In this document: positions 1 to 64,000 of the stretch, piece after piece
Layout of the letters: each line of letters starts with the position of its first letter
How positions within the stretch are numbered: the stretch's first letter is position 1
Source: Candidatus Saccharimonadales bacterium
GTDB lineage: Bacteria; Patescibacteriota; Saccharimonadia; Saccharimonadales; JAYRRP01
NCBI GenBank assembly: GCA_041910055.1
Contig: JAYRRP010000004.1
Location: 154,983-218,982, forward strand
Direction of reading: 5' to 3'
Length of the DNA: 64,000 nt
Translations under genes and position numbers: made by a program
Notes under the pieces: model-generated
What the model was told of the DNA's origin: nothing
Seen by the model: only the letters and a program-made list of their open reading frames with translations
Database searches by the model: none

Positions 1-826
1 ACGGCTTATCTTCTGGTACTAGCTGTTCCATGCGCAGGCGCACTTTGTCGAATAGTTCTTTAGTGATAATAGGCTGGTGTTTACCTTCGTAGAGTGGGCC
101 ACCGGCAGGATATGCAAAATAGCCGTAATAGAATGGGTTTGTTAGTATCCTATAAATCTGACTCAGCGATAGTTGTGCCCCAACTTTGGTTGTAAAGTCA
201 CTGCTATCGAGCCAATCCTTTATGGTTCTGCCGCTTTGATGCAGTAAACCTGAACGCTCAAACATTTCTTTAATAATTGGCGCTCGATCGGTATCAAGTA
301 CTATGTCTCTTACTCCACCAAACGCTCTGTTAACGTAGCCGATTGGGGCTGCGCCCGGCCGCCAACCCATTTCACACTTGGCCCGGATGCCTCTTTTTAC
401 ATTTATACCTCGATTATCGTTCTCTAGCTTGGCTTGTGAGCAGAGGATCATAAGTAGAAACTTCTCATTGGGAGTGTTGCTGAAGCTCTGTGAAAAGGTA
501 CGGATTTGTTGAAGCTTATTGAGATCCATAAGGTCCACTAAGGAACCCAGATCGCCTGCGTTTCTGCTCATCCTATCCGGTGCCCAGGTTAATATACCGT
601 TGTAGTCACCGTTCCTGATGTCATGGAGCAGCTGGTTGAAAACAGGTCGGCAGCCTGATTGTTTGGCTGAAAAACTTTCTTCTTTGATAGCCACAACATT
701 AAGGCCTTCACGATCTGCCATGGCTTGCATCTCTTTGATTTGGGATCCAATGGACATAGCTTGGCGCTCGTCGCTCTCTGTCGATTTGCGGGCGTACAGA
801 CAGTAATTAATCTGTTTAGATTCCAT
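1..826 (-). CDS. large serine recombinase (resolvase catalytic domain plus recombinase domain); C-terminus lies outside the window
   Basis: Absent from the ORF track because no stop codon lies inside the window. My minus-strand translation from ATG at 826 reads MESKQINYCLYARKSTESDERQ...ILTWAPDRMSRN...GWRPGAAPIGYVN...ILTNPFYYGYF. The YxRxS catalytic-Ser region and the PIGY/NPFYYG motifs parallel the recombinase at 55628. Confidence 0.85.
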   Translation of the reverse strand, partial: MESKQINYCLYARKSTESDERQAMSIGSQIKEMQAMADREGLNVVAIKEESFSAKQSGCRPVFNQLLHDIRNGDYNGILTWAPDRMSRNAGDLGSLVDLMDLNKLQQIRTFSQSFSNTPNEKFLLMILCSQAKLENDNRGINVKRGIRAKCEMGWRPGAAPIGYVNRAFGGVRDIVLDTDRAPIIKEMFERSGLLHQSGRTIKDWLDSSDFTTKVGAQLSLSQIYRILTNPFYYGYFAYPAGGPLYEGKHQPIITKELFDKVRLRMEQLVPEDKP

Positions 827-847
827 ACCAACAAGGTACCCCGTTAT

Positions 848-1114
848 GGGGAAACAGTGCTCATTTGCACTGGGTATCGGCGTAAGGGAAAGTACTTGGA
901 AGTCAGCCCGGATGCAGCCTATAAGATTAAGCAATCCGACCCTATCTATGAAGAGTTGCCCACGTGGGAAGAGGATGTATCACAGGTACAGCAGTTCGAA
1001 GATTTACCTCAAACAGCACAAGAATACATCGAATTCATAGAAGAAACCACCGATTTGCCCGTGACCATGATTGGCGTGGGACCACGACGCGACCAAGTAA
1101 TTATACGAAGCTAG
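848..1114 (+). pseudogene. purA: adenylosuccinate synthetase 3' fragment (last ~89 codons only)
   Basis: The C-terminal part of ORF 725..1114 (GETVLICTGYRRKGKYLEV...PIYEELPTWEEDVS...DLPQTAQEYIEFIEETTDLPVTMIGVGPRRDQVI) matches the conserved PurA C-terminus. Upstream of ~848 the frame is antisense to the recombinase and is not PurA-like. Confidence 0.8.
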
Positions 1115-1121
1115 CCGCCCA

Positions 1122-2612
1122 CTATCCGCGTTGAATAACCGTGACATCATGCGGCCTCGACTCATTCATCCCGGCATTTGTGACACGTACAAACCGGGTG
1201 TTAGCGCGATGGGCTTGTATATCAGCTGATCCCACATACGACATACTTTTTCGCAAAGCTTTAATAAGTTGACCCACCACATCATCGACTGGACCTTTGT
1301 ATGGCACATAGGACTCTACCCCTTCAGGTAAGGGAGTACCTTTTGATTTATCAACACCATATCGTTTCCTGGAAGCTTCACTGTCCTGCATAGCACTGGC
1401 TGAACCCATGCCGCGGTAGAGCTTCACCAGTGCACCTTTGTAACTGGTGACTTCACCAGGAGTTTCCTTTGTTCCAGCCAGTTGACTTCCCATCATCACC
1501 GATGATGCTCCGGCAGCAATTGCTAACGAGACATCACCACGGTTGACAATTCCTCCATCAGCGCAGATTGGTACCTGAGAACCTGTTATTGCCTCAACGC
1601 ATTCATAAACTGCAGAAACCTGTGGACTCCCAATACCAGTTTCAATCCTAGTTGTACAGATTGAACCAGGGCCTTGTCCTACCTTTATCCCGTCGGCACC
1701 CGCATCAGCTAACTCCTTTGCCGACTGACCACTCGAAATATTACCAACCACCACATCCAGATCAGGATAAGTATTTTTTATAAGTTTTAAGGTGTTAAGT
1801 GCAAAATCTGAATCACCCTGTGCACTATCAACTACCACCGCGTCTAAGTATCCACTCATGGCTTCGATGCGCTCAATAGCTCCTTCATCCGTCGGGACAG
1901 CAGCTGCCACAACTAGTCTACCCGCACTGTCTAAGTTGTACTGATCCGGGTTACCCGCCATTTGTCTCACCACATCAGACAGTACATACATTCCTCTTAC
2001 TGCACCATTCTCATCAATCAAAGGAAGAGTCTTTTTTTTATGGTGCTTCATCTGTTTGAAAGCACTTTCCACATCAGTATTTGCTGATCCTGTTATTATT
2101 TCTTCTGCAGGAGTCATTGTATTTTTTATTAGCACATCCCTTTTGCCCAAGCTAAAATCAAAGTCATTCTGCGTAATTAAGCCCACGAATCGGTCGTTAT
2201 CATCAACAACAGGGAAAGTACGGAAATCAAAATTACGACGGTCGCACATTTCTAACACTTCACCAAGGGTATCGGTAGGATTGACGGTGATTGGCTTTTC
2301 TATTAAACCATGTAATTCATGCTTTACTCTCCGCACCTCTTTACCTTGCTGCTCAGGGCTCAATCCAGCATGAAGCACACCAAGGCCACCTAACTTTGCC
2401 ATGGCAATAGCCATATCAGCCGTCGTCACCGTATCCATGGCAGCGCTCACGAGCGGTACGCCTAATTCGACATTCCTTGAAAATTGACTTGATAAATCTA
2501 TATCGCCAGGAGAAACCCGACTTCTGGCAGTGACAAGCCTGACGTCATCAAAAGTAAGGGCAAGACCTTGCTGTTCCGTGGTTCTAAAAAAGTCGTTGCG
2601 CTCGAGGCTCAT
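1122..2612 (-). CDS. guaB: IMP dehydrogenase with CBS pair
   Basis: Full-length similarity is recognisable ([23 protein letters not shown]-like [11 protein letters not shown], GGIxxxGD). I prefer the start MSLERN at 2612, which has a GGAGGAG SD, over the track start at 2654. Confidence 0.93.
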
Positions 2613-2730
2613 TCTCTTTGCTCCTCCAGATTGTAAGAAATTGTACCACATCAACTTTCAAAATAGGCAAAGCTCTTAGTTGAATATCAATAAGCTGCAA
2701 GAGACAGGTTGGTATTTACTCCCGGCAATT

Positions 2731-4941
2731 CTAGGATGGTAGCTTCATTACCTTTTCGATATTCATAGAAATGACTGCCAAGTCGCCCATATCTCCTTCG
2801 TAGGCTAGATAAGTAGATGCCCAAACCGGGTCAAACTTATTCTTAAATTGTTCTAAGCCTTGAACTGAGAAAGTACGAGGTCCCAGCATAGCAGCAATTA
2901 TCTTAAGTGCACCCTCGGTTTTTGCAAAAGGCACAAACCCCAGATCAAACTTCTCTGCATAGGGGTATTGGTTTTTTATATCTTCTATCGTTTTAAGTAA
3001 AAGAAACGGCATTGCGCCCTTGACGTCAGGCTTATGGCGTAATAAGTCCACTGTGAAAACATCAAACTGAGAAAACGCAGGCAGTCCGTTGGTGAAAGCA
3101 ACAACCCGGCCATTGGCGTCCTTTAGATAATATAGTTGGCAATTTTGTAAATAGCCACTGTCAAAATATCCCATAGCAAAACTTCGCTCAGTCCGATGGG
3201 CATGAGACAACCAAGTGTTAGATACCGTTCTTAGCTGACGCATCAATGAAAGCGAGTGAGGCGGGGAAGAAACAGCAAACTCAAAACCTGATTTGACCGC
3301 TCGGTTTGTCTGCCATCTCCACCATTTGTCCCTTTTTGTCTGGTCCAAAAAAGTTTGTGTATCAACCAAGGCGGTTGATCCAACTTGCAAAAGAGTAAAA
3401 TCTGGTGGTTTATATAAATCTCGTGATTCTTCTCTAATGGGTAGAAAACAAACCTTGTAGCGTCGCTGGTGGCACCATTGCAGGAAAGCTTTTAAAGTAG
3501 CTGCTTTTTCTTTTCCAACAGGATCAGCCAGCGCAAAAACCACTGGCCCTGCAATCTTATAGGCAATAAAAGTATCCCGGAGCGGAGACCAAAAATATTG
3601 TTTATCTGCCGGCCACAATTTAAAGTAGTCTTCATCCGAATGACTATAATTCTCTAATACACTCTTCGCATGCGCAGTTTCATTTTGAAAAGACCTGTGT
3701 GGCTTATAAGGCCTGAACAGTACCCACAAAATCGCGATCGCACTTGCTGATAAAAACACAGAAAAACTATGTGCAAGCAACACGCTCGTGACATGGGTCC
3801 TCTGCATGGGCGAACTTGTGGTTATGTAATCCACAAAGTGATCCGCTGCTCGCCACATATCGTCCGCCAGCGGCAAATCATGTGCAATAGCAAAGTAGGT
3901 AGCCGTACCAGCAATACCGAGGCCAGCAATAAGGAAATAGAGATCTTTAAGCCGGACTCTCCACGTTATTGATAAAGTACCCCTATAAAAATCTTCATAA
4001 AAGACAAATAATAGTACAAAGGTCAGCCAGTAAATCGCCAAGAAAACAATATTAATAGAAACCAGGGAATGTTTTAAAATTTCTGCACCTAAAATAACCA
4101 GCATAATCTGTCGGGCACGTAACTCCCCTCGTGCTAAGTGACGGCTGAGGTAAAGCATAGCCACACCTGAAATGATGCCATGCTGAGAGAGCCACGCCCC
4201 ATCATCTAAAAAATATAAGCCCTGCAAATGACTTAACAAGCGAATATGCGTCAAGCTAAATACAATCGCCAGTATGCCGTTCACAAACGCCCACCACGCG
4301 AATACTTTTCTCACGACTCTGGCCTCATGTTTGGCAAAAGATTCGCTGTGATATGCAAACTCCCGGCCATACCATGCTAGAGCAACAATAACTAATAATT
4401 GATAAGTCGCTTGAATCAGTCCATTAACAGGCTGATTGGCAGCCAGTTGCACCACAAGAAACATTCCATATAACAGCTGCGTACATACCAATAAAGTCGA
4501 AGCAAACTTTTGTCGATAAACTGCATCGCGTGCCGTCAAAATAAAAAAGGACAGTGCCATGGTCATCATCCCCAAGGTGTAAAGCCCATGGCCTTCAAAC
4601 GCATGTCGCTGACAAATAAGCGTAAAGGGATGGCAGGGCACAGCAGAGAGGGAACTAACCACCAAGCCAGCACCTACGATTAGCACTAGCCAATTCGTAA
4701 AGAGTTTTTCGCGCCGCTGTAGATATATTGCGAGCCAGATCAATAGGCTACCGGCCAAAAGGTAGCCGATGCGGGGTAGAGAAAGAGTTAACCAAAATTC
4801 TTGCCCGGGAAGGTTCAACCAAGCAAGTGCCCTTGATAATTGATGATTTAAATTAGGTGCCCATATCCACAATGTACCACTACATAAAAACGCCACTTGC
4901 CAGAAAATAATCTTCTGTCGGCGACTAATAGAGAAAGGCAT
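2731..4941 (-). CDS. MprF-like aminoacyl-phosphatidylglycerol synthase (polytopic N-terminal domain plus C-terminal DUF2156/LPG-synthase domain)
   Basis: 736 aa. The N-terminal ~430 aa is highly hydrophobic. The C-terminus (YFKLWPADKQYF...AMGYF...VDLLRHKPDVKGAMPFLL...FDLGFVPFA...FKNKFDPVW) resembles the MprF C-terminal synthase domain. Confidence 0.7.
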   Translation of the reverse strand: MPFSISRRQKIIFWQVAFLCSGTLWIWAPNLNHQLSRALAWLNLPGQEFWLTLSLPRIGYLLAGSLLIWLAIYLQRREKLFTNWLVLIVGAGLVVSSLSAVPCHPFTLICQRHAFEGHGLYTLGMMTMALSFFILTARDAVYRQKFASTLLVCTQLLYGMFLVVQLAANQPVNGLIQATYQLLVIVALAWYGREFAYHSESFAKHEARVVRKVFAWWAFVNGILAIVFSLTHIRLLSHLQGLYFLDDGAWLSQHGIISGVAMLYLSRHLARGELRARQIMLVILGAEILKHSLVSINIVFLAIYWLTFVLLFVFYEDFYRGTLSITWRVRLKDLYFLIAGLGIAGTATYFAIAHDLPLADDMWRAADHFVDYITTSSPMQRTHVTSVLLAHSFSVFLSASAIAILWVLFRPYKPHRSFQNETAHAKSVLENYSHSDEDYFKLWPADKQYFWSPLRDTFIAYKIAGPVVFALADPVGKEKAATLKAFLQWCHQRRYKVCFLPIREESRDLYKPPDFTLLQVGSTALVDTQTFLDQTKRDKWWRWQTNRAVKSGFEFAVSSPPHSLSLMRQLRTVSNTWLSHAHRTERSFAMGYFDSGYLQNCQLYYLKDANGRVVAFTNGLPAFSQFDVFTVDLLRHKPDVKGAMPFLLLKTIEDIKNQYPYAEKFDLGFVPFAKTEGALKIIAAMLGPRTFSVQGLEQFKNKFDPVWASTYLAYEGDMGDLAVISMNIEKVMKLPS

Positions 4942-5050
4942 GCTAAGTATTGTAACGTGGGGAACCCTGTATAGAAATCATCTAACTCGAAAACAACGTT
5001 TATGCTTTCTCTCTACATTTTGTTAAAATAGTAGGAAATAACTCTTTATT

Positions 5051-6709
5051 ATGAGTCAAGACAAAAACTTACCAGCTGAACTCGTTACCATTATCGATGG
5101 GGACATTGACTACAGCGAAGGCACACTCCACGCCTATAGCCATGATGCCAGCTTATTTGAAGTACAACCTGAGGTCGTCGTTTACCCCAAGACTATCCAG
5201 GACGTATGCAACCTAGTGCGTTATGTGAACGAGAACCGCGCACATCATCCCCAACTCTCACTTACCGCCCGCAGCGGCGGAACTGACATGAGTGGCGGCG
5301 CAATTAATGATTCTCTAATTGTTGCTTTCCAGCGCTATTTCACAAAAACAAGTAAGATCGTCAACGATGAAGTACGCGTCCAGCCTGGAGTCTATTACCA
5401 TGATTTCGAACCGCTGACGCTGGCCCACCAACTATTGTTGCCCTCATACCCAGCCTCACGCGAAATCTGTATGATCGGCGGGATGGTGGCTAACAATGCC
5501 GGGGGAGAAAAATCACTTATTTACGGAAAGACTAGCCGCTACGTCCAGGAATTGAAAATAGTTCTGCGGGATGGCCAGGAGCATACATTCCGATCCCTTT
5601 CAGCTGATGAACTTTCTCATAAGACAAAAGAAAAAACGCTTGAAGGAACCATCTACCGAGACCTATTGAACCTCATCGAACAACACAAGGATGTACTAGC
5701 TCGTACTAAACCAAAGACTACGAAGAATTCTACTGGCTATAATCTTTGGGAAGTGTGGGACGGACAACGGTTTGACATTACTAAACTAATTGTTGGTTCC
5801 CAGGGTACTTTAGGACTGTTAACGGAAGCCAAGTTTAAACTGGTCCGCGCCAAGCCTTGCACTGGTATGGTAGTAATATTTCTACCGAGTCTAGACAATC
5901 TAGGAAAGATCATTAATGCTATCCTGCCGCTTCAACCATCAAGCCTGGAATCATTTGATGAACACACTCTTAAGTTTGCCTTTCGTTTCTTTCTGAGTTT
6001 CCGTAAAACCTTAGGCTTCAAGCGCTTTGTGCTGTTGGGCCTAAGTTTTATCCCTGTACTAAGGCACTTGCTACGCTACCTGCCACGTTTGCCGAAACTT
6101 ATTATGCTTTGTGAGTTTGAGGGTGAAGCCCAAGCTGAAGTCGACCAGAAAATCGACGCTCTCCAACGCATCACTGATAGTCTCAATTTAGAAACCCAAT
6201 TGGCTGAAAATAAACACCAAGAAGAGAAATTTTGGATTATGCGGCGTGAGAGCTTCAATTTGTTACGAAAAAACGTGAAGCACAAACATACCGCTCCGTT
6301 TATTGATGACATTATTGTCCCAGTGGCAACACTTGAGGAGTTTTTGCCGAAACTTACCGAAATATTGGAAGGCTATAAATTACTCTATACCGTAGCTGGC
6401 CATATGGGAGACGGAAATTTTCACATCATTCCACTAATGGATTTAACCGATCAGAGGGAGCGTGCAAAGATTGCACCGGTACTGGAAGAAGTAATCAAGC
6501 TAGTAATCCAATATAATGGCTCTCTATCCGGTGAGCACAATGACGGTATGATTCGCGGACCCTTCCTGAATCAAATGTATGAACCAGCCATGATGGAACT
6601 TTTTAAACAAGTCAAACAAATTTTTGATCCAGACAATATATTTAATCCCCACAAAAAGGTAACTGCCAGCTGGGAGTACTCGGAGGCACATATGCGGAAA
6701 AATTTTTAA
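5051..6709 (+). CDS. FAD-binding oxidoreductase (GlcD / D-lactate dehydrogenase family)
   Basis: 552 aa. It has an FAD_binding_4-type N-terminus (ARSGGTDMSGGA, GGMVANNAGG) and an FAD-oxidase C-terminal region (GSLSGEHNDGMIR, FDPDNIFNP). Confidence 0.8.
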   Translation: MSQDKNLPAELVTIIDGDIDYSEGTLHAYSHDASLFEVQPEVVVYPKTIQDVCNLVRYVNENRAHHPQLSLTARSGGTDMSGGAINDSLIVAFQRYFTKTSKIVNDEVRVQPGVYYHDFEPLTLAHQLLLPSYPASREICMIGGMVANNAGGEKSLIYGKTSRYVQELKIVLRDGQEHTFRSLSADELSHKTKEKTLEGTIYRDLLNLIEQHKDVLARTKPKTTKNSTGYNLWEVWDGQRFDITKLIVGSQGTLGLLTEAKFKLVRAKPCTGMVVIFLPSLDNLGKIINAILPLQPSSLESFDEHTLKFAFRFFLSFRKTLGFKRFVLLGLSFIPVLRHLLRYLPRLPKLIMLCEFEGEAQAEVDQKIDALQRITDSLNLETQLAENKHQEEKFWIMRRESFNLLRKNVKHKHTAPFIDDIIVPVATLEEFLPKLTEILEGYKLLYTVAGHMGDGNFHIIPLMDLTDQRERAKIAPVLEEVIKLVIQYNGSLSGEHNDGMIRGPFLNQMYEPAMMELFKQVKQIFDPDNIFNPHKKVTASWEYSEAHMRKNF

Positions 6710-6761
6710 TTTAAGTTAAAATTAAATCAAGCATAAGCACGTAACAAATAAAGGATAAAAA

Positions 6762-7301
6762 ATGGCAAAGAAAGCATCAAAAGTAAAATTCAATCGATCA
6801 TTAAGTATCTTCGGTGTGTTACTCGGCGTAGTCTTGTTGGCCGGTGCCGTGGGTACGTGGAAAGGGCAACAATTCGCAAATTCTCAAGTAAAAAATCAGC
6901 TGGTGCAGGAAAAAATATTCTTTCCGGCCAAAGGCACATCCTCCCTTGACCCCAAAACATTCCCCGGACTCCAACAATATGCGGGCCAACAAGTAGATAG
7001 CGGCGTGAAAGCAAAGGCCTACGCCGATGAGTTCATTTGGGTACACATGATGAAAGCCTCCAGTGGTAAAACCTACGCCGAAGTAAGCACCGCTGCTATG
7101 GCCAATCCCTCCGACCAAAAACTGGCTGGCTTGAAAAATACGCTTTTCCAAGGAGACATGCTGCGATCAAGCCTGCTCACCGCCTATGCATTCTCGGTCT
7201 TCGGCACCATTGCTAGTTACGCCACCATCGGATTAGCAATAGCCGGCACCGCTATACTATTGCTTTCATTGGCATGCTTGGCAAAATCACGACGTAACTA
7301 A
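6762..7301 (+). CDS. hypothetical membrane protein (N- and C-terminal TM helices)
   Basis: 179-aa ORF preceded by an AAAGGA SD. Its stop overlaps the next start (TAATGA). I recognise no domain. Confidence 0.55.
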   Translation: MAKKASKVKFNRSLSIFGVLLGVVLLAGAVGTWKGQQFANSQVKNQLVQEKIFFPAKGTSSLDPKTFPGLQQYAGQQVDSGVKAKAYADEFIWVHMMKASSGKTYAEVSTAAMANPSDQKLAGLKNTLFQGDMLRSSLLTAYAFSVFGTIASYATIGLAIAGTAILLLSLACLAKSRRN

Positions 7302-8479
7302 TGAAGGTAGTGATCGTTGGCGGGGGTTTTGGAGGTGTGCGCACTGCGCTTAAGCTGGCCAACCGAAAAGATATAGAGATACGTCTGATTTCAAAACAAA
7401 GCTATTTTGAGTATCACGCCGCTCTATACCGTTCAGCTACTGGGCGGTCTCCTCTTGAGGTAGCCATTCCTCTCAGAGATTTCTTTTCCCGGACTTCTAA
7501 CGTTGAGTTCGTAATAGATGAAATCACTACCCTAGAACCAGACAATAAACTTATGGTCGGTACTTCTGGCAGCAAATATCACTATGATATCGCAGTTCTC
7601 GCCATTGGTTCAGTCACCCAATATTTTGGCATTCAAGGTCTCGACAAATACTCCGAAGGAATTAAGACTATTCATGAAGCCCTTGAGTTAAAACGACACC
7701 TGCATGATGATTTGTTGGCACACCACAAACCAGAGCTCAACTACGTTATTGTTGGTGCAGGCCCCTCAGGCATAGAGCTGGCAGGTGAATTACCTGCTTA
7801 TTTACATAAAATCAGGCGACGTCATAAAATCAGAGCCAAAAAGTTCAACGTCGATCTAGTTGAGGCAGGTCACCATATATTACCTTCGTTACCCGCAGAT
7901 TTTACCGACAAAATCCAAAAAAGGTTGCAGCGACTTGGCATTAATTTATTCCTAGATACAGCCGTAAAAAGTGAAAGCGCTCATCACCTTAAGCTTCCGA
8001 GAGGTTCCATTGCTACTCATACCGTAATTTGGACCGCCGGCACGACCAATAACCCTTTCTTTATGAACAACCCGGTTTTCAAACTGGGTCACGGCCAAAA
8101 AGTAGTAGTAGATGCTCAGCTTCAGGCTACGGATAACGTATTTGTAATCGGGGATGGTGCGGACACGAAATTTAGTGGGATGGCCCAGACAGCTCTTTAT
8201 GATGCTGATTTTGTAGTTGATAACATCTTACGAAAATTCAGAGACCGCCCACTAAAAGACTACACGCCCAAGCAACCTGTCTATGCGATACCCGTCGGAG
8301 TACGCTGGGCAGCTGTGAAGTGGGGCCGACTTGAAGTGTATGGAAGGATTGGTTGGATACTGAGAAGAGCAGCAGACTTACGACTCTATCTTAAATTTTT
8401 GCCGCTGCGGCAAGCTTTCGTTGTCTGGCGCTATGGCTGGGTACCGGAAGAATTTTGCCATCAGTGCAAGGTAAGTTAA
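7301..8479 (+). CDS. ndh: type II NADH dehydrogenase (NDH-2), FAD-dependent pyridine nucleotide-disulfide oxidoreductase
   Basis: Two dinucleotide-binding motifs are present: N-terminal VVIVGGGFGG and a second IVGAGPSGIELAGE. VIGDGA lies near the C-terminus. Confidence 0.85.
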   Translation: MKVVIVGGGFGGVRTALKLANRKDIEIRLISKQSYFEYHAALYRSATGRSPLEVAIPLRDFFSRTSNVEFVIDEITTLEPDNKLMVGTSGSKYHYDIAVLAIGSVTQYFGIQGLDKYSEGIKTIHEALELKRHLHDDLLAHHKPELNYVIVGAGPSGIELAGELPAYLHKIRRRHKIRAKKFNVDLVEAGHHILPSLPADFTDKIQKRLQRLGINLFLDTAVKSESAHHLKLPRGSIATHTVIWTAGTTNNPFFMNNPVFKLGHGQKVVVDAQLQATDNVFVIGDGADTKFSGMAQTALYDADFVVDNILRKFRDRPLKDYTPKQPVYAIPVGVRWAAVKWGRLEVYGRIGWILRRAADLRLYLKFLPLRQAFVVWRYGWVPEEFCHQCKVS

Positions 8480-8525
8480 CAAGAGAGCTTCTATAGGGGG
8501 CCACCTATCTGCTACAATCTAGGTA

Positions 8526-9263
8526 GTGCCTCACAAAAACAAAAAAGCCCAAAATTATTTGAATTTTTCGTTCCGGCATAGACATTTCCGGATTCTATGG
8601 GATCGTATGTTACTGTTCCGCTACAGTCGGCGCCTGCACGGCCGATTTTGGGGAGTAGCCGGTGTATTAGTATTAAGTAGTGGCATGTTTGTTTGTTTTA
8701 TTATTCGACCTGATTTGCTTCAGGTGTCAACCGCACTCAGTATGTTCGGCAATGATGTGCGGACTGCACCCTATTTTGCCGGTTCAATGTTCTTTGCGGC
8801 CTATGGATTGTGGCGTTGGCGCAATTACTTGCGACGAACCATGAAGCGGCCACACCCTTTGCTTGATCTTATTAACCTGACTATTATTGGTCTCTATCTA
8901 GTAGCGCTCATGCCGGTTGGCTGGAAGCCAGTCGCCTATCACATACATATTATAGGTATGAGTTTGGCGGGTGCCAGTATGGCTGCAGCAGTCATCACCG
9001 ACGGAATGCTCAGTAAACCACGCCGAACTATGCGAGGGCAAATCTGGCGTCTTATCCGTCTTTTATCATTTGTGCTCATCTTAAGTGGAGGTTGGCTGAC
9101 AATTGGCTCTATTGCCTCAATAGGGTGGTATAACATTGCGCTTCTGGGCGAGGTGATGATGCTCACCGGTTATGCCTTGTGGGTGTGTGTAAAAACATAC
9201 CAAGGGGAAGGCAGCCGCACGGCTTTGTCCCGTATGCTCAAAAATGTTGTTTTTATTGACTAA
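8526..9263 (+). CDS. hypothetical polytopic membrane protein
   Basis: 245-aa ORF with a GTG start and about six hydrophobic segments. No recognised domain. Confidence 0.5.
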   Translation: MPHKNKKAQNYLNFSFRHRHFRILWDRMLLFRYSRRLHGRFWGVAGVLVLSSGMFVCFIIRPDLLQVSTALSMFGNDVRTAPYFAGSMFFAAYGLWRWRNYLRRTMKRPHPLLDLINLTIIGLYLVALMPVGWKPVAYHIHIIGMSLAGASMAAAVITDGMLSKPRRTMRGQIWRLIRLLSFVLILSGGWLTIGSIASIGWYNIALLGEVMMLTGYALWVCVKTYQGEGSRTALSRMLKNVVFID

Positions 9264-9433
9264 AAAGTATGAGAGATTATTCACTCTAACTTATCTCGGC
9301 TATTACTATAATAAATCTCGACGTCTTTTTTATTTAACTATACTCTGGTAGATTCACAAATGCTTTCCGCTTTATACTACCTGCCAGTGTATAATAGCCC
9401 CATCATGCATCTACCAAATTTGGAGTCCGGCCA

Positions 9434-10366
9434 GTGGTAACCAAAACCAAGGCCAGGCCCAGGTCACGCCACATCACTACATGGCCTTTTAATTTTGTAG
9501 CAATTATCTATAACCCTAACAGTACAGGATCCAGCAACTCCAAAGCTCACCGCTTGCGTGATAAGTTGGATAAAGCACTCCCGGCGCCCGTCACTCTTTA
9601 TCAAACAAAATATCCACAGCACGCCGAAGAATTAGCTTACCAGACAGCAAAAGAATTTACTAAGCCCCTTATCATATCGGTTAGCGGTGATGGGGGTTAT
9701 AACGAAGTAATCAACGGGGCAATGCACGCTCGATCTGAAGGTTCAACTCCCATCTGTGCGGTTATGCCTGCTGGCAATGCCAATGATCACCATCGAACTC
9801 TTAGTAAGAAACCACTAAGACGGGCGATCTTAAGTCAAGCGGTACATAATATTGACCTATTAAAAGTTATTGTTGCACCTCGTCAGGGAGCTAAGACTGT
9901 ACGCTATGCTCATTCTTATGTAGGTTTGGGGTTAACCGCAAACGTGTCTTCAGAACTCAACCGTCAAGCCCTAAACCCCCTTCGTGAAATAGCTATTATA
10001 CTGCGAGCTTTATACCATTTTCGACCAGTAAGCATCGAGGCAGAAGGCGCGAACTTGAAACTAGATAGTCTGATCTTTAGTAATATTAATCAAATGGCAA
10101 AAGTGTTAACGGTTTCTAAAAACGGACACCCCCAAGATGGAATTTTTGAGTTGTCGCTTTTCCCGAGCGATAACAAAGTGCGATTAGTGGGTCGTTTACT
10201 AAAAGCAGCCACAGTTGGATTAAAGCCTAGCCGGCAAACCAGTCACTATGAATTTGCAACCACTGACAAAACTGTTCTTCATCTTGATGGCGAAGTACTC
10301 AATATCGACAAGAATTGCAACGTCACCATCACCATCGACGAAAAAGCCTTGCCGACTATTTATTAA
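9434..10366 (+). CDS. diacylglycerol/lipid kinase family protein (DAGK catalytic domain, YegS-like)
   Basis: It carries VSGDGGYNEVINGA and PAGNANDH motifs typical of the DAGK_cat family. The start is GTG. Confidence 0.75.
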   Translation: MVTKTKARPRSRHITTWPFNFVAIIYNPNSTGSSNSKAHRLRDKLDKALPAPVTLYQTKYPQHAEELAYQTAKEFTKPLIISVSGDGGYNEVINGAMHARSEGSTPICAVMPAGNANDHHRTLSKKPLRRAILSQAVHNIDLLKVIVAPRQGAKTVRYAHSYVGLGLTANVSSELNRQALNPLREIAIILRALYHFRPVSIEAEGANLKLDSLIFSNINQMAKVLTVSKNGHPQDGIFELSLFPSDNKVRLVGRLLKAATVGLKPSRQTSHYEFATTDKTVLHLDGEVLNIDKNCNVTITIDEKALPTIY

Positions 10367-10380
10367 TAGTTCCGATAAAA

Positions 10381-10938
10381 TTACTTACTGTGAGCTTTTG
10401 CGTGATGAGACGAGACATCCTGATGCGAGTGAACAGTGTAGTAACCACGTATTTGGAATAGTACATAGAGACCGATAACACTACCAATCAATGTACCGAT
10501 AAGATTACCTATGCTCCCGTAATCCGTAAATGTAATCACTACCCCATATACCACATTTAATATAGCGAGATAGAAGAGCATATTCCAACCCTGTTTTTTC
10601 CTAGCTTTTAGGCCAGGATAAGAGATCAGATAAAGTATTCCTTCTACTGCCAACACTACAATACCAATCCATACTGTGGTAGTTAAACGGCTAGTGCTAA
10701 CTGCGGCAGTCCCACCATATACCCGGCTTAGTTCATTGGCATAATTAATGAGCTTGGAGGTCGTATGCGCCCAATCCCACAGAAAATATACACTGAGTAG
10801 AACTAAGACCGCCAATACCAAGCTAATCCATGGCAGATACCGGACAATAGCTTTCCGACCATTTTCAGGTATTTGAAATGGCGCATTCTTTACAAATATG
10901 TCATTTAATTTTTCTTCTGTTTTGCTTTGTTGGCCCAT
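10381..10938 (-). CDS. hypothetical membrane protein
   Basis: 185-aa ORF with four predicted TM segments and a GGAGGTGG SD upstream. Confidence 0.55.
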   Translation of the reverse strand: MGQQSKTEEKLNDIFVKNAPFQIPENGRKAIVRYLPWISLVLAVLVLLSVYFLWDWAHTTSKLINYANELSRVYGGTAAVSTSRLTTTVWIGIVVLAVEGILYLISYPGLKARKKQGWNMLFYLAILNVVYGVVITFTDYGSIGNLIGTLIGSVIGLYVLFQIRGYYTVHSHQDVSSHHAKAHSK

Positions 10939-11036
10939 AACACCACCTCCGTATTAGAGTTCTCTCTCAAGCATAATAGGAAGAGGGAGTGACTGCAATA
11001 GGTTATACACAGAGTTAGACATAAAGTGTGAAAAAT

Positions 11037-11048
11037 CTTGCTGTTATA
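11037..11048 (+). promoter_or_regulatory. TGTGAAAAATCT motif (one of three copies of TGYGAAAAWTCT)
   Basis: This 12-mer is shared with 61824-61835 and 62536-62547. Each copy lies 64-77 nt upstream of the ATG of a small plus-strand gene. Confidence 0.4.
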
Positions 11049-11100
11049 GAACGGGAGAACCAATATGCTTATAGTTGTAGTAAAGGGAGGGGAACCGACA

Positions 11101-11259
11101 ATGAAGTATACAAAAAAACAACAACTTCTTAATCAGCCAACGAGACTTTCTGACCTCACATTTGAGGACATGATGGAAGATATCAGCAGCAATCTGGATG
11201 CAAAAATAGAGCGTCTGCAGAATCGACGTTGGCGCAAAATTCGAAACCAACAATTATAG
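11101..11259 (+). CDS. small hypothetical protein (52 aa)
   Basis: An AAGGGAGGGG SD lies 7 nt upstream of ATG 11101, and the gene sits downstream of the shared motif. No homology recognised. Confidence 0.4.
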   Translation: MKYTKKQQLLNQPTRLSDLTFEDMMEDISSNLDAKIERLQNRRWRKIRNQQL

Positions 11260-11316
11260 TTATAGTCTCTTCTTTTCTTCTTCAAAGACTCTGTCAAGCC
11301 TTATGGTGCGTTGCGT

Positions 11317-11982
11317 CTATTTTGGAATGTAACGATCGATGCCATAATTGGCATCTAATTGTTTATGAAGTTTGACGGCATCTACGGTGTAGTGCCGATG
11401 TCGATGGTTGATGATACCACTTTTTTCGAGTTTCTTTAATTCAAGGCCAGTTGTTTCACGAGTCAATCCCATAAAATTTGCTAGGTCCTGCTGAGTAAGA
11501 GGCAGGTTGATACGTACCATATTTCCACGTATATGTTTCCCAAACCGTAGAATAAAAAAGTGCAGAGTATGAATAAGCTTCTGTGAAGCTTTGGACTGTT
11601 CGAGGGCATATACACGGACTTCAAAATTAAGATATTTTGTGACAATGTCATGAAAATGTGAATATAAAATTTTGTTATCAGCCTGCAAGTAGTGTAAATA
11701 ATCGTCTCTGTTAACTACATATAACTCACACGCCGAAAACGCTTCATAAAAGAACTGTGCCCGTTTGACTATGCCAAATACCCAGCCCGTGGGAAACATT
11801 TCGTTTTCAAGGTCAAAGGAGATAGGCTTTTCTAACCCTTCATTAGTCAGGTTATAGATTTTCACAATGCCTTTTTTTACAAAATAGGCTGCCTGCGGTA
11901 CTTCTCCTTCACACAGAATCAGCTCGCCTTTGGTAAATGACTTTACCCTATAACTTGAAAGAAATTGCCGTAACTCTTTCAC
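11317..11982 (-). CDS. Crp/Fnr family transcriptional regulator
   Basis: It has an N-terminal cNMP-binding-like beta-roll and a C-terminal HTH (LTQQDLANFMGLTRETTGLELKKLEKSGII). Confidence 0.85.
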   Translation of the reverse strand: MKELRQFLSSYRVKSFTKGELILCEGEVPQAAYFVKKGIVKIYNLTNEGLEKPISFDLENEMFPTGWVFGIVKRAQFFYEAFSACELYVVNRDDYLHYLQADNKILYSHFHDIVTKYLNFEVRVYALEQSKASQKLIHTLHFFILRFGKHIRGNMVRINLPLTQQDLANFMGLTRETTGLELKKLEKSGIINHRHRHYTVDAVKLHKQLDANYGIDRYIPK

Positions 11983-12115
11983 GGTACACCGCCTAAGCTG
12001 ATAAATTGCCCATCTATATTATACCTTATATAAATGTGAGTTGTCGCACAGACCGACCCGGTCCAGTAGCAAAGATATCTAGCAAGAAGTCTAAGGATAG
12101 CCTTACAATATAACT

Positions 12116-15100
12116 ATGGAGAAAATAAGGGGAGGCTTTAGAGCCGACTACACCAAACTTAACAGTGCCCAAAAGGAAGCAGTAGATACTATAGATGGGC
12201 CTTTGTTAGTAATTGCCGGCCCGGGCACAGGTAAAACCCAACTGTTAAGTTTACGGGTCGCCAATATTCTCCGTTTAACCGATAGTGACCCTGGCAACAT
12301 TTTATGCCTCACGTTTACTGAAGCAGCCGCTCGAAATATGCGTGAACGCCTTTCACAGTTTATCGGTTCGCGAGCCTCGCAGGTTGCAATCCATACATTT
12401 CATAGCTTTGGGGTCGACATTATTAGCCGTTATCCAGAATATTTCTATGATCAGCCTCTTCTGCGACCGATTGGTGAACTGGCGAACTATGAACTTCTTA
12501 GGGACATTATGTCGCATTTGCCACACAACAATCCTTTGCATTTGCGTATAGGTGAGGTGTTGCTTCATCTACCAAGTACCCAGGCAGCCATTAGTTGGTT
12601 GAAGCAAGCAGGCATTTCACCTGCCGACGGACAAGAGATTGTCACCCAAAACCAACGTTTTATAGAGTTCGCTGAGCCACTCATAAAGGCAGTTTTTGTT
12701 GATTCTCCAACCAGGGCTCATCTCCCGGCTTATGAAAAACTGGCGCAACAATTAAATCATTTCACCAGCCAGCAACCGAATAACAGATTAGCTCAGCTCT
12801 GTGTCGAGGAATTGCAAGAAGCACTTATGAACATTGCTCCATCAGGTCCGTATGTGAAGCCTATTACCGTCTGGCGCAATCGTTGGCTCACTCAAACCAG
12901 CACCAAGTCATGGATAATGAGCGATCGAAAACGGACTGACATATTCCGTTGCGTGCTTGAGGTGTATAAAGCATTCCAAGCCGAACTTACCAGGCAGGGT
13001 TTCTACACGTTTGAAGATATGATTCTGCGCAACGTTGAAGCAATCCAAAAAAATGAAGAGCTGCGTTTAACTTTGCAGGAGCAATACCACTACCTAATGG
13101 TAGACGAGTACCAAGATACCAACGGCGCACAAAACCAATTGCTCGAGTTGCTAGCTGATAATCCTGTCAACGAAGGTCGTCCCAACCTCATGGTAGTAGG
13201 CGACGATGACCAAGCGATTTACAGATTTCAAGGTGCACATATGTCTATCATGCAAGAATTCCTGCAGCGGTGGCGCGCGGTAAGGAGAATAGTTTTAACT
13301 GACAATTATCGTTTTGGACCAGTCATCCTTAAGGCAGCCAGAAGCGTTATCATTCAAGGAAATGATCGGCTGGAAAACCGTTTGCCAGGCATCAACAAGC
13401 AGTTAAAGGTAGCCCGACAGCCAATACCACCAGCCCAAGTTTACCGACCACAAGCCTATTCAGAGTCTGATCAATACCTCTATATTGCCGAAGAAATTAA
13501 ACGACTACTTACTAAGGGAACAAAAGCGAAAGATATTGCAGTACTGGCGCCAAAACATAGTTATTTACAGGCCCTTGTGCCATTTTTAACTGCTGCTTCA
13601 ATACCAGTCGCCTATGAAAGACGAGAGCATGTACTAGAGCAGCCGCACATTAAAGAGCTAGTTACATTTGCGCGAGTGGTACTTGCTGCTAGTCAGATGA
13701 ATTGGCAAGCAACAGAGGGGTTATTGCCGACATTATTTAGTGCTGACTTTTGGCAAATACCACCAGCGGAACTTTGGTGTTTATCTTTAGAGTCACACCA
13801 CAAAAAAAAGCCTTGGCTTGAAGTCATGCAGCAACACAAGAAATTCAAACGAGTCATCGAAGGTATCTTGGCTATCGCCAGCCAGGCAAATTACGTCCCT
13901 TTAGAGACCTCTCTGGACCAAATCATTGGTACCTCATCGATCCCACTAGATAAAACTCATACTTGGACAAGCCCGTTCAGGCATTATTATTTTAATGAAG
14001 AAAACCTCACTAACCAGCCTGCGGATTACTTGCGGTTGTTAGGCCAGCTATCAACGCTTAGAAATGCCGTCCGTGAATATGGCACCGAAAAAAGACAATT
14101 GCGCCTAGAAGATTTCATTCGCTTTATTGATGCCTACCAACAAAGTCCTTTGCCATTGCTCGACTCTAGCCCTAGTAGCAACACCTCAAACGCAGTGCAG
14201 TTACTTACCGCTTATAAAGCAAAGGGCCTGGAATGGCCAGTAGTATTTGTGCTCGGTTGCCATGAAGGTGTCTGGGGCAAGAAAGCCCGGAGTGGTAACC
14301 CAACTTTCAGTTTACCTTCTAACCTAGCGTGGATTCGCCCAGCCCGAAATACTGAGGATGATCACCTGCGTCTCTTCTTTGTTGCACTAACCCGGGCAAA
14401 ACAAAGATTATATTTTACCTGTTATGAACACACTGATACTGGTCAGAAAACTGAACCATTACAGTGGTTATCCAATGAAAATGCAGCCATCCCCCCCACA
14501 CAAGTACAAACACCCGCTTCCGTCTTAGAACGAATTAAAGAAGCTGAGCTCAGGTTTATTAAGAAAGAAGGGGAAATGTCTGCTCAGGATTTGCGGCAAA
14601 GTTTGCAGCCAGTACTTGATAAATTAAAGCTCAGCGCTACCCACATTAATGACTTTTTAGACATCACGAAAGGTGGTCCCCACCACTTTTTATTTCGCCA
14701 TCTACTGCATTTCCCTGAAAGCCCACAACCAAGTGCTGTTTTTGGGTTAGCCATGCACCACGCCTTGCAAACAGCCCACCTTCATCTTTCAAAAACAGGG
14801 AAGCTGCCATCTATCTCAAACCTGCGCGACGTATTGACTAACGATATTCTGAGCAGCGCCTTGGATGAGTCTGATAAACAGCGCCTCGTGGATCGAGGCA
14901 AAGAAGCCCTCGGACTGTATATGTCACACCAGCAACGTTCATTCGACAAAAACGACAAGAGTGAGTACAACTTTTCAAATGAAGGTGCCCAGCTCGACGG
15001 AGTGCCACTGTCAGGAAAAATTGATGTCATTAAGAAAGAAGGTGGCGAATACCAAATTATCGACTACAAAACTGGCTCGGTCTTCACCAGTTGGCAACCA

Positions 15101-15421
15101 AAAGGAAATAACTACACTCAATTGCGTGCTTATCTCTATAAAAAGCAACTGATATTCTACAGGCTTCTCATGAACCATTCCACAACCTATAAAGGTGTCC
15201 ATGTAAGGAGTACCCGGCTTCAATTTATTGAACCTGCAGAAGACGGTAGCTTCCCATCCCTCGATTACGACGTATCAACTCAAGACCTAGAGCAAATGGG
15301 CCGCTTGATTAAAATAATCTGGCGACGAGTTACGACGCTGGACTTTCCCGACACCTCTAAGTATCCTCTTACCATACGAGGTCTTCAGGAATTCGAAGCC
15401 TCTCTACTCAAAGATACCTGA
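12116..15421 (+). CDS. UvrD/PcrA/AddA-like superfamily 1 helicase with C-terminal PD-(D/E)XK nuclease domain
   Basis: Helicase features are Walker A AGPGTGKTQ, DEYQDTN, VGDDDQAIYRFQGA and YKAKGLEWPVVF. The C-terminus carries GKIDV...IIDYKTG...QLIFY, a RecB-type nuclease motif. Confidence 0.85.
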   Translation: MEKIRGGFRADYTKLNSAQKEAVDTIDGPLLVIAGPGTGKTQLLSLRVANILRLTDSDPGNILCLTFTEAAARNMRERLSQFIGSRASQVAIHTFHSFGVDIISRYPEYFYDQPLLRPIGELANYELLRDIMSHLPHNNPLHLRIGEVLLHLPSTQAAISWLKQAGISPADGQEIVTQNQRFIEFAEPLIKAVFVDSPTRAHLPAYEKLAQQLNHFTSQQPNNRLAQLCVEELQEALMNIAPSGPYVKPITVWRNRWLTQTSTKSWIMSDRKRTDIFRCVLEVYKAFQAELTRQGFYTFEDMILRNVEAIQKNEELRLTLQEQYHYLMVDEYQDTNGAQNQLLELLADNPVNEGRPNLMVVGDDDQAIYRFQGAHMSIMQEFLQRWRAVRRIVLTDNYRFGPVILKAARSVIIQGNDRLENRLPGINKQLKVARQPIPPAQVYRPQAYSESDQYLYIAEEIKRLLTKGTKAKDIAVLAPKHSYLQALVPFLTAASIPVAYERREHVLEQPHIKELVTFARVVLAASQMNWQATEGLLPTLFSADFWQIPPAELWCLSLESHHKKKPWLEVMQQHKKFKRVIEGILAIASQANYVPLETSLDQIIGTSSIPLDKTHTWTSPFRHYYFNEENLTNQPADYLRLLGQLSTLRNAVREYGTEKRQLRLEDFIRFIDAYQQSPLPLLDSSPSSNTSNAVQLLTAYKAKGLEWPVVFVLGCHEGVWGKKARSGNPTFSLPSNLAWIRPARNTEDDHLRLFFVALTRAKQRLYFTCYEHTDTGQKTEPLQWLSNENAAIPPTQVQTPASVLERIKEAELRFIKKEGEMSAQDLRQSLQPVLDKLKLSATHINDFLDITKGGPHHFLFRHLLHFPESPQPSAVFGLAMHHALQTAHLHLSKTGKLPSISNLRDVLTNDILSSALDESDKQRLVDRGKEALGLYMSHQQRSFDKNDKSEYNFSNEGAQLDGVPLSGKIDVIKKEGGEYQIIDYKTGSVFTSWQPKGNNYTQLRAYLYKKQLIFYRLLMNHSTTYKGVHVRSTRLQFIEPAEDGSFPSLDYDVSTQDLEQMGRLIKIIWRRVTTLDFPDTSKYPLTIRGLQEFEASLLKDT

Positions 15422-15444
15422 ATCTACAATTGAGACGTGAGAGG

Positions 15445-16182
15445 CTAGCGTCGTGCAGCAGGACGACGCTTTGGCTTGGAAGAAGAGTGTTTTTTGGGAG
15501 CAACTGTGGGCCTGGTGCGCAAAGCAGTATTGAGCGATCTCATGACCGTTGGATGAACAAACAAAGCTTCTGGATTAAAGACCACGCCATAGAGGTTCAT
15601 GCCAATAATTGCACCGAGCAATGGGCCGGTGGCATAAGCCCAGTTCCAGGATTGAATCCCTACTGCTACAGCGGGGTTTATGACTGCATTCGAAGCAAGT
15701 GACGCAACCATAATACCAAGTAGCAACGAGCCGCCAATAGTAAACGCTAACTTACCAGCCTTCAATTTCTCGAGTACTGCCGCAGCTACCCCAAATGTAA
15801 ATACTGCCGCGCCAACAGCCTCAGCCACAAACACCCGCCACTCAAATTTATTGCCAGCCAAGCTCTCCAAATTGTGACCCATAAAATATTTAATCAATGC
15901 CCAAGCCGCCAGTCCGCCAAGCATTTGGCAGGCTATATACACAATAGCCTTAGAAGTCCGAATTTTGTTAAGTGACCAAAGCCCAAGTGTCACTGCTGGA
16001 TTAAGGTGCGCTCCAGAAACTGATCCCACAGTCAGCATAAATACCGCAACTGTACTACCAGCTGCAAGTCCCGAAAAAAGTGGAAAAGACGTACGTGCTG
16101 CCATTGAATACACTGTTACCGCCAAGACCATGGTGCCTAGCAGCTCAGCTACCATCATGGCTATTTTTTGCCGTCCAAACAT
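15445..16182 (-). CDS. MIP-family channel (aquaporin/glycerol facilitator)
   Basis: Two NPA boxes are present (GAHLNPAVT, AVINPAVA). There is a basic C-terminal tail (KKHSSSKPKRRPAARR). Confidence 0.9.
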   Translation of the reverse strand: MFGRQKIAMMVAELLGTMVLAVTVYSMAARTSFPLFSGLAAGSTVAVFMLTVGSVSGAHLNPAVTLGLWSLNKIRTSKAIVYIACQMLGGLAAWALIKYFMGHNLESLAGNKFEWRVFVAEAVGAAVFTFGVAAAVLEKLKAGKLAFTIGGSLLLGIMVASLASNAVINPAVAVGIQSWNWAYATGPLLGAIIGMNLYGVVFNPEALFVHPTVMRSLNTALRTRPTVAPKKHSSSKPKRRPAARR

Positions 16183-16255
16183 TGCGATTAACCTCCGTTT
16201 AGCTCTTTATGCACTTAGCATAATATACGAGAGGGTATTTACAAATAGCTTACGT

Positions 16256-17311
16256 CTAAACCGATGGTCTAATGACTGCAACGGGCATTCCCGGTGCGAG
16301 CAACTCATCACTTACATCAACAGTGACGACATCACCAGCAAAAAGCAAACGAACTTCCTCCTCGTGGCTCACAGCCATACGTTGGGCAAGCTCTTGGCGC
16401 ATCCAACGGTCATCAACAAAGGGCGCAAAACCATCACGTTCGTTCAGAGCATCGCGGTCTACCGTTGTGCCTGCACGCATATTGACAATAAATAATGGCT
16501 CCCTGTGGCCATGCGCCAGATGTGTAGGATCAGAAATCAAAAGCTCCAAACCATTTGCATTATTGGCGGCCATCTCATCTCGTCGTTTTATCGGATCATA
16601 TCTATCAAAGAATCCTCCGTTTACGAGTCTTCGCTGCGTACGGCGCACGTTCTGGTAGTGTTGGTTGCTCAGCAAGTTGCGAGTTTCATCATAACCGTTT
16701 ATCCCAGCTACTGCCTCATCAAGCGGAGTAGGGGTAACTGTCTGGTGGCGGAGTGCCTCCTCGCTTACGCGCGCACCTTTTTCCATAGCTTTCTGTTTTT
16801 TCATCCACGCCCCACACTCTGTAGTCTCACTACTATTAAACGATTGATCTGAAGTATGTGCCGCATCCTTATATCCTAATTTATTAAGAAAATCAGTGAC
16901 TATCCCGTGAGCCTCATTAAAATTGCTGGCACTTTTTACTCCCGACCAATCGGCAAGCACTGCCATCATGGTTGCCATGTCATATAGGCCACCAGCCATC
17001 TTGGGCCTGACAGGGGGCTTTTGTTGCTCAGGCATAGAGACTGAATTACCTACCACACCTGTGACAGGCATTACATCCGATGCAAGACAACGAGCTTGAC
17101 GTCCATCCATACATACGGCTCGTTTCAGATTATCCCCTTCAACTTCTACAATGTAAGGCTCTACAGATTCTAGGTAACCTTCTGTTTGTGTTTCAAGTAA
17201 TGACGACTTGATCTGATGAGGGCCTTCATGCCCAATACTGAGTTTACCGGCGATTGCCACTTCAATTTGTGGCTCGACTACTTGTTCTTGTTGCATGCGA
17301 ATATGTTCCAT
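16256..17311 (-). CDS. hypothetical protein (351 aa from MEHIRMQQ)
   Basis: A long ORF. I chose the start at 17311 because an AAGGGAG SD lies just upstream, rather than the track start at 17416. No domain recognised. Confidence 0.6.
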   Translation of the reverse strand: MEHIRMQQEQVVEPQIEVAIAGKLSIGHEGPHQIKSSLLETQTEGYLESVEPYIVEVEGDNLKRAVCMDGRQARCLASDVMPVTGVVGNSVSMPEQQKPPVRPKMAGGLYDMATMMAVLADWSGVKSASNFNEAHGIVTDFLNKLGYKDAAHTSDQSFNSSETTECGAWMKKQKAMEKGARVSEEALRHQTVTPTPLDEAVAGINGYDETRNLLSNQHYQNVRRTQRRLVNGGFFDRYDPIKRRDEMAANNANGLELLISDPTHLAHGHREPLFIVNMRAGTTVDRDALNERDGFAPFVDDRWMRQELAQRMAVSHEEEVRLLFAGDVVTVDVSDELLAPGMPVAVIRPSV

Positions 17312-17464
17312 AACTCCCTTGAAATTAAGCTTGAATATTAAAAGAACATGGTACCGGTTTGAGTAAAAAAATGCAAAATACCATAGATATAGCGTTCTTG
17401 CAGCTGTTCGTTGCACTAATTGTGGAATTGTCCTATACTAAGGCTATAAAGGACAGGAGGGTAC

Positions 17465-17788
17465 ATGGAGCAAACCCCATCATCATATGATGAGTTACAT
17501 GATCTCCCGCCTGAAACATATTCAGCCACACACGCCGACATAAACGACCCACAACATGCAGACGAGTTTTGGCAACGAGAAGGTGAAACTAACGATGGGC
17601 TCGTCAGGGAAGCGATTAAACAAGCTGACGAGGAAGAGCAATCTGGAAAATCAGCAAAGGAAGCTTTCTTAGATGGAATACGTTGGTACAAGGGGCTCGA
17701 GAATGGTGCCCGTTTTTATCGGGAGTGGGATATAAACTTAGATCCTACAGACGACACTGCGACAGAGACTGACCCCCAAGCTTTTTAG
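17465..17788 (+). CDS. hypothetical acidic protein (107 aa)
   Basis: A strong SD (AGGAGGG) precedes the ATG. It is divergent from 16256..17311. Confidence 0.55.
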   Translation: MEQTPSSYDELHDLPPETYSATHADINDPQHADEFWQREGETNDGLVREAIKQADEEEQSGKSAKEAFLDGIRWYKGLENGARFYREWDINLDPTDDTATETDPQAF

Positions 17789-17797
17789 AGAGTTGCG

Positions 17798-18222
17798 CTA
17801 GTGCCTTATCTTTCGGTGACGCCGAATTTCAGCAACCTTAAGACGGGTAGCATGTAAATCGGCAAGTTGAACCGCGCGGCTTAACTCTTCTTTGTTTTTT
17901 GCAGATTGTTGCAATTGTTGCGCTCGTTTTAGTGCCTCGCGCACCTCTCGTTCATCAATCTCGTCAATATGGTCAGCTTCATCTACCAGTAATCGAACAA
18001 GGTTGTCAAGGATTTCGACCACTCCTCCATTGCTTGCAAAGTAAACAAGCCGCTCGTCATTATCGGTTGGCTTGCGCCGGATAGCAATCACCCCAGTGGC
18101 CGCCAAGCTAACTAAGGGAATATGGTGTGGCAGAATTGCAATCTGACCCAAGGGGGTAGGGAGCATCACTTCATATACTTCTTCACCAAACTTGATACCA
18201 TCAAGAGTGACAAGTTCAAACT

Positions 18223-18229
<7 letters not shown>
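17798..18229 (-). CDS. atpC: F1 ATP synthase epsilon subunit
   Basis: The N-terminal beta-sandwich sequence (LKFELVTLDG...VMLPTPLGQIAILPHHIPL) is typical of epsilon. It is the last gene of the atp operon. Confidence 0.88.
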
Positions 18230-20767
<2,538 letters not shown>

Positions 20768-20769
20768 GT

Positions 20770-22323
20770 CTATTTCTCCGCTTCTTTTTCTGTGTATGTA
20801 GCCGCAATATCTTTGGCTATTTTAAGGATAAGTTTGCGGGTGGTTTCGATTGGTTTTTCGCCCTTATCCAGCACATGCATCGCGCTTCGGTGATCGCGGT
20901 GAAGCTGATGCAGTAAATTCTCCTCTGCCTGTTTAATAGCAGTGAGGGGCACTGCATCAAAACATCCTTCTGTAGCTGCCATCAATACCGCAGTTTGTTG
21001 CCAGACGCCCAGTGGCTGATATTGTGGTTGCTTAAGTAACTCTGTCAAGCGCTGGCCACGTTCAATCCTTTGCTTGGTTTCTTCATCTAAATCAGTAGAA
21101 AACTGGGCAAAAGCAGCAAGTTCGCGGAATTGGGCAAGGTCAAGCCGCAAGCTGCCCGCCACACTTTTAATTGCTTTTGTCTGGGCTGAACCACCCACAC
21201 GTGAAACTGATAGCCCTACCGAAATTGCCGGTCGGATACCTTGATAGAAGAGACTTGTTTCCATAAATATTTGTCCATCTGTGATGGAAATAACATTAGT
21301 GGGAATATATGCGCTAATATCACCCGCTTGCGTTTCAATAATAGGCAAAGCAGTTAAGCTGCCGCCGCCTAGCTTGTCGTTCAACTTAGCGGATCGTTCT
21401 AATAAACGGGAATGCAAGTAAAAAACATCCCCTGGATACGCTTCACGACCTGGTGGCCGGCGCAGCAACAATGACATTTGGCGATAAGCGGCCGCATGTT
21501 TAGTAAGGTCATCGTAGATGATCAAACTATGCCCGCCGTGGTCCCGAAAGTACTCTCCCATGGCAGTCCCAGCATAAGGCGCAAGATACTGTAGGCTCGC
21601 CGGATCAGCCGCTGATGTCACCACGACAATGGATTGTTCCATGACTCCTTCGCGTTTTAGCCGTTCAATAAGCCGAGCAACCTTGCTCAGTTTTTGGCCA
21701 ATCGCTACATATATATTAATAACCCCTGATTTTTGTTTATGCTGGTTGATCATAGTATCGAGAGCAACTGCAGTTTTACCTGTTTGACGGTCACCAATAA
21801 TTAGCTCACGCTGCCCACGGCCAATCGGTACCATTGCATCAATGGCCACAATTCCAGTCATAAGTGGTTCGTGCACGCTGCGACGGTCAAGTACACCCGG
21901 AGCAGTCCGCTCGACTTCACTCGTCTTGGTCGCACGCAAGGCTCCGTGGTCATCAAGCGGTTGTCCTAGCGGATTCACGACTCGCCCCACTAACTCCGGG
22001 CCCACCGGTACCGATAGCACTTTTCCAGTCAAGCGTACCTTGGCACCAGCAACTACTCCTGTTTCTTCTCCTAGAAGTACGGCCCCAATTTCATCAGGGG
22101 TAAGGTTCAGTGCAAAGGCAGAAACAGGCTTCCCTTGGGTTGTTTCAATCTCCAGCATCTCGTTGTAGCCACAATTTCGAAGCCCATAGATCCACACTAT
22201 GCCATCACCCACACGCATTACAACGCCAGTTTGCTCAATTTCAGGAGAACTTTTTAGTTGTTCAATAGCCGTCCGAATCTCGGCTGACAATTTAGAAAGG
22301 GGTATATCGTTTTGCACTTCCAT
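20770..22323 (-). CDS. atpA: F1 ATP synthase alpha subunit
   Basis: Walker A GDRQTGKT and alpha-subunit similarity along the whole length. Confidence 0.95.
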
Positions 22324-22328
22324 CCTTC

Positions 22329-22733
22329 TTACGTATTAACGTTTACTGTTCGTGATAATTCCTGTAGCCGTCCTATCACTGTATATTCAAGAAGCAATTC
22401 ATCACTTTCGATACGAATACCACCGATTACAAGGGGGTCTCGTCTTAGGCTCAATACAACATGCTTTGCACCACTGATTGCCTTGGTGGTTACCTGTCGC
22501 ACCAATTCAATAGTCTGTTCGGTGAACCGAAAGGCAGATGTAACCCGCAAGTCGTATATTCCTTGGTTTTGTCTGAGCCTTTCTATGTTTTTCAATATTC
22601 GGTCAGCGTCAGCTGAGCGACGCTCCTGGATAAGAAAAGCAGCTAAACTTTGAGCAACCTGTCTAGAGTCCACACCTTCCTCAAGCAAACTATTCACTAC
22701 TCGGGCAATATCATTATTAGAGATAACCCTCAT
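22329..22733 (-). CDS. atpH: F1 ATP synthase delta (OSCP) subunit, short form (134 aa)
   Basis: Assigned from its position between atpF and atpA and an OSCP-like C-terminus ([28 protein letters not shown]). Confidence 0.7.
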
Positions 22734-23284
22734 GGACGTGATACTCCCTTCAGGACTGATTCAATCAGCTGACGATCATGTGCGGCATCCAATTTCTGAC
22801 CGATGATCACACCAGTTGCTTCCGACACTAATTTCAGCATTTCTTTTTCAAGTTGCTGGCGGGCCTTTTCTACATCTTCCTCAAGTCGACGTGAGGCATC
22901 AGCAATTATTTGCTCGCTTTTACGCCGCGCATTATCTTCTGCTTCTTTCAACATCACCCCAACCTCAGTGTGACCAGCAGCAATAATCTTGTCAGCTTCA
23001 AGGCGAGCTTTGTGCAGTATCTTATCAACTTCCTTATCAAGCGCAGCTTTTTTAGCGGCCATTTCTTGGCCTAGCTGTACACCATCGTCTATAGTCTGTC
23101 TCCTTTTTTCGAGTGTAGTGACTATTTTATCAAGTGCGAACTTCTTTAAGAGGAAAAATACCAGCAAAAAAGTCACAATCTGAAGCAGTAACGCCTTCAG
23201 ATCCACACCAAGGGAAGCAATACCACCCGGCTCAGCTGTTTCGCTGCCTAATAGACGGTTTGATAGCAAAAATTGAATCAACAA
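22730..23284 (-). CDS. atpF: Fo ATP synthase b subunit
   Basis: It has a single N-terminal TM helix and a long charged coiled coil, and sits in the expected operon position. Confidence 0.85.
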   Translation of the reverse strand: MLIQFLLSNRLLGSETAEPGGIASLGVDLKALLLQIVTFLLVFFLLKKFALDKIVTTLEKRRQTIDDGVQLGQEMAAKKAALDKEVDKILHKARLEADKIIAAGHTEVGVMLKEAEDNARRKSEQIIADASRRLEEDVEKARQQLEKEMLKLVSEATGVIIGQKLDAAHDRQLIESVLKGVSRP

Positions 23285-23303
23285 CTTACTTGTTCCTTAT
23301 CTG

Positions 23304-23552
23304 TTAGCCGATAGTAAACGTTACCACCAGCACGTAAATAGCAATTGCCTCGACCAAGGCTGCCGAGATCAGCAGAATTGGTAAGATTCGGCTGGCTACT
23401 TCCGGATTTCGGCCAATCGCACGCATGACGTTACTTCCAATCAGCCCCAGGCTGAAGGCAGGCATGATGGTGCCTAATGCAATTGTCATACCTTTAATAA
23501 AGTTTGGATCAGCGAGGGGTGATGAACTTGCCTCTGCCAGAATGTGAAACAT
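23304..23552 (-). CDS. atpE: Fo ATP synthase c subunit
   Basis: 82 aa with a two-TM hairpin. It carries the RNPE loop (IGRNPEV) and a carboxylate in TM2 (AALVEAIAIY). Confidence 0.9.
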   Translation of the reverse strand: MFHILAEASSSPLADPNFIKGMTIALGTIMPAFSLGLIGSNVMRAIGRNPEVASRILPILLISAALVEAIAIYVLVVTFTIG

Positions 23553-23587
23553 ACTATGTTTCTCCTTTTTAAATTAATTACTATCGA

Positions 23588-24427
23588 TCATCCACTACCT
23601 GACGTTGCAGCCGCGGGCGCAGCCTGGACGGCAATACTATTGGAATGATCTGATACCGATTCCGATTCTTCATCATGGTGGCTAACCGCAAGGGTCAGAT
23701 ACACAATGACCAACATAGTGAAGACAAACGCCTGAATGAAGCCAACAAACAACTCCATCACGATAAAGGGCAGTGTTGCTGCCGGCGAGCCAAAACTCGT
23801 TATGGCGGATAATACCACTAGAAGCACCTCTCCGGCAAAAATATTACCAAATAACCTTAACGCAAGGCTCGCCATACGCGTGAATTCGCCCAGTATTTCT
23901 AGTAACCCCACAAATAAATTAATGGGGTTCCACGGCTTATTACTGAAGTAATGCTTGGCATGTCCCTTGGCTCCGAGTTCTCTCAACGCGTAGATTTGAA
24001 TAATCACAATTGCGCTGACAGAAAGAGCCAGCGTTCCGGTAAGGTCAGCTGTCCAGGCACGAAAAAGTGGTTCACCGTGATATTTAATAGTTCCTACCCC
24101 TGGCAGTAACCCAAACCAATTATTGAATAAAATAAAAGCAAACAAGGTGATGAAAAATGGGCCGTACTTTGCAACCTGTTTTCGGTTATGTAGTGTATTA
24201 CCGGCCAGACTGAGCACCAGTTCACAAAGGAGTTCCATAAGTGAAACCCGTTTATTCCCAGCTTTTAAGCGAATGTGGTGGGCTGTCCAGATAAAGAGAG
24301 CGAGCAACACCAGACTTGTGAGCCAACCAAGTAGCATAGAGTTGGTAACCTTTAAGCCGCCAATCTGAAATACTGGTTCAGCGTGAAGCACGATATTGAA
24401 CTGACTGTTGGCAAATAATGTGTTCAT
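23588..24427 (-). CDS. atpB: Fo ATP synthase a subunit
   Basis: The conserved LSLRLFGN-type motif is present (LALRLFGNIFAGE). There is an acidic/Ser-rich C-terminal tail. Confidence 0.92.
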   Translation of the reverse strand: MNTLFANSQFNIVLHAEPVFQIGGLKVTNSMLLGWLTSLVLLALFIWTAHHIRLKAGNKRVSLMELLCELVLSLAGNTLHNRKQVAKYGPFFITLFAFILFNNWFGLLPGVGTIKYHGEPLFRAWTADLTGTLALSVSAIVIIQIYALRELGAKGHAKHYFSNKPWNPINLFVGLLEILGEFTRMASLALRLFGNIFAGEVLLVVLSAITSFGSPAATLPFIVMELFVGFIQAFVFTMLVIVYLTLAVSHHDEESESVSDHSNSIAVQAAPAAATSGSG

Positions 24428-24741
24428 ACTTCCTTGCCTCGCTTACTGTCATCATCAGATTTTGTGACTGAACGGAAAAATCCTGGATAGGCAGTTTTTA
24501 TTTGCACAAATACCAAGCCAGTTGAGATCGCCAGCGCCGTGAAAAAACCTATTAACGTGAACAGGGGTTTCGTGCCCGAATGCTTATCTAAGGTGATACC
24601 TGCATAAGAAAGCACCACGATAGGTAACGCAACACGCCAACTCGTATCTAGAAACTGCAGGCCAATAGCCCAACCATCAATGCCAGGCTTTGGCTTGTTA
24701 TTACTCCCAGTCGTCGTCTTCGTGGCGGCGGCTTTCTTCAT
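24424..24741 (-). CDS. AtpI/AtpZ-like small membrane protein at the head of the atp operon
   Basis: Two TM helices; it is the first gene of the operon and overlaps the atpB start. I chose the start MKKAAATK at 24741. Confidence 0.6.
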   Translation of the reverse strand: MKKAAATKTTTGSNNKPKPGIDGWAIGLQFLDTSWRVALPIVVLSYAGITLDKHSGTKPLFTLIGFFTALAISTGLVFVQIKTAYPGFFRSVTKSDDDSKRGKEV

Positions 24742-24852
24742 CCGGCTTTGATTGTAGCAGGTAACAGAGGTCATCTCAAGTTATTTTCTACTATTTATTT
24801 GATGCCTTGTTGCTCACACCAAATAGGTTTGTCATACTACTCTCCAATCACC

Positions 24853-25089
24853 ATGATTAAAGTTTTTAGCTCACCAACTTGCGGCTACTGCCATATGGTC
24901 AAGCACTATCTGGATCAAAAGAAACAACCCTACCAAGAAATAGATATTACTCGTGATCCGGCAGCTGCCCTTTGGATTACGTCACAGGTAGGCCAAGCTG
25001 TCACCCCAGTGATCGACATTGACGGTACTGTAATTGTGGGCTTTGATCGGACAAAGCTTGATCTAGTTCTCCGCGAACGCCAACGATAG
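24853..25089 (+). CDS. glutaredoxin-like protein (NrdH/YruB-type, CxxC)
   Basis: The sequence reads MIKVFSSPTCGYCHMVKHYLDQKKQPYQEIDI...VTPVIDIDGTVIVGFD. The upstream part of ORF 24748 is not glutaredoxin-like. Confidence 0.85.
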   Translation: MIKVFSSPTCGYCHMVKHYLDQKKQPYQEIDITRDPAAALWITSQVGQAVTPVIDIDGTVIVGFDRTKLDLVLRERQR

Positions 25090-25159
25090 CTAGGAAGTAA
25101 AGTTTGCGTTATACCTCATAATTCTTTTATAATTATAGTTGCAAGAGGGAGGAGGAGAG

Positions 25160-25639
25160 ATGGAGAATACGCCTATTGTTCCCCCGCAAGGTTATGAACC
25201 ACATATGACCTACACCTATGCAGCGCCTGCTGAAATTGAGACTATTCAGTCTATAGAGACTCACATCAACGAGGCACCTGGTGTATGGAAGTTAGCGATT
25301 AAGGCATACGAACTCTACGGAAACGAAGCAATTGAGAAACAACCTCGTTTGGCAAAAATCGTTGGGTTCTCTGGCGTCATAGAGACAATCGATGACATAT
25401 TCCGGTCTAACCTCGACCACGAGTTTGCCTTCGATGAAGATACAATGAAGGCAATCGACAGCGACCTTCGACTAAAACAGAACAAAAAATCTCTCAATGA
25501 GGCAGGCCGACGTGGTGATGATGAATTGCTAAAGCAGATCCGGTTGCAAAATAGAATCTTATCTATGGATATCTACATTCGACGTGTCAAACAAGCGAAA
25601 AGTCTGGCACAAACTGCTGTCAGCGCCACGTTCGAATAA
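25160..25639 (+). CDS. hypothetical protein (159 aa)
   Basis: A strong SD (GAGGGAGGAGGAG) sits immediately upstream of ATG 25160. No domain recognised. Confidence 0.55.
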   Translation: MENTPIVPPQGYEPHMTYTYAAPAEIETIQSIETHINEAPGVWKLAIKAYELYGNEAIEKQPRLAKIVGFSGVIETIDDIFRSNLDHEFAFDEDTMKAIDSDLRLKQNKKSLNEAGRRGDDELLKQIRLQNRILSMDIYIRRVKQAKSLAQTAVSATFE

Positions 25640-25672
25640 TCCAAACTGTAAGGTGCTACACTATGCCCAGTA

Positions 25673-26242
25673 ATGGCATTTGAAGACTATAAGACAAAAC
25701 CATCCATCGTGTTGGTCTTTACTGGAGAAGGCAAGGGAAAGACAAGTGCCAGTCTAGGCCTTCTCACCCGTGCACTGGGTAACCGCCACCGCGTTGCCTT
25801 TATTCAATTCATTAAATACTGGGGAACGGGCGAACATGTATTCCTGCGTGATATTTCTGCTTTATTTAGTGACCAACTGTACGTATTCCGGGGAGGGAAA
25901 GGTTTTTACAAAGCGGGCAAGCTTAGTGAGCCACATATCACAGAAGCTCAACATCGCCAAGCTGCCCGGACAACTTTTCAAGAAGCTCTTCGGGCTGCCA
26001 GCAGCGGAAAATTTGATTTGGTCATTTGTGACGAAATTAATAATGCTGTCCATGAAGACCTATTAACAACCGCTGACTTGAAGCTGTTGATCGATAAACG
26101 CTCAAAGAATACCAGTCTCTGCCTGACCGGCAGGAATTTTCCAGCCAGCCTGCAAAAAAAGGCTGACATCATCACTACCATGACAAAGACCAAACATCAT
26201 TTTGATGAAAAATACCTGGCAAATCGTGGTATTGATTTCTAG
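25673..26242 (+). CDS. cob(I)yrinic acid a,c-diamide / corrinoid adenosyltransferase (CobA/CobO/BtuR family)
   Basis: The P-loop-like VLVFTGEGKGKTSASLGL, plus FIQFIK and DLVICDEIN, are typical of the BtuR family. Confidence 0.75.
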   Translation: MAFEDYKTKPSIVLVFTGEGKGKTSASLGLLTRALGNRHRVAFIQFIKYWGTGEHVFLRDISALFSDQLYVFRGGKGFYKAGKLSEPHITEAQHRQAARTTFQEALRAASSGKFDLVICDEINNAVHEDLLTTADLKLLIDKRSKNTSLCLTGRNFPASLQKKADIITTMTKTKHHFDEKYLANRGIDF

Positions 26243-26258
26243 ACTAACAAACCGTTAA

Positions 26259-26296
26259 TTGGCACTCTTGACATGTGAGTGCCAATTTTTTAGAGT
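26259..26296 (+). promoter_or_regulatory. CIRCE-like inverted repeat (TTGGCACTC-N9-GAGTGCCAA) overlapping a TTGACA-N17-TAGAGT promoter upstream of hsp20
   Basis: Perfect 9-bp arms lie at 26259-26267 and 26277-26285. The -35 TTGACA (26268-26273) sits in the spacer and TAGAGT is at 26291-26296. Each arm differs from the CIRCE consensus TTAGCACTC/GAGTGCTAA at one position. A T-run follows the repeat, so it could also terminate the upstream gene. Confidence 0.6.
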
Positions 26297-26358
26297 AGAG
26301 TATGTGGGCAATATCTCACGCAGAATTAATAACTTAAAGTAAACTTAGGAGGGTCATT

Positions 26359-26799
26359 ATGGCACTTATAAGATTCGATCCATTCGAAGAAATTCAAGCC
26401 TTACAACGGGAGTTTTTTGGCAATGATTTAATACCGGCTTCACGGACTCAAGTCCAGCTGCCAGCCACAGACATTTACACAAAAGATAACCAGCTTATTC
26501 TTGAAGCTCATTTGCCGCACTATGATCAAAAAGACGTCGAGGTAAATATCGACCACGGTGTACTAGAGATTCGTGCCGAGAAACACGAGAAAGAAGAGGA
26601 TAAGAACAAAAAGTACGTGCTACGGGAAAGTTCATCCAGTTTCTATCGCCGCGTACGCTTGCCCGAACAGACTGATACGGGCAAGGTGGAAGCCCATATG
26701 GACAATGGCATATTAAAAGTCACGGTACCGCTCAAACAGCTTGCAAGCCCCAAGAAAATTTCAATCCACAGCGTTAAATCAAAATCTGCTAAAAAGTAA
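26359..26799 (+). CDS. Hsp20/alpha-crystallin small heat-shock protein
   Basis: An alpha-crystallin domain is present (PATDIY...LILEAHLP...FYRRVRLPE...GILKVTVP). SD is AGGAGGG. Confidence 0.92.
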   Translation: MALIRFDPFEEIQALQREFFGNDLIPASRTQVQLPATDIYTKDNQLILEAHLPHYDQKDVEVNIDHGVLEIRAEKHEKEEDKNKKYVLRESSSSFYRRVRLPEQTDTGKVEAHMDNGILKVTVPLKQLASPKKISIHSVKSKSAKK

Positions 26800-26852
26800 G
26801 TAAAGTAACTAAAGCACTAGCTTATTGTGTAATATTATGTTAAAATATTACT

Positions 26853-27473
26853 ATGAGTAATCTAGACGGCTACCCGGAATACCTGCGGCCAGTTCCTGAG
26901 TTACCAGAGAATGCTGGGATTCCACCATCGCCTGAGCACACAAGGCCGACTTATTCGCCGCGACATCCTGCCGCTCAAGCTCAAGCTGTCAACGCGGCCG
27001 CCGAGAGACTTATTGGCATGCATTTTGGTTCTCATATACAAGAAGACGCTACTCAGTCCGGGATAGAACAGTATTATAGTGACCGTCAGAGTTTCGGCGA
27101 TACCGCGGAAAACTTTAGAGTTGCTTCAGTCCTCTTCGGTGCATTTCAGGAGATGGTAAAAGAGCGTCTTCACAACGTGGGATATATAGAGCCCGCACAA
27201 GCAAACACAATGGATGACATTCATGAAAAGATAGAGCTGAGAGATATTTTCGATAAGCTTGATCCTCGTGAGCGTACTGTGCTAACAGAAACCGTTCTCA
27301 ATGGACAGTCAGACGGGGAAGCTGCGAAAAGTTTGCACATGGCCGAAGAAACCGTGACTAAACTCCGGAAGAGTGCCACGAAGAGAATAAGAGCTGAGTT
27401 ACTGGATAGTGACGGGGACGACACAAATGTAATTCGCCTACCGTTCGAATCCAACCATAACCAACAAGATTAA
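26853..27473 (+). CDS. hypothetical protein with C-terminal sigma-70 region-4-like HTH
   Basis: LDPRERTVLTETVLNGQSDGEAAKSLHMAEETVTKLRKSATKRIR resembles sigma70_r4/LuxR-type HTH. The N-terminal ~130 aa is unassigned. Confidence 0.5.
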   Translation: MSNLDGYPEYLRPVPELPENAGIPPSPEHTRPTYSPRHPAAQAQAVNAAAERLIGMHFGSHIQEDATQSGIEQYYSDRQSFGDTAENFRVASVLFGAFQEMVKERLHNVGYIEPAQANTMDDIHEKIELRDIFDKLDPRERTVLTETVLNGQSDGEAAKSLHMAEETVTKLRKSATKRIRAELLDSDGDDTNVIRLPFESNHNQQD

Positions 27474-27485
27474 GGGCGATCTGGG

Positions 27486-28112
27486 ATGAGACGACGCATC
27501 ATTGGCACAATCACTTTTTTGCTATTGGTAGGATTTATTCTGGCAGTCGCCTTTGCCATACCGAAACAATCGAAAAAATTATGGCAAACGGTACGCCCTC
27601 AGTCTCAATCAAGTGACGCTACTGCCCACGACACCACAGCTGACCAATCAGAAAACCCCATTCCACCCGGTTACTACCGAGTCAAAACTTTTTATGATGG
27701 GGACACTATCTCAGTAGATATGGATGGTACTGAGGAGAAAGTACGGTTTATTGGTGTCGATACTCCCGAAACACATGATCCACGCAAAAGCGTCCAATGT
27801 TACGGACAAGTCGCAGCTGACTTTACTAAAAAATTAATTGGCGATAATCCGGTCCGGCTTGAAGCTGACCCTGAGAATACTAACCGAGACCGTTACAACC
27901 GTTTACTGCGTTATGTCTATCTGTCCGATGGTCGCCTGGTGAACACTGAAATCATCAAACAGGGCTATGGTTTCGCCTACGTCTATTTTCCATTCAGTCA
28001 AATTGACACCTTCAAAGAGTACGAACGTCAAGCTCGGCAACAAAACTTAGGCCTCTGGGGAAAGTGTCAGATTACCACTAATTCATCTGGCCAAAGCTCA
28101 GCTGCAAACTAG
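27486..28112 (+). CDS. secreted/membrane-anchored thermonuclease (staphylococcal nuclease fold)
   Basis: It has an N-terminal TM/signal segment and SNase motifs (GDTISV...VRFIGVDTPET...QCYG...DRYNRLLRYVYL). Confidence 0.85.
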   Translation: MRRRIIGTITFLLLVGFILAVAFAIPKQSKKLWQTVRPQSQSSDATAHDTTADQSENPIPPGYYRVKTFYDGDTISVDMDGTEEKVRFIGVDTPETHDPRKSVQCYGQVAADFTKKLIGDNPVRLEADPENTNRDRYNRLLRYVYLSDGRLVNTEIIKQGYGFAYVYFPFSQIDTFKEYERQARQQNLGLWGKCQITTNSSGQSSAAN

Positions 28113-28115
28113 CGA

Positions 28116-28958
28116 TTAATGCATTGGGTTTTTGCGAGCTTCATTACGACCACGCAATAGGTGTTTAACGGAGCGGGTACGGGTGCGATCATCATAAGAT
28201 TGTCTGAGTGGCCATAGCACTACGTAACCAATAGAGTAAATGGTCGTCGCCATAGCACTGCCTAGAGGCCTCATACCGTGTAATTTATATGAAGCCTTAT
28301 AAGCCTTCATGTAATTGATGAAATTGCGGGGTGAATCATCATAACGGCGAGAAGACATACCAGCCCTCATATCTTTGTCATAGACGATGTGTAAATTATG
28401 CCTATGCAGGTGGATCGCAATGTCTAAGTCCTCAAAGATATGCTTATCCAGGCAAAGTTCTTTCCTCACTTGCTGCCAGGCGCTGCGACGAAGCGCCATG
28501 TTAGTACCAAAAAGCCAGGGAAAATCTTCTGGTAATTTTGATATAGTGCTACGCAAAAAATGATCCAGACGATAGTTATTAGGGGAGAAGGGCATATCAT
28601 ACCAGTAGGTTGGTCCGGTGACAGCTGCCACTGCCTTATTAGTAAAGTTTTGCCGCACCCGACAGCTCCACTCTGGTGGCAGAATGCTGTCGGCATCAAT
28701 GCGGCCAATAATATCTCCCCTCGCGGCTTCAAAACCCGTATTCCTGGCGTGTACGACTCCTTGTTTTGCCTCTTTTAAAATACGAACGAATGGATAGCGG
28801 CGCGCAATGGCGAGACTTTTATCAGTAGAGTTATTGTCTATCACCAGCACCTCATCAGGCTTGTCCGACTGTGCTGCCACCGCATCCAAACAGGCTGCAA
28901 GGTGGTGTTCCTCGTTATAAACTGGTATAACTAAACTTAAGCGTAAACGGGTTTTCAT
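28116..28958 (-). CDS. family 2 glycosyltransferase
   Basis: The sequence LSLVIPVYNEE...VIDNNSTD...RIDAD is a typical GT2 (GT-A, DxD) signature. Confidence 0.85.
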   Translation of the reverse strand: MKTRLRLSLVIPVYNEEHHLAACLDAVAAQSDKPDEVLVIDNNSTDKSLAIARRYPFVRILKEAKQGVVHARNTGFEAARGDIIGRIDADSILPPEWSCRVRQNFTNKAVAAVTGPTYWYDMPFSPNNYRLDHFLRSTISKLPEDFPWLFGTNMALRRSAWQQVRKELCLDKHIFEDLDIAIHLHRHNLHIVYDKDMRAGMSSRRYDDSPRNFINYMKAYKASYKLHGMRPLGSAMATTIYSIGYVVLWPLRQSYDDRTRTRSVKHLLRGRNEARKNPMH

Positions 28959-28980
28959 AAAAAGTCTTTATTTATTATAA

Positions 28981-30162
28981 ATGAGAAAAACGAAGAAAAG
29001 GTCTTTGCCTCGTCCATCGAGCTTGGCACTCCGCGAGTACGGCTTAAAGGAGAGGCGCTTACGAGCACGTCTGCTCCACCACTTACGATTTGAACGACCT
29101 CGTTATTGGTGGAAGGAACGGCGTCTGTTGCAAAAAATTCTCTTGCTCATCACCGCTGCAGTGGTACTTTGGACAAGTGGCATGTATGCTATTGCCCGTT
29201 GGTATATTGCCCGTCACGACGAGCAGCCATTAAACTGGGGCGCTACCTTTATTGCTGATTATGCCCGCTCCTTTGACCTAAATCCCCAAGCCACTATGCA
29301 AGCGCTGATTGATGATATGGGGTTACGTCGTTTCCGCTTGGTGAGCTACTGGGACCATATTGAATCAGAACCAGGCGTCTACAATTTTAGTGAACTAGAC
29401 TGGCAGTTCGCAAAGGCAGAAGCCAGCAATTCGAAAGTAAGCTTAGCTGTTGGATTACGCCAACCCCGCTGGCCAGAATGCCATATGCCTGCCTGGGCAT
29501 TATTCGAACCAAAGGATCAGTGGTATCCCCAGCTCACCCGCTTCATGACAGCAGTGGTAGACAGATACAAACACAGTCCCGCCTTGGATAGTTACCAGCT
29601 TGAAAATGAATACTTTTTGCGTGTATTCGGTGAATGTCCTGATTTCAGCCGTCAACGCCTTGTTGAAGAGTTTAATCTCGTTAAAAAACTTGATCCAGCC
29701 CATCCAGTAATGGTAAGCCGGAGCAATAATGCCGTTGGTCTACCTGTTGGCCAACCCCGACCTGATTTTTTTGGTGTGTCTGTTTATAAACGGGTCTGGG
29801 ATAAAACTATTACAAAACGATATATCGAGTATCCATTTCCTGCCTGGTTTTACGGATTTTTGGCCGGCGCTGGTGAACTACTTACCGGCAAAGATATGAT
29901 TATCCATGAAATGCAAGCAGAGCCTTGGCCACCCACCAGCATTAACCAGGCCAGTCTGGCTGAGCAAGATAAATCACTCAACGCCTCGCGGTTAGAAGAC
30001 CGTTTGGAATATGCCCGCGCAACTGGCATGCGAACCATTGATCTATGGGGCGCGGAATGGTGGTACTGGCGTAAAGTCCGTTTCAATGATCCCACCATAT
30101 GGGACACCGTGAAAAGGGAAATCCAAGCCGATCAATTCCCAAACCGTTATAGTGCTGAGTAA
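28981..30162 (+). CDS. membrane-anchored glycoside hydrolase-like protein (clan GH-A TIM barrel, GH5/GH42-like)
   Basis: It has an N-terminal TM helix. YWDHIESEPGVYNFSELD and QLENEY resemble the GH-A acid/base region. Family assignment is by eye only. Confidence 0.5.
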   Translation: MRKTKKRSLPRPSSLALREYGLKERRLRARLLHHLRFERPRYWWKERRLLQKILLLITAAVVLWTSGMYAIARWYIARHDEQPLNWGATFIADYARSFDLNPQATMQALIDDMGLRRFRLVSYWDHIESEPGVYNFSELDWQFAKAEASNSKVSLAVGLRQPRWPECHMPAWALFEPKDQWYPQLTRFMTAVVDRYKHSPALDSYQLENEYFLRVFGECPDFSRQRLVEEFNLVKKLDPAHPVMVSRSNNAVGLPVGQPRPDFFGVSVYKRVWDKTITKRYIEYPFPAWFYGFLAGAGELLTGKDMIIHEMQAEPWPPTSINQASLAEQDKSLNASRLEDRLEYARATGMRTIDLWGAEWWYWRKVRFNDPTIWDTVKREIQADQFPNRYSAE

Positions 30163-30205
30163 TTATTCGTTGCCCATATAACGTCAATAAGATTAAATAG
30201 TAACC

Positions 30206-30664
30206 ATGAAAAAATCCCACTCGGCAGGCTCCATTTCGAACCGTCAAGTTAAACGTGACTACGTGCTGCTGGATACATGGATCACCGGTTTACAATTAAG
30301 CGGCGCAGAGACGAAGTCACTGCGTCAGGGACATGGCAGCCTCAGAGGAGCTTACGTCATCATTAAAGACGAGGAGCTCTGGCTGGTGAATGCCACAATC
30401 AGCGGTTCTGCTGGAGTACCGATAAGTGAATCTGACCAAGCCAGAAGACGTAAATTGCTCGCAAAAAGGAGTGAGATACAAAAGATGATTACTGGTAAAC
30501 AACAAGGACTTACTCTCGTTCCTTTGGAATTACTCACTAAATCACGATATATTAAATTAAAGATCGCACTGGCAAAAGGAAAACGCCAATATGATAAGCG
30601 GCAAACTATTCGCCAAAGGGACGAACAACGCCGTATCGCGACAGCGGTAAAACGAAAAGGATAA
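30206..30664 (+). CDS. smpB: SsrA-binding protein
   Basis: Supported by KRDYVLLDTWITGLQLSGAETKSLR, LTLVPLEL, ALAKGKRQYDKR and a basic tail. Confidence 0.92.
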   Translation: MKKSHSAGSISNRQVKRDYVLLDTWITGLQLSGAETKSLRQGHGSLRGAYVIIKDEELWLVNATISGSAGVPISESDQARRRKLLAKRSEIQKMITGKQQGLTLVPLELLTKSRYIKLKIALAKGKRQYDKRQTIRQRDEQRRIATAVKRKG

Positions 30665-30668
30665 GACA

Positions 30669-31178
30669 ATGGGTACGAGCGATGAACTTTGCATCTTAGT
30701 TGACTCCCACGACAACATACTTGGATATAAACCACGCGAACATCTCACACACGGCGATCGTCATCGATCTACTGCTATATGGCTTGAAAACAGCCGGGGA
30801 GAGGTCTTATTGGCCCAACGGCACGCTCACAAACAACCACATCCCGGACTCTGGGGGCCAGCCGTTACTGGCACTGTGAACCACCACGAAACCTTTTTTC
30901 AGAATGCTTATCGTGAACTGCAAGAAGAGTTGGGACTTAAACCCATGCTACTTACCGAGATACTTCGCCAGTCAGTAGATCACCCTGATGGCTCCAAGCG
31001 TTTTACCGTCTGGTTTAAGGGCCATACTGATTTACCGCTTCAGGATTTTCGTTTGCAACCTGAAGAAGTAGCTGGGGTCCGCTGGGTATCTAAGCCGTGG
31101 ATTCAAGAAGATTTGCTCAATAATCCACAAAAATACATGCCGTCTGCTCGATTTTGGCCAGAACTATTTTTAGGGTAG
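30669..31178 (+). CDS. Nudix hydrolase (Idi-like architecture)
   Basis: The Nudix box region is GTVNHHETFFQNAYRELQEELGL. Upstream context is HRSTAIWLEN...LLAQRHAHKQPHPGLW. Confidence 0.7.
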   Translation: MGTSDELCILVDSHDNILGYKPREHLTHGDRHRSTAIWLENSRGEVLLAQRHAHKQPHPGLWGPAVTGTVNHHETFFQNAYRELQEELGLKPMLLTEILRQSVDHPDGSKRFTVWFKGHTDLPLQDFRLQPEEVAGVRWVSKPWIQEDLLNNPQKYMPSARFWPELFLG

Positions 31179-31238
31179 ACTCCGGCTAAGTTTACAAATC
31201 ATTATCGCCCCCGTTATACTGATAGACAAGTAACAGTA

Positions 31239-32681
31239 ATGGGTACTAATAAAAACGACGCCCCAAGGGCACAGGGCAAGAATAATGTACATAATGCACT
31301 GGCAGGAGTACAAAGTCGTTTTTTGCCCTCTTTGCAGCGCCATTCTCGTTTTGTCATTGCCGGTGCAGTAGCTATAGCGCTGGTTGCAGGTTTCACCATT
31401 TGGATGTACCTAGCTCAGTTTTCGCTGGTTCGCGTTGATCTGGCCGGAACAACTATTTCCAGCCGCCAGCAGTTGTCTGACGCCACTAACAATTACCAAT
31501 GGGCAGTACAGTGGCCAGATAAAAGCCTCAAAAAATTTAAACTAGCCGGCTCGGGCATAGAGGTGGATATAGACCACTCGGTCTCTGAGGCTTCCCAGGC
31601 TCGTTTATCTAAGAACCCACTTCGTCGTCTTATGTGGTGGAAGCATATCTCAGTACCTCTCAGTCTACGAGTGGACGAGACCAAACTTAACCAATTTATC
31701 CGCCAGAATCTCACCATCGCCACCAAACAGCCACAAAATGCGGTCATCGGGATCGCAAATGGGCAAACTACTATCACTCCTGAACAAACTGGCGAAGGCT
31801 ATACATTGCCAGCTGAGTCGCTTAAGAAAGCAGCTGTCAGCTTAGAGAGTGCTCCATTGCTGCTTACTGCCCAAAAACTCACGCCAAGTTTGACCACGGA
31901 TATACTAAAGCCCTCTCGGGAAAAGTTAGAAACGGTGTTGGCTCAAAAAATTACCTTTACTCTGGGTGATAATGTATTCCAACCTAAACGCTCTGACATT
32001 GGTGCCTGGCTGGAACTTACACCAGTGCCTCAGGAGCGCATAACAGACATCACCGTTAACAGTGGAAAAATTTCTGCTTACATGCTGGAAGTAAGCCGGA
32101 CATATTCCCAAGTACCCCGTAGTCAGGTAGTAACACCCGCCTCCATGGGTAATCAGATACTCATCCCCGGGAAGAACGGGGTTGAACTCATTAACCGTGA
32201 ACAAGCCGCTGCTTCGGTGGCCACCAAACTCCTTGATGGCAAAGGCTTAGACGTTGCCTTATCAGTCCAATCGCGCAACTTTTCCACTGTAGTTGCCCAG
32301 CCTCAGGATAAATGGATCATCGTCGACACAACTTCCAAGCGCTTGTATGCATATGAGCAGACTACACCAGTTAAAACAATGCTCGTTACCGCCGGTGCCC
32401 CTCAGACCCCTACGGTAATCGGCACATTTAAGATTTACCGGAAGGTACGAAAACAGGACATGCGCGGATCCAATGCAGATGGCAGCCGTTATTTTCAGCC
32501 AAATGTTGAGTGGGTTAATTATTTTTTTGCAGACTATGCTATTCACGGCAATTATTGGCGGCCTAGCAGTTATTTCGGTAATATTAACAGCTCGCATGGG
32601 TGTGTTGGAATAACTAACAGCGAGGCCGCCTGGTTATATACATGGGCGACTGAAGGGACCACGGTAATCGTTCATAAATAA
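31239..32681 (+). CDS. L,D-transpeptidase (YkuD domain) with N-terminal membrane anchor
   Basis: The C-terminal YkuD catalytic region includes HGN...SHGCVG. Confidence 0.85.
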   Translation: MGTNKNDAPRAQGKNNVHNALAGVQSRFLPSLQRHSRFVIAGAVAIALVAGFTIWMYLAQFSLVRVDLAGTTISSRQQLSDATNNYQWAVQWPDKSLKKFKLAGSGIEVDIDHSVSEASQARLSKNPLRRLMWWKHISVPLSLRVDETKLNQFIRQNLTIATKQPQNAVIGIANGQTTITPEQTGEGYTLPAESLKKAAVSLESAPLLLTAQKLTPSLTTDILKPSREKLETVLAQKITFTLGDNVFQPKRSDIGAWLELTPVPQERITDITVNSGKISAYMLEVSRTYSQVPRSQVVTPASMGNQILIPGKNGVELINREQAAASVATKLLDGKGLDVALSVQSRNFSTVVAQPQDKWIIVDTTSKRLYAYEQTTPVKTMLVTAGAPQTPTVIGTFKIYRKVRKQDMRGSNADGSRYFQPNVEWVNYFFADYAIHGNYWRPSSYFGNINSSHGCVGITNSEAAWLYTWATEGTTVIVHK

Positions 32682-32684
32682 AAA

Positions 32685-32709
32685 GACCCACTCCAGTGTG
32701 GGTCTTTTA
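32685..32709. terminator. bidirectional rho-independent terminator
   Basis: AAAAGACCCACtccagtGTGGGTCTTTT lies between convergent genes. Confidence 0.75.
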
Positions 32710-32741
32710 TGTATTATGTCTTTGTTTTAAAAAGGCTCGTG

Positions 32742-33290
32742 CTATTCAAGCTCTTTCTTGAGGTCAAGCGACAGGGCAATCACGAGTGGTCCCGAAATCA
32801 AGCTGTAGAGACCAAGTACCCAAACAAACGCTACTCCGCCGGCTACTGGTTGCCGGAGGATGACAATTCCTGCTAGTACCGCTGCGAGGCCAACAATTAC
32901 GCTCAATGTTTTTGAAGTGCTTGTCGTGTCTTCGACAAAGATGCTGACGATATCTACTACGCCACGCACAATCAATGTGAAACCGATAAGCAATACAAGC
33001 GTACCAAAACTCACGCCAGGATGGCGTACCAGGTAAACGCCCACACCAAGTCCAAACAGGCCAAATAACAGGGTTAACCACCATGTTCCGCGGTGGCCAA
33101 TACTAGTGATACCCCGTAAGATTTCTGCTAGACCCCACACCAAAACGAACGCACTGAACAAATAGACAAGCGTCACAAGTGTCAAGCCAGGCCAGAACAC
33201 GGCCGCAATACCAAAAAGTATTGCCAACACACCTTCCGCAAGCCATATCCACCAGTGTTCTTGTCCCACATTTACTGCTGCTCGTGCCAT
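32742..33290 (-). CDS. HdeD-family (DUF308) acid-resistance-type membrane protein
   Basis: Six TM segments with a repeated GxxxIxxG pattern and an N-terminus WWIWLAEGVLAILFGIAAVFWPG. Confidence 0.7.
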   Translation of the reverse strand: MARAAVNVGQEHWWIWLAEGVLAILFGIAAVFWPGLTLVTLVYLFSAFVLVWGLAEILRGITSIGHRGTWWLTLLFGLFGLGVGVYLVRHPGVSFGTLVLLIGFTLIVRGVVDIVSIFVEDTTSTSKTLSVIVGLAAVLAGIVILRQPVAGGVAFVWVLGLYSLISGPLVIALSLDLKKELE

Positions 33291-33654
33291 AGTGCACCTC
33301 CGTAGTTATTTCTGTAATTTTCCGATTATTGATGACTTAGAATTGGTCAATATTGGCTCGCCTCTACACCTCCTTTTCTAATTGGTTAAATCTGTTCATA
33401 TATGAAAAGCCCACTGGGCTGACAAAAAGCATACGGAAAGAAAAATGCCGACTGACATGAGTACCCATACGGCAAAAAACATTAAGATTTGAAGACCTTT
33501 GAGGAAGTTGCAGGCCGCGCGATATTGCGCCACCCAAGTTGCGAACCGATAATGGTATAAACACAGATAGACCAGTTGTCATATACGGCTCTCCCTATCT
33601 TTTATTGTAACATATACTTGCGAATATGTCGTTTCTATAGAACCTATTACTCTT

Positions 33655-34296
33655 CTATTGGGAGGGCACGGCTTCCACAACCACACGCCCGTCTGCTTCG
33701 CCTTTTAGTGAACAACTGTATAAGGTTAGCTTGGCGGTTTGGCTCGGCGCCTCAATGCTTGTTTCGCCAGGCTTCACGCTGTAAGTATGGTCAACAACAT
33801 AGCTGTACCATTTATTGTTGTAAAACACCCGCAAAGTATCACCCTTCTTCAGCTTATCAAGACGATAAAAGGGAGACCTCGTTTTGGTTTGGCCGGGGCT
33901 TGTTCCGAGATAAAACCGATGCGCTGAAAGAATAAAATTACCACCCATTTCCGGGTTACCGATTTCAGGAAACCGGTGCCAGGCTCCTTGGCTTAAAATT
34001 GCCTGGTTACCGGTATAAAAGGGAACTTCCAGGTTGATCTTTGCTATTTGAATTCGGTTGCGGTGATCATTAGCATCATCAGCCCTATTTAAATCAATCG
34101 GGCTTTTTACATGCAGAGGAAATGCCGAACGGGGGCTGGCGAGCAAGAGCATGAGATAAATGCCTCCTAGTAGTAGCGCACCCCCGGCCGCTAATAAGCC
34201 GACGCGGGCAATACGATTCCTGTGTCTTGGCGTCCGGTTATAGCGATAACTTAGCCTTTTTTTTATGGGTCCGGCTCGCTGAAAAATCCTGTGCAT
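33655..34296 (-). CDS. sortase family transpeptidase
   Basis: It has an N-terminal TM anchor, a conserved His region (ILSAHRF) and a catalytic Cys in LTLYSCS (TLxTC-like). It lies immediately downstream of an LAxTG protein. Confidence 0.8.
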   Translation of the reverse strand: MHRIFQRAGPIKKRLSYRYNRTPRHRNRIARVGLLAAGGALLLGGIYLMLLLASPRSAFPLHVKSPIDLNRADDANDHRNRIQIAKINLEVPFYTGNQAILSQGAWHRFPEIGNPEMGGNFILSAHRFYLGTSPGQTKTRSPFYRLDKLKKGDTLRVFYNNKWYSYVVDHTYSVKPGETSIEAPSQTAKLTLYSCSLKGEADGRVVVEAVPSQ

Positions 34297-34299
34297 CGT

Positions 34300-36264
34300 T
34301 CAAGAGCGGTGTGATTTGGCTATAAATTTAACCTTCACAAACCACGGCTGACGCATCAGTGCTGCACCTACAAAGACCGCCCCAAGTGCTATAACCATAA
34401 GTAAAACGGTATCTGTACCCGTATTTGCCAAACGGTCAGTGGCTAGTCCTGCCGGATCGACAATTGTACCGTTAGCAGTACCGTCTTGGTCGTTGTTGCC
34501 CCCGTCAGTTAAGGTGTAGGCAGCTTTGACAGCGTGCCCAGATCCAACCGTGAAGTCGGTGAGAGTGGCACCACTGATGGTGGAGTATTGTTGTTGGTTC
34601 GTATGGTATTTACGAGCCGTAAAATCATTGGCTTTTTGGTCAGTGTGGACTATGAGTTCAACTGCCGCACTGCCGCCGTTGCTCACACCCGTGACAGTAA
34701 AGTTCACCAAACCATAGGGATAGGCCAGAGTATCTTTTTTGGGCAGAGAAGATGGGTCGACTGCTGAAACATTTTGCAGGGTGGTGCCATTGGGAGCTAC
34801 TACCGTCACATAGACTCCCGTAGTAGATGAAGGCAAACTGGTGACATTGGACTGCTGACTGTCCGGCGTGCCATCATTATTGCCATCACCGTTGTTTGGG
34901 GCAACCTGTTCAACGGTGTCCGAAATATTGTCGCCATCGGAATTACTACCACCGTTGTTACCGCCACCAGGTGAGCCACTCTCGTACTCATAGGCACCAG
35001 CGTCAATCCCAGAGCCCTGGGGCCGGGAGACACCACGTTGATCTACATTAGGGGCGCCACTGGAAACACCAGCGTCAATGGCAGGGCTGCCAGTAAGAAG
35101 CGGCAGAACCCAGTTGAAGCTATCCGCACTAGTAAGGCTATCGAGCAAGGGATCCACATTATTTTGATCAGAGGGTTCTGTGAACTGTGAGGTACAGGTA
35201 GTATCATTACTCAAATTGCCCCCAAAATCATCAATTACCATTGAGGCGTCACAGTTGGCGGCGGTATTGTTTAGTTTGTTATTTTTCAGCAGCACATTTT
35301 TCAAATTTATGGTTGTAGCATAAGCACCTGCCCAAATTCCACCACCGCCACCACCCAGTAATAGCCCAGGGCCCGTACTAATATTGTCGGCAATTGTGAT
35401 GTTTTGAAAGGTCAGCTCCTGACTTTGCTGTGTCATTACAATTCCATCCATGTCACCCGTTGAACTATTGTCTGCAATTGTGACGTTTTGTACAGTTCCC
35501 GCAGTATTTTTGGCTCCAAAGATTCCAATAAAATTGTCAACCGTGTTATTTACTATCGAGACGTTCTGTATATCCGTATTTATCAGTGGCCCATCGAAGC
35601 CAATTGAGATTCCACCGCCAAGCCCAATTCCTAGACCATTCCAATTCTGCGCTCCTTTAATAAGTATATTTTTAATTGTCGCAGTATAGGAGTTGGCGAG
35701 AATTGCGGCGCCATCGTATATACCATAACCAATGTTTTGATCCAAGATGAGGTTCTCTATATCTATATTTGCATCAACTCCCGCAACCGCGCCCGTCCAA
35801 AAAGAAGAATAAGGAGCCGTTTTTTTAATAGTAAAGTTCTTGATAGTTACGAGAGTAGTGGCACTGTTTGGACCATAAGTAAATGCTGCATAACTATTAT
35901 CACCATCAATAATTGTATTGGTCGCGCTTGCACCAATAATACTCAAGTCACTCGCCTGCGTAATAAAAGGTAAGTTCGAAGTCAACGTATAGGTGCCATT
36001 CGGAACATTTATAGTGTCAGCTCCCGCCAACATATCAGCTTCTTCGATGGCGGCTCGCAAACTGCAATCTCCGCCACCGTCTGCACATGCCCCATCTCCG
36101 GCACTTGCATCAGAGGTATCACTAGTGGTGTTGACGTTAAACGTAGCCGCAAAAACATGAGTTCGTTTGCCTAGATTGATACAAACAAAGCTAGCTATGA
36201 CTAATAGAAGTGCTGCTAATAATTTATTGTATTTTGTATGCGTTGTATTTGTGTCTTTATACAT
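34300..36264 (-). CDS. cell-wall-anchored surface protein: CSLREA-type / right-handed beta-helix repeats, C-terminal LANTG sorting signal
   Basis: It has a signal peptide and GDCSLRAAIEEA (CSLREA-like). The repeat region is Asn/Gly/Ile-rich. LANTG (34417-34431) is followed by a hydrophobic stretch and a basic tail. Confidence 0.8.
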   Translation of the reverse strand: MYKDTNTTHTKYNKLLAALLLVIASFVCINLGKRTHVFAATFNVNTTSDTSDASAGDGACADGGGDCSLRAAIEEADMLAGADTINVPNGTYTLTSNLPFITQASDLSIIGASATNTIIDGDNSYAAFTYGPNSATTLVTIKNFTIKKTAPYSSFWTGAVAGVDANIDIENLILDQNIGYGIYDGAAILANSYTATIKNILIKGAQNWNGLGIGLGGGISIGFDGPLINTDIQNVSIVNNTVDNFIGIFGAKNTAGTVQNVTIADNSSTGDMDGIVMTQQSQELTFQNITIADNISTGPGLLLGGGGGGIWAGAYATTINLKNVLLKNNKLNNTAANCDASMVIDDFGGNLSNDTTCTSQFTEPSDQNNVDPLLDSLTSADSFNWVLPLLTGSPAIDAGVSSGAPNVDQRGVSRPQGSGIDAGAYEYESGSPGGGNNGGSNSDGDNISDTVEQVAPNNGDGNNDGTPDSQQSNVTSLPSSTTGVYVTVVAPNGTTLQNVSAVDPSSLPKKDTLAYPYGLVNFTVTGVSNGGSAAVELIVHTDQKANDFTARKYHTNQQQYSTISGATLTDFTVGSGHAVKAAYTLTDGGNNDQDGTANGTIVDPAGLATDRLANTGTDTVLLMVIALGAVFVGAALMRQPWFVKVKFIAKSHRS

Positions 36265-36387
36265 AAGTTTAGAGCTTATTTACATCAAGTAACCAATAGC
36301 AATAATTACACCTTAAGCATACTTCAGTTTGAGGTAAAATCCCATCTCATTCATGTAAATAGGGTCGCGAAAGTGTGTATAAGTAAG

Positions 36388-38091
36388 CTAGGTTGCCAGG
36401 GGCAATTCAATGACAAAAACTGAGCCCTTGTCAGGAACTGACTCGCGCAAGTATAACTTTGCTCCCATTTTATCTGCTAAAAGGCGAGCGAGGTAGAGAC
36501 TCAAGCCAATACTTTGGCCAGTCTCCCGCGTGAGAATATCCTGGCTGGTTTGGTTAAACTTATTGAAGAGCTCTTTTTGTAACTCCTCGGGAATACCTTT
36601 ACCGGTATCACGTACGATGGCTTCTATATGATCCTGGTAATGACGGGCAGCAATCTCCACACTGCCGTGTTCAGTATTGCGTACCGCGTTATCTACAAGA
36701 CTCCCCAGAATTTGCTGAAAGTGTTCAGTATCTGTTAATGCAAAGAGCGATTGGGTATCAGGATGGAGCAAAAGTTGGATACCTTTGTCTTTCGCGGCCT
36801 TCGCGTACTGGTCCAGCACTGCTTGGCATGCTGCCACTACATCGGCTGGTTTTTGGTGGAATTCCACTTGCCCTAATTCAAGTGAAGATACTTGTAGTAG
36901 CTGGTTGACAATATAAATCAACCGCTTCGTAGAATCATACGCATTATTAATCATATGGTTAAGCTCAACATTTTTAAATTGGTCTAGGAAATGGTCTTTC
37001 ACCATCGAGATATTTCCTTCGACAATAGTGAGAGGTGTTCTTAGTTCATGACTGGCAACCAAAAAGAACTCGTCACGAGAACGGGCAATCTGACGTTTTT
37101 CGGTTACATCTTGTAGCAAAATAATGGCCCCGATAACCTCTTGGTCTTTGCTAACAATTATGGGGGCCACGGTAATCTGCAAAAATAAGCCGCGGTACTT
37201 CGCTTCTTCGACATTGATACGGCTTCTGGTATCAATAGCTCTTTTAATGGATTCCTCTAGTTTTATTTCATTGCGGAGTACATCCGAATAGCTCACATTA
37301 TCTCCGAGTATACGTTTCGCTTCAGTATTTATGCTGGCGATGAAAAGCTTTTCGTCAGTCAGAATAAAACCGATGGGGAGACTGCTCACCGAAGCGTCTA
37401 ACCGCGCGTGCTCTTTTATGAATGATCGCGTGCGCTCTACAACTTGTTTTTCAACGTCTGATTTCGCCACTGCCAGCTCCTGGTTAGCCTGATTCAGCTT
37501 CTCGTTCTTTTCTGCCAGTTCACGTTTGGCATTTGCATTGATAACCTCAGCTTGGCGGTTAATTTCTTGGTAGAAAAACACCACAATTGAAATAGCCACA
37601 ATCGCATAGACCGCGTGTTGGTACATAACCGCGTTATATCGTTTGTCAGCATGCCCACTGAAAAACAAAACGCTAATCGTAACGATTAATAAGCAGGCCC
37701 ACACAATGCTGACTTTCCAATCTTCTAAAAAGAATAACAGAGGAGGGAATATAAGTAACCACAATATGCCGGCACCATCACCGCCTGCAGTCATAAATAA
37801 CATGACAGACAACATAAAGATAGCCAGAAGGATAATATTGGTAGCCAGACGGGGTCTGTGCAATATGCGTAGACTTAGTCCAGCCATCATAAATAATAGA
37901 CAAGCAGTGAGCTCTACGCTGCCAACGAGCAGGAAGTGACCTATATCATTGAGGCCAAATGGCAAGCAAACAACAATACCAATCAATACAACGATATTGA
38001 TAAATTGAAGCTTTCGAAGTTGGCCGATGGTAGGTTGCGCCGGTAAACCGCCGCGCACATACGCGCGCCACAACGCTAAAAGCTTATGCAT
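36388..38091 (-). CDS. membrane sensor histidine kinase (multi-TM N-terminus, PAS-like, HisKA, HATPase_c)
   Basis: It has an H-box (FLVASHELRTPLT), an N-box (LVDNAVRNT) and G-boxes (DTGKGIP, GLSLYLAR). The start is uncertain: 38091 (MHKLLALW) or 38163. No response regulator is adjacent. Confidence 0.85.
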   Translation of the reverse strand: MHKLLALWRAYVRGGLPAQPTIGQLRKLQFINIVVLIGIVVCLPFGLNDIGHFLLVGSVELTACLLFMMAGLSLRILHRPRLATNIILLAIFMLSVMLFMTAGGDGAGILWLLIFPPLLFFLEDWKVSIVWACLLIVTISVLFFSGHADKRYNAVMYQHAVYAIVAISIVVFFYQEINRQAEVINANAKRELAEKNEKLNQANQELAVAKSDVEKQVVERTRSFIKEHARLDASVSSLPIGFILTDEKLFIASINTEAKRILGDNVSYSDVLRNEIKLEESIKRAIDTRSRINVEEAKYRGLFLQITVAPIIVSKDQEVIGAIILLQDVTEKRQIARSRDEFFLVASHELRTPLTIVEGNISMVKDHFLDQFKNVELNHMINNAYDSTKRLIYIVNQLLQVSSLELGQVEFHQKPADVVAACQAVLDQYAKAAKDKGIQLLLHPDTQSLFALTDTEHFQQILGSLVDNAVRNTEHGSVEIAARHYQDHIEAIVRDTGKGIPEELQKELFNKFNQTSQDILTRETGQSIGLSLYLARLLADKMGAKLYLRESVPDKGSVFVIELPLAT

Positions 38092-38190
38092 ACTGGTATG
38101 GTAACAGATGCACTCTTTGTAGTGAAAACCAATTGACACTTTGCGTTTATTTTGTTGACACATATTATAAAATAGTTGTAGAGGAAGATA

Positions 38191-39012
38191 ATGTCCCAGT
38201 TTGGACCAAAAGAGGCATATAGTGTGCCTGAGCCATTAGATAGTTATTCCGCGTTTGAAGTTGCGACTGAAATGCCGCCTTTACCGCTAGATGTATGGCG
38301 AGAGGTAATATCCCACGAAAAATGTTTTCGTGATAATGCCACAAGCAATCACATGATGGCTTACGACGGTCCGGGCCGTCTGGGATTGGAGCTCACTATC
38401 TATCCCCACAGCTCGCCGCATGCCATGGAAAACACTTATCACTACGACGACGAAGGCCAATTAGCACATATTGGGCACTTTGTGGAAAGAGCGGTAGGCA
38501 AATACCATCCAAGGGATTACCAACAGCGCCTGCATTATGACGAGAGCTCTTCACATAATTTGTTATTGGTTGAAACTCTGGTGGATTTACCAGAGCAGGA
38601 AAAGCAACAGTTACTTAGCACTAGATCGCTGCATTACGATGATGCTGACCGTCTTATTGGTGAAAAATTGATAACCAGAGGTAAGGTCAGTTATTACGCG
38701 AATTATCAATACGACGATAAGGACAGATTACAATCAACTAAAAATCCACAAGAAATCACACTTTACAACTATGATCAAGGTGGTAAGTTGCTTTCCTCCG
38801 AAACATTCCCCTCACAGAGAATTAAAGCGTATCACTACGATCGGCGCTCCCGCCTTGTAGGAACAGATACCCATTATGGGCGAGGACCAATAATTGAGAC
38901 AGAGACCTACCGCTACGATCGCCACGGACGAATAAAGAAGCGGGAATACACTGAGTATTTCCCCTCAGGCGGCAAAAAAGTAGTCTATAAAGATAAACTA
39001 CATTATCGCTAG
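38191..39012 (+). CDS. YD/RHS-repeat protein, small (273 aa), no signal peptide
   Basis: YD-type repeats recur through the protein (YHYDDEGQL, LHYDDADRL, YQYDDKDRL, YNYDQGGKL, YHYDRRSRL, YRYDRHGRI). Confidence 0.7.
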   Translation: MSQFGPKEAYSVPEPLDSYSAFEVATEMPPLPLDVWREVISHEKCFRDNATSNHMMAYDGPGRLGLELTIYPHSSPHAMENTYHYDDEGQLAHIGHFVERAVGKYHPRDYQQRLHYDESSSHNLLLVETLVDLPEQEKQQLLSTRSLHYDDADRLIGEKLITRGKVSYYANYQYDDKDRLQSTKNPQEITLYNYDQGGKLLSSETFPSQRIKAYHYDRRSRLVGTDTHYGRGPIIETETYRYDRHGRIKKREYTEYFPSGGKKVVYKDKLHYR

Positions 39013-39014
39013 AT

Positions 39015-41114
39015 CTACTTCAGCCAACAGATTAAGAAACAGTTGAGGGTAGCTGACTTTTCAGCCGGTGTGGAGGATAAACTCGTCCCGTCTTTGCCGA
39101 CAGAATAAACTTGCACCTGATAATTTGCACCACTTGTTAGGTTGTAGATCTTATATGAATTGGCACTCGCACTAAGGGTTGCAGATTCTTTTGGTGCACC
39201 CCAGGCCGAAACTTGAACCTTATAACCACCAACGTTGCTGTTGTCAGATGGTGTAGCCCAGGTAGTATTCATGTAATTTTGAAACCGGCCCCAATCCCAG
39301 CTAAGTGACAAGGCTAGACTTGTGGGCGGAGCGACATTGACAATCGGATTGCTCACTGTAACGGTCACAGGTGGTATTACTGTAATTGCGCCTTTATCAT
39401 CATAAGCTTTTGCGCTTAAGTTGTAAGTGCCGGCTGGCACCGCTTGCCAGGTGAATGAATAAGGAGCACTTGTTGCTTCACCCAGCTTGGTCACATCGTT
39501 ATAAAACTCGACTTTTGTAACGCTGCCGTCGCTATCGCTGGCTGTAGCCTCAAATGTAATTGACGCTGGAGCAGTGTAAGTGGCACCGCCACTTGGACTT
39601 TTCAACGATAGGGTCGGTGGCTGGTTCGGACTGGGCTTTGTCACATTTACTGAAGTCGAAGTGCTAACTTTACCAGAAGCATCATAAGCTTTCGCATAAA
39701 GACTGTGGTTTCCTGCGCTAATCGATGCAGTAGACCACGAGTGATTATAGGGCGCTGACGTATCTGTTGCTAGTAAAGCATTATCGGCATAAATCTCTAC
39801 TTTTGTCACTCCAATATCGTCACTGGCTGATACGTCTATGGAGGTAGGATCCGTGACATTGGTAGCGTTTTTAGGACTGGCAATACTCACCTGCGGGGCA
39901 GAATTATCAGTGGGGGCTGAGACACAGTTTTTGTTATAGAAGCTCGAAATACCTGCTTGAAGATTCGTGTGGTTTGCCGGATTTGTCGATTCGTAACCAA
40001 AACTTTCGGTATAGACCTCTAGATATGTACCGTATAACTGGGCATTGTCCAGATTATCATAGAGTTGTGTCCAGAGGTTACTGTATTTGTCCAGCTGGTC
40101 ATACATTTGCATTCCACGATATGCTTCACGGGTTGTCGGAGTTGACGCATTGCTATTGAGGCCACTGTAAACCCCGTAACCATTACCCTGGATGAACATA
40201 CGGCCACTGTAATTAGCCCAGAGCGGATGCGCCGTTGCATCTACCAAGTAACCGATTACTTCATTTGTTGCTGCCGGACCATCACCTTTATTGTTCCACC
40301 CCGAAGCAGGGAATTCGACTGATATATCGGGGTAGTCCTTAACTTTATTGTAGACAATATCAGTCAAACGTTTGTGGCCCTCAACCCATTTATCCTTACT
40401 AAAGTTCGGTTCGTTCCAAAGCTCCGGGTGGTAATTAATCTCGGCCCAGTCGCGTCCGTACCAAGGCATGTGAACTAACTTGATGTTGTTAGCCGCCGCG
40501 TAGTTGATGATGTTATCTACTAACTTGGTGTACTCGCGTTCAAAACCAGTATTCGGTGCAAAGGTGGCACTGTTTGGGTTATATGGCAGTGGTACCTGTG
40601 CACCATCAGCTTGATCGCCATTGTCTGTATTATTATCCTTGTCCTCACGGTACCAATACATATCTGGCTGTGTGAACAGCCGAGTAGGTGATTTGCTGCC
40701 GGCAATAACCCGAATACTATAAGATTGGCCAGGATATCCCGCTACGATATTTTTGCCAGCATCCAAAACAGCTGAGTTGAGCGCGCCGTTATTGTCGACT
40801 GTTTTCCAATTAGTACGCAAGCTAAGACCACGCATATCCTGATAATCAAGACCATGCTTAATATTATTGGTAAGAGTCGCTGATGGCGTGCCATCAACCT
40901 GCTGAAGCAGCCAGGTACCACAAAAACGACTTGCCAGGGCATTCTTGGGCAATCCAGTTGTCGCCGCGAAGCTTCTGATAATCAAGTAACCAGCAGCGGC
41001 AAAGAGAATACACACAACTGCTAATTTACCCCACTTAAAGCGCGGAGAACCCTTAAATTTACTAAATGGCCCCTTTTTAGAGGGAAGTTTTCTAGTTTGT
41101 TTTTTTGCAGGCAT
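39015..41114 (-). CDS. secreted/membrane-anchored protein: GH5-like N-terminal domain, two Ig-like domains, C-terminal FN3-like domain
   Basis: It has an N-terminal TM helix and a WNEPNF motif. Two ~90-aa repeats are present (SASDDIGVTKVEIYADN... / ATASDSDGSVTKVEFYNDV...). The C-terminal beta-rich module resembles FN3. Confidence 0.6.
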   Translation of the reverse strand: MPAKKQTRKLPSKKGPFSKFKGSPRFKWGKLAVVCILFAAAGYLIIRSFAATTGLPKNALASRFCGTWLLQQVDGTPSATLTNNIKHGLDYQDMRGLSLRTNWKTVDNNGALNSAVLDAGKNIVAGYPGQSYSIRVIAGSKSPTRLFTQPDMYWYREDKDNNTDNGDQADGAQVPLPYNPNSATFAPNTGFEREYTKLVDNIINYAAANNIKLVHMPWYGRDWAEINYHPELWNEPNFSKDKWVEGHKRLTDIVYNKVKDYPDISVEFPASGWNNKGDGPAATNEVIGYLVDATAHPLWANYSGRMFIQGNGYGVYSGLNSNASTPTTREAYRGMQMYDQLDKYSNLWTQLYDNLDNAQLYGTYLEVYTESFGYESTNPANHTNLQAGISSFYNKNCVSAPTDNSAPQVSIASPKNATNVTDPTSIDVSASDDIGVTKVEIYADNALLATDTSAPYNHSWSTASISAGNHSLYAKAYDASGKVSTSTSVNVTKPSPNQPPTLSLKSPSGGATYTAPASITFEATASDSDGSVTKVEFYNDVTKLGEATSAPYSFTWQAVPAGTYNLSAKAYDDKGAITVIPPVTVTVSNPIVNVAPPTSLALSLSWDWGRFQNYMNTTWATPSDNSNVGGYKVQVSAWGAPKESATLSASANSYKIYNLTSGANYQVQVYSVGKDGTSLSSTPAEKSATLNCFLICWLK

Positions 41115-41332
41115 AGTTTTTACTTTTAAATTACTTCTAATTCAAGATTAGCATAAGTGTGTTGCTTTGCAACCTTATTGTGGCTGTAGTTAGCGGCAAG
41201 ATGGAGGGGATATCGGCTCACACCTCCTCCACTCAAGTGTTCTCGAAATAAATTCCTGCGAGCATTTTCGCTCCGCCGAACCCCTTTTGCTCCGCAAAAG
41301 ACTGGGTTCTCATGTCCTATATAACCAATTTG

Positions 41333-41356
41333 AAAACCCGCTTTAAAAGCGGGCAT
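41333..41356 (-). terminator. rho-independent terminator downstream of tRNA-Ser
   Basis: The minus strand reads GCCCGCttttaaaGCGGGTTTTC. Confidence 0.7.
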
Positions 41357-41362
41357 TCAAAT

Positions 41363-41455
41363 TGGCGGAGAGGGAGGGATTCGAACCCTCGCGGGAGATT
41401 GCTCCCCCCTAACGATTTAGCAAACCGTCCCCTTCAGCCACTTGGGTACCTCTCC
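41363..41455 (-). tRNA. tRNA-Ser (anticodon GCU), class II with long variable arm, CCA encoded
   Basis: The minus strand reads GGAGAGGTACCCAAGTGGCTGAAGGGGACGGTTTGCTAAATCGTTAGGGGGGAGCAATCTCCCGCGAGGGTTCGAATCCCTCCCTCTCCGCCA. The acceptor GGAGAGG pairs with CCTCTCC, the anticodon loop is TTGCTAA, and the T-loop is TTCGAAT. Confidence 0.92.
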
Positions 41456-41573
41456 TTATATTTAGGTCACGGTCACAAGCATTGTGCCATTATTCATCAA
41501 AAATTTCCACACGATACAGAAATGTGTAGATAATATTGTGCCGAGAAAAGGGAAGTTAAGGTAGTATAAACTT

Positions 41574-41885
41574 ATGTCTACGCAACAGATTGCCGGCGGT
41601 ACTGTGCATACGATGCCAGCAGATTTAAAGAAGGCCCTGCTATCTGTGCCAGCAGCAAAAGGGGCATGGGATAGCCTAACGCCACTCGCGCGCAACGAGT
41701 GGATTTGCTGGAACATTACCGTCAAACAATCTGAAACAAGAAAAAATCACATCAAGCGAACTACTAAAGAGCTGCAAGAAGGGAAGCGCCGGCCTTGTTG
41801 CTGGATAGGGTGCATCCACCGCACAGACAAGCCGATAAGTCCCTCAGTGCAATGGGTACTTAGTAAACAATCTAAGTCCAGGTAA
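41574..41885 (+). CDS. YdeI/OmpD-associated family protein
   Basis: MPADLKKAL...AWDSLTPLARNEWICWI-type motif and EGKRRPCCW are typical of the YdeI family. Confidence 0.7.
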   Translation: MSTQQIAGGTVHTMPADLKKALLSVPAAKGAWDSLTPLARNEWICWNITVKQSETRKNHIKRTTKELQEGKRRPCCWIGCIHRTDKPISPSVQWVLSKQSKSR

Positions 41886-42038
41886 GAAGGACAGCTTGGA
41901 CGACAAAGAATCGATTCTTAACCAAAAAGTCTCTCAACATACCTCGGCTCTTATAAAAACTTGCCCTCGCCAGTAGTTAGAAATTTTATACCTGATATTA
42001 TAACGTGTGGTATCTGTTTTGCATGCTAAACTAAGCTC

Positions 42039-42674
42039 ATGATTCAAATAACTGCAAATGACGCTAACAAGGCTTGGGCCTTGACACTTCAGGCACTGCT
42101 AGAGAATGGTTCAGATACGGGTAACGAGAAGTATTCCAGAGACGAGACTACATTAATTGAAATTTTAGATCCGAAAGTCATTGAAGCCGATACGCGATTC
42201 CCTATGAGTCAAGCCGATTTAGATGTGATAAACAAGTATATCTATTCAGGAGAGGACGAGGAGGCTGTTGTCCATGATTGGACAAAACTCTATTATCACC
42301 GCGCATTTGATAACCCAAATTCACAAATAGAATTCCTCATAAATAAATTAAGTGAGGAGTGGCCCGCTGGAGAAGCTCAAATTTCCATGTGGGATAAGAA
42401 CATCGATCAAAAAAAGAAAACAGCCCCCTGTACTCAAATTATCTGGGCTAGAATTAAACATGGTAAGCTGGAACTCCATGTGCATACTAACTCATCAGAT
42501 GCTTACAAAAAGCTATTAATGAACATACTGGAGTTTATCTCGCTACAGCATTATATTGCCAGCAGAGCTAAAGTTCGTGTTGGTAAATATTATCATTTCC
42601 TTGATTCATGTCATTTACATACTGCAGATAAAAGTAAAGTCGACGAACTTTACCAGCAATTAAGAGACAAGTAA
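42039..42674 (+). CDS. minimal thymidylate-synthase-fold protein (211 aa)
   Basis: NSQIEFLINKL...ISMWD...TAPCTQIIWARIKHGKLELHVHTNSSDAYKKLLMNILEF...DSCHLH aligns by eye with ThyA DQI...SAWN...[39 protein letters not shown]...GDTHLY. The catalytic Cys and the Asn are retained. Confidence 0.65.
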   Translation: MIQITANDANKAWALTLQALLENGSDTGNEKYSRDETTLIEILDPKVIEADTRFPMSQADLDVINKYIYSGEDEEAVVHDWTKLYYHRAFDNPNSQIEFLINKLSEEWPAGEAQISMWDKNIDQKKKTAPCTQIIWARIKHGKLELHVHTNSSDAYKKLLMNILEFISLQHYIASRAKVRVGKYYHFLDSCHLHTADKSKVDELYQQLRDK

Positions 42675-42710
42675 TTTGCGTTAAAGCACGAAAAATGATA
42701 TAAATTACCT

Positions 42711-43922
42711 ATGGGCAGTGAGGTGACTTTACCTGGGATTGCTGAATACAGTCGTGGTGATGCTGCAGACCCAGAGATTAGCGATACATATCGTACGTCT
42801 TTAAGTCGCCTAGTGTTACTGCAAGAACTGGGCACTACTCATTTCCTCGGTGGTCCCCTTGACCTTGATGACAGTAAGTCTGTATGGCTAAGTCCTATTG
42901 AAGTGGACGACGGCGAGGTACATTCCTACTTCCAGTTAATCTACGTAAACACAACTCCGGAAGAATCATTAAATGATTCAAAAATTCCTGTATCACTCTT
43001 AGAAATTGACGAAGCAGGTTATAAACTAACTCCTCCTGAACATCCCGGGTATATGCAGTTAATGAATCAGTTCGTGGGTAAACGTAAACACATACTTATT
43101 CGTCACTGCAATATTGGCATGGCATATTATCCTCGAAGTATTTCACCTGGCCTGGAAGCGGTTAAGCACGATAATCATCTGGAAAGAATAATTGAAGTAA
43201 CGGGTCTTCATGAACCTGAAGTAAGTATTTCACTAGGTAAACCGTCCGAAAAAGATAGAGTACCGATTAATACTAAGGTTTTAGACACAGTTCATGCTCG
43301 ACGCTATCAGTTTGCAGATAGTGAAGTGCATTCCTATGGGCTGGTCTTGGGCAATGATCCATGGGAGTATTACGAACTATTCACACCACAACCAATCGAG
43401 GATATTGATAAAAAAGATGTGCTGGTTCGTATTGATTCAGGCTGTGACATTGGGCAAATTTTTGATGATCGGGGATGTGATTGTAGAGAGCAACTTCATA
43501 CTGCTTTGTCTGAAATTCAAGAGATTGGCAACGGTGTAGTCATTCATATACCATCACAAGATGGTCGGGGTTTTGGAGCAGCAACAAAGATGGAAACAGA
43601 AGGCTTGAAAAGAGGTATTGAAGTCGCAACTAATAAGGGTGATCTAAGAACCTACGATACAATTACAGCCGCTCGAATGCTGCTTGGTGATGAATTTGAT
43701 ATTAGAACGTACAGCGGCGCAGGGAAAATCCTTGGCATGCTAGGGGTTGAATCAGTACTACTCCAAACGGATAATCGTTTGAAAGCTGAAGGTGTTGCAG
43801 CCGGTGGAATAAAGGTAACTAGGAAACAAACTAACACGACAGCAGCCAGGGGTGCAACCCATCATATTGAAGCAAAACATAACCATAGGGACATTTATTA
43901 TGGCCACGACGAGGAAGAATAA
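42711..43922 (+). CDS. GTP cyclohydrolase II (RibA)-like domain with ~190-aa unassigned N-terminal extension
   Basis: VLVRIDSGCDIGQIFDDRGCDCREQL matches the RibA zinc triad C-x10-C-x-C. SQDGRGFG corresponds to QEGRGIG, and LLQTDN to LLTNNP. The N-terminal half resembles neither RibB nor anything else I recognise. Confidence 0.65.
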   Translation: MGSEVTLPGIAEYSRGDAADPEISDTYRTSLSRLVLLQELGTTHFLGGPLDLDDSKSVWLSPIEVDDGEVHSYFQLIYVNTTPEESLNDSKIPVSLLEIDEAGYKLTPPEHPGYMQLMNQFVGKRKHILIRHCNIGMAYYPRSISPGLEAVKHDNHLERIIEVTGLHEPEVSISLGKPSEKDRVPINTKVLDTVHARRYQFADSEVHSYGLVLGNDPWEYYELFTPQPIEDIDKKDVLVRIDSGCDIGQIFDDRGCDCREQLHTALSEIQEIGNGVVIHIPSQDGRGFGAATKMETEGLKRGIEVATNKGDLRTYDTITAARMLLGDEFDIRTYSGAGKILGMLGVESVLLQTDNRLKAEGVAAGGIKVTRKQTNTTAARGATHHIEAKHNHRDIYYGHDEEE

Positions 43923-43924
43923 GT

Positions 43925-44824
43925 ATGGCTCGCCACGATAGTCCTGGAATACTGTATCCAGATAGCTCTCCTATAATTGATAAGCTACGCCAAAGATGGA
44001 TACATATAGATTCCATGGCCGGTGTTGGTATTGACCCTGATATTATGAAAATCCCTACTGAGATATGGGAAGAAGTCGGTGGTCACTCAAATGTTGCTGA
44101 TGGCATCGAGTTATTCAATCAACGAGTCATTGATGCTACTGTTGAATATGCAGCAGACTTTAAGGTCAACTCAAACTTTTTCCAAGGAGAGATGGGGCGT
44201 CGTGCACTTGCGGGTACATTTGACTACTTAAGAGACCAGTATCCTGAAGTGGTTAGAGTCTGTGATGGAAAATTCGCTGATGTTGGCCATACCGCTGATA
44301 AAATTGCTGAGGAAATATTTGGCAATCTTGATGCAGATGCAGTTTTACTGAACCCATACATGGGTTTTGATGCTATTGAACCTTTTGTAAAGTGGCAAGA
44401 TAAACTAGTAGTTCTTTGCGTAAATACCTCAAACGAGACTGCTGAGCAAGTACAGAATTTGCGTCTAGAAGACGGAAACCCCCTCTGGAGGCAAATTCTT
44501 AATTTAAGCTTGAGTGACTGGAACTATAACCAAAATATCATTCCCGTTTTGAGCGCAACACATGTTGATAATCTTGAAGGTATACGTGATCAAATTGGCG
44601 ATACGCCCATACTACTTGCGGGCGTTGGTACTCAAGGCGGCAGCTTAAAAGAAAGTGTCCCAATAAGTCTTGACTCACAAGGATACGGACTAATGATAAG
44701 TGCTTCCCGTTCGATACTATATCCTGAGCGCAAAGAAGGTGAAGACTGGACCGATGCGTCTGCCCGAGTCGTTCGTGATCTTCGTGATTCAATCAATTAT
44801 TACAAGGCACTTACTAATGAGTGA
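43925..44824 (+). CDS. orotidine-5'-phosphate decarboxylase family protein (type 2 PyrF-like)
   Basis: Motifs GIDPD, FKVNSNFF, DGKFADVGHT (DxKxxDxxxT), ADAVLLNPYMGF, NTSN and AGVGTQGG run parallel to long-form PyrF. Confidence 0.65.
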   Translation: MARHDSPGILYPDSSPIIDKLRQRWIHIDSMAGVGIDPDIMKIPTEIWEEVGGHSNVADGIELFNQRVIDATVEYAADFKVNSNFFQGEMGRRALAGTFDYLRDQYPEVVRVCDGKFADVGHTADKIAEEIFGNLDADAVLLNPYMGFDAIEPFVKWQDKLVVLCVNTSNETAEQVQNLRLEDGNPLWRQILNLSLSDWNYNQNIIPVLSATHVDNLEGIRDQIGDTPILLAGVGTQGGSLKESVPISLDSQGYGLMISASRSILYPERKEGEDWTDASARVVRDLRDSINYYKALTNE

Positions 44825-45458
44825 GTTTAGAATCAGCCAAGTTCTACGCCAGAATGAGATCGAGCGCGCTATGGAACGTAATCTGAAGCGTGATCGATTA
44901 TTTGTACTTTTACTAGGTCCATCAGCGATAGGAAAATCAACCATAATCAATGAAATGAATACCCAATCTAGGGAACAAAAGTTTGAATATGTGAAGCCAA
45001 CCATGACACGTCCTAACCGTCTAGATGAAACCGATAAGCTCAGTGTTTCTAATGCAATATTTGACGAATTAGAGATCTCGGGTGAATTCGTGGTGGTCAA
45101 TAGGCTATATGGTGTACGCTACGGCACTCCTTTGAGAGGTGTGCTTGATCCTTTACAGAGAGGAAATACTCCAATTCTTGATTACCCACTTGAGACAGTT
45201 AATGCATTGGAACGGCCCGAATATGACATACTGAGTTTCTATGTTTACCCTCGGTCCATTGAAGAATGGCAATTACGTATAGAGCATAGTGGTAGAAATG
45301 TGGCCGACAGGTTAGAGGCTGGCAAGAGGGAACTTGGTTCTCTAGCCATAAATGGATTAATACACCCTCGTATCGATGTCAGTATCATTAACCCCGAAGG
45401 TGCAGCAAACCAAGCAGCCAAAAACATTCTTGAAACTATTGATCAGGTAACCAGCTAA
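44817..45458 (+). CDS. guanylate-kinase-like P-loop nucleoside monophosphate kinase
   Basis: Features are the P-loop LLGPSAIGKST, TMTRPNR (Gmk TTRxPR) and YGVRYGTP (Gmk YGT). ATG 44817 overlaps the end of the preceding gene by 8 nt. The upstream part of track ORF 44700 is an alternative frame of that gene. Confidence 0.65.
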   Translation: MSEFRISQVLRQNEIERAMERNLKRDRLFVLLLGPSAIGKSTIINEMNTQSREQKFEYVKPTMTRPNRLDETDKLSVSNAIFDELEISGEFVVVNRLYGVRYGTPLRGVLDPLQRGNTPILDYPLETVNALERPEYDILSFYVYPRSIEEWQLRIEHSGRNVADRLEAGKRELGSLAINGLIHPRIDVSIINPEGAANQAAKNILETIDQVTS

Positions 45459-45836
45459 CTATTCTATTGACCGGGCCTGTGCCTGTTCGACACTTCTATA
45501 TGCATGGATAGATCCTGGAATAATACGATATGCTGGTCTACTCTCTGGCTCGTATACCATTGGTGTAGCAATCATGTTTTCACAAGATAGGCACGCCAGT
45601 GCACCGGCCTGCTTTATCGTGTCAGGAGCTACGTCAGTTTGTTTATCTATAAGCTCGGGTGGCCAAACTATTCTGTCGGTGTAACACCGTAATAGTCGCC
45701 CAGGCCCATCTTTTTGATATACCATAGTAGGTTCTTCACAGTTTCCACACGAAATATACAAAAACTTTGATGGGCCACCCCTCGCTTTAGAGTAGCGATC
45801 TTTCTTTAGTTTAAATTTCTCAGTAGGAAATTCCAT
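45459..45836 (-). CDS. hypothetical protein with two CxxC pairs (possible Zn ribbon), 125 aa
   Basis: It has CGNCEE and CLSCEN motifs about 60 aa apart. Its stop codon directly abuts the stop of the kinase-like gene (zero intergenic nt). Confidence 0.5.
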   Translation of the reverse strand: MEFPTEKFKLKKDRYSKARGGPSKFLYISCGNCEEPTMVYQKDGPGRLLRCYTDRIVWPPELIDKQTDVAPDTIKQAGALACLSCENMIATPMVYEPESRPAYRIIPGSIHAYRSVEQAQARSIE

Positions 45837-46132
45837 ATTAATTATTATTATACCATAAAATTATGACATATGGTAGTCAACATACAACTATACCGGCGTA
45901 GGTTTACAAACACATCAAAGAACAGGTCTAGGAAATCGACCTACCTCCGCTAGTGCTTATCTGGCTCCAGAGGGAAGGACAAATGAAATCTTCCATGTTC
46001 TGCAAGAAGCAATTATGACGGAGGATGGCTCCTCCTGTAGGAGTATTTAAAACTTTCACTCCAAGAAAACAGTTTGACCGGAATTATTTTTAGACAGATA
46101 ATTAGGCTAAATTAAGGTATAAGGAGGGTGTG

Positions 46133-46366
46133 ATGTTTGCGACTACAATTCTAGGTGTAACGTTAGGGGCAATTTGGTGGTTTATGCTTGCAGTTTTTTG
46201 GATAATAATCGCGCTGTGGCCGGCTACGATTGCTAAAGGCAAGGGGTACAGTTTTCTCTTATTTTTCCTACTGAGTCTACCGTTTTGGTGGATAATGCTG
46301 TTCGTAGCTCTATTTATGCCAAACAAATCCGGGCCAACCGCCACACCCACTCCTTCGACGTCCTAG
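46133..46366 (+). CDS. small two-TM membrane protein
   Basis: An AAGGAGG SD lies 5 nt upstream of the ATG. The hydrophobic core has a basic loop (AKGKG). Confidence 0.5.
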   Translation: MFATTILGVTLGAIWWFMLAVFWIIIALWPATIAKGKGYSFLLFFLLSLPFWWIMLFVALFMPNKSGPTATPTPSTS

Positions 46367-46435
46367 CAGGTAACTTGTTCTGATAGAAATACTGAAAGAA
46401 CCTTTGCTCAGCTCGTGTAAAAGAGAAGGCTAGAG

Positions 46436-46660
46436 CTAAGATTTGCCGTTTAAATACTTACTGGCAACGCTTAACGCGAATGAGGGCAGGATGATAAAAA
46501 CAGTTAAGAATAGAAGTCTTATGAGTGTTTCACTAAGAGCCGAGTCTTTCTTATCTGGACCTGAGGCTGTCAGAACTATAAGTATCCCTATAATGCCAAA
46601 AGCAATAGAGGCATAAATAAACACTCGTGTGGCTATTTTATGCATAGTTTTAGTATACAC
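46436..46660 (-). CDS. small two-TM membrane protein
   Basis: 74-aa hydrophobic ORF with no recognised homology. Confidence 0.4.
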   Translation of the reverse strand: MYTKTMHKIATRVFIYASIAFGIIGILIVLTASGPDKKDSALSETLIRLLFLTVFIILPSFALSVASKYLNGKS

Positions 46661-46697
46661 TCGGCGCTCGCATGGCGCCTCTACATAGAAATTAGAT

Positions 46698-47156
46698 TTA
46701 GTATTCTTCGATCACTATTTTCTTTTGCTGCATCAAAGTCTTAAAGGCATTTGGTTTTTGCATAAGTTCTTTCATATCCTTCGGCACCACTTGCCAGCTC
46801 AGGCCATATTTATCTTTACACCAGCCACATTGCTCGGATTCTGGAACGTATGAGAGTTTTTCCCAAAAGTAATCAATCTCTTGTTGATCTTTACAGGCAA
46901 TAGCGAAAGATATCGCTTCACTGAACTGAAACTCAGGCCCCGCGTTTATAGCCGTAAAATGTACTCCGTCAAGCTCAAATTCTATGGCCAGCACTTTTCC
47001 CGCTAAATCTTTCTGAAAATCAGCCAGGCCTTCTTCGGTACTTTTAGGATAGTATTCAGTGGACAATATTCTGCTGTTCGGAAAAACTGAGACGTAAAAG
47101 TCGACAGCTTCTTTGGCATTGCCATTAAACCATAAGTTCGGTGTGATTTTTTGCAT
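46698..47156 (-). CDS. VOC-superfamily protein (PhnB/YjdN-like, 3-demethylubiquinone-9 3-methyltransferase-domain family)
   Basis: MQKITPNLWFNGNAKEAVDFYVSVFPNS...CGWCKDKYGLSWQVVP is typical of this family. Confidence 0.75.
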   Translation of the reverse strand: MQKITPNLWFNGNAKEAVDFYVSVFPNSRILSTEYYPKSTEEGLADFQKDLAGKVLAIEFELDGVHFTAINAGPEFQFSEAISFAIACKDQQEIDYFWEKLSYVPESEQCGWCKDKYGLSWQVVPKDMKELMQKPNAFKTLMQQKKIVIEEY

Positions 47157-47341
47157 GGTTTCAGTATATCAAAATTAAAACACCTAGCTTGCGCTAAGTG
47201 CTTATGCTTGGCTCCGTCTAGTTGAAACATTGCGAACTAGTAGTGAGCAGTATGAGGATTATGAGTTTGATGACCTAGCTGCTACGGTTAGGCTGTATGA
47301 ACCAAGCCTAGCACTATCGTTTGGCGATGTGTAGGCAGCAA

Positions 47342-47794
47342 TTAGTCTTTAATAATTCCCGTCGCAATCAAAGTGTTACGAGTTGGCTCACTAAGACTTG
47401 CGTCTTTTAGCTCCTCAATCGAAAACCAGCGTGGCTGATACCAGTCGTCCTCAGTTTTCAGCACAACCTCATCAGCATTTTGGTCAAGGTCAATACGGTA
47501 ATTATAAAAGTCCATTTTTACAAATACTCGCTCGCCAGTATCTCGTAATGTTTTCTCGTGTTCGCCTGATGATTGGTATAGTTGCTTTACAGCAGCCTTG
47601 TTTATATCAATACCTGTTTCCTCAAGCATTTCACGGTGTAGTGCAATCTCTTTGGTTTCGCCCTCGTCAACACCGCCGCCTGGCACTACAAACGAACCCT
47701 CATATACTCCGCCTTTACGGTTCTTGCCCAGTAGTAACTTGCCGTCCTTTGAAAAAATAAAGCCGCCAACAATGTCTCGGTGTATGGTTCTCAT
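47342..47794 (-). CDS. Nudix hydrolase
   Basis: Nudix box GGGVDEGETKEIALHREMLEETGI. Confidence 0.85.
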   Translation of the reverse strand: MRTIHRDIVGGFIFSKDGKLLLGKNRKGGVYEGSFVVPGGGVDEGETKEIALHREMLEETGIDINKAAVKQLYQSSGEHEKTLRDTGERVFVKMDFYNYRIDLDQNADEVVLKTEDDWYQPRWFSIEELKDASLSEPTRNTLIATGIIKD

Positions 47795-47920
47795 AATCTA
47801 ATAATAACCTATCATTGCTTGTCAACAAGGCGGGGGTAGTCCCCTTTACCTCTCACAAAATACACTCCGCCGTATGAATGCCGAATTTTTGGGGGTAGAA
47901 TGACCAAGCGTTTTTTGGTG

Positions 47921-48148
47921 CTAAATATCCTTGAACAAATCGGCAACATTGACCTTGAGGCTATTTGCGATTTTATTCAAAGTACCGAGCCTAGCCCAGC
48001 GTTTGCCAGTTTCTATATAGGCAATAGCCACTACGCTCATACCTATGTTCTCAGCTAATTCCTGTTGCGTAACGCCCTTGCTCTTACGCACCTCTGCCAC
48101 TCGCTTACCAAAGGCTTTCATCAATTTCTGTTCTGGTGCATTTGTCAT
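47921..48148 (-). CDS. XRE-family helix-turn-helix regulator
   Basis: FGKRVAEVRKSKGVTQQELAENIGMSVVAIAYIETGKR is a classic HTH_3 sequence. Confidence 0.85.
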   Translation of the reverse strand: MTNAPEQKLMKAFGKRVAEVRKSKGVTQQELAENIGMSVVAIAYIETGKRWARLGTLNKIANSLKVNVADLFKDI

Positions 48149-48261
48149 ACACCTAGCGTAAAAATTATAAACAGATAGTTACATAAACTAACTGTTTATT
48201 TTTGTTACTCAATGTTATATATTTACAGGGACAACTTAAACAAGGAGTATAGGTAAGGAAA

Positions 48262-48825
48262 ATGGCAGAAAAGAAACGAAATTGGTTTGCTCGCCACAAG
48301 GTGCTAACCGTAATAGGGGTTATCGTTTTGCTGGCAATTATCGGCGGTGCTGCTGGCGGCGGTAACAAATCTACAACTAACTCAAGCGGTAGCAAAGACA
48401 CAAAAACCCAGGCTAAAGCTGAGACGGCTAAAGTCGGACAAGCCGCCAACGACGGTAAGTTCGAGTTTACAGTTACCAGTGTTGAGTGCGGCAAAGCCTC
48501 TGTTGGTGCTAACCAGTACCTAACCAAGACGGCTCAAGGGCAATACTGCCTACTTAACGTATCGGTCAAGAACATTGGCGACCAGGCTCAAAGTCTCGTT
48601 TCTAGCAACCAATATCTGCTTAATGCCAGTGGTCAAAAGTATTCGGCTGATGATACAGCTACACTTTACAATGCCCCGAACGGCACAAGCTGGTATAACG
48701 ATATAAACCCAGGTAACAGCGTAACTGGTGCTATCGTCTTTGATATACCAAAAGACCAGACACCTGCAACGGCTGAACTGCACGACAGTGCCTTTTCAGG
48801 CGGCGTAAAAGTCAACTTACAGTAA
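48262..48825 (+). CDS. DUF4352-type membrane-anchored extracellular protein
   Basis: It has an N-terminal TM helix and a Ser/Thr/Lys linker. The Ig-like domain carries FEFTVTSVEC...QYCLLNVSVKNIG...GAIVFDIP. Confidence 0.7.
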   Translation: MAEKKRNWFARHKVLTVIGVIVLLAIIGGAAGGGNKSTTNSSGSKDTKTQAKAETAKVGQAANDGKFEFTVTSVECGKASVGANQYLTKTAQGQYCLLNVSVKNIGDQAQSLVSSNQYLLNASGQKYSADDTATLYNAPNGTSWYNDINPGNSVTGAIVFDIPKDQTPATAELHDSAFSGGVKVNLQ

Positions 48826-48841
48826 AGTAAACTGACGCGAT

Positions 48842-48870
48842 AAAAAAGGGGCTATCACAGCCTCTTTTTT
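48842..48870. terminator. bidirectional rho-independent terminator
   Basis: AAAAAAGGGGCTatcacAGCCTCTTTTTT lies between convergent genes. Confidence 0.7.
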
Positions 48871-49195
48871 ATGCCCACTTGCGATTACGGTTTTTCGCCT
48901 CTTTATCGGCAACCGCCTGCCACATATCTACACCTGTCAAGCTGGCAAGTCCAAGCAAAACTATCTGCACATCAGCTAATTCCTCTGCAAGCTCCGTTTG
49001 CTTAGTCGTGTCTGTGAACTTTAAGCCAATAGTCTTACGAACGGCTTTAGCCAACTCGCCAACTTCCTCCATCAACATAACCAACTTTTTACTTGCGTCC
49101 TCGGTATTAAAGCCACGTTCAATGTTCATCTGCCAAACATATTCTTGTAGCTTTTTAAGTGTAATATCGTCTGCTATTGGGTTTTTATCATTCAT
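48869..49195 (-). CDS. MazG-like nucleotide pyrophosphohydrolase
   Basis: [12 protein letters not shown] and [15 protein letters not shown] are MazG EExxE/D motifs. The start at 49195 overlaps the upstream gene's stop. Confidence 0.8.
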
Positions 49196-49754
49196 TGTCG
49201 TCCTCAACTTTCTGTATGCTGGCAATATCGTCGGGCAGTAGTCTAACGTGTTCGTTACGATAAACAATTCCAGCCGCCCCAGTGTTTACCCACCTCAATA
49301 CAGCCTCATCGTCATCAAAGTAATCAGTTAAGTGCTTTTGTCCAGATTTGAGTGTTATTAAGTATCGCTTTGGTTTTTCAATAACATCTTTCAGCTTATC
49401 CAGTATGTCTTGCGTAAATGGTTCATCAAGGTCGCCACTGTCAACCCACTCGTAATACTCTAATTCGCACTGGTTATCGTCAAGTGGCTTGAGCGTATAT
49501 TTAACGTGATAATTGTCGTCTTTTTTGCTCATAACGAACATAATGCCAGGCTCATAAGCGGTTATTTCGTATTCGTTCCACTTACCGTCGCTGCCTTGAT
49601 TTTTATAGATTGTGCCAAGTTTTGTCGGGCTTTCGTTAGTCTGCTCTTTAACAATGCCATCAATCCACTTTGGCGTGTTTTCGGGATTGAGGCTAAAATC
49701 AAAAACCTCGTGTGCTGCTCGATTGATTTTAATGGTTAGCTTTACGTCTTTCAT
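49188..49754 (-). CDS. SRPBCC-superfamily (polyketide-cyclase/START-like) protein with ~50-aa C-terminal extension
   Basis: The N-terminal ~135 aa has the pattern [21 protein letters not shown]...YEITAYEP...VKYTLKP. Assignment by eye. Confidence 0.5.
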
Positions 49755-49759
49755 AGTGC

Positions 49760-50152
49760 TTACATACTCGCCAGGACGATTGCCTCTTTAATCTCTTTTT
49801 CAATGCTGTCGGCATATTGCTCAAGCTCATCGGCAGTGACCCAGGCAAACTCTTGGTGTTCGTCGCTCAAGACAACCTGATTAGATTTTGTTTGGCAGAA
49901 AAAGAACAGTGCTACGATATGCTTTAGCTCGCCCTCTGGCTTAGCAAACCACTCATCAACGTGTATTACTTTGCCAATTTCAAGGTCGGTAATTCCAGTT
50001 TCCTCTTTAGTCTCACGCCGTAAGCCGTCCTCTAGCTTTTCGCCTTTTTCAAGCCGACCACCAACAGCTTGCCAACGTTCGCCCTCTCGGACAATTAAGA
50101 ACTTGCCGTCTTGATTTTGGATTACTGCTTTTACAGCTACTTGCGTGTCCAT
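49760..50152 (-). CDS. Nudix hydrolase
   Basis: Nudix box [24 protein letters not shown]. Confidence 0.85.
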
Positions 50153-50796
50153 TATGTTAGCTCCCCTATACTTGATATGCTTTTGGCATTTTCTGCCAAG
50201 AATTGCTCTCTGGTTACTAAACCAGTTTCAACACCAAGAAAACTAAATCCAGCACCGATAGCTGCTTTCATATCGTGCAAACCGTCGCCGATATAAACAA
50301 CCTCGTCTGGGCGTATTTGTTGCTCACTAAGCCACTCTAAGGCAGGGTCAAAAACTCTTGGGTCGGGTTTGTGAAATGGCGTATCGTCAGCGGTTTGTGT
50401 GTAATCTAGTAAGTCTCTCGGCACTTTATGTAACGTCAGGTCGTGTTCAAAGCTGAAACGGCTTGTCGCAGTGATAATACCTATGAGCTTTCCAGCAGCC
50501 TTGATATGACGCAGCGTTGGTATAGTTGCAGTAAACAGTTCCTTTGGAAAGCCTTCGTGAGTAGCAGTATTGTGTGCCATTGCTTGTTCGACATCATCTG
50601 TTCCATATAGTAAACAGACAAGCTCCCTCAATGGCTTGCCCCAATGCTCTTTTATTTCATCGTCAGTTAATTCTTTGCCGTAAAAAGTACGTGCTACGTG
50701 TTTGTGCTGTTCCCATTTAGTTCCGATTGTGCCGACCAGAGTATCATCGTGGTCGAACAAAACGACTTTTATATTTTCTGCAATATGCTCACTCAT
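50152..50796 (-). CDS. HAD-superfamily phosphatase
   Basis: Motif I is VLFDHDDTLV and motif IV is YIGDGLHDMKAA. I chose the start at 50796 (AAAGGA SD); the longer track ORF overlaps the upstream gene. Confidence 0.8.
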   Translation of the reverse strand: MSEHIAENIKVVLFDHDDTLVGTIGTKWEQHKHVARTFYGKELTDDEIKEHWGKPLRELVCLLYGTDDVEQAMAHNTATHEGFPKELFTATIPTLRHIKAAGKLIGIITATSRFSFEHDLTLHKVPRDLLDYTQTADDTPFHKPDPRVFDPALEWLSEQQIRPDEVVYIGDGLHDMKAAIGAGFSFLGVETGLVTREQFLAENAKSISSIGELT

Positions 50797-50812
50797 CAAT
50801 AATCCTTTCAGG

Positions 50813-52210
50813 TCACCCTTTGTCATAACCCTTGAACCACCCTTTTTTCTCTGCCTGTTCATAGGGCAGCATTGTCCTACCAGCATAGGTAATGCTGTCG
50901 GCTTTGCCGTTGCTGCCAAAACTAAATACTACTGTTTCGCCTGGCGAGCTGTAATTGTTAGCCTTTTCAATTTTAAGCGTACTGTCATCTATAACAGTTA
51001 ATTCCTCTGCGTCCTCAAACTCCGTCCACCAAAGTGGGTCCACTGCAAATAACTTTTTACCAACGACCACAATATCAGTTGGTCCCCAAGTAGAGTAAAA
51101 TCGTCCTGCAAATCTGTTATGGTCAGCAACTTTGGACTTAATATGGTCAGTGTCTTGCTGGAAAGTGTCAACTATATTGATTAAGCTACTACATACCTTT
51201 TTTGCTGGACCGTTATAAGCGTTTGTCAAAACAGTAACTACCAGTTTTCTTTTAGCGTCAAATTGCGTGTTAGTGATAAAGCCTGGAAACCCGCCGCTAT
51301 GACCGTAAATGGTCCAGCCTTTCTTTTGGTAATTAACAAAGCCTAAACCGTAGCGTTCATTTTTGTCTGCTTTCCAATAGCCGTGTTGCATTTGCCGCTT
51401 TGCCTTATCACTAAGCAAGGTATCGTTGCCCAAAAAATGTGCAGCGAAATAGCTACATACGTCCTCAGCATTGCTGTAAAAGCCAGTAGCTGACGATAAT
51501 GCCCGTGTGTCTATGTGGTCAAATTGCCTACGGCTCTCGTTAAACAGCTCGATACCGTAGCCATTAGCCAGCTTATCCTTTGCCTTACTATCCAAATCGG
51601 GACCAGTTGAGCTTAGATTAAGTCGCTCAACTATATTCTTAGTCACATATTCACGGTAAGGCATACCGCTTACAGCCTCGACAACAAAGCCTAGATACCC
51701 GAAAGCAAAGTTAGAGTATTTAAACTGTTCATCAGAGGCGTATATTAGCTTGCTTTGTGCAATAAACTCTTTAAGCTCGCTCTCGTCAGGGAATGGACGT
51801 AAAAGCTGCCAAAAATCAGAGTTTGTACCATCACGAATTACGCCAGCCGTGTGGTTAAGTAGTTGTCGAACGGTTACTTGGCTTATTCGTTCGTCCTTTG
51901 ATGATTTAAACCATTCAACGTGCTGACTGACTGTATCATCTAGGCTTAACTTGCCACTCTCAACCAACTGCATAATCGCAGTTGAGGTAAAGGTTTTTGA
52001 GTGCGAGGCAATTCTAAAAATATGGTCTTTGGTCAGCTTGGTCTTGGTTTTTAGGTCAGCGTGACCAAAGGGGCGTGAGTAGATTAGCTTATCGCCGTGT
52101 TGTATAGCTACCTGAATTGCAGGAATACGGGAATTATCAAAGTTAAGTTCAAGCCAGGTATCAATATAATTTACGGCTGCTTGCAATTTATCGGGGTTAA
52201 GGCTGTCCAT
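50813..52210 (-). CDS. beta-lactamase-fold serine hydrolase (class C / PBP4*-like family)
   Basis: It has the SxxK motif (ASHSKTFT) and the YSN motif (FKYSNFAF), and is 465 aa with a C-terminal beta-rich extension. Confidence 0.8.
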   Translation of the reverse strand: MDSLNPDKLQAAVNYIDTWLELNFDNSRIPAIQVAIQHGDKLIYSRPFGHADLKTKTKLTKDHIFRIASHSKTFTSTAIMQLVESGKLSLDDTVSQHVEWFKSSKDERISQVTVRQLLNHTAGVIRDGTNSDFWQLLRPFPDESELKEFIAQSKLIYASDEQFKYSNFAFGYLGFVVEAVSGMPYREYVTKNIVERLNLSSTGPDLDSKAKDKLANGYGIELFNESRRQFDHIDTRALSSATGFYSNAEDVCSYFAAHFLGNDTLLSDKAKRQMQHGYWKADKNERYGLGFVNYQKKGWTIYGHSGGFPGFITNTQFDAKRKLVVTVLTNAYNGPAKKVCSSLINIVDTFQQDTDHIKSKVADHNRFAGRFYSTWGPTDIVVVGKKLFAVDPLWWTEFEDAEELTVIDDSTLKIEKANNYSSPGETVVFSFGSNGKADSITYAGRTMLPYEQAEKKGWFKGYDKG

Positions 52211-52215
52211 AACTG

Positions 52216-52398
52216 TTATTTTTGCTCCATTAACTTTAGTAAATCCGCCTTTTTGTAGCGTCGCAATTTGCGTTCGCCAATGCGGATAGCTTTAAGTGTG
52301 CCGTTCTTGTCCCAATTTCTGAGCGTGTTCGGGTGCACTTGCAGTAGCTCGCAAGCCTGTTTCAGTGTTAGTAATTCTGGCAAATCTTTCTGTGACAT
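52216..52398 (-). CDS. excisionase-family / MerR-type HTH DNA-binding protein (60 aa)
   Basis: LLTLKQACELLQVHPNTLRNWDKNGTLKAIRIGERKLRRYKKADL matches the excisionase-type HTH_17 pattern. Confidence 0.8.
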   Translation of the reverse strand: MSQKDLPELLTLKQACELLQVHPNTLRNWDKNGTLKAIRIGERKLRRYKKADLLKLMEQK

Positions 52399-52469
52399 AT
52401 AACCTCACAATTGATACTATTATCATACAAGAGTGTAAGCAACTGCGGTAGTGCGGTTTTGGTAAAGAT

Positions 52470-53675
52470 GTGATGAAAAAAGACGACAAACAGCCAGATA
52501 AGCCTAAGAAAAAGCCGCTGAAAAAAGCGGTTAGTAAATCGTCGGCAAACAAAAAGCCTAAACAGCAAGACGATAAGCCGATTGAGATTATCCTACCTGT
52601 TAAACCCAGACACACCCTGAACCTTGACGCTAAGAAATATAGAGACAGCCTCTCAGTTGACGAGTGGCTAGAATTATCCGAAAAAGACCCCAACCTACTT
52701 ACCCCTACTCAAGCAAGGCAGCTTGCAGAGGCAAACAAGCAAGCTACTGAAATAGCTAAGCGTATAACAGAGATGTACGAGTTTAAGGGTATTGCTGCTA
52801 TGTTCAAGACCATAGACACACTACCGATTGCTCGTGTTATGCAGCAAGCCCAAGAAACGGCTCTGGTCCTAAGCAAGTTCCAAAACAATCTCATATTGCC
52901 AACCATACCGACCCAGCAGCTTGTAACCTTTCAGCAAAACCTAGCCATTACAACAGGTGTCATCAATCAGTCATTTATCGCTGCTATCAATGCAGCTAAT
53001 ATAACTCGCAACCTATTTGCTGATATGCAGCGTGTCAGCGACATAATTATCAAGGGTCTAAGCATTGACCTTACCTCGCTTAGTAAAAGCCTGTCACGCT
53101 TTACGGCAATAGAAACGATTGACCTTGACGTAATTGAGGTTATTGACCGTGACGGCAACATAGCGATTGTCAGCGATACGAGCCAGACAAAGCGAATTGA
53201 TGATGACTACCAGTATGTCAGCACGGCAAAGTTCGACCTGTTGCTTACTGAAATACGGTCAAGCCGCCAAGAGTTAGCAGAATTAAAACAACTGGTTAAG
53301 GGTCAGCTACCGAGCGGGATTACAAAAATTACTTACGCTGACATAAAATTTATGATTGAAAGCTCAAAGCTGATACTAAAAGGACACGAGATTGACGTGC
53401 GTCGTAGTTCCAAGCAAGCCAAATTCTGTGACTTTTTCTTTAGCTCGATAGATAACTTCGTTAAAAAGTGGGACGTTTCACATCTTATGGAACGAGTTTT
53501 TATAATGCACGTTGGCACTGACGGTAATGAGGATAGCTTTAATAACATCATCAAAGGCTATGTAACCGAGCTTAACAAAAAGATAGCAATCGCCACAAAA
53601 GGTCAGCTAATAGACTTTTTCATTCTTTTGAATTATGAGGTTTACATAAACCCAAAATATATTTCTCATCTGTAA
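52470..53675 (+). CDS. hypothetical protein (401 aa) with Lys-rich N-terminus
   Basis: A long ORF divergent from the HTH gene. No domain recognised. Confidence 0.55.
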   Translation: MMKKDDKQPDKPKKKPLKKAVSKSSANKKPKQQDDKPIEIILPVKPRHTLNLDAKKYRDSLSVDEWLELSEKDPNLLTPTQARQLAEANKQATEIAKRITEMYEFKGIAAMFKTIDTLPIARVMQQAQETALVLSKFQNNLILPTIPTQQLVTFQQNLAITTGVINQSFIAAINAANITRNLFADMQRVSDIIIKGLSIDLTSLSKSLSRFTAIETIDLDVIEVIDRDGNIAIVSDTSQTKRIDDDYQYVSTAKFDLLLTEIRSSRQELAELKQLVKGQLPSGITKITYADIKFMIESSKLILKGHEIDVRRSSKQAKFCDFFFSSIDNFVKKWDVSHLMERVFIMHVGTDGNEDSFNNIIKGYVTELNKKIAIATKGQLIDFFILLNYEVYINPKYISHL

Positions 53676-53734
53676 AAATGTAGTTATCCACCAGTTTAAA
53701 CTCGGTTAAATACCTGGTCTGTCGTAATGGCTAT

Positions 53735-53926
53735 ATGCAGCAGCAAAGTAGCCAACAACCCAAAATCGTCACTCTGCAAGACTTTATTGCCGAGCTAGGT
53801 CGAGACGACGTTGCAACCGCCAATTTGGTCGGTTACTTTGACGTGCTGATTGAAATGGACCTTGAACTTAAAGAGCAAGAAAGGATTGATGAAAATGAGC
53901 GACGAAAGCAAACAAGCGATAGCTGA
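53735..53926 (+). CDS. small hypothetical protein (63 aa)
   Basis: An ORF in the element's plus-strand module, assigned on coding potential only. Confidence 0.35.
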   Translation: MQQQSSQQPKIVTLQDFIAELGRDDVATANLVGYFDVLIEMDLELKEQERIDENERRKQTSDS

Positions 53927-54197
53927 CACGGTTTTAGCCTGGTGCAACGAGTGCCGACTACACGCCGCAATGCTGATAATTTGGAACGCTGAATTAAGCG
54001 AGATTGAGCAGATTGTTAAAGAGGCAGAGGGTTACTTGCCAGCCATTATCGGTAGCCAGGCAACCTCTAACCATATAAGGTCGCTAATCTGCGACCTTGA
54101 CCATAAGCAAATGAGAGCAATACGGGCTTATATCAGCCTACTGCTTGAGGGACCGTGTAAAACGCCAGAATGCCAAGAGGATTGCAATGTTAATTAA
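53895..54197 (+). CDS. hypothetical protein (100 aa, Cys-containing)
   Basis: An AAGGAT SD lies 8 nt upstream of ATG 53895. No homology recognised. Confidence 0.4.
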   Translation: MSDESKQAIADTVLAWCNECRLHAAMLIIWNAELSEIEQIVKEAEGYLPAIIGSQATSNHIRSLICDLDHKQMRAIRAYISLLLEGPCKTPECQEDCNVN

Positions 54198-54531
54198 CGA
54201 GGTAAACATAGTGCCAGTAAAGCCAAATAACGGCTTGGTAGCGTTTGCTAGTGTGGTCCTTGATGAAAGCCTGTATCTCGGCTCTATTGGCGTTCATAGC
54301 CGCCTAGACGGCTCATATAGGATTACCTACCCGACTAAAAAGCTCGGCAGTAAGGAACTGAACCTATACCACCCAATTAACCGAGACTTTGGCAAGCAGA
54401 TTGAACAGGCGGTTGTTGCCAAGTGCGAGCAACTTTTTAAAGGACGTGATGACTATGATAGACACAATAAAGCTAGTGATAAAAATGGACAAGCCACTAC
54501 ACTCACGAGCCAACTTTCAACCGACGCTTGA
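54187..54531 (+). CDS. SpoVG-like protein
   Basis: VNIVPVKPNNGLVAFASVVLDESLYLGSIGVHSRLDGSYRITYPTKK...YHPINRDFGKQIEQAVV parallels the SpoVG fold signature. Confidence 0.65.
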   Translation: MLINEVNIVPVKPNNGLVAFASVVLDESLYLGSIGVHSRLDGSYRITYPTKKLGSKELNLYHPINRDFGKQIEQAVVAKCEQLFKGRDDYDRHNKASDKNGQATTLTSQLSTDA

Positions 54532-55576
54532 TAGCATAAACCCTGACTACTTTGGCTATTTCAAGGCAAATGCTAATCCGTCAGCGGCTACCAAAAAGCT
54601 CGGCAAGTATCAGCCACGTCTTACCTATACTCAACGACCCAGAGGTTATAAGCGAGCTGCCTATGAGCTTGCGATTGAGCTTTCATTGCCAAAGATAGCG
54701 TTCGGTAATAACTTTGATGAGCTAACTGACGCTGATTACGGCTTAGTCGTTCGGCAGCTACAAGATACGCTAAGAGAAATGGGCGTTTGGCTGTTCACGA
54801 AACAGATTGAAAATGCAGAGGTACGAGCGTTGCATTACAGTAAGAACTTTGTGTTTAAGGATTACACGTCCTGCTCGGCTGTGCTGCAAATGCTACGCAC
54901 CGCCGACATTAGCAAGCGTTATGACGTGCAAGACACCAACTTTCGCAATGGCGGCTATGTTCTACACGTACACACAAACTCGCTCGACATTGCGATTTAC
55001 GATAAGCTGGCAGACTTACGACAAGCCAAAACAAGCGAAAAACGCTCGCAAGAGAAAGACAACTTTGTGCAGCTTGACTTGCTTGACCAGTTGGCACGAC
55101 AGCAACCGACTGCGGTAATGCGGTATGAGGTAAGGCTTAACGGTAAACGAAAGACCACTGACGCTTTGGCAGCCATTGGCTTTGCTAAGCCGCTGACTTT
55201 TCAAAATGTTTTCTCTACCGAACTTTCCAAAGCCTTGCTGCAAGACCATTGGCAGAACTTTTTTAGCACCCTGCCAAAGTTGGCACTAGACACTGACGAC
55301 CCAGACAAGCTGCTCGCTAACATATTGCAGTCAGCAGACGTAAAAGGTCCGTCGCAAGCTGCCGCTAGGCTCGGTATGATGTTGCTACTTACAAAGAGCG
55401 AGCAACGCCACGTTAGGGCAATGTTTGAGGACCGCTTTGGCAAACACGCTTGGTCACGTCTCAAGCCGCTTACTAAACCGCCACACAAGGTCCAATACAA
55501 AACTATACTAGGCATTAACCAAATGCTTGAGCAGTTTGAACCAACCAAAATGGACCAGATTAAAGGTCATCTATAA
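54449..55576 (+). CDS. rolling-circle replication initiator (phage/plasmid gene II/X or Rep_trans-like)
   Basis: The N-terminus is MIDTIKL, LPKIAFGNNF is present, and the IAIYDK ... MRYEVRL pattern is typical of this Rep group. The start is 54449 or 54455. Confidence 0.55.
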   Translation: MTMIDTIKLVIKMDKPLHSRANFQPTLDSINPDYFGYFKANANPSAATKKLGKYQPRLTYTQRPRGYKRAAYELAIELSLPKIAFGNNFDELTDADYGLVVRQLQDTLREMGVWLFTKQIENAEVRALHYSKNFVFKDYTSCSAVLQMLRTADISKRYDVQDTNFRNGGYVLHVHTNSLDIAIYDKLADLRQAKTSEKRSQEKDNFVQLDLLDQLARQQPTAVMRYEVRLNGKRKTTDALAAIGFAKPLTFQNVFSTELSKALLQDHWQNFFSTLPKLALDTDDPDKLLANILQSADVKGPSQAAARLGMMLLLTKSEQRHVRAMFEDRFGKHAWSRLKPLTKPPHKVQYKTILGINQMLEQFEPTKMDQIKGHL

Positions 55577-55627
55577 TTGTTACTTATTGTTATATAATGG
55601 TATATACTACCAGAGAAAGGATTTACT

Positions 55628-57148
55628 ATGAAAACTAAGGCATTTTTGATAGCAAGGGTCTCTGACCCAGAGCAAAGACAAGCGTTACCTGCACAGGTTT
55701 TACGCCTCGAAAAATACGGTAAAGACAAAGATTACGACTATGAGCTGTTTGAGTTTGATGAAAGTGCATACAAGGACAACCGCAAGACATTTGGCAACAT
55801 TGTAAAAAGTATCCAGGCCTACCCTAACGAGTGTATTGTTGTCTTTGACAAAATTGACCGCTACACGAGGGACAGTTCAGCCGATGAGGTAAAAATACTC
55901 AATAAGCTCCGAGAGGACGGTAAAATCGAGATACATTTTCCGTCAGACAATTTATGCGTCACTAAAAACTCTGGTGCTCCTGACCTATTTAGGCTTGGTA
56001 TTGGCGTGGCACTTGCTCGCTACTACTCGGACAGCATTAGGGATAATGTTAAGCGACGGTTTGAGCAAAAGCTCAATGACGGCGAGTGGCCTGGTAAAGC
56101 ACCGATTGGCTTTGTGAACCATAGAATTAGCGACAAAGAAACCACTGTGTTGATAGACCAAGAGCGAGCTGGCTACATCAAAAAAGCCTTTGAGCTGCGA
56201 CTTGTTGGCACTCCGTTCAGAGGTATAGCTGCACAACTTAAAGCCGACGGCTTGCGTAACAATACGGCTAAACGCACGGCAATTGGTCAGAGTTATGTCG
56301 AGCAAATCCTGAAAAACCCGTTTTATTACGGTGTTATGCGGTATAACGGCAAGCTATACCCTCACAAATACGAGCCAATTATCAGTCGTAAGATGTTTGA
56401 TAAGGTCCAGGCTGTTAATGAGCAGCGTGGCACAAACCGAACAAAAAAGCAGTCCATAGACTACACCTTTAACGGTCTGCTCAAATGCGGTAGCTGCGGT
56501 TGTAGCGTATCGTCTTACACTGCTAAGGGTAATGTATATATGCAGTGCAGTAAGGGCAAAGGTCCGTGCAAGCAGATACACATCAAAGAAAAGGACCTTG
56601 TGCCACAGGTTGCCGAGCTTGTCGGCAAACTAGAAATGAACGAGGACATAATAAACTATGTGATTGACGAGCTGCGTAAGCACCACGATAACCAACAGCT
56701 TTACTATGCCAATGCCATTGAGCAAACCCGTTCAGAATACGACACGATACAGAAAAAGCTCGGTATTTTGTATGAGGATAGGCTCGACGGGCGTATTACT
56801 CTCAATGACTATGACGAATATGTTAAGGACCTAAAGGCTCGCCAAGAGCAGTTAGACGACCAGCTCGTTAATTTGACCCATAATGATAAAAGTTTTCTAT
56901 TGACCAGTTCGTATCTGTTAGAGATAGCTACAAAAGCCCCTAAACTGTTCCAAAGTTCGAAAGCGGCTCTAAAATCCAAGCTTTTACGCTTTCTACTTTC
57001 GAACCTCGTAATTCAGGACAAAAAGCTCGTTTTCAATCTAAAAGCACCCTTTGATGTAATCTCAGAGTGCTCTCAAAATCAAACTTGGCTCCGGGGAAAG
57101 GATTCGAACCTTCGACCTAGTGGTTACACTGATTCACCATTTTCATGA
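55628..57148 (+). CDS. large serine recombinase
   Basis: Features are the catalytic region LIARVSDPEQ, DRYTRD, the recombinase domain (GKAPIGF, KNPFYYG), a Zn-ribbon (CGSCGCSVS...CSKGKGPC) and a coiled-coil tail. The last ~21 codons (LRGKDSNLRPSGY...) are the antisense reading of the tRNA-Asn 3' exon. Confidence 0.9.
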   Translation: MKTKAFLIARVSDPEQRQALPAQVLRLEKYGKDKDYDYELFEFDESAYKDNRKTFGNIVKSIQAYPNECIVVFDKIDRYTRDSSADEVKILNKLREDGKIEIHFPSDNLCVTKNSGAPDLFRLGIGVALARYYSDSIRDNVKRRFEQKLNDGEWPGKAPIGFVNHRISDKETTVLIDQERAGYIKKAFELRLVGTPFRGIAAQLKADGLRNNTAKRTAIGQSYVEQILKNPFYYGVMRYNGKLYPHKYEPIISRKMFDKVQAVNEQRGTNRTKKQSIDYTFNGLLKCGSCGCSVSSYTAKGNVYMQCSKGKGPCKQIHIKEKDLVPQVAELVGKLEMNEDIINYVIDELRKHHDNQQLYYANAIEQTRSEYDTIQKKLGILYEDRLDGRITLNDYDEYVKDLKARQEQLDDQLVNLTHNDKSFLLTSSYLLEIATKAPKLFQSSKAALKSKLLRFLLSNLVIQDKKLVFNLKAPFDVISECSQNQTWLRGKDSNLRPSGYTDSPFS

Positions 57149-57670
57149 TGCGTGGACTATCTCATCATCCGACAATTGCCGGATGCAGGGCGCTATTTGA
57201 ACGATTATTGTTAGGCTCACGTTCTAGTCTCTGAACCTTCCAGACTCCTTTATCCTAAGTCTGGCTTGGCTGCGGATTACCATATCTTACGACGTAGGTT
57301 TCCCGCAATTCACCCTGTTTTCACTACTTGATTACCCAAGTAGGCTGCTTGTAGCCTGCATGAATTTCTCTATGACAATTTGCACATAGCAAGACACATT
57401 TATCTGCCTCGGCTTTATTCTTTTCCCACGAGCGAGTCAATCCGCTTGATGAGATACCAAAGTCTTTAGTTGTTGCGTCTTTGTGATGCAAATCTAGTGC
57501 ATCAATGCATAAGTTATATCCGCATAGTTCACAGCTGCCACCCTTGTAGGCAACAATCATCTGACGCATTTTCTTGCGGCGTTTCGCAACTGCCATTTTT
57601 AGATATTCAGCACGATCGGCATACGTACGGTTATCTGGCATACATATTATTGTATACCACGTGTCACCGA
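57127..57670 (-). ncRNA. group I intron (IC3-like core) in the tRNA-Asn anticodon loop
   Basis: The classical conserved elements are on the minus strand: P AATTGCGGGAAACC (57297-57310), Q AATCCGCAGCC (57268-57278), R GGTTCAGAGACTAGAAC (57221-57237) and S GAGATAGTCCAC (57152-57163). P/Q pair as UGCGG/CCGCA and R/S as GACUA/UAGUC. Splice junctions are ambiguous by 1 nt. Confidence 0.8.
57324..57641 (-). CDS. HNH homing endonuclease encoded inside the group I intron
   Basis: CELCGYN...LDLHHKD...LLCANCHREIH is an HNH/Zn-finger signature. The ORF sits between the 5' splice site and the P3-P9 ribozyme core. Confidence 0.8.
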   Translation of the reverse strand: MPDNRTYADRAEYLKMAVAKRRKKMRQMIVAYKGGSCELCGYNLCIDALDLHHKDATTKDFGISSSGLTRSWEKNKAEADKCVLLCANCHREIHAGYKQPTWVIK

Positions 57671-57825
57671 ACAGCCACCCGCTCTACCGCTGAGCTACCC
57701 CGGAATATTAATATTACTTTACTCCGTGAGAAACGTTGAACCCCTCAGGAATAACAGCTGTATTCTAGCGGCTTCATTATCATATGTAAATGACAGAAGG
57801 GAAAGAATAACAAATAGATTCTTTA

Positions 57826-58452
57826 TTGAGTAACATTTTGGCGTATTATGGAGCCGTGAAACATTCATTTAGCAAAGAACTTGAGAAATGGCTAAAAAGT
57901 CCTGGTAAAAAAACACTCTCCAATCTTGAGAAAATATTTGGCGAGAAAAGCTTTGCGATTGCCTTCTTGATTCTTATGAGCCCGGCCGCACTCCCTCTAC
58001 CAACAGGAGGCATCACTCATGTATTTGAAATTATTGTAATGCTGCTTGCCCTAGAAATGGTGGCTGGCCGAAAAACATTATGGCTGCCAAAACGCTGGCA
58101 GGATATTAAACTCGGCAGTAAGACAGAGAAAAAATTCTTGCCGTTTTTGGTTCAACGTATCAAATGGTTTGAGCGCTTCTCGCGGCCCCGATGGGAAACA
58201 TTAGCTAGTCAGCGATGGTACCGCTCCTTAATAGGTATAATCATAATAATTTTTACATTAGCTGCCTTTATTGCGCCACCGTTTTCGGGATTAGATACAT
58301 TGCCAGCTCTCGCGGTTGTGGCAATTTCACTCGCTTTGATACTCGAAGATATCGTAATATTTGCGCTTGGACTCTTAATAGGTACTGCCGGAGTAGGGCT
58401 GATTATTGGTTTGGGCAGTGTCATCACCCACGCGATTAAGCATCTCTTTTAA
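57826..58452 (+). CDS. ExoD-family exopolysaccharide-synthesis membrane protein
   Basis: KSFAIAFLILMSPAALPLPTGGITHVFEII... plus C-terminal TM helices are typical of ExoD. The start is TTG/GTG-type. Confidence 0.65.
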   Translation: MSNILAYYGAVKHSFSKELEKWLKSPGKKTLSNLEKIFGEKSFAIAFLILMSPAALPLPTGGITHVFEIIVMLLALEMVAGRKTLWLPKRWQDIKLGSKTEKKFLPFLVQRIKWFERFSRPRWETLASQRWYRSLIGIIIIIFTLAAFIAPPFSGLDTLPALAVVAISLALILEDIVIFALGLLIGTAGVGLIIGLGSVITHAIKHLF

Positions 58453-58943
58453 TACTTATATATATACCAGCTGCCATGCTTGGCGGCTGGTTTTTTATGA
58501 GGCAGACGAAAGACGTAACTTATAAGCCTAGTACCGTTTGGCATTTCTTCAGCAGCTTTTTTTTCTAACCGGTCCATTGAGTGGGGCACTAAGAAGGTAA
58601 TGACGACATCAGCATCAGACCAACGAATCTTCCAAAAATTACCTAAACGCACTCGTATACGTGGATAGTGCTTTATATTGCGAAGCCAGGCGATAAACCA
58701 CATAAAAGGATTGATTTCATAACCAACACCGCGCATACCGCGCTTAGCCGCTGCAGATAAAAGACGTCCATCCCCACAGCCAAGTTCGATGATGTAGATG
58801 TGCGATTTTTTTACAGCTTCTACATCATCTAATAACTTATCTACATCCGCTTTACGCATCGGTACCCAAGGTGCTCCTGCCAGCCCACCGACCGCAAAAC
58901 CAATTAGGATAACACTAGCGCCGATTAACCAATACATTCGCAC
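58449..58943 (-). CDS. class I SAM-dependent methyltransferase with N-terminal TM helix
   Basis: Motif I is IIELGCGDGRL. The protein is small (164 aa). Confidence 0.65.
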   Translation of the reverse strand: MRMYWLIGASVILIGFAVGGLAGAPWVPMRKADVDKLLDDVEAVKKSHIYIIELGCGDGRLLSAAAKRGMRGVGYEINPFMWFIAWLRNIKHYPRIRVRLGNFWKIRWSDADVVITFLVPHSMDRLEKKAAEEMPNGTRLISYVFRLPHKKPAAKHGSWYIYKY

Positions 58944-59026
58944 TCATTATAATGCGCTTTTACGTACTATATGTCATAAACTTGTGCACACCCGATCATC
59001 AAGGTAATATTAAAGAAATACCTGTT

Positions 59027-60412
59027 ATGGCAAACCAAAATAATAAAGACCTTATTACCAGAGCAGTAGAAGCCCCGGCCCATGCGCTTGAAGCTACCGT
59101 CGAAACATCACAGAAAGTTGCACAAGCTCTGCCAAAAGACAAACTGTTGACTACAGTAAAACGTACTGGCAGCTACTGGAGAACGCTCGGTCCCGGACTC
59201 ACTACCGGTGCATCTGATGATGACCCCTCGGGAATTGCCACCTACTCACAAGCTGGGGCACAGTTTGGTTACCAACTCTTGTGGATGGCCGCTTTTACGT
59301 TTCCCCTCATGGCCTTGGTACAAGAAATGTGTGCACGAATTGGACTGGTGACAGGCAGAGGACTGGCTGGAAATATTCGGCTGCATTTCCCACGCAAAAT
59401 CCTCTATGCTTGTACATTGTTATTGTTCGTAGCAAACAGTTTCAATATTGGTGCAGATCTGGGAGCTATGGCAAAAGGCGTTCAGCTACTTGCTCCACAG
59501 GTTAACTTTTATATGGCAGTTATTGGGTTTGCAACCTTAAGCCTCATGTTGCAGATTTTTACACCGTATGCCAAATATGCCAAGTACCTAAAGTGGCTGG
59601 CGATGGTTTTGCTCGCCTATGTCTTCTCGGCATTACTGGCTCACCTTGACTGGTCAGCTTTAATGACTCACGCTTTTATTCCGGCCATTACGTTTAGTCG
59701 TGACCAACTCCTGCTGATTTGCGCCATATTCGGTACTACAATTTCGCCGTATCTCTTCTTCTGGCAGACCTCTATTGAAGTCGAAGAAGAAATCCAGCAA
59801 GGTAAAACAAATCTGCAGCTCCGACGCGAAACTTCGGCCAAAGAAGTAAAGTCAATGCGAGTAGATGTATGGTCAGGAATGCTACTTTCTAACCTAGTGA
59901 TGTTTTTCATTATTGCCGCTTGCGGGGCAATACTTTTCCGCAATGGTATTACCGCTATTACGAGCGCCTCTCAAGCAGCCGAAGCCCTTCGTCCTTTTGC
60001 AGGGAATGCCACATATTACTTATTTGCTGCAGGCATTATCGGTACTGGTTTACTGGCGATTCCGGTCTTGGCAGGATCTAGTTCTTATGCGCTCGCCGAA
60101 AGTCTCGGCTGGCGACGCGGTCTCAACTATAAGTTGAAACAAGCCTACGCGTTTTACGGCACCATTATTATTTCAATGATAGTTGGCCTGCTACTTAACT
60201 TCATTGGTCTCGATCCAATCAAAGCTCTTATCTATTCAGCGGTAGCTAACGGGATCGTTGCACCACTCGTGCTATTACTTATCGTCATGATGAGCAGCAA
60301 CCGCAAAATTATGGGCGAATGGGTCAACAAACCAAGTGTAACAGCCTTTGGATGGTTGCTGACTGTCGTCATGCTTGTAGCTGGCGTCGCTGCAATATTT
60401 GCCATGGTCTAG
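59027..60412 (+). CDS. NRAMP-family divalent metal transporter
   Basis: GPGLTTGASDDDPSGIATYSQAGAQFGY matches the NRAMP DPGN-region variant, with about 11 TM segments. I chose the start at 59027 (MANQNN). Confidence 0.85.
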   Translation: MANQNNKDLITRAVEAPAHALEATVETSQKVAQALPKDKLLTTVKRTGSYWRTLGPGLTTGASDDDPSGIATYSQAGAQFGYQLLWMAAFTFPLMALVQEMCARIGLVTGRGLAGNIRLHFPRKILYACTLLLFVANSFNIGADLGAMAKGVQLLAPQVNFYMAVIGFATLSLMLQIFTPYAKYAKYLKWLAMVLLAYVFSALLAHLDWSALMTHAFIPAITFSRDQLLLICAIFGTTISPYLFFWQTSIEVEEEIQQGKTNLQLRRETSAKEVKSMRVDVWSGMLLSNLVMFFIIAACGAILFRNGITAITSASQAAEALRPFAGNATYYLFAAGIIGTGLLAIPVLAGSSSYALAESLGWRRGLNYKLKQAYAFYGTIIISMIVGLLLNFIGLDPIKALIYSAVANGIVAPLVLLLIVMMSSNRKIMGEWVNKPSVTAFGWLLTVVMLVAGVAAIFAMV

Positions 60413-60427
60413 TGAAGACTCTTCTGT

Positions 60428-61813
60428 ATGCACACTGAGAAATGGCCAGAAAAAATTGAAGAAGAAATCGAAGAAGAGCTCGACCAATCCCAAAAACTAG
60501 CGTTACAAATAGGCAAAAGTGCGCTAAGCCATCGACGTTTTAGTCGTATTCTACGCATCTTGGGACCCGGTGTAGTCACTGGGGCAGCCGACGATGATCC
60601 GTCGGGAATCGCCACCTACTCACAAGCTGGAGCACAGGCAGGTTTCGGTTTACTCTGGGCTTTCCCAATCATGCTGCCGCTCCTGATAGCCATACAAGAA
60701 ACCTGTGCCCGTATTGGCGCCGTAACTGGCAGGGGATTGGCAGCTGTCATTAAAGATCACTACAGCCGCAAAGTGCTTTATTTTGCCGTGGCGCTTGTTG
60801 TCGTTGCGAACACCATTAACATTGGCGCTGATCTCGGAGCTATGGCAGCCACCTCGCAATTATTTATTAATTGGCCCTACGCCTTGTGGGCTACTATTTA
60901 CGCCGCCTTAATACTGCTGCTCGTACTCACAGTGAGCTACAAGAATTACGCCAAAATCCTTAAGTGGTTAACTCTCACCCTATTGGCATATCCGGCAACT
61001 GTACTTCTAATTGGAATCCCTTGGCGTGAAGCTATTGCTGCTACTTTCACTCCTCATTTATCTCTGAATTATGACGCCATGTTTATTCTCGTGGCTATGT
61101 TCGGCACAACGATTTCGCCTTATTTGTTTTTTTGGGATACTTCAGAAGTAGTAGAAGATGAGATTACTTCGCACCGACTGAAGGATACCAGTACCGCCAC
61201 TCCCGCGATTACTCGCCGGTTCATGAAAAGTATCCGTTTGGACAATATAATTGGCATGGTCATCGCTGTGGCAGCCGCTTGGTTCATTGTAGTCTTGTGT
61301 GGCACTGTGTTGCATGGCAACGGTATACGCGAAATCAACAGCGCGTCCGATGCAGCGAAAGCACTCGAACCCTTAGTCAAAGGCTTTCCTAATGCCGGCT
61401 TAGTCGCACGCATCATTTTTTCGACTGGTATTATCGGTTTGGGCTTGTTGGCCATACCAGTGCTAAGTGGTTCCAGTTCCTACGCCATTAGCGAGGTAAT
61501 TGGCTGGAAAGAGGGACTCCATCGTCGATTTAAGAGAGCAGTAGGATTCTATACTGTAATTATTGGTGCAACACTTATAGGGTTAGCCATCAATTTTGCA
61601 GGCATTAACCCAATCAGAGCCTTAATTTTTACAGCTGTCTTTAACGGTATTGCGTCTATCCCCCTGCTACTGATGATTACTCGGATTAGCAATAATGCAC
61701 GCATAATGGGTAATTATAAAAACAGCAGATTGTCAAATATATTCTTACGGGCAGCGTTTCTCATCATGCTAGGGTGTGGCATATTCTTATTCTTATCAAT
61801 TTTCATGCACTAA
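60428..61813 (+). CDS. NRAMP-family divalent metal transporter (tandem paralogue)
   Basis: GPGVVTGAADDDPSGIATYSQAGAQAGF is present. It is collinear with the upstream paralogue along the whole length. Confidence 0.85.
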   Translation: MHTEKWPEKIEEEIEEELDQSQKLALQIGKSALSHRRFSRILRILGPGVVTGAADDDPSGIATYSQAGAQAGFGLLWAFPIMLPLLIAIQETCARIGAVTGRGLAAVIKDHYSRKVLYFAVALVVVANTINIGADLGAMAATSQLFINWPYALWATIYAALILLLVLTVSYKNYAKILKWLTLTLLAYPATVLLIGIPWREAIAATFTPHLSLNYDAMFILVAMFGTTISPYLFFWDTSEVVEDEITSHRLKDTSTATPAITRRFMKSIRLDNIIGMVIAVAAAWFIVVLCGTVLHGNGIREINSASDAAKALEPLVKGFPNAGLVARIIFSTGIIGLGLLAIPVLSGSSSYAISEVIGWKEGLHRRFKRAVGFYTVIIGATLIGLAINFAGINPIRALIFTAVFNGIASIPLLLMITRISNNARIMGNYKNSRLSNIFLRAAFLIMLGCGIFLFLSIFMH

Positions 61814-61823
61814 TACCTTCTTC

Positions 61824-61840
61824 TGCGAAAAATCTCGTAG
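61824..61840 (+). promoter_or_regulatory. TGCGAAAAATCTCGTAG motif upstream of the YtxH-like gene
   Basis: It matches 62536-62552 at 15 of 17 positions. TAGAGT lies 17 nt after TGCGAA (61847-61852), which could make it a -35/-10 pair. Confidence 0.45.
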
Positions 61841-61898
61841 AGCAATTAGAGTGGATGGCTTTACTCTTAGGGAGGCAAGGTTAAAGAAAGGAGGAGAC

Positions 61899-62195
61899 AT
61901 GCAACAAAAAAACGATAGCGGCAGCAACACTCTTTTAGTTGCAATATTGGCCGGACTATCTGGAATGATCGTCGGTATGTTGATTGCCCCAAGAGAGGGT
62001 AAAGAGACTCGTCGGCGATTACAGGAAGCAATGATGAAAGCCGAGGATCAGGCGGCGAAGGGTATGGAAAAGGCGGGAGTATCGTTAAAAAAGGGCTATC
62101 GTCATACCCAGGACTTTAAAGACCGTTTGCATAATGCCTGGCAAGAAGGGGCGGCTTCTGCCGGAGAAGATAAACTTCTACCGCCCGGTGAGTAA
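61899..62195 (+). CDS. YtxH-domain general-stress-type protein
   Basis: It has an N-terminal TM helix (LLVAILAGLSGMIVGMLIAPREGKETRRRL) followed by a charged helix. A strong SD (AAAGGAGGAG) precedes the start. Confidence 0.7.
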   Translation: MQQKNDSGSNTLLVAILAGLSGMIVGMLIAPREGKETRRRLQEAMMKAEDQAAKGMEKAGVSLKKGYRHTQDFKDRLHNAWQEGAASAGEDKLLPPGE

Positions 62196-62245
62196 GAAAT
62201 TGAAGGCTAATAAGTTGCCACCAATATGGCAGAAAAGGAGTGTTT

Positions 62246-62521
62246 ATGATTTGGAACATCATATCGTGGATTATATTCGGAGCATTGGCTGGCTGGTTAG
62301 CTTCGATTATCATGCGCACAGATGAAGAGCAAGGCGCTATGGGAAATATTGTTGTCGGTATTTTGGGGGCTATCATCGGCGGCGGGATCGCTCGAGCGTT
62401 GATTGGCACAAGTGTCACAGGTTTTAATCTGCCGAGCCTTATTATTGCCATACTTGGCGCCATGTTACTCATCTTCCTATTACAGCTTTTCACAGGCCGC
62501 CGCAGCGCCTTGCACCACTAG
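62246..62521 (+). CDS. GlsB/YeaQ/YmgE-family (transglycosylase-associated) stress membrane protein
   Basis: IISWIIFGALAGWLA...GNIVVGILGAIIGG is typical of the family. An AAAGGAG SD lies upstream of ATG 62246. Confidence 0.8.
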   Translation: MIWNIISWIIFGALAGWLASIIMRTDEEQGAMGNIVVGILGAIIGGGIARALIGTSVTGFNLPSLIIAILGAMLLIFLLQLFTGRRSALHH

Positions 62522-62535
62522 AAAATTACTCTAGG

Positions 62536-62552
62536 TGTGAAAATTCTCGTAG
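62536..62552 (+). promoter_or_regulatory. TGTGAAAATTCTCGTAG motif upstream of the 69-aa gene
   Basis: See 61824-61840 and 11037-11048. It lies 77 nt upstream of ATG 62613. Confidence 0.45.
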
Positions 62553-62612
62553 TTTACGCTATCTAAATAAAGCTATGCTATAGATGCCTAAACGAGGAGG
62601 GGAGAGGCAAAG

Positions 62613-62822
62613 ATGAGGTCATTAATGCGTAAGTTGTGGCGTGCGGGAAGCGCACCTACGCCGGACGGTGACACCAGTTTCTGGTGGTTTGAAGCCGACG
62701 ACAACGAAGAAACAAGGAAATTCTTCGATCACTACTCTTTGTGGAAAGAGTATGAGACTGACGATCCGGCCCAGCAGCATCCCATGTACGGCTCAGTGCC
62801 ACCAATGCATGCCCAACCATAA
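62613..62822 (+). CDS. small hypothetical protein (69 aa)
   Basis: It has a strong SD (GAGGAGGGGAG) and lies downstream of the shared motif. Confidence 0.5.
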   Translation: MRSLMRKLWRAGSAPTPDGDTSFWWFEADDNEETRKFFDHYSLWKEYETDDPAQQHPMYGSVPPMHAQP

Positions 62823-62827
62823 GCTAA

Positions 62828-64000
62828 CTATTCATACCGTAGTGCGTCAATCGGGTCTTTACGCGCGGCTTTATAAGCCGGCGTTAAGCCAAAGATGATT
62901 CCTACTGCCAGGGAAACACCAGTGGCAATAAGTACAATTTGCCAGTTGATAACCGGTTTAATGTCAGTCGTTATCCTTATTAAATAGTTACAAATAAACG
63001 AGAGGGCAATTCCTATAATTGCGCCGCACACACTGAGTACCGTCGCTTCGGTAAGAAACTGAGCAAGAATTTGTCGATTTGTTGCTCCAATTGCTTTGCG
63101 AATACCTATTTCCTTCGTTCTTTCTGTTACCGAGACTAGCATGATATTCATTATGCCAATGCCACCTACAAGTAAGGAAATGGCTGCCACGCCAGCAATC
63201 AAGCCAGTCAATAAATTAAGAATGTTGGAAGTAACCGATAGATTCTCGTCTTGTTTGAGGATAGTGAAGTCACTGTCGCCACCTCGCAAATTACTAAGCG
63301 ATTGATTAATGCTGCCGAGAACTTGGTCAACCTGGCTGGGATCGCGTGGTCGCGCCAGGACTTCAACTATTTGGAGGTTGCCCCCGGCAAGTTGTTTTGC
63401 GGTCGGATAGGGGATAAACACTGCCTTATTAAAATCATTATTGGCATTGAGGATATTCGGCGCAAATTCTTCAAACACTCCACGCACTACATACTCTTCT
63501 CCACGAATTTTTAGCGTCATACCGATAGGGGCATTTTCCTGAAACAATTTCTCTGCTACTCGTTTGCCAATAACTGCCACGTGACGTTGTGATTCTCCTT
63601 CGCTAAAAAAATTGCCGAATTCTAATTTTTGCTGGATAAGAGCAGGATAATCATGGCTAACACCTAACACAAAACTACCATCTAGCTGACTGCTGTCAGA
63701 GCGGGCAGGCGTGCTAATAAAGCCAAGTGGAGAGGAAAGTTTGACGCTTTCAACTTGCTGAATAGCTTGCATGTCTTGGTCGCTGAGACTACCGCTGCCG
63801 AATCCCAAATTGCTGCTCAAATTTACCCGCGTAATTTTGCCGCTGCTGTCACGTTCCACAATTTTGCCTGGACGCACCGTGAGCAAATCCTTACCTAAAT
63901 CATTGATTTGTCCGACAATTTGCTGTTTTACCCCCTCACCGAGACTTACCGTTGTCACCACGGAAACGATTCCGATAACAATACCGAACATTGTCAGCAC
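62828..64000 (-). CDS. MacB/FtsX-type ABC transporter permease, N-terminus outside the window
   Basis: It has a large periplasmic MacB_PCD-like domain between TM1 and the C-terminal FtsX domain (ERTKEIGIRKAIGA...YPAxKAARxDPIxALRYE-type ending). The first ~15-20 aa are missing at the window edge. Confidence 0.85.
   Translation of the reverse strand: MLTMFGIVIGIVSVVTTVSLGEGVKQQIVGQINDLGKDLLTVRPGKIVERDSSGKITRVNLSSNLGFGSGSLSDQDMQAIQQVESVKLSSPLGFISTPARSDSSQLDGSFVLGVSHDYPALIQQKLEFGNFFSEGESQRHVAVIGKRVAEKLFQENAPIGMTLKIRGEEYVVRGVFEEFAPNILNANNDFNKAVFIPYPTAKQLAGGNLQIVEVLARPRDPSQVDQVLGSINQSLSNLRGGDSDFTILKQDENLSVTSNILNLLTGLIAGVAAISLLVGGIGIMNIMLVSVTERTKEIGIRKAIGATNRQILAQFLTEATVLSVCGAIIGIALSFICNYLIRITTDIKPVINWQIVLIATGVSLAVGIIFGLTPAYKAARKDPIDALRYE

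Follow-up and report, generated by a model that had tools for sequence, protein, structure and literature searches.

Do the hydrolase genes stacked behind an excisionase-like helix-turn-helix (HTH) gene in this Candidatus Saccharimonadales genome form one purpose-built system, or are they an assortment of accessory genes on a mobile element? We analyzed the whole 64,000-nucleotide stretch that contains them (hereafter the window). The stack is most likely an accessory-gene assortment, since in close relatives its place is taken by quite different genes. On balance, we favor the view of the array as the principal cargo operon of an integrative rolling-circle episome of Saccharimonadales (Patescibacteria), an exchangeable slot whose genes are co-expressed but not co-evolved and likely serve generic house-cleaning.

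Limits and backbone of the element

To map the attachment sites, we compared attL and attR of the window with attP of the circular metagenome contigs L120 and L121 and with attL and attR of contig L119. The array lies within an element of 9,877 bp (47208-57093) that has integrated at the 3′ end of tRNA-Asn(GUU). The attL, attR and attP sites have a common core with exchanged arms. The recombinase gene has attP at its 3′ end.

46698-47156: PhnB/VOC gene, beyond the left end of the element by about 50 bp
47208-47216: attL core TTGGCTCCG, 9 bp, left end of the element (three-way alignment)
57085-57093: attR core TTGGCTCCG, comprising the final 8 nt of tRNA-Asn and 1 further nt (three-way alignment)
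57086-57703, minus strand: target tRNA-Asn(GUU), split by a group I intron with an HNH ORF (Rfam RF00028, 88 bits)

Circular contig L121 aligns without a break to window positions 53100-57093 and then 47207-47327. Contigs L120 and L123 were read as circles on the basis of 30-nt overlaps between their ends, as expected from k=31 unitigs. Circles of 8.7 kb and 10.9 kb were assembled for sister elements, so that the circular state is known from sisters and not from the copy in the window. The mapped attachment sites and these circles bear out the proposal of a mobile element in the initial annotation. The VOC/PhnB-like protein assigned to the element in the same annotation is, by contrast, chromosomal. 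L038 has a tRNA-Asn without an intron, to which the exons of the target gene could be aligned, and the tRNA-Asn target is likewise occupied in L038, L119 and L124. Flanking genes and homologs from Candidatus Saccharimonadales/Saccharibacteria identify the host.

Outside the cargo operon, the element encodes the following.

47342-47794, minus strand: second Nudix hydrolase (Nudix2), 150 aa, intact Nudix box (PF00293, E 6e-16)
47921-48148, minus strand: XRE-family regulator, backbone (HTH_3, E 7e-14)
48262-48825, plus strand: DUF4352 protein with an N-terminal membrane segment, backbone (PF11611, E 6e-30; phrog_806)
52473-53675, plus strand: conserved backbone protein of 400 aa, function unknown, oriented divergently to the cargo operon
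54187-54531, plus strand: SpoVG-like protein, backbone (PF04026, E 6e-9)
54455-55576, plus strand: rolling-circle replication initiator, gene-II (G2P)-like HUH Rep (homolog family)
55628-57148, plus strand: large serine recombinase, the integrase (Resolvase, Recombinase and Zn_ribbon_recom domains; phrog_95 integrase, E 2e-69)

The second Nudix gene and the XRE regulator, both predicted to lie further along the element, fell inside its limits, where Nudix2 immediately follows XRE and shares its strand. The position that Nudix2 fills, between XRE and the attP arm, is a second slot for cargo; L120 and L121 have no Nudix2 there, L119 has a 287-aa gene and L123 a P-type ATPase set. XRE is kept in L119, L120, L121 and L122/L123, the DUF4352 gene (convergent with the cargo operon) in L119, L122/L123 and L126, and the SpoVG-like gene in every sister element. 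The 400-aa protein has 45 homologs, many on contigs of 8.4-11.6 kb. It gave no Pfam or PHROG match and, on inspection of its sequence, no Walker A motif; its AF2 model was poor, with a weak OmpR-like winged-helix lead at the C-terminus only. Rep has 198 homologs, and PF05144 matched 15 of the 26 aligned members, in which HxH and Tyr are invariant or nearly so. Searches of IMG/VR and INPHARED found no relatives of Rep, and searches of PLSDB and INPHARED none of the element. The large serine recombinase, the 3′ end of whose gene extends into the tRNA, inserts the element into the last 8 nt of tRNA-Asn(GUU), as att mapping shows; the gene-II-like HUH Rep presumably replicates the excised form.

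The cargo operon and its exchange among relatives

The cargo operon comprises six genes, the block that differs from the nearest sister element, and a terminator.

52216-52398, minus strand: HTH_17/excisionase-family DNA-binding protein, first operon gene, backbone (PF12728, E 2e-13; TIGR01764)
50813-52210, minus strand: beta-lactamase-fold (Bla) S12/COG1680 serine hydrolase, 465 aa (PF00144, E 1e-62)
50152-50826, minus strand: HAD-IA phosphatase, 224 aa (HAD_2, E 3e-24)
49760-50152, minus strand: Nudix hydrolase 1 (Nudix1), 130 aa, MutT/NudI-like (PF00293, E 5e-21)
49188-49754, minus strand: SRPBCC/START-like ligand-binding protein, 188 aa (PF10604, Polyketide_cyc2, E 4e-9)
48869-49195, minus strand: MazG-like all-alpha NTP pyrophosphohydrolase, 108 aa (PF03819, E 2e-7)
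48870-50822, minus strand: swapped HAD-Nudix1-SRPBCC-MazG block, 1,951 bp (alignment against L126)
48850-48862, minus strand: terminator-like hairpin and T-run at the end of the operon, after MazG (sequence)

The genes are tightly packed from 52398 down to 48869, and ORF and domain calls agreed with the gene order that had been read from the sequence (HTH, beta-lactamase-fold, HAD, Nudix, SRPBCC, MazG). The overlapping or near-abutting junctions were likewise confirmed: in operon order they are a 5-nt gap, a 14-nt overlap, a 1-nt overlap, a 5-nt gap and an 8-nt overlap, giving a single co-directional, translationally coupled array behind the excisionase-like HTH (TIGR01764 37.5 bits against a cut-off of 28.8). 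Catalytic motifs read off the translations are intact in every cargo enzyme. The GC content of the four-gene block (43.4%) matches both the element (43.8%) and the genome (45.1%).

Of the 10 sister elements examined, 9 have HTH_17 at the head of the operon, and the contig of L126 breaks off within that gene. Behind it, the cargo was as follows.

L126 and L007: Bla-DUF218
L127: Bla-GATase
L008: Bla-ACT-PfkB-SRPBCC
L120: SDR-SDR-GDSL-methyltransferase
L119: DUF3850 and two unknowns
L122/L123: ApeA-HEPN
L124: HAD-like-DHH
L125: DUF3800
L038: SDR-ANT(2'')-like-PfkB

The nearest sister, L126, is 92% identical in nucleotide sequence to 52493-50822 and 91% to 48870-48178. Between these arms, 695 bp encoding DUF218 stand in place of the 1,951-bp HAD-Nudix-SRPBCC-MazG block. 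The breakpoints are clean, at 50822 and 48870, and homology to L126 restarts at 48870, by the operon terminator. The beta-lactamase-fold gene is paired with HTH_17 in L007, L008 and L127 and is also present on L126, where the same upstream region aligned. Conservation of the gene order in other elements, a check proposed with the initial annotation, thus fails, given the DUF218 swap and seven further relatives with unrelated genes behind the HTH. The conserved HTH_17 gene heads a minus-strand transcription unit whose contents differ between relatives, and which here combines a D-peptidase-like serine hydrolase, common to the nearest relatives, with a 1.95-kb block displacing DUF218. Because the four genes of that block were exchanged together and are translationally coupled, the block could still be a functional module from an unsampled donor.

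We sampled the genomic context of homologs with Bla, SRPBCC, Rep and Nramp as anchors. Homologs of the beta-lactamase-fold and SRPBCC proteins were found in many unrelated contexts. No HAD, Nudix1 or MazG homolog lay near the SRPBCC homologs at 29 loci, where the 119 neighboring genes were heterogeneous, and NUDIX, HAD and MazG were not enriched among the neighbors of SRPBCC homologs at 17 loci apart from the one analyzed here. A 2,113-bp Logan contig listed for members of both the Nudix1 and the SRPBCC 90% clusters hints that these two genes may travel as a pair.

Cargo products and alternative roles

The beta-lactamase-fold protein carries SHSK, YSN and HSG, the SxxK, YxN and HxG motifs of S12/COG1680 penicillin-recognising serine hydrolases. 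Among solved structures it lies nearest to alkaline D-peptidase (4y7p), R61 DD-peptidase and Pab87 (2qmi), with 305-aa matches to 4y7p, 9s7k and 2qmi; its C-terminal extension of ~130 aa resembles that of Pab87-sized proteins in length. No signal-like segment was seen on inspection of the N-terminus of the 465-aa protein. We rejected a class C beta-lactamase, for which NCBIfam bla_class_C scored 89.9 bits against a cut-off of 415, with no signal peptide. The HAD protein has the motifs DHDDT and GDGLHD; its best NCBIfam match is PpaX (58 bits, cut-off 218) and its nearest PDB entry is 3d6j, itself of unknown function. The SRPBCC protein has a C-terminal extension of about 60 aa and gave no PDB sequence match.

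Both Nudix proteins of the element are single-domain, of about 130-150 aa, with complete Nudix boxes, and have their best PDB and NCBIfam matches among the MutT/NudI/MTH1 NTP pyrophosphohydrolases; the nearest solved structures to Nudix1 are NudI and MTH1. MutT or NudI equivalog status was rejected from NCBIfam scores (NudI 44-45 bits against 95, MutT 33-39 against 98-148), and NCBIfam matches of all cargo enzymes fell far under equivalog cut-offs. Nudix1 and Nudix2 are 39% identical over the Nudix box alone and unrelated elsewhere. MazG carries EEVGE and EELAD, matching the EExxE...ExxD/E metal-binding pattern, and PF03819 (31.8 bits, cut-off 22) predicts a MazG-type all-alpha NTP pyrophosphohydrolase from its sequence. 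It has 762 representative relatives, just one of them at E<=1e-30, and is a singleton at 90% identity clustering. Its nearest solved structures are 2q5z/2q73 (E 9e-5, 26 bits), which we take to be iMazG, the integron-cassette MazG of Vibrio rotiferianus DAT722, followed by MazZ and DCTPP1. iMazG is an integron-cassette dNTP pyrophosphohydrolase proposed to act as a house-cleaning enzyme (PMC3856429). The element's MazG shares with it a single domain of about 100-115 aa, the EExxE and ExxD motifs and a place as exchangeable cargo of a mobile platform, but the similarity is weak and the element has no integron, attC or IntI. An integron gene-cassette array was rejected, as there is no tyrosine integrase and no repeat family at the junctions; attC sites between the cargo genes are ruled out because the genes overlap or abut, leaving no room. 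A prophage or inovirus was also rejected: PHROGs matches were to integrase, excisionase-type HTH and the DUF4352 family only, with no virion or morphogenesis gene such as capsid, Zot-like ATPase or terminase.

The nearest solved structures (iMazG, DCTPP1, NudI, MTH1) are house-cleaning enzymes, and generic house-cleaning is the most likely function. The Nudix and MazG enzymes would convert non-canonical or surplus (d)NTPs to (d)NMP and PPi, and the HAD protein would strip the resulting phosphate or pyrophosphate, which may benefit both a nucleotide-importing epibiont and an element replicating via ssDNA. Nudix2, placed downstream of XRE, may serve element maintenance in the manner of Pif of pSAM2.

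The enzyme load had been called unusual. Strict Nudix boxes number two in the 9.9-kb element, one in the remaining 54 kb of the window and two in 1.23 Mb of related loci, and three NTP-pyrophosphohydrolase-type genes among seven cargo genes exceed background, which weighs against the favored reading. Nudix genes are not out of the ordinary on small integrative elements: most actinomycete AICEs have one, often beside an XRE gene (PMC2440964). Such a load, with a phosphatase on one small element, might serve counter-defence, as first suggested, with Nudix, MazG and HAD enzymes degrading cyclic oligonucleotides, cADPR-like or cCMP/cUMP signals, or restoring or depleting nucleotide pools, and so shielding the element or host cell. 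The ApeA-HEPN defence-type toxin in the slot of L122/L123 suggests that the slot is used for conflict genes, and both Nudix proteins match the PADLOC candidate family PDC-S07 (E 4e-14 and 6e-11). These matches, however, reflect generic Nudix similarity, and PADLOC returned single generic matches only (PDC-S07, and mad1 for the HTH) and none for the remaining array proteins; conservation of the gene set breaks down even at 92% nucleotide identity and the nearest solved relatives clean house, making counter-defence very unlikely.

The other suggestion, a detoxification or resistance island in which the serine hydrolase, SRPBCC binder and hydrolases inactivate or sequester antibiotics or toxic metabolites of an actinobacterial host, is rather unlikely. 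It gains indirectly from resistance-like genes on or near sister elements: an ANT(2'')-like gene (PF10706) in the L038 slot, ABC-F and APH adjoining the L125 remnant, and, in L123, a P-type ATPase alongside DUF305 and DUF3105. Neighbors of SRPBCC homologs include APH, VanW, ArsP and RrnaAD, and the Bla-HTH_17 pair is the most conserved cargo of the sub-lineage. Yet the beta-lactamase-fold protein has no signal peptide and lies nearest to D-peptidases and DD-peptidases (90 against 415 bits for class C), Nudix, MazG and HAD are not resistance folds, and the VOC gene cited in support lies outside the element. Element maintenance is unlikely as an account of the array: here one or both Nudix enzymes, possibly joined by MazG, would play the part that Pif has in pSAM2, hydrolysing a small-molecule signal and thereby delaying excision, replication or transfer in cells already carrying the element. 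Pif immunity requires the Nudix motif, and a Nudix-XRE module, plus a phosphohydrolase, recurs among AICEs (PMC2440964). The position of Nudix2 just downstream of XRE fits such a function for Nudix2, as does its 90% cluster of 16 members, one listed with a 17,670-bp JGI contig, a size listed also in the Bla, DUF4352 and 400-aa protein (p401) clusters. Against it, Nudix2 is missing from the otherwise complete circles L120 and L121, similarity to plasmid or AICE Nudix proteins is nonspecific (30-38% identity only), and the episome family has no conjugation gene whose redundancy needs policing.

Relation to known elements and significance

The element family resembles AICEs such as pSAM2, whose initiator is of the rolling-circle type, in encoding a replication initiator of its own together with an excisionase-type HTH, an XRE/GntR regulator, Nudix and variable accessory genes (PMC2440964). 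Integration is site-specific and targets a tRNA gene, attP lying immediately downstream of int, and the family occurs both integrated and, in sister elements, as a free circle. It differs in its large serine recombinase, where AICEs have a tyrosine integrase, its gene-II/PF05144-like Rep and its Saccharimonadales, not actinomycete, host. No FtsK/SpoIIIE-type Tra or spd gene was found among the element's ORFs with Pfam and PHROGs. The known hosts of cultivated Saccharibacteria are actinobacteria, which makes the AICE resemblance suggestive. We tentatively raise the possibility, which we consider doubtful as a whole, of a small, widespread and apparently undescribed AICE-like episome family in Saccharibacteria and other Patescibacteria, with at least 198 Rep homologs, defined by a serine integrase, gene-II-like Rep, tRNA-Asn target and HTH_17-led, fast-exchanging cargo slot. 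The block would then be a portable module, nucleotide-sanitising or signal-degrading and newly captured in that slot, and the HUH Rep might also supply the relaxase that the chromosomal T4SS of Patescibacteria lacks.

Taken alone, the stack of hydrolases is probably ordinary cargo of the accessory kind. To our knowledge, Saccharibacteria have few known mobile elements and genetic tools. The analysis defines a replicon and integration system of Saccharibacteria at base-pair resolution, with attP, a tRNA-Asn attB, a serine integrase and a rolling-circle Rep. Among the genes that relatives carry as cargo are resistance-like, defence-like and nucleotide house-cleaning ones. The element shows a route of accessory-gene exchange in reduced-genome epibionts, and could become an integration or shuttle vector.

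The cargo operon

Domain searches recovered the six minus-strand open reading frames, with the domains named for them, that the initial annotation had described between 52398 and 48869.

Genes of the array, in operon order
HTH_17/excisionase-family protein, minus: PF12728, E 2e-13; TIGR01764, 37.5 bits against a cut-off of 28.8
Bla, beta-lactamase-fold serine hydrolase, 50813-52210, minus, 465 aa: PF00144, E 1e-62
HAD-IA hydrolase, minus: HAD_2, E 3e-24
Nudix1, Nudix hydrolase, minus, 130 aa: E 5e-21
SRPBCC/Polyketide_cyc2 protein, minus, 188 aa: E 4e-9
MazG-like protein, minus, 108 aa: E 2e-7

With the starts that a separate gene caller placed on L001, an identical Logan contig, successive genes in operon order are spaced by 5 nt, overlap by 14 nt, overlap by 1 nt, are spaced by 5 nt and overlap by 8 nt. 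A GC-rich hairpin and then a T-run (48862-48850) lie directly 3' of the MazG stop. The translations retain intact signatures in Bla (SHSK, YSN and HSG), HAD (DHDDT and GDGLHD) and MazG (EEVGE and EELAD), and the Nudix box is complete in both Nudix1 and a second Nudix protein, Nudix2 (47342-47794). None of the array enzymes attains an NCBIfam equivalog cut-off and the sequence thus gives no substrate.

An integrative element at a split tRNA-Asn gene

A search for att direct repeats within the window failed, the core being only 9 bp. The att sites were obtained instead by aligning circular sister contigs. Looking up homologs of Rep, a 373-aa backbone protein, yielded two Logan contigs of 8.7 kb (L120) and 10.9 kb (L123) with 30-nt end overlaps, indicating that they are circular unitigs. 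A third contig, L121, aligned unbroken to 53100-57093 of the window and then continued on to 47207-47327. In a multiple alignment, the core TTGGCTCCG was found with exchanged arms in attL and attR of the window, attP of L120 and L121, and attL and attR of the integrated copy in L119. Its positions in the window, 47208-47216 and 57085-57093, set the length of the element at 9,877 bp.

The core at 57085-57093 comprises the last 8 nt of tRNA-Asn(GUU) plus one base, and the last codons of the recombinase (55628-57148) are antisense to the 3' exon of this tRNA; the integrase reading frame continues antisense past the exon into a group I intron.

Features of the target site
57086-57703, minus: tRNA-Asn(GUU), anticodon loop split by a group I intron of about 540 nt
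57134-57401: group I intron match, Rfam RF00028, 88 bits
57324-57641: HNH endonuclease reading frame inside the intron, phrog_2255, E 3e-28

ARAGORN did not call the tRNA because of this interruption. Its exons match exactly the intron-less tRNA-Asn of L038, the closest genome, and the same gene is occupied in four family members (the window, L038, L119 and L124). Immediately outside attL is a terminator-like hairpin (47203-47178) followed by the PhnB/VOC gene (46698-47156), the order expected after an uninterrupted tRNA-Asn. PhnB, previously assigned to the element, is therefore chromosomal; the second Nudix and the XRE regulator do lie within the att limits. The attL mapping also ruled out a 15.6-kb island spanning the interval between tRNA-Ser and tRNA-Asn, considered because contig L001 ends at both tRNAs, and places the ThyA-like, GCH-II-like, OMPdecase-like and GK-like genes on the chromosome. 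These plus-strand genes (42039-45458), adjoining tRNA-Ser(GCU), encode proteins resembling thymidylate synthase (short, 211 aa), GTP cyclohydrolase II (403 aa) and OMP decarboxylase (299 aa), and a P-loop protein similar to guanylate kinase. Such a nucleotide-metabolism set is odd for a Saccharimonadales, an order usually regarded as lacking de novo nucleotide synthesis.

The GC content of the element is 43.8%, near the 45.1% of the rest of the window, and its flanks encode ExoD, a methyltransferase and two Nramp transporters. These flanking genes, together with the names of homologs, assign the window to Candidatus Saccharimonadales, a group of the Patescibacteria. Scanning genome contigs with the Bla protein returned nothing, and scanning with the flanking Nramp returned L038 (93%) as the closest genome and no empty site.

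Continuing rightward past the array, the gene order is a divergent 400-aa protein, small reading frames, a SpoVG-like gene, Rep (54455-55576) and the large serine recombinase. Rep has 198 homologs. PF05144 (gene II replication protein of filamentous phages, N-terminal domain) matched 15 of 26 aligned family members, and the alignment shows an HxH motif and, downstream of it, a Tyr that are both invariant or almost so. These features identify Rep as a rolling-circle initiator of the HUH class; the copy in the window is below the Pfam threshold, so the assignment depends on its family members. The Rep profile matched nothing among PDB sequences, and no relatives of Rep were found in IMG/VR, PLSDB or INPHARED; a recombinase scan of IMG/VR gave one distant match. 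The 400-aa protein (52473-53675) is conserved, has a lysine-rich N-terminus and matches no family. Contigs of 8.4-11.6 kb, a length matching the circular element, carry many of its 45 homologs. Its AF2 model is poor (pLDDT 47.8) and confident only at residues ~290-398, which bear a weak likeness to an OmpR-type winged-helix DNA-binding domain (Foldseek E 0.07); Foldseek gave no match at E<=0.001.

Among described elements, the actinomycete AICE, exemplified by pSAM2, SLP1 and pMEA300, comes closest. AICEs are ~10-20 kb, reside in tRNA genes with attP directly downstream of int, have replicating free circular forms, and encode an excisionase and an XRE/GntR regulator (PMC2440964). The element differs from AICEs in its serine-type integrase, its lack of an FtsK-like Tra gene, and its host. 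Prophage or inovirus origin was ruled out by the absence of structural or morphogenesis genes on the element, and integron-like cassettes by the absence of attC-like repeats and by the overlapping genes. We rate the element as an integrative rolling-circle episome, AICE-like yet serine-integrase based and apparently non-conjugative. We found no such element described in Saccharibacteria or Patescibacteria; because literature coverage is incomplete, this is weak evidence that the family is novel. A survey of Patescibacteria type IV secretion systems reported that relaxases and recognisable mobile elements are scarce in the group (PMC12102498).

Turnover of cargo among sister elements

Conservation of gene order in other elements had been proposed as a test of the array, and the gene set proved not to be conserved. 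In L126, Bla is 93% identical to that of the window, and the two loci align at 92% over 52493-50822 and 91% over 48870-48178. Between these segments, 695 bp of L126 sequence code for a DUF218 protein and the window has the 1,951-bp HAD-Nudix-SRPBCC-MazG block, with breakpoints at the end of Bla and directly ahead of the terminator. In other relatives HTH_17 still heads the unit, and the genes behind it (slot 1) differ. A second slot, from XRE to the attP arm, is also variable.

Contents of the two slots
Slot 1, L007: Bla-DUF218
Slot 1, L127: Bla-glutamine amidotransferase-like
Slot 1, L008: Bla-ACT-PfkB-SRPBCC
Slot 1, L120: SDR-SDR-GDSL lipase-methyltransferase
Slot 1, L119: DUF3850 and two unknowns
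Slot 1, L122/L123: ApeA-HEPN toxin
Slot 1, L124: small HAD-like protein and DHH phosphoesterase
Slot 1, L125: DUF3800
Slot 1, L038 (same tRNA-Asn): SDR-ANT(2'')-like-PfkB
Slot 2, window: Nudix2
Slot 2, L120 and L121: empty
Slot 2, L119: 287-aa gene
Slot 2, L123: P-type ATPase with DUF305 and DUF3105

Collectively, these data show that the array is an operon of co-directional cargo genes, carried by an integrative element with precisely mapped limits and with circular relatives, and that the genes of the operon are replaced faster than those of the backbone.

Several sister loci merit separate description. In one circular sister element of 10.9 kb (L122/L123, 5668-7083 and 8867-10282 respectively), the sole slot-1 cargo is an ApeA_NTD1-HEPN_Apea defence-type toxin. 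Antibiotic-resistance-like genes occur within or beside the cargo slot of the L125 remnant (4824-8426), where DUF3800 precedes genes for an ABC-F protein and a kinase of the APH family, and of L038 (270-3437), which encodes an aminoglycoside 2''-adenylyltransferase-like protein (PF10706, E 5e-27). In L127 (2-330), a reversed recombinase 3' end is fused directly to the region upstream of HTH_17, which could be a deleted or rearranged derivative or an assembly artefact.

Possible roles of the cargo enzymes

The best PDB sequence matches of MazG are 2q5z/2q73 (E 9e-5), presumably iMazG of Vibrio rotiferianus DAT722, followed by MazZ and DCTPP1. iMazG is an integron-cassette dNTP pyrophosphohydrolase from that strain (PMC3856429). 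Only 1 of 762 representative MazG relatives reached E<=1e-30, and MazG is a singleton in 90%-identity clustering; the clusters of HTH_17, DUF4352 and Nudix2 have 16-27 members. The closest solved structures are NudI and MTH1 for Nudix1, a Bdellovibrio pyrophosphohydrolase and NudI for Nudix2, and alkaline D-peptidase, R61-type DD-peptidases and Pab87 for Bla, which scores far under the class C beta-lactamase cut-off and carries no signal peptide. HAD is closest in the PDB to an uncharacterised structural-genomics protein, with a weak PpaX-type match, and SRPBCC matched no PDB sequence.

The initial annotation regarded three nucleotide pyrophosphohydrolases plus a phosphatase on a mobile element as unusual. 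A Nudix hydrolase is, however, present in most AICEs, where a Nudix-XRE module recurs and the pSAM2 Nudix hydrolase Pif confers transfer immunity (PMC2440964), so finding such a gene on a small integrative element is not unusual. By analogy, Nudix2, which adjoins XRE, may have a Pif-like function. Nudix1 and Nudix2 resemble each other only in the Nudix box, and tblastn of both against plasmids gave only matches of 30-38% identity, so a link to the AICE Nudix proteins is not established.

We rate the cargo array itself as ordinary and infer that its hydrolases are accessory enzymes independent of one another and expressed together from the promoter region of HTH_17. Most plausibly, the Nudix, MazG and HAD trio would clear nucleotides that are non-canonical or in surplus, along with their phosphate products, a role that would be in keeping with nucleotide import by an epibiont and with single-stranded DNA intermediates of the replicon. 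A role in counter-defence, as originally proposed, has no positive evidence, PADLOC having returned only generic matches for the array proteins. The proposal of a resistance island draws indirect support from ANT(2'')-like, APH/ABC-F and metal ATPase cargo in sister elements, but the genes of the window copy lend it none. We also keep alive the idea that HAD-Nudix-SRPBCC-MazG is a functional module: the block was exchanged as a unit and its four genes are coupled in translation, the element is richer in Nudix-type genes than the background, and relatives of Nudix1 and SRPBCC may share a 2,113-bp contig. Across 29 metagenomic SRPBCC-homolog loci outside the element family, no HAD, Nudix1, MazG or Bla homolog was nearby. 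The 119 neighbours in 17 of these 29 loci were heterogeneous (alpha/beta hydrolases, SDRs, recombinases, GDSL lipases, APH, VanW and ArsP), with NUDIX, HAD and MazG absent from the 25 families that matched the most members.

Beyond the family, Bla homologs at 68-71% identity occupy unrelated chromosomal neighbourhoods. In L006 (6255-10693) and L009 (6790-10570), Bla-fold/SRPBCC homologs lie within 1.5-2 kb of unrelated large serine recombinases, which abut tRNA-Pro and tRNA-Gly genes. These contexts suggest that serine-integrase/tRNA islands may be a common vehicle for Bla-fold and SRPBCC accessory genes in Patescibacteria.

Follow-up and report, generated by a model that had tools for sequence, protein, structure and literature searches.

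Two pieces of a tRNA lie 544 nt apart on the minus strand of the window (the whole stretch of DNA that was analysed, 64,000 nucleotides), and the locus raises the question of which tRNA they encode, what separates them, and where exactly they are joined. The minus strand from 57704 to 57086 holds a tRNA-Asn(GUU) gene interrupted by a 544-nt group I intron, with the following parts:

57671..57704, minus strand: 5' exon of tRNA-Asn(GUU), nucleotides 1-35 (34 nt, without nucleotide 17), ending C32-U33-G34-U35
57127..57670, minus strand: group I intron, 544 nt, between U35 and U36; first base U57670, last base omega-G57127
57086..57126, minus strand: 3' exon of tRNA-Asn, from U36 through the encoded CCA end, with discriminator G73

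When joined, the exons form a 75-nt RNA that ARAGORN calls tRNA-Asn(gtt), with the anticodon loop CUGUUAA, and the exon coordinates, the gap, and the loop proposed in an earlier sequence-only reading of this DNA were all borne out. The 5' exon is identical (34/34 nt) to that of the Saccharimonadia tRNA-Asn of GCA_016700375.1 (PMC13011429 Table S3) and of loci L098 and L101. The UCC...GGA-G-CCA ends are common to the window exons and to intron-less Patescibacteria tRNA-Asn genes (L022, L069, and L085); an intron-less tRNA-Asn gene would read, for example, ...GGTGGCTGTTAACCACT.... We are highly confident that the locus is an interrupted chromosomal tRNA-Asn(GUU) gene of Saccharibacteria (Patescibacteria), with a self-splicing group I intron at U35/U36 and an HNH gene in the P1 loop.

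The intron was scanned with the Rfam model RF00028 (Intron_gpI), which matched 57401..57134 on the minus strand over the full model (positions 1-253) with 88 bits and an E value of 4e-21, against a gathering cut-off of 50 bits. The helices of the catalytic core (57135..57317) are as follows:

57317-57311/57192-57186, minus strand: P3, covaries
57307-57302/57276-57271, minus strand: P4, covaries
57299-57297/57281-57279 and 57293-57291/57286-57284, minus strand: P5
57269-57268/57237-57236 and 57264-57258/57246-57240, minus strand: P6, covaries
57231 and 57229-57225/57159-57154, minus strand: P7, essentially invariant
57185-57178/57173-57166, minus strand: P8, covaries
57150-57145/57140-57135, minus strand: P9, covaries

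The P, Q, R, and S strings and the hairpins CCAGACU/AGUCUGG (P6) and CAUCCG/CGGAUG (P8) picked out by the sequence-only reading are present, and P4, P6, P7, and P8 had been named correctly. Pairing was measured in 55 related cores, using a structure-naive MAFFT alignment that had not been fitted to the structure. In this alignment, 86.6% of cells were paired, versus 35-44% with slid partners; both sides had changed in 47 of the 61 pairs, and the covariation score was 0.533 versus about 0.1. Ahead of the core lies a P2 hairpin; in relatives it is capped by GNRA-type loops, and each of its eight pairs (8/8) shows changes in both strands. The elements that define the two splice sites are given together with it:

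57343..57348, minus strand: internal guide sequence GCAGCC, the 3' strand of P1, pairing with exon G30-U35
57324..57343, minus strand: P2 hairpin, CUACUUGG (57343-57336), GUAA loop, UCAAGUAG (57331-57324)
57127..57153, minus strand: 3' splice-site definition, P9.0; A57153-C57152 pair with G57129-U57128, followed by omega-G57127

P1 is formed by the exon sequence GGCUGU (57676-57671) and GCAGCC (57348-57343), about 320 nt downstream, which places a wobble between G57348 and U35 (U57671) at the 5' splice site. None of the cores departs from the guide GCAGC (55/55 carry it), which lies 32-34 nt ahead of P3. In relatives that have the same 5' exon but lack the ORF, these two strands form a contiguous hairpin, GGCUGU-CAAAG-GCAGCC. 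The core of P1, CUGU/GCAG, is invariant and thus offers no covariation evidence for itself or for the U.G wobble. Between the guide and exon positions 30/31 no covariation was found, exons CGCUGU, CCCUGU, and GACUGU all facing GCAGC(U/C); these positions vary uncompensated, so the conserved P1 is limited to 4-5 bp, CUGU/GCAG(C). By inspection, no convincing P10 was found, as the 3' exon UAAC has no complement in the bases that precede the guide G (ACAA in the window; in relatives, mostly AC, AA, or GU). Near the intron 5' end there is a conserved (G)ACAC motif, which may pair with the 3' splice-site sequence GUG↓U (arrow, splice site).

Across 73 related loci the 5' exon always ends in ...CUGU, while the first intron base is variable. 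The relatives show no variation in G↓UAA at the 3' splice site, nor in omega-G57127, and both P9.0 positions are paired in 47/55 sequences, through six dinucleotide combinations. Taken together, the relatives, the covariation of P9.0, and the invariant guide place the intron unambiguously at 57670..57127, between U35 and U36. The earlier identification of G57127 as omega-G was therefore correct, being fixed by P9.0 and by its invariance. The 1-nt ambiguity that had been noted at the junction is gone; it arose only because the window intron happens to begin with U. Most relatives' introns begin with A or G, and U36 must thus belong to the 3' exon. More generally, P9.0 and the guide sequence provide rules by which splice junctions can be placed from sequence alone.

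The ambiguity had come with a different P1, the local hairpin UGUU-cggu-GACA, and an intron between U36 and A37 as in Azoarcus and Agrobacterium, with U57126 as its last base. The string is present, the window sequence allows this hairpin with a U36.G57665 wobble, and related introns repeatedly have the (G)ACAC motif close to their 5' end; however, this placement requires an omega that is not G, several relatives would be left with a 2-nt hairpin loop (for example, CUGU↓CGACAC and CUGU↓GAACAC), and the predominance of A and G at the intron start leaves only the 3' exon as a source of U36. The ORF-less relatives have no local hairpin, and their exon pairs directly with GCAGC. The local hairpin was consequently rejected as P1 on the intron starts of the relatives and the contiguous P1 of the ORF-less ones, and we consider a U36/A37 insertion extremely improbable. 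For the window copy, insertion at U36/A37 or at U35/U36 would yield the identical spliced product.

The U35/U36 placement also bears on the identity of the host tRNA. Default tRNA finders overlook the split gene, and ARAGORN with its intron option reports tRNA-Thr(UGU) in the window, as it does in roughly half of the relatives, with the intron between positions 33 and 34 (57672..57129) and G57129 as omega-G. That register likewise has a U before the 5' site and a G before the 3' site, but the position of G57129 (-3) is occupied by any of G, A, U, or C in the relatives and that of G57127 by G throughout, and the guide G57348 partners U35 rather than U33. P9.0 would be paired in 2/55 sequences, versus 47/55 in the Asn register, and on this ground the 33/34 placement was rejected. 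In addition, the exons match intron-less tRNA-Asn genes, G73 and U1-A72 included, and the same miscall has been documented and refuted by sequencing of the spliced product for an intron 89.7% identical (PMC13011429). A tRNA-Thr host is thus scarcely credible. Since default finders miss the tRNA-Asn gene and intron-aware ones call it tRNA-Thr, such genomes appear to lack tRNA-Asn, and this apparent absence distorts completeness estimates.

The locus, including its ORF, recurs with 99.9-100% identity in 13 independent metagenome contigs, and the closest loci are those of Candidatus Saccharibacteria metagenome-assembled genomes. Together with the identity of the 5' exon to that of a Saccharimonadia genome, these similarities indicate that the intron host belongs to the Patescibacteria.

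It had been proposed that this could be a new insertion site; however, both the intron class and the site are already known. Williams 2020 (10.1101/2020.01.27.920355) already lists tRNA-Asn introns inserted at 35/36, a class that according to PMC13011429 was called "Asn.4Ug." Nakagawa, Amikura, Omae, and Suzuki subsequently described 35/36 introns in Patescibacteria tRNA-Asn(GUU) (preprint 10.1101/2025.07.03.662931; mSystems 2026, PMC13011429). In that work, the intron of GCA_016700035.1 self-spliced in vitro at 35/36, as confirmed by sequencing of the product, an omega-G-to-C mutation blocked ligation, and four tRNA-Asn introns carried HNH genes. The window core is identical to the GCA_016700035.1 intron at 192 of 214 positions (89.7%), and the corresponding values for three Saccharimonadia introns of PMC13011429 Table S3, taken together, are 89.7%, 88.8%, and 81.1%. 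The published introns share with the window the host tRNA, the insertion site, the phylum, the class (Saccharimonadia), and the ARAGORN miscall as tRNA-Thr(UGU) at 33/34, and we find no difference in kind between them. The tested GCA_016700035.1 intron has no ORF and a 5-nt P1 loop, in contrast to the loop of about 310 nt in the window. By analogy with this fellow intron, the window copy would be expected to be catalytically active. The terms "internal guide," "wobble," and "free-standing" do not occur in the main text of PMC13011429. With the class published and biochemically validated, the discovery value of the present locus is small, and its practical use lies in annotation.

Between P7 and P3' the window carries an insertion of 32 nt with a covarying 5-bp stem:

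57199..57224, minus strand: extra hairpin, P7.1-like, between P7 and P3'; stem GAACG/CGUUC, conserved 16-nt loop UGAGCCUAACAAUAAU

Among relatives, the stem appears as AACG/CGUU, AGAG/CUCU, CAAG/CUUG, and UAGG/CCUA. In the Michel-Westhof scheme, IC3 introns lack P7.1/P7.2 and any other peripheral helix between P7 and P3'. The covarying hairpin thus leaves the IC3 label given to this core by the sequence-only reading unsupported. The published subgroup models assign 25/28 of the 35/36 introns to IA, and none of the Patescibacteria tRNA introns to IC (PMC13011429). Subgroup IA has P7.1/P7.2; the window has a P7.1-like element, as a single hairpin rather than two; most other family members have two at this position, and the tested GCA_016700035.1 intron shares the single-stem variant. 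The loop of the hairpin may contact the loop of P6 (57257-57254 with 57215-57212). Classes sorted by hand look compensatory (CCU:AGG, CCC:GGG, CUU:AAG, and CCA:UGG), with a CCGAA class uncompensated, and the window and the tested intron differ by a matched AGG->GGG / CCU->CCC change. Shuffling between sequences gave no signal for this L6-L7.1 pairing (2.28 versus 2.31), with P6-loop extraction being unreliable. These comparisons suggest a possible loop-loop contact in the single-hairpin variant.

The classical IC3 tRNA introns are those of Anabaena/Nostoc tRNA-Leu(UAA) at 34/35, Azoarcus tRNA-Ile(CAU) and Agrobacterium tRNA-Arg(CCU) at 36/37, and cyanobacterial tRNA-fMet at 33/34. The window intron shares with them a short P1 built from anticodon-loop and stem bases, but differs in its 35/36 position, its extra P7-P3' hairpin, and its published assignment to IA.

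The sequence-only reading had overlooked an ORF within the intron:

57324..57641, minus strand: predicted HNH homing-endonuclease ORF, 105 aa, within the P1 loop

The last nine codons of the ORF, stop included, double as the 3' strand of P1 and as P2, and its stop codon UAG forms the final three bases of P2. Since P1 is contiguous in relatives that have the identical 5' exon and no ORF, the ORF sits in L1. PHROG HNH families match it with an E value of 3e-28, whereas the Pfam HNH family PF01844 stays under its cut-off (15.7 versus 21.4 bits); Pfam alone could thus not have named the ORF, which was identified by PHROGs and by conserved motifs. The pattern CxxC...HH...CxNCH...H is invariant (C37, C40, H52, H53, C86, N88, C89, H90, and H94) and comprises the catalytic and zinc-binding residues. 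The best sequence match with a solved structure is 6me0_C, the HNH domain of a group II intron maturase (E = 4e-6). The AlphaFold model (pLDDT, 86.9) has strand-strand-helix elements, and its top Foldseek hits in the PDB are all HNH nucleases, with weak E values of 0.07-1. Motif, zinc-binding cysteines, and predicted beta-beta-alpha-metal fold together indicate that the ORF encodes an HNH endonuclease. Its dN/dS of 0.03-0.05 points to strong purifying selection. Members of this HNH family also occur free-standing next to tRNA-Asn genes.

HNH-encoding group I introns are known from phages, in which the I-HmuI (SPO1) and I-TwoI (Twort) introns, of subgroup IA2, lie in protein-coding genes and encode larger enzymes with extra DNA-binding modules. 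Compared by description, the window intron shares with these a P7.1/P7.2-type periphery and an HNH-family endonuclease, and differs in its cellular tRNA host and its minimal 105-aa HNH protein. It also differs from the introns of tRNA-fMet and tRNA-Arg(CCU), which carry PD-(D/E)XK and LAGLIDADG endonucleases, respectively (PMC13011429).

The state of the ORF and of the core also speaks to whether the intron is a dead remnant, its ribozyme, its ORF, or both being non-functional and tRNA-Asn being supplied by another gene copy. Homing-endonuclease genes often decay once an intron is fixed, and the present analysis covers 64 kb of the genome and draws on sequence only; however, the window copy has lost none of the 36 invariant core positions and none of the helices, its ORF is intact and has a low dN/dS, and near-complete identity is kept across independent samples. 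No second tRNA-Asn gene was found in the 64-kb window by tRNA-finder and Rfam scans. In such Saccharimonadia genomes the split gene is the sole tRNA-Asn, and intron-bearing and intron-less copies of one tRNA seldom coexist (PMC13011429). We consider a dead remnant very unlikely.

For an active intron, splicing would begin with transcription of a 619-nt precursor, in which P1, with its U35.G wobble, would form from exon G30-U35 and the guide GCAGCC, which lies about 320 nt downstream. The P3-P9 core would then fold, and an external guanosine would attack after U35. P9.0 would next put omega-G57127 into the G-binding site, and exon ligation would produce the loop CUGUUAA. Most probably, the HNH protein cleaves intron-less tRNA-Asn genes near the insertion site, with repair copying the intron in (homing), as judged from the intron position and the selection on the ORF.

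At least 541 species-representative genomes contain the HNH family, compared with 4 cases reported from complete genomes, and it is found in three arrangements: in the P1 loop of the intron, free-standing by a tRNA gene with an ORF-less intron, and free-standing by an intron-less tRNA-Asn gene. Its spread, purifying selection, and free-standing copies are relevant to the way in which introns acquire homing-endonuclease genes and to intron mobility in ultra-small bacteria. We offer only tentatively, and as rather doubtful, the idea that the gene is a phylum-wide, tRNA-Asn-linked element kept by selection, beyond an occasional intron passenger. If so, the endonuclease would target the tRNA-Asn gene irrespective of the intron and would have entered the P1 loop secondarily, as in the "collaborative homing" proposal for phages, and the mobility of the introns would exceed what has been concluded in print, namely "limited horizontal transfer."

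In the surroundings of the split gene, a promoter-like site 5' of the tRNA scored no better than chance expectation. At the other end, a 9.9-kb island is integrated at the 3' end of the split tRNA-Asn.

The sequence-only reading had proposed that a tRNA-Asn gene in the window is split by a group I intron, and this was borne out, with every string it quoted found in the DNA. Joined, the exons give a 75-nt RNA that folds as a canonical cloverleaf with the anticodon loop CUGUUAA and that ARAGORN calls as tRNA-Asn(gtt), and the 544 nt between them match the full Rfam Intron_gpI model at 88 bits (cut-off, 50 bits; E = 4e-21). The split tRNA-Asn was not detected by default ARAGORN or the Rfam tRNA model, the sole call in the window being a tRNA-Ser elsewhere. 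On 13 metagenome contigs, the tRNA, intron, and upstream genes are 99.9 to 100% identical to the window, and an identical HNH protein is encoded. The intron-split tRNA-Asn is real, and its anatomy, correct in outline in the earlier reading, is now fully resolved:

57704..57671, minus strand: tRNA-Asn 5' exon, joined with 57126..57086
57670..57127, minus strand: intron, at position 35/36
57641..57324, minus strand: HNH open reading frame (ORF) of 105 aa, in the intron
57348-57343, minus strand: internal guide sequence (GCAGCC), the 3' strand of P1, pairing with exon G30-U35 (57676-57671)
57126..57086, minus strand: tRNA-Asn 3' exon, with discriminator G73 and encoded CCA
55628-57148, plus strand: large serine recombinase (Resolvase, Recombinase, and Zn_ribbon_recom; PHROG integrase, 2e-69)

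The splice junctions were placed by comparison with related loci. Across 73 loci the 5' exon finishes in ...CUGU and is followed by an intron beginning with A, G, or U; G|UAA stands at every 3' junction, with a variable base at -3. Furthermore, a 2-bp P9.0 joins AC (57153-57152, just after P7') to GU (57129-57128, just before the terminal G), and it pairs in 47 of 55 aligned related ribozyme cores through six combinations (AC/GU, AU/AU, AA/UU, GC/GC, UC/GA, and GU/AC). The variable first intron base, the constancy of G|UAA, and the P9.0 register thus place the intron at position 35/36. The 1-nt ambiguity suggested earlier does not hold, as a cut after U36 is impossible in most relatives and is possible in the window only because its intron happens to begin with U. 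With introns enabled, ARAGORN instead reads the host as tRNA-Thr(tgt) and shifts the intron two bases upstream; a tRNA-Thr 33/34 miscall is documented in PMC13011429. P9.0 pairs in only 2/55 cores in the register this call requires, and the tRNA-Thr host is excluded on that ground. A (G)ACAC motif 5 to 9 nt into the intron (57661-57665 in the window) recurs in relatives and is complementary to GUG|U spanning the 3' splice site (57126-57129), with longer matches in some relatives (CACUU/AAGUG). Such a pairing would compete with P9.0.

The hairpin previously taken as P1, UGUU-cggu-GACA, is not P1; instead, the guide GCAGC, invariant in 55/55 cores and located 32 to 34 nt before P3, pairs with the exon, with G57348 opposite U35. 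In ORF-less metagenomic relatives with a 5' exon identical to that of the window and cores ~83% identical, P1 is a contiguous hairpin (GGCUGU-CAAAG-GCAGCC), and therefore the window ORF, which the earlier reading had missed, sits in the P1 loop. Its final codons, AAG CAG CCU ACU UGG GUA AUC AAG UAG, double as the P1 3' strand and the whole of P2. Exon positions 30 and 31 vary with no compensating change in the guide, and the conserved part of P1 is only 4 to 5 bp; no convincing P10 pairing was found. In many relatives (L014, L039, L049, L071, L077, and others), the HNH ORF does not end in P2 and continues via J2/3, P3, and P4. These read-through ORFs have conserved C-terminal tails, such as ...VEKRGELREA, that are simply a translation of the ribozyme core, a region that is thus dual-coding.

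The ribozyme structure was derived by hand for the window and mapped onto a MAFFT alignment of the 55 cores. Pairing occurs in 86.6% of cells, versus 35 to 44% with partners slid by 1 to 3 columns, both sides change at 47/61 pairs, and the covariation score is 0.533 versus ~0.1 in controls. P2, P3, P4, P6, P8, and P9 covary, P7 is invariant, and the window retains all invariant core positions. Between P7 and P3', a 32-nt insertion folds into a 5-bp stem (57224-57220 / 57203-57199) capped by a conserved 16-nt loop; this stem covaries among relatives, and the wider family mostly has two hairpins at the position, with none in seven sequences. In the Michel-Westhof scheme, an element between P7 and P3' (P7.1/P7.2) is a hallmark of subgroup IA and is absent in IC3. 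The "IC3" label first given to the intron is therefore unsupported, as the element is present and the published class assignment is IA: 25/28 introns at 35/36 were classed IA, and no Patescibacteria tRNA introns were classed IC (PMC13011429).

The core variant of the window, with a single P7.1 stem and the loop GUGAGYCYAACAAUAAU, is carried in metagenomes mostly by ORF-less introns of 210 to 260 nt at tRNA-Phe(GAA) 33/34 (L088-L167; e.g., L088, L091, L097, and L109), and therefore close ribozyme relatives occupy different sites in different tRNAs. A candidate L6-L7.1 loop-loop contact pairs UAGG (57254-57257) with CCUA (57212-57215). Relatives show the matched classes CCU:AGG, CCC:GGG, CUU:AAG, and CCA:UGG, as well as a CCGAA class without compensation, and an automated shuffle test of the pairing was negative. 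These patterns suggest a possible, not established, tertiary contact.

The insertion site, thought at first to be possibly new, is already described and validated. Classes of tRNA introns grew from 4 to 21 in Williams (2020, bioRxiv 10.1101/2020.01.27.920355), of which 'Asn.4Ug' is, as cited by Nakagawa et al. (PMC13011429), the 35/36 site. Nakagawa, Amikura, Omae, and Suzuki (preprint, July 2025; mSystems 2026, PMC13011429) reported 35/36 group I introns in 15 tRNA-Asn(GUU) and 3 tRNA-Asp(GUC) genes across 95 complete Patescibacteria genomes, with HNH genes in four tRNA-Asn introns. One intron, given in their Table S3 as from GCA_016700035.1 (Saccharimonadia), self-spliced precisely in vitro, the product being sequenced, and an omega-G-to-C mutant lost exon ligation. 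The window core is 89.7% identical to it (192/214) and has the same P2 and the same P7.1 variant with a single stem; at L6/L7.1, the tested intron has GGG and CCC in place of the AGG and CCU of the window. The window intron is thus one more member of this known class. What interest remains concerns how widely the HNH gene family is spread and how its genes are arranged.

This analysis shows the fold, the junctions, and homology to an active ribozyme, from which we infer catalysis by the window copy. P1 would form across the ORF, guanosine would attack after U35, omega-G would dock with the aid of P9.0, and the exons would be ligated. Intron-less tRNA-Asn genes are the probable target of the HNH enzyme, which presumably promotes homing into them.

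The ORF has >1,100 homologues of about equal length, with invariant CxxC, HH, and CxNCH...H residues, and matches PHROG HNH-endonuclease families (E = 3e-28). Its best solved-structure sequence match is 6me0_C, the HNH domain of a group II intron maturase (E = 4e-6). Pfam HNH scores the window protein at 15.7 bits, under the 21.4 cut-off, and matches weakly in 21/21 aligned members. The AlphaFold model is confident (pLDDT 86.9), and its top structural matches are all HNH nucleases, with weak E-values. Comparison with its two closest homologues gives a dN/dS of 0.03 to 0.05, with synonymous sites saturated; the gene is maintained. Scanning genomes with the HNH alignment yielded at least 541 loci; among the matches listed, Candidatus Saccharibacteria MAGs rank closest, and nearly all others are Patescibacteria. 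In ~62 of the best 80 of these loci, the ORF lies inside an intron at the same tRNA-Asn site.

Free-standing homologues also occur, beside intron-less tRNA-Asn (L022, L060, L069, and L085), in some cases 20 to 120 nt from the intact gene, and beside tRNAs with ORF-less group I introns (L016, L026, L030, L067, and L079). In these copies the C-terminal Gln-Pro/Leu codons (CAG-CYN), the source of the guide sequence, are absent; free-standing HNH genes did not come up in a term search of the main text of PMC13011429. At some HNH loci (L017, L044, L046, L061, and L079), ARAGORN calls split tRNAs as His(GUG; putative), Tyr(GUA), or Asp(GUC), whose anticodons share G34-U35 with Asn. This would fit an element requiring the exon sequence CUGU.

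Finally, a 9,867-bp island (47217..57083) is integrated right at the 3' terminus of the split tRNA-Asn gene, flanked by the 10-bp direct repeat CGGAGCCAAG (47207-47216 and 57084-57093), of which 8 nt form the end of the tRNA and the other two are AG. The island is missing from metagenome contigs L001-L005, which are otherwise 99.9% identical to the window. The recombinase ORF runs on past the island boundary at 57083 and ends within sequence antisense to the tRNA and intron, so that chromosomal DNA supplies its final ~21 codons when the island is integrated. The island also carries an excisionase-like gene (HTH_17) and, as cargo, two NUDIX proteins, a HAD hydrolase, and SRPBCC, beta-lactamase-family, DUF4352, and SpoVG-like proteins.
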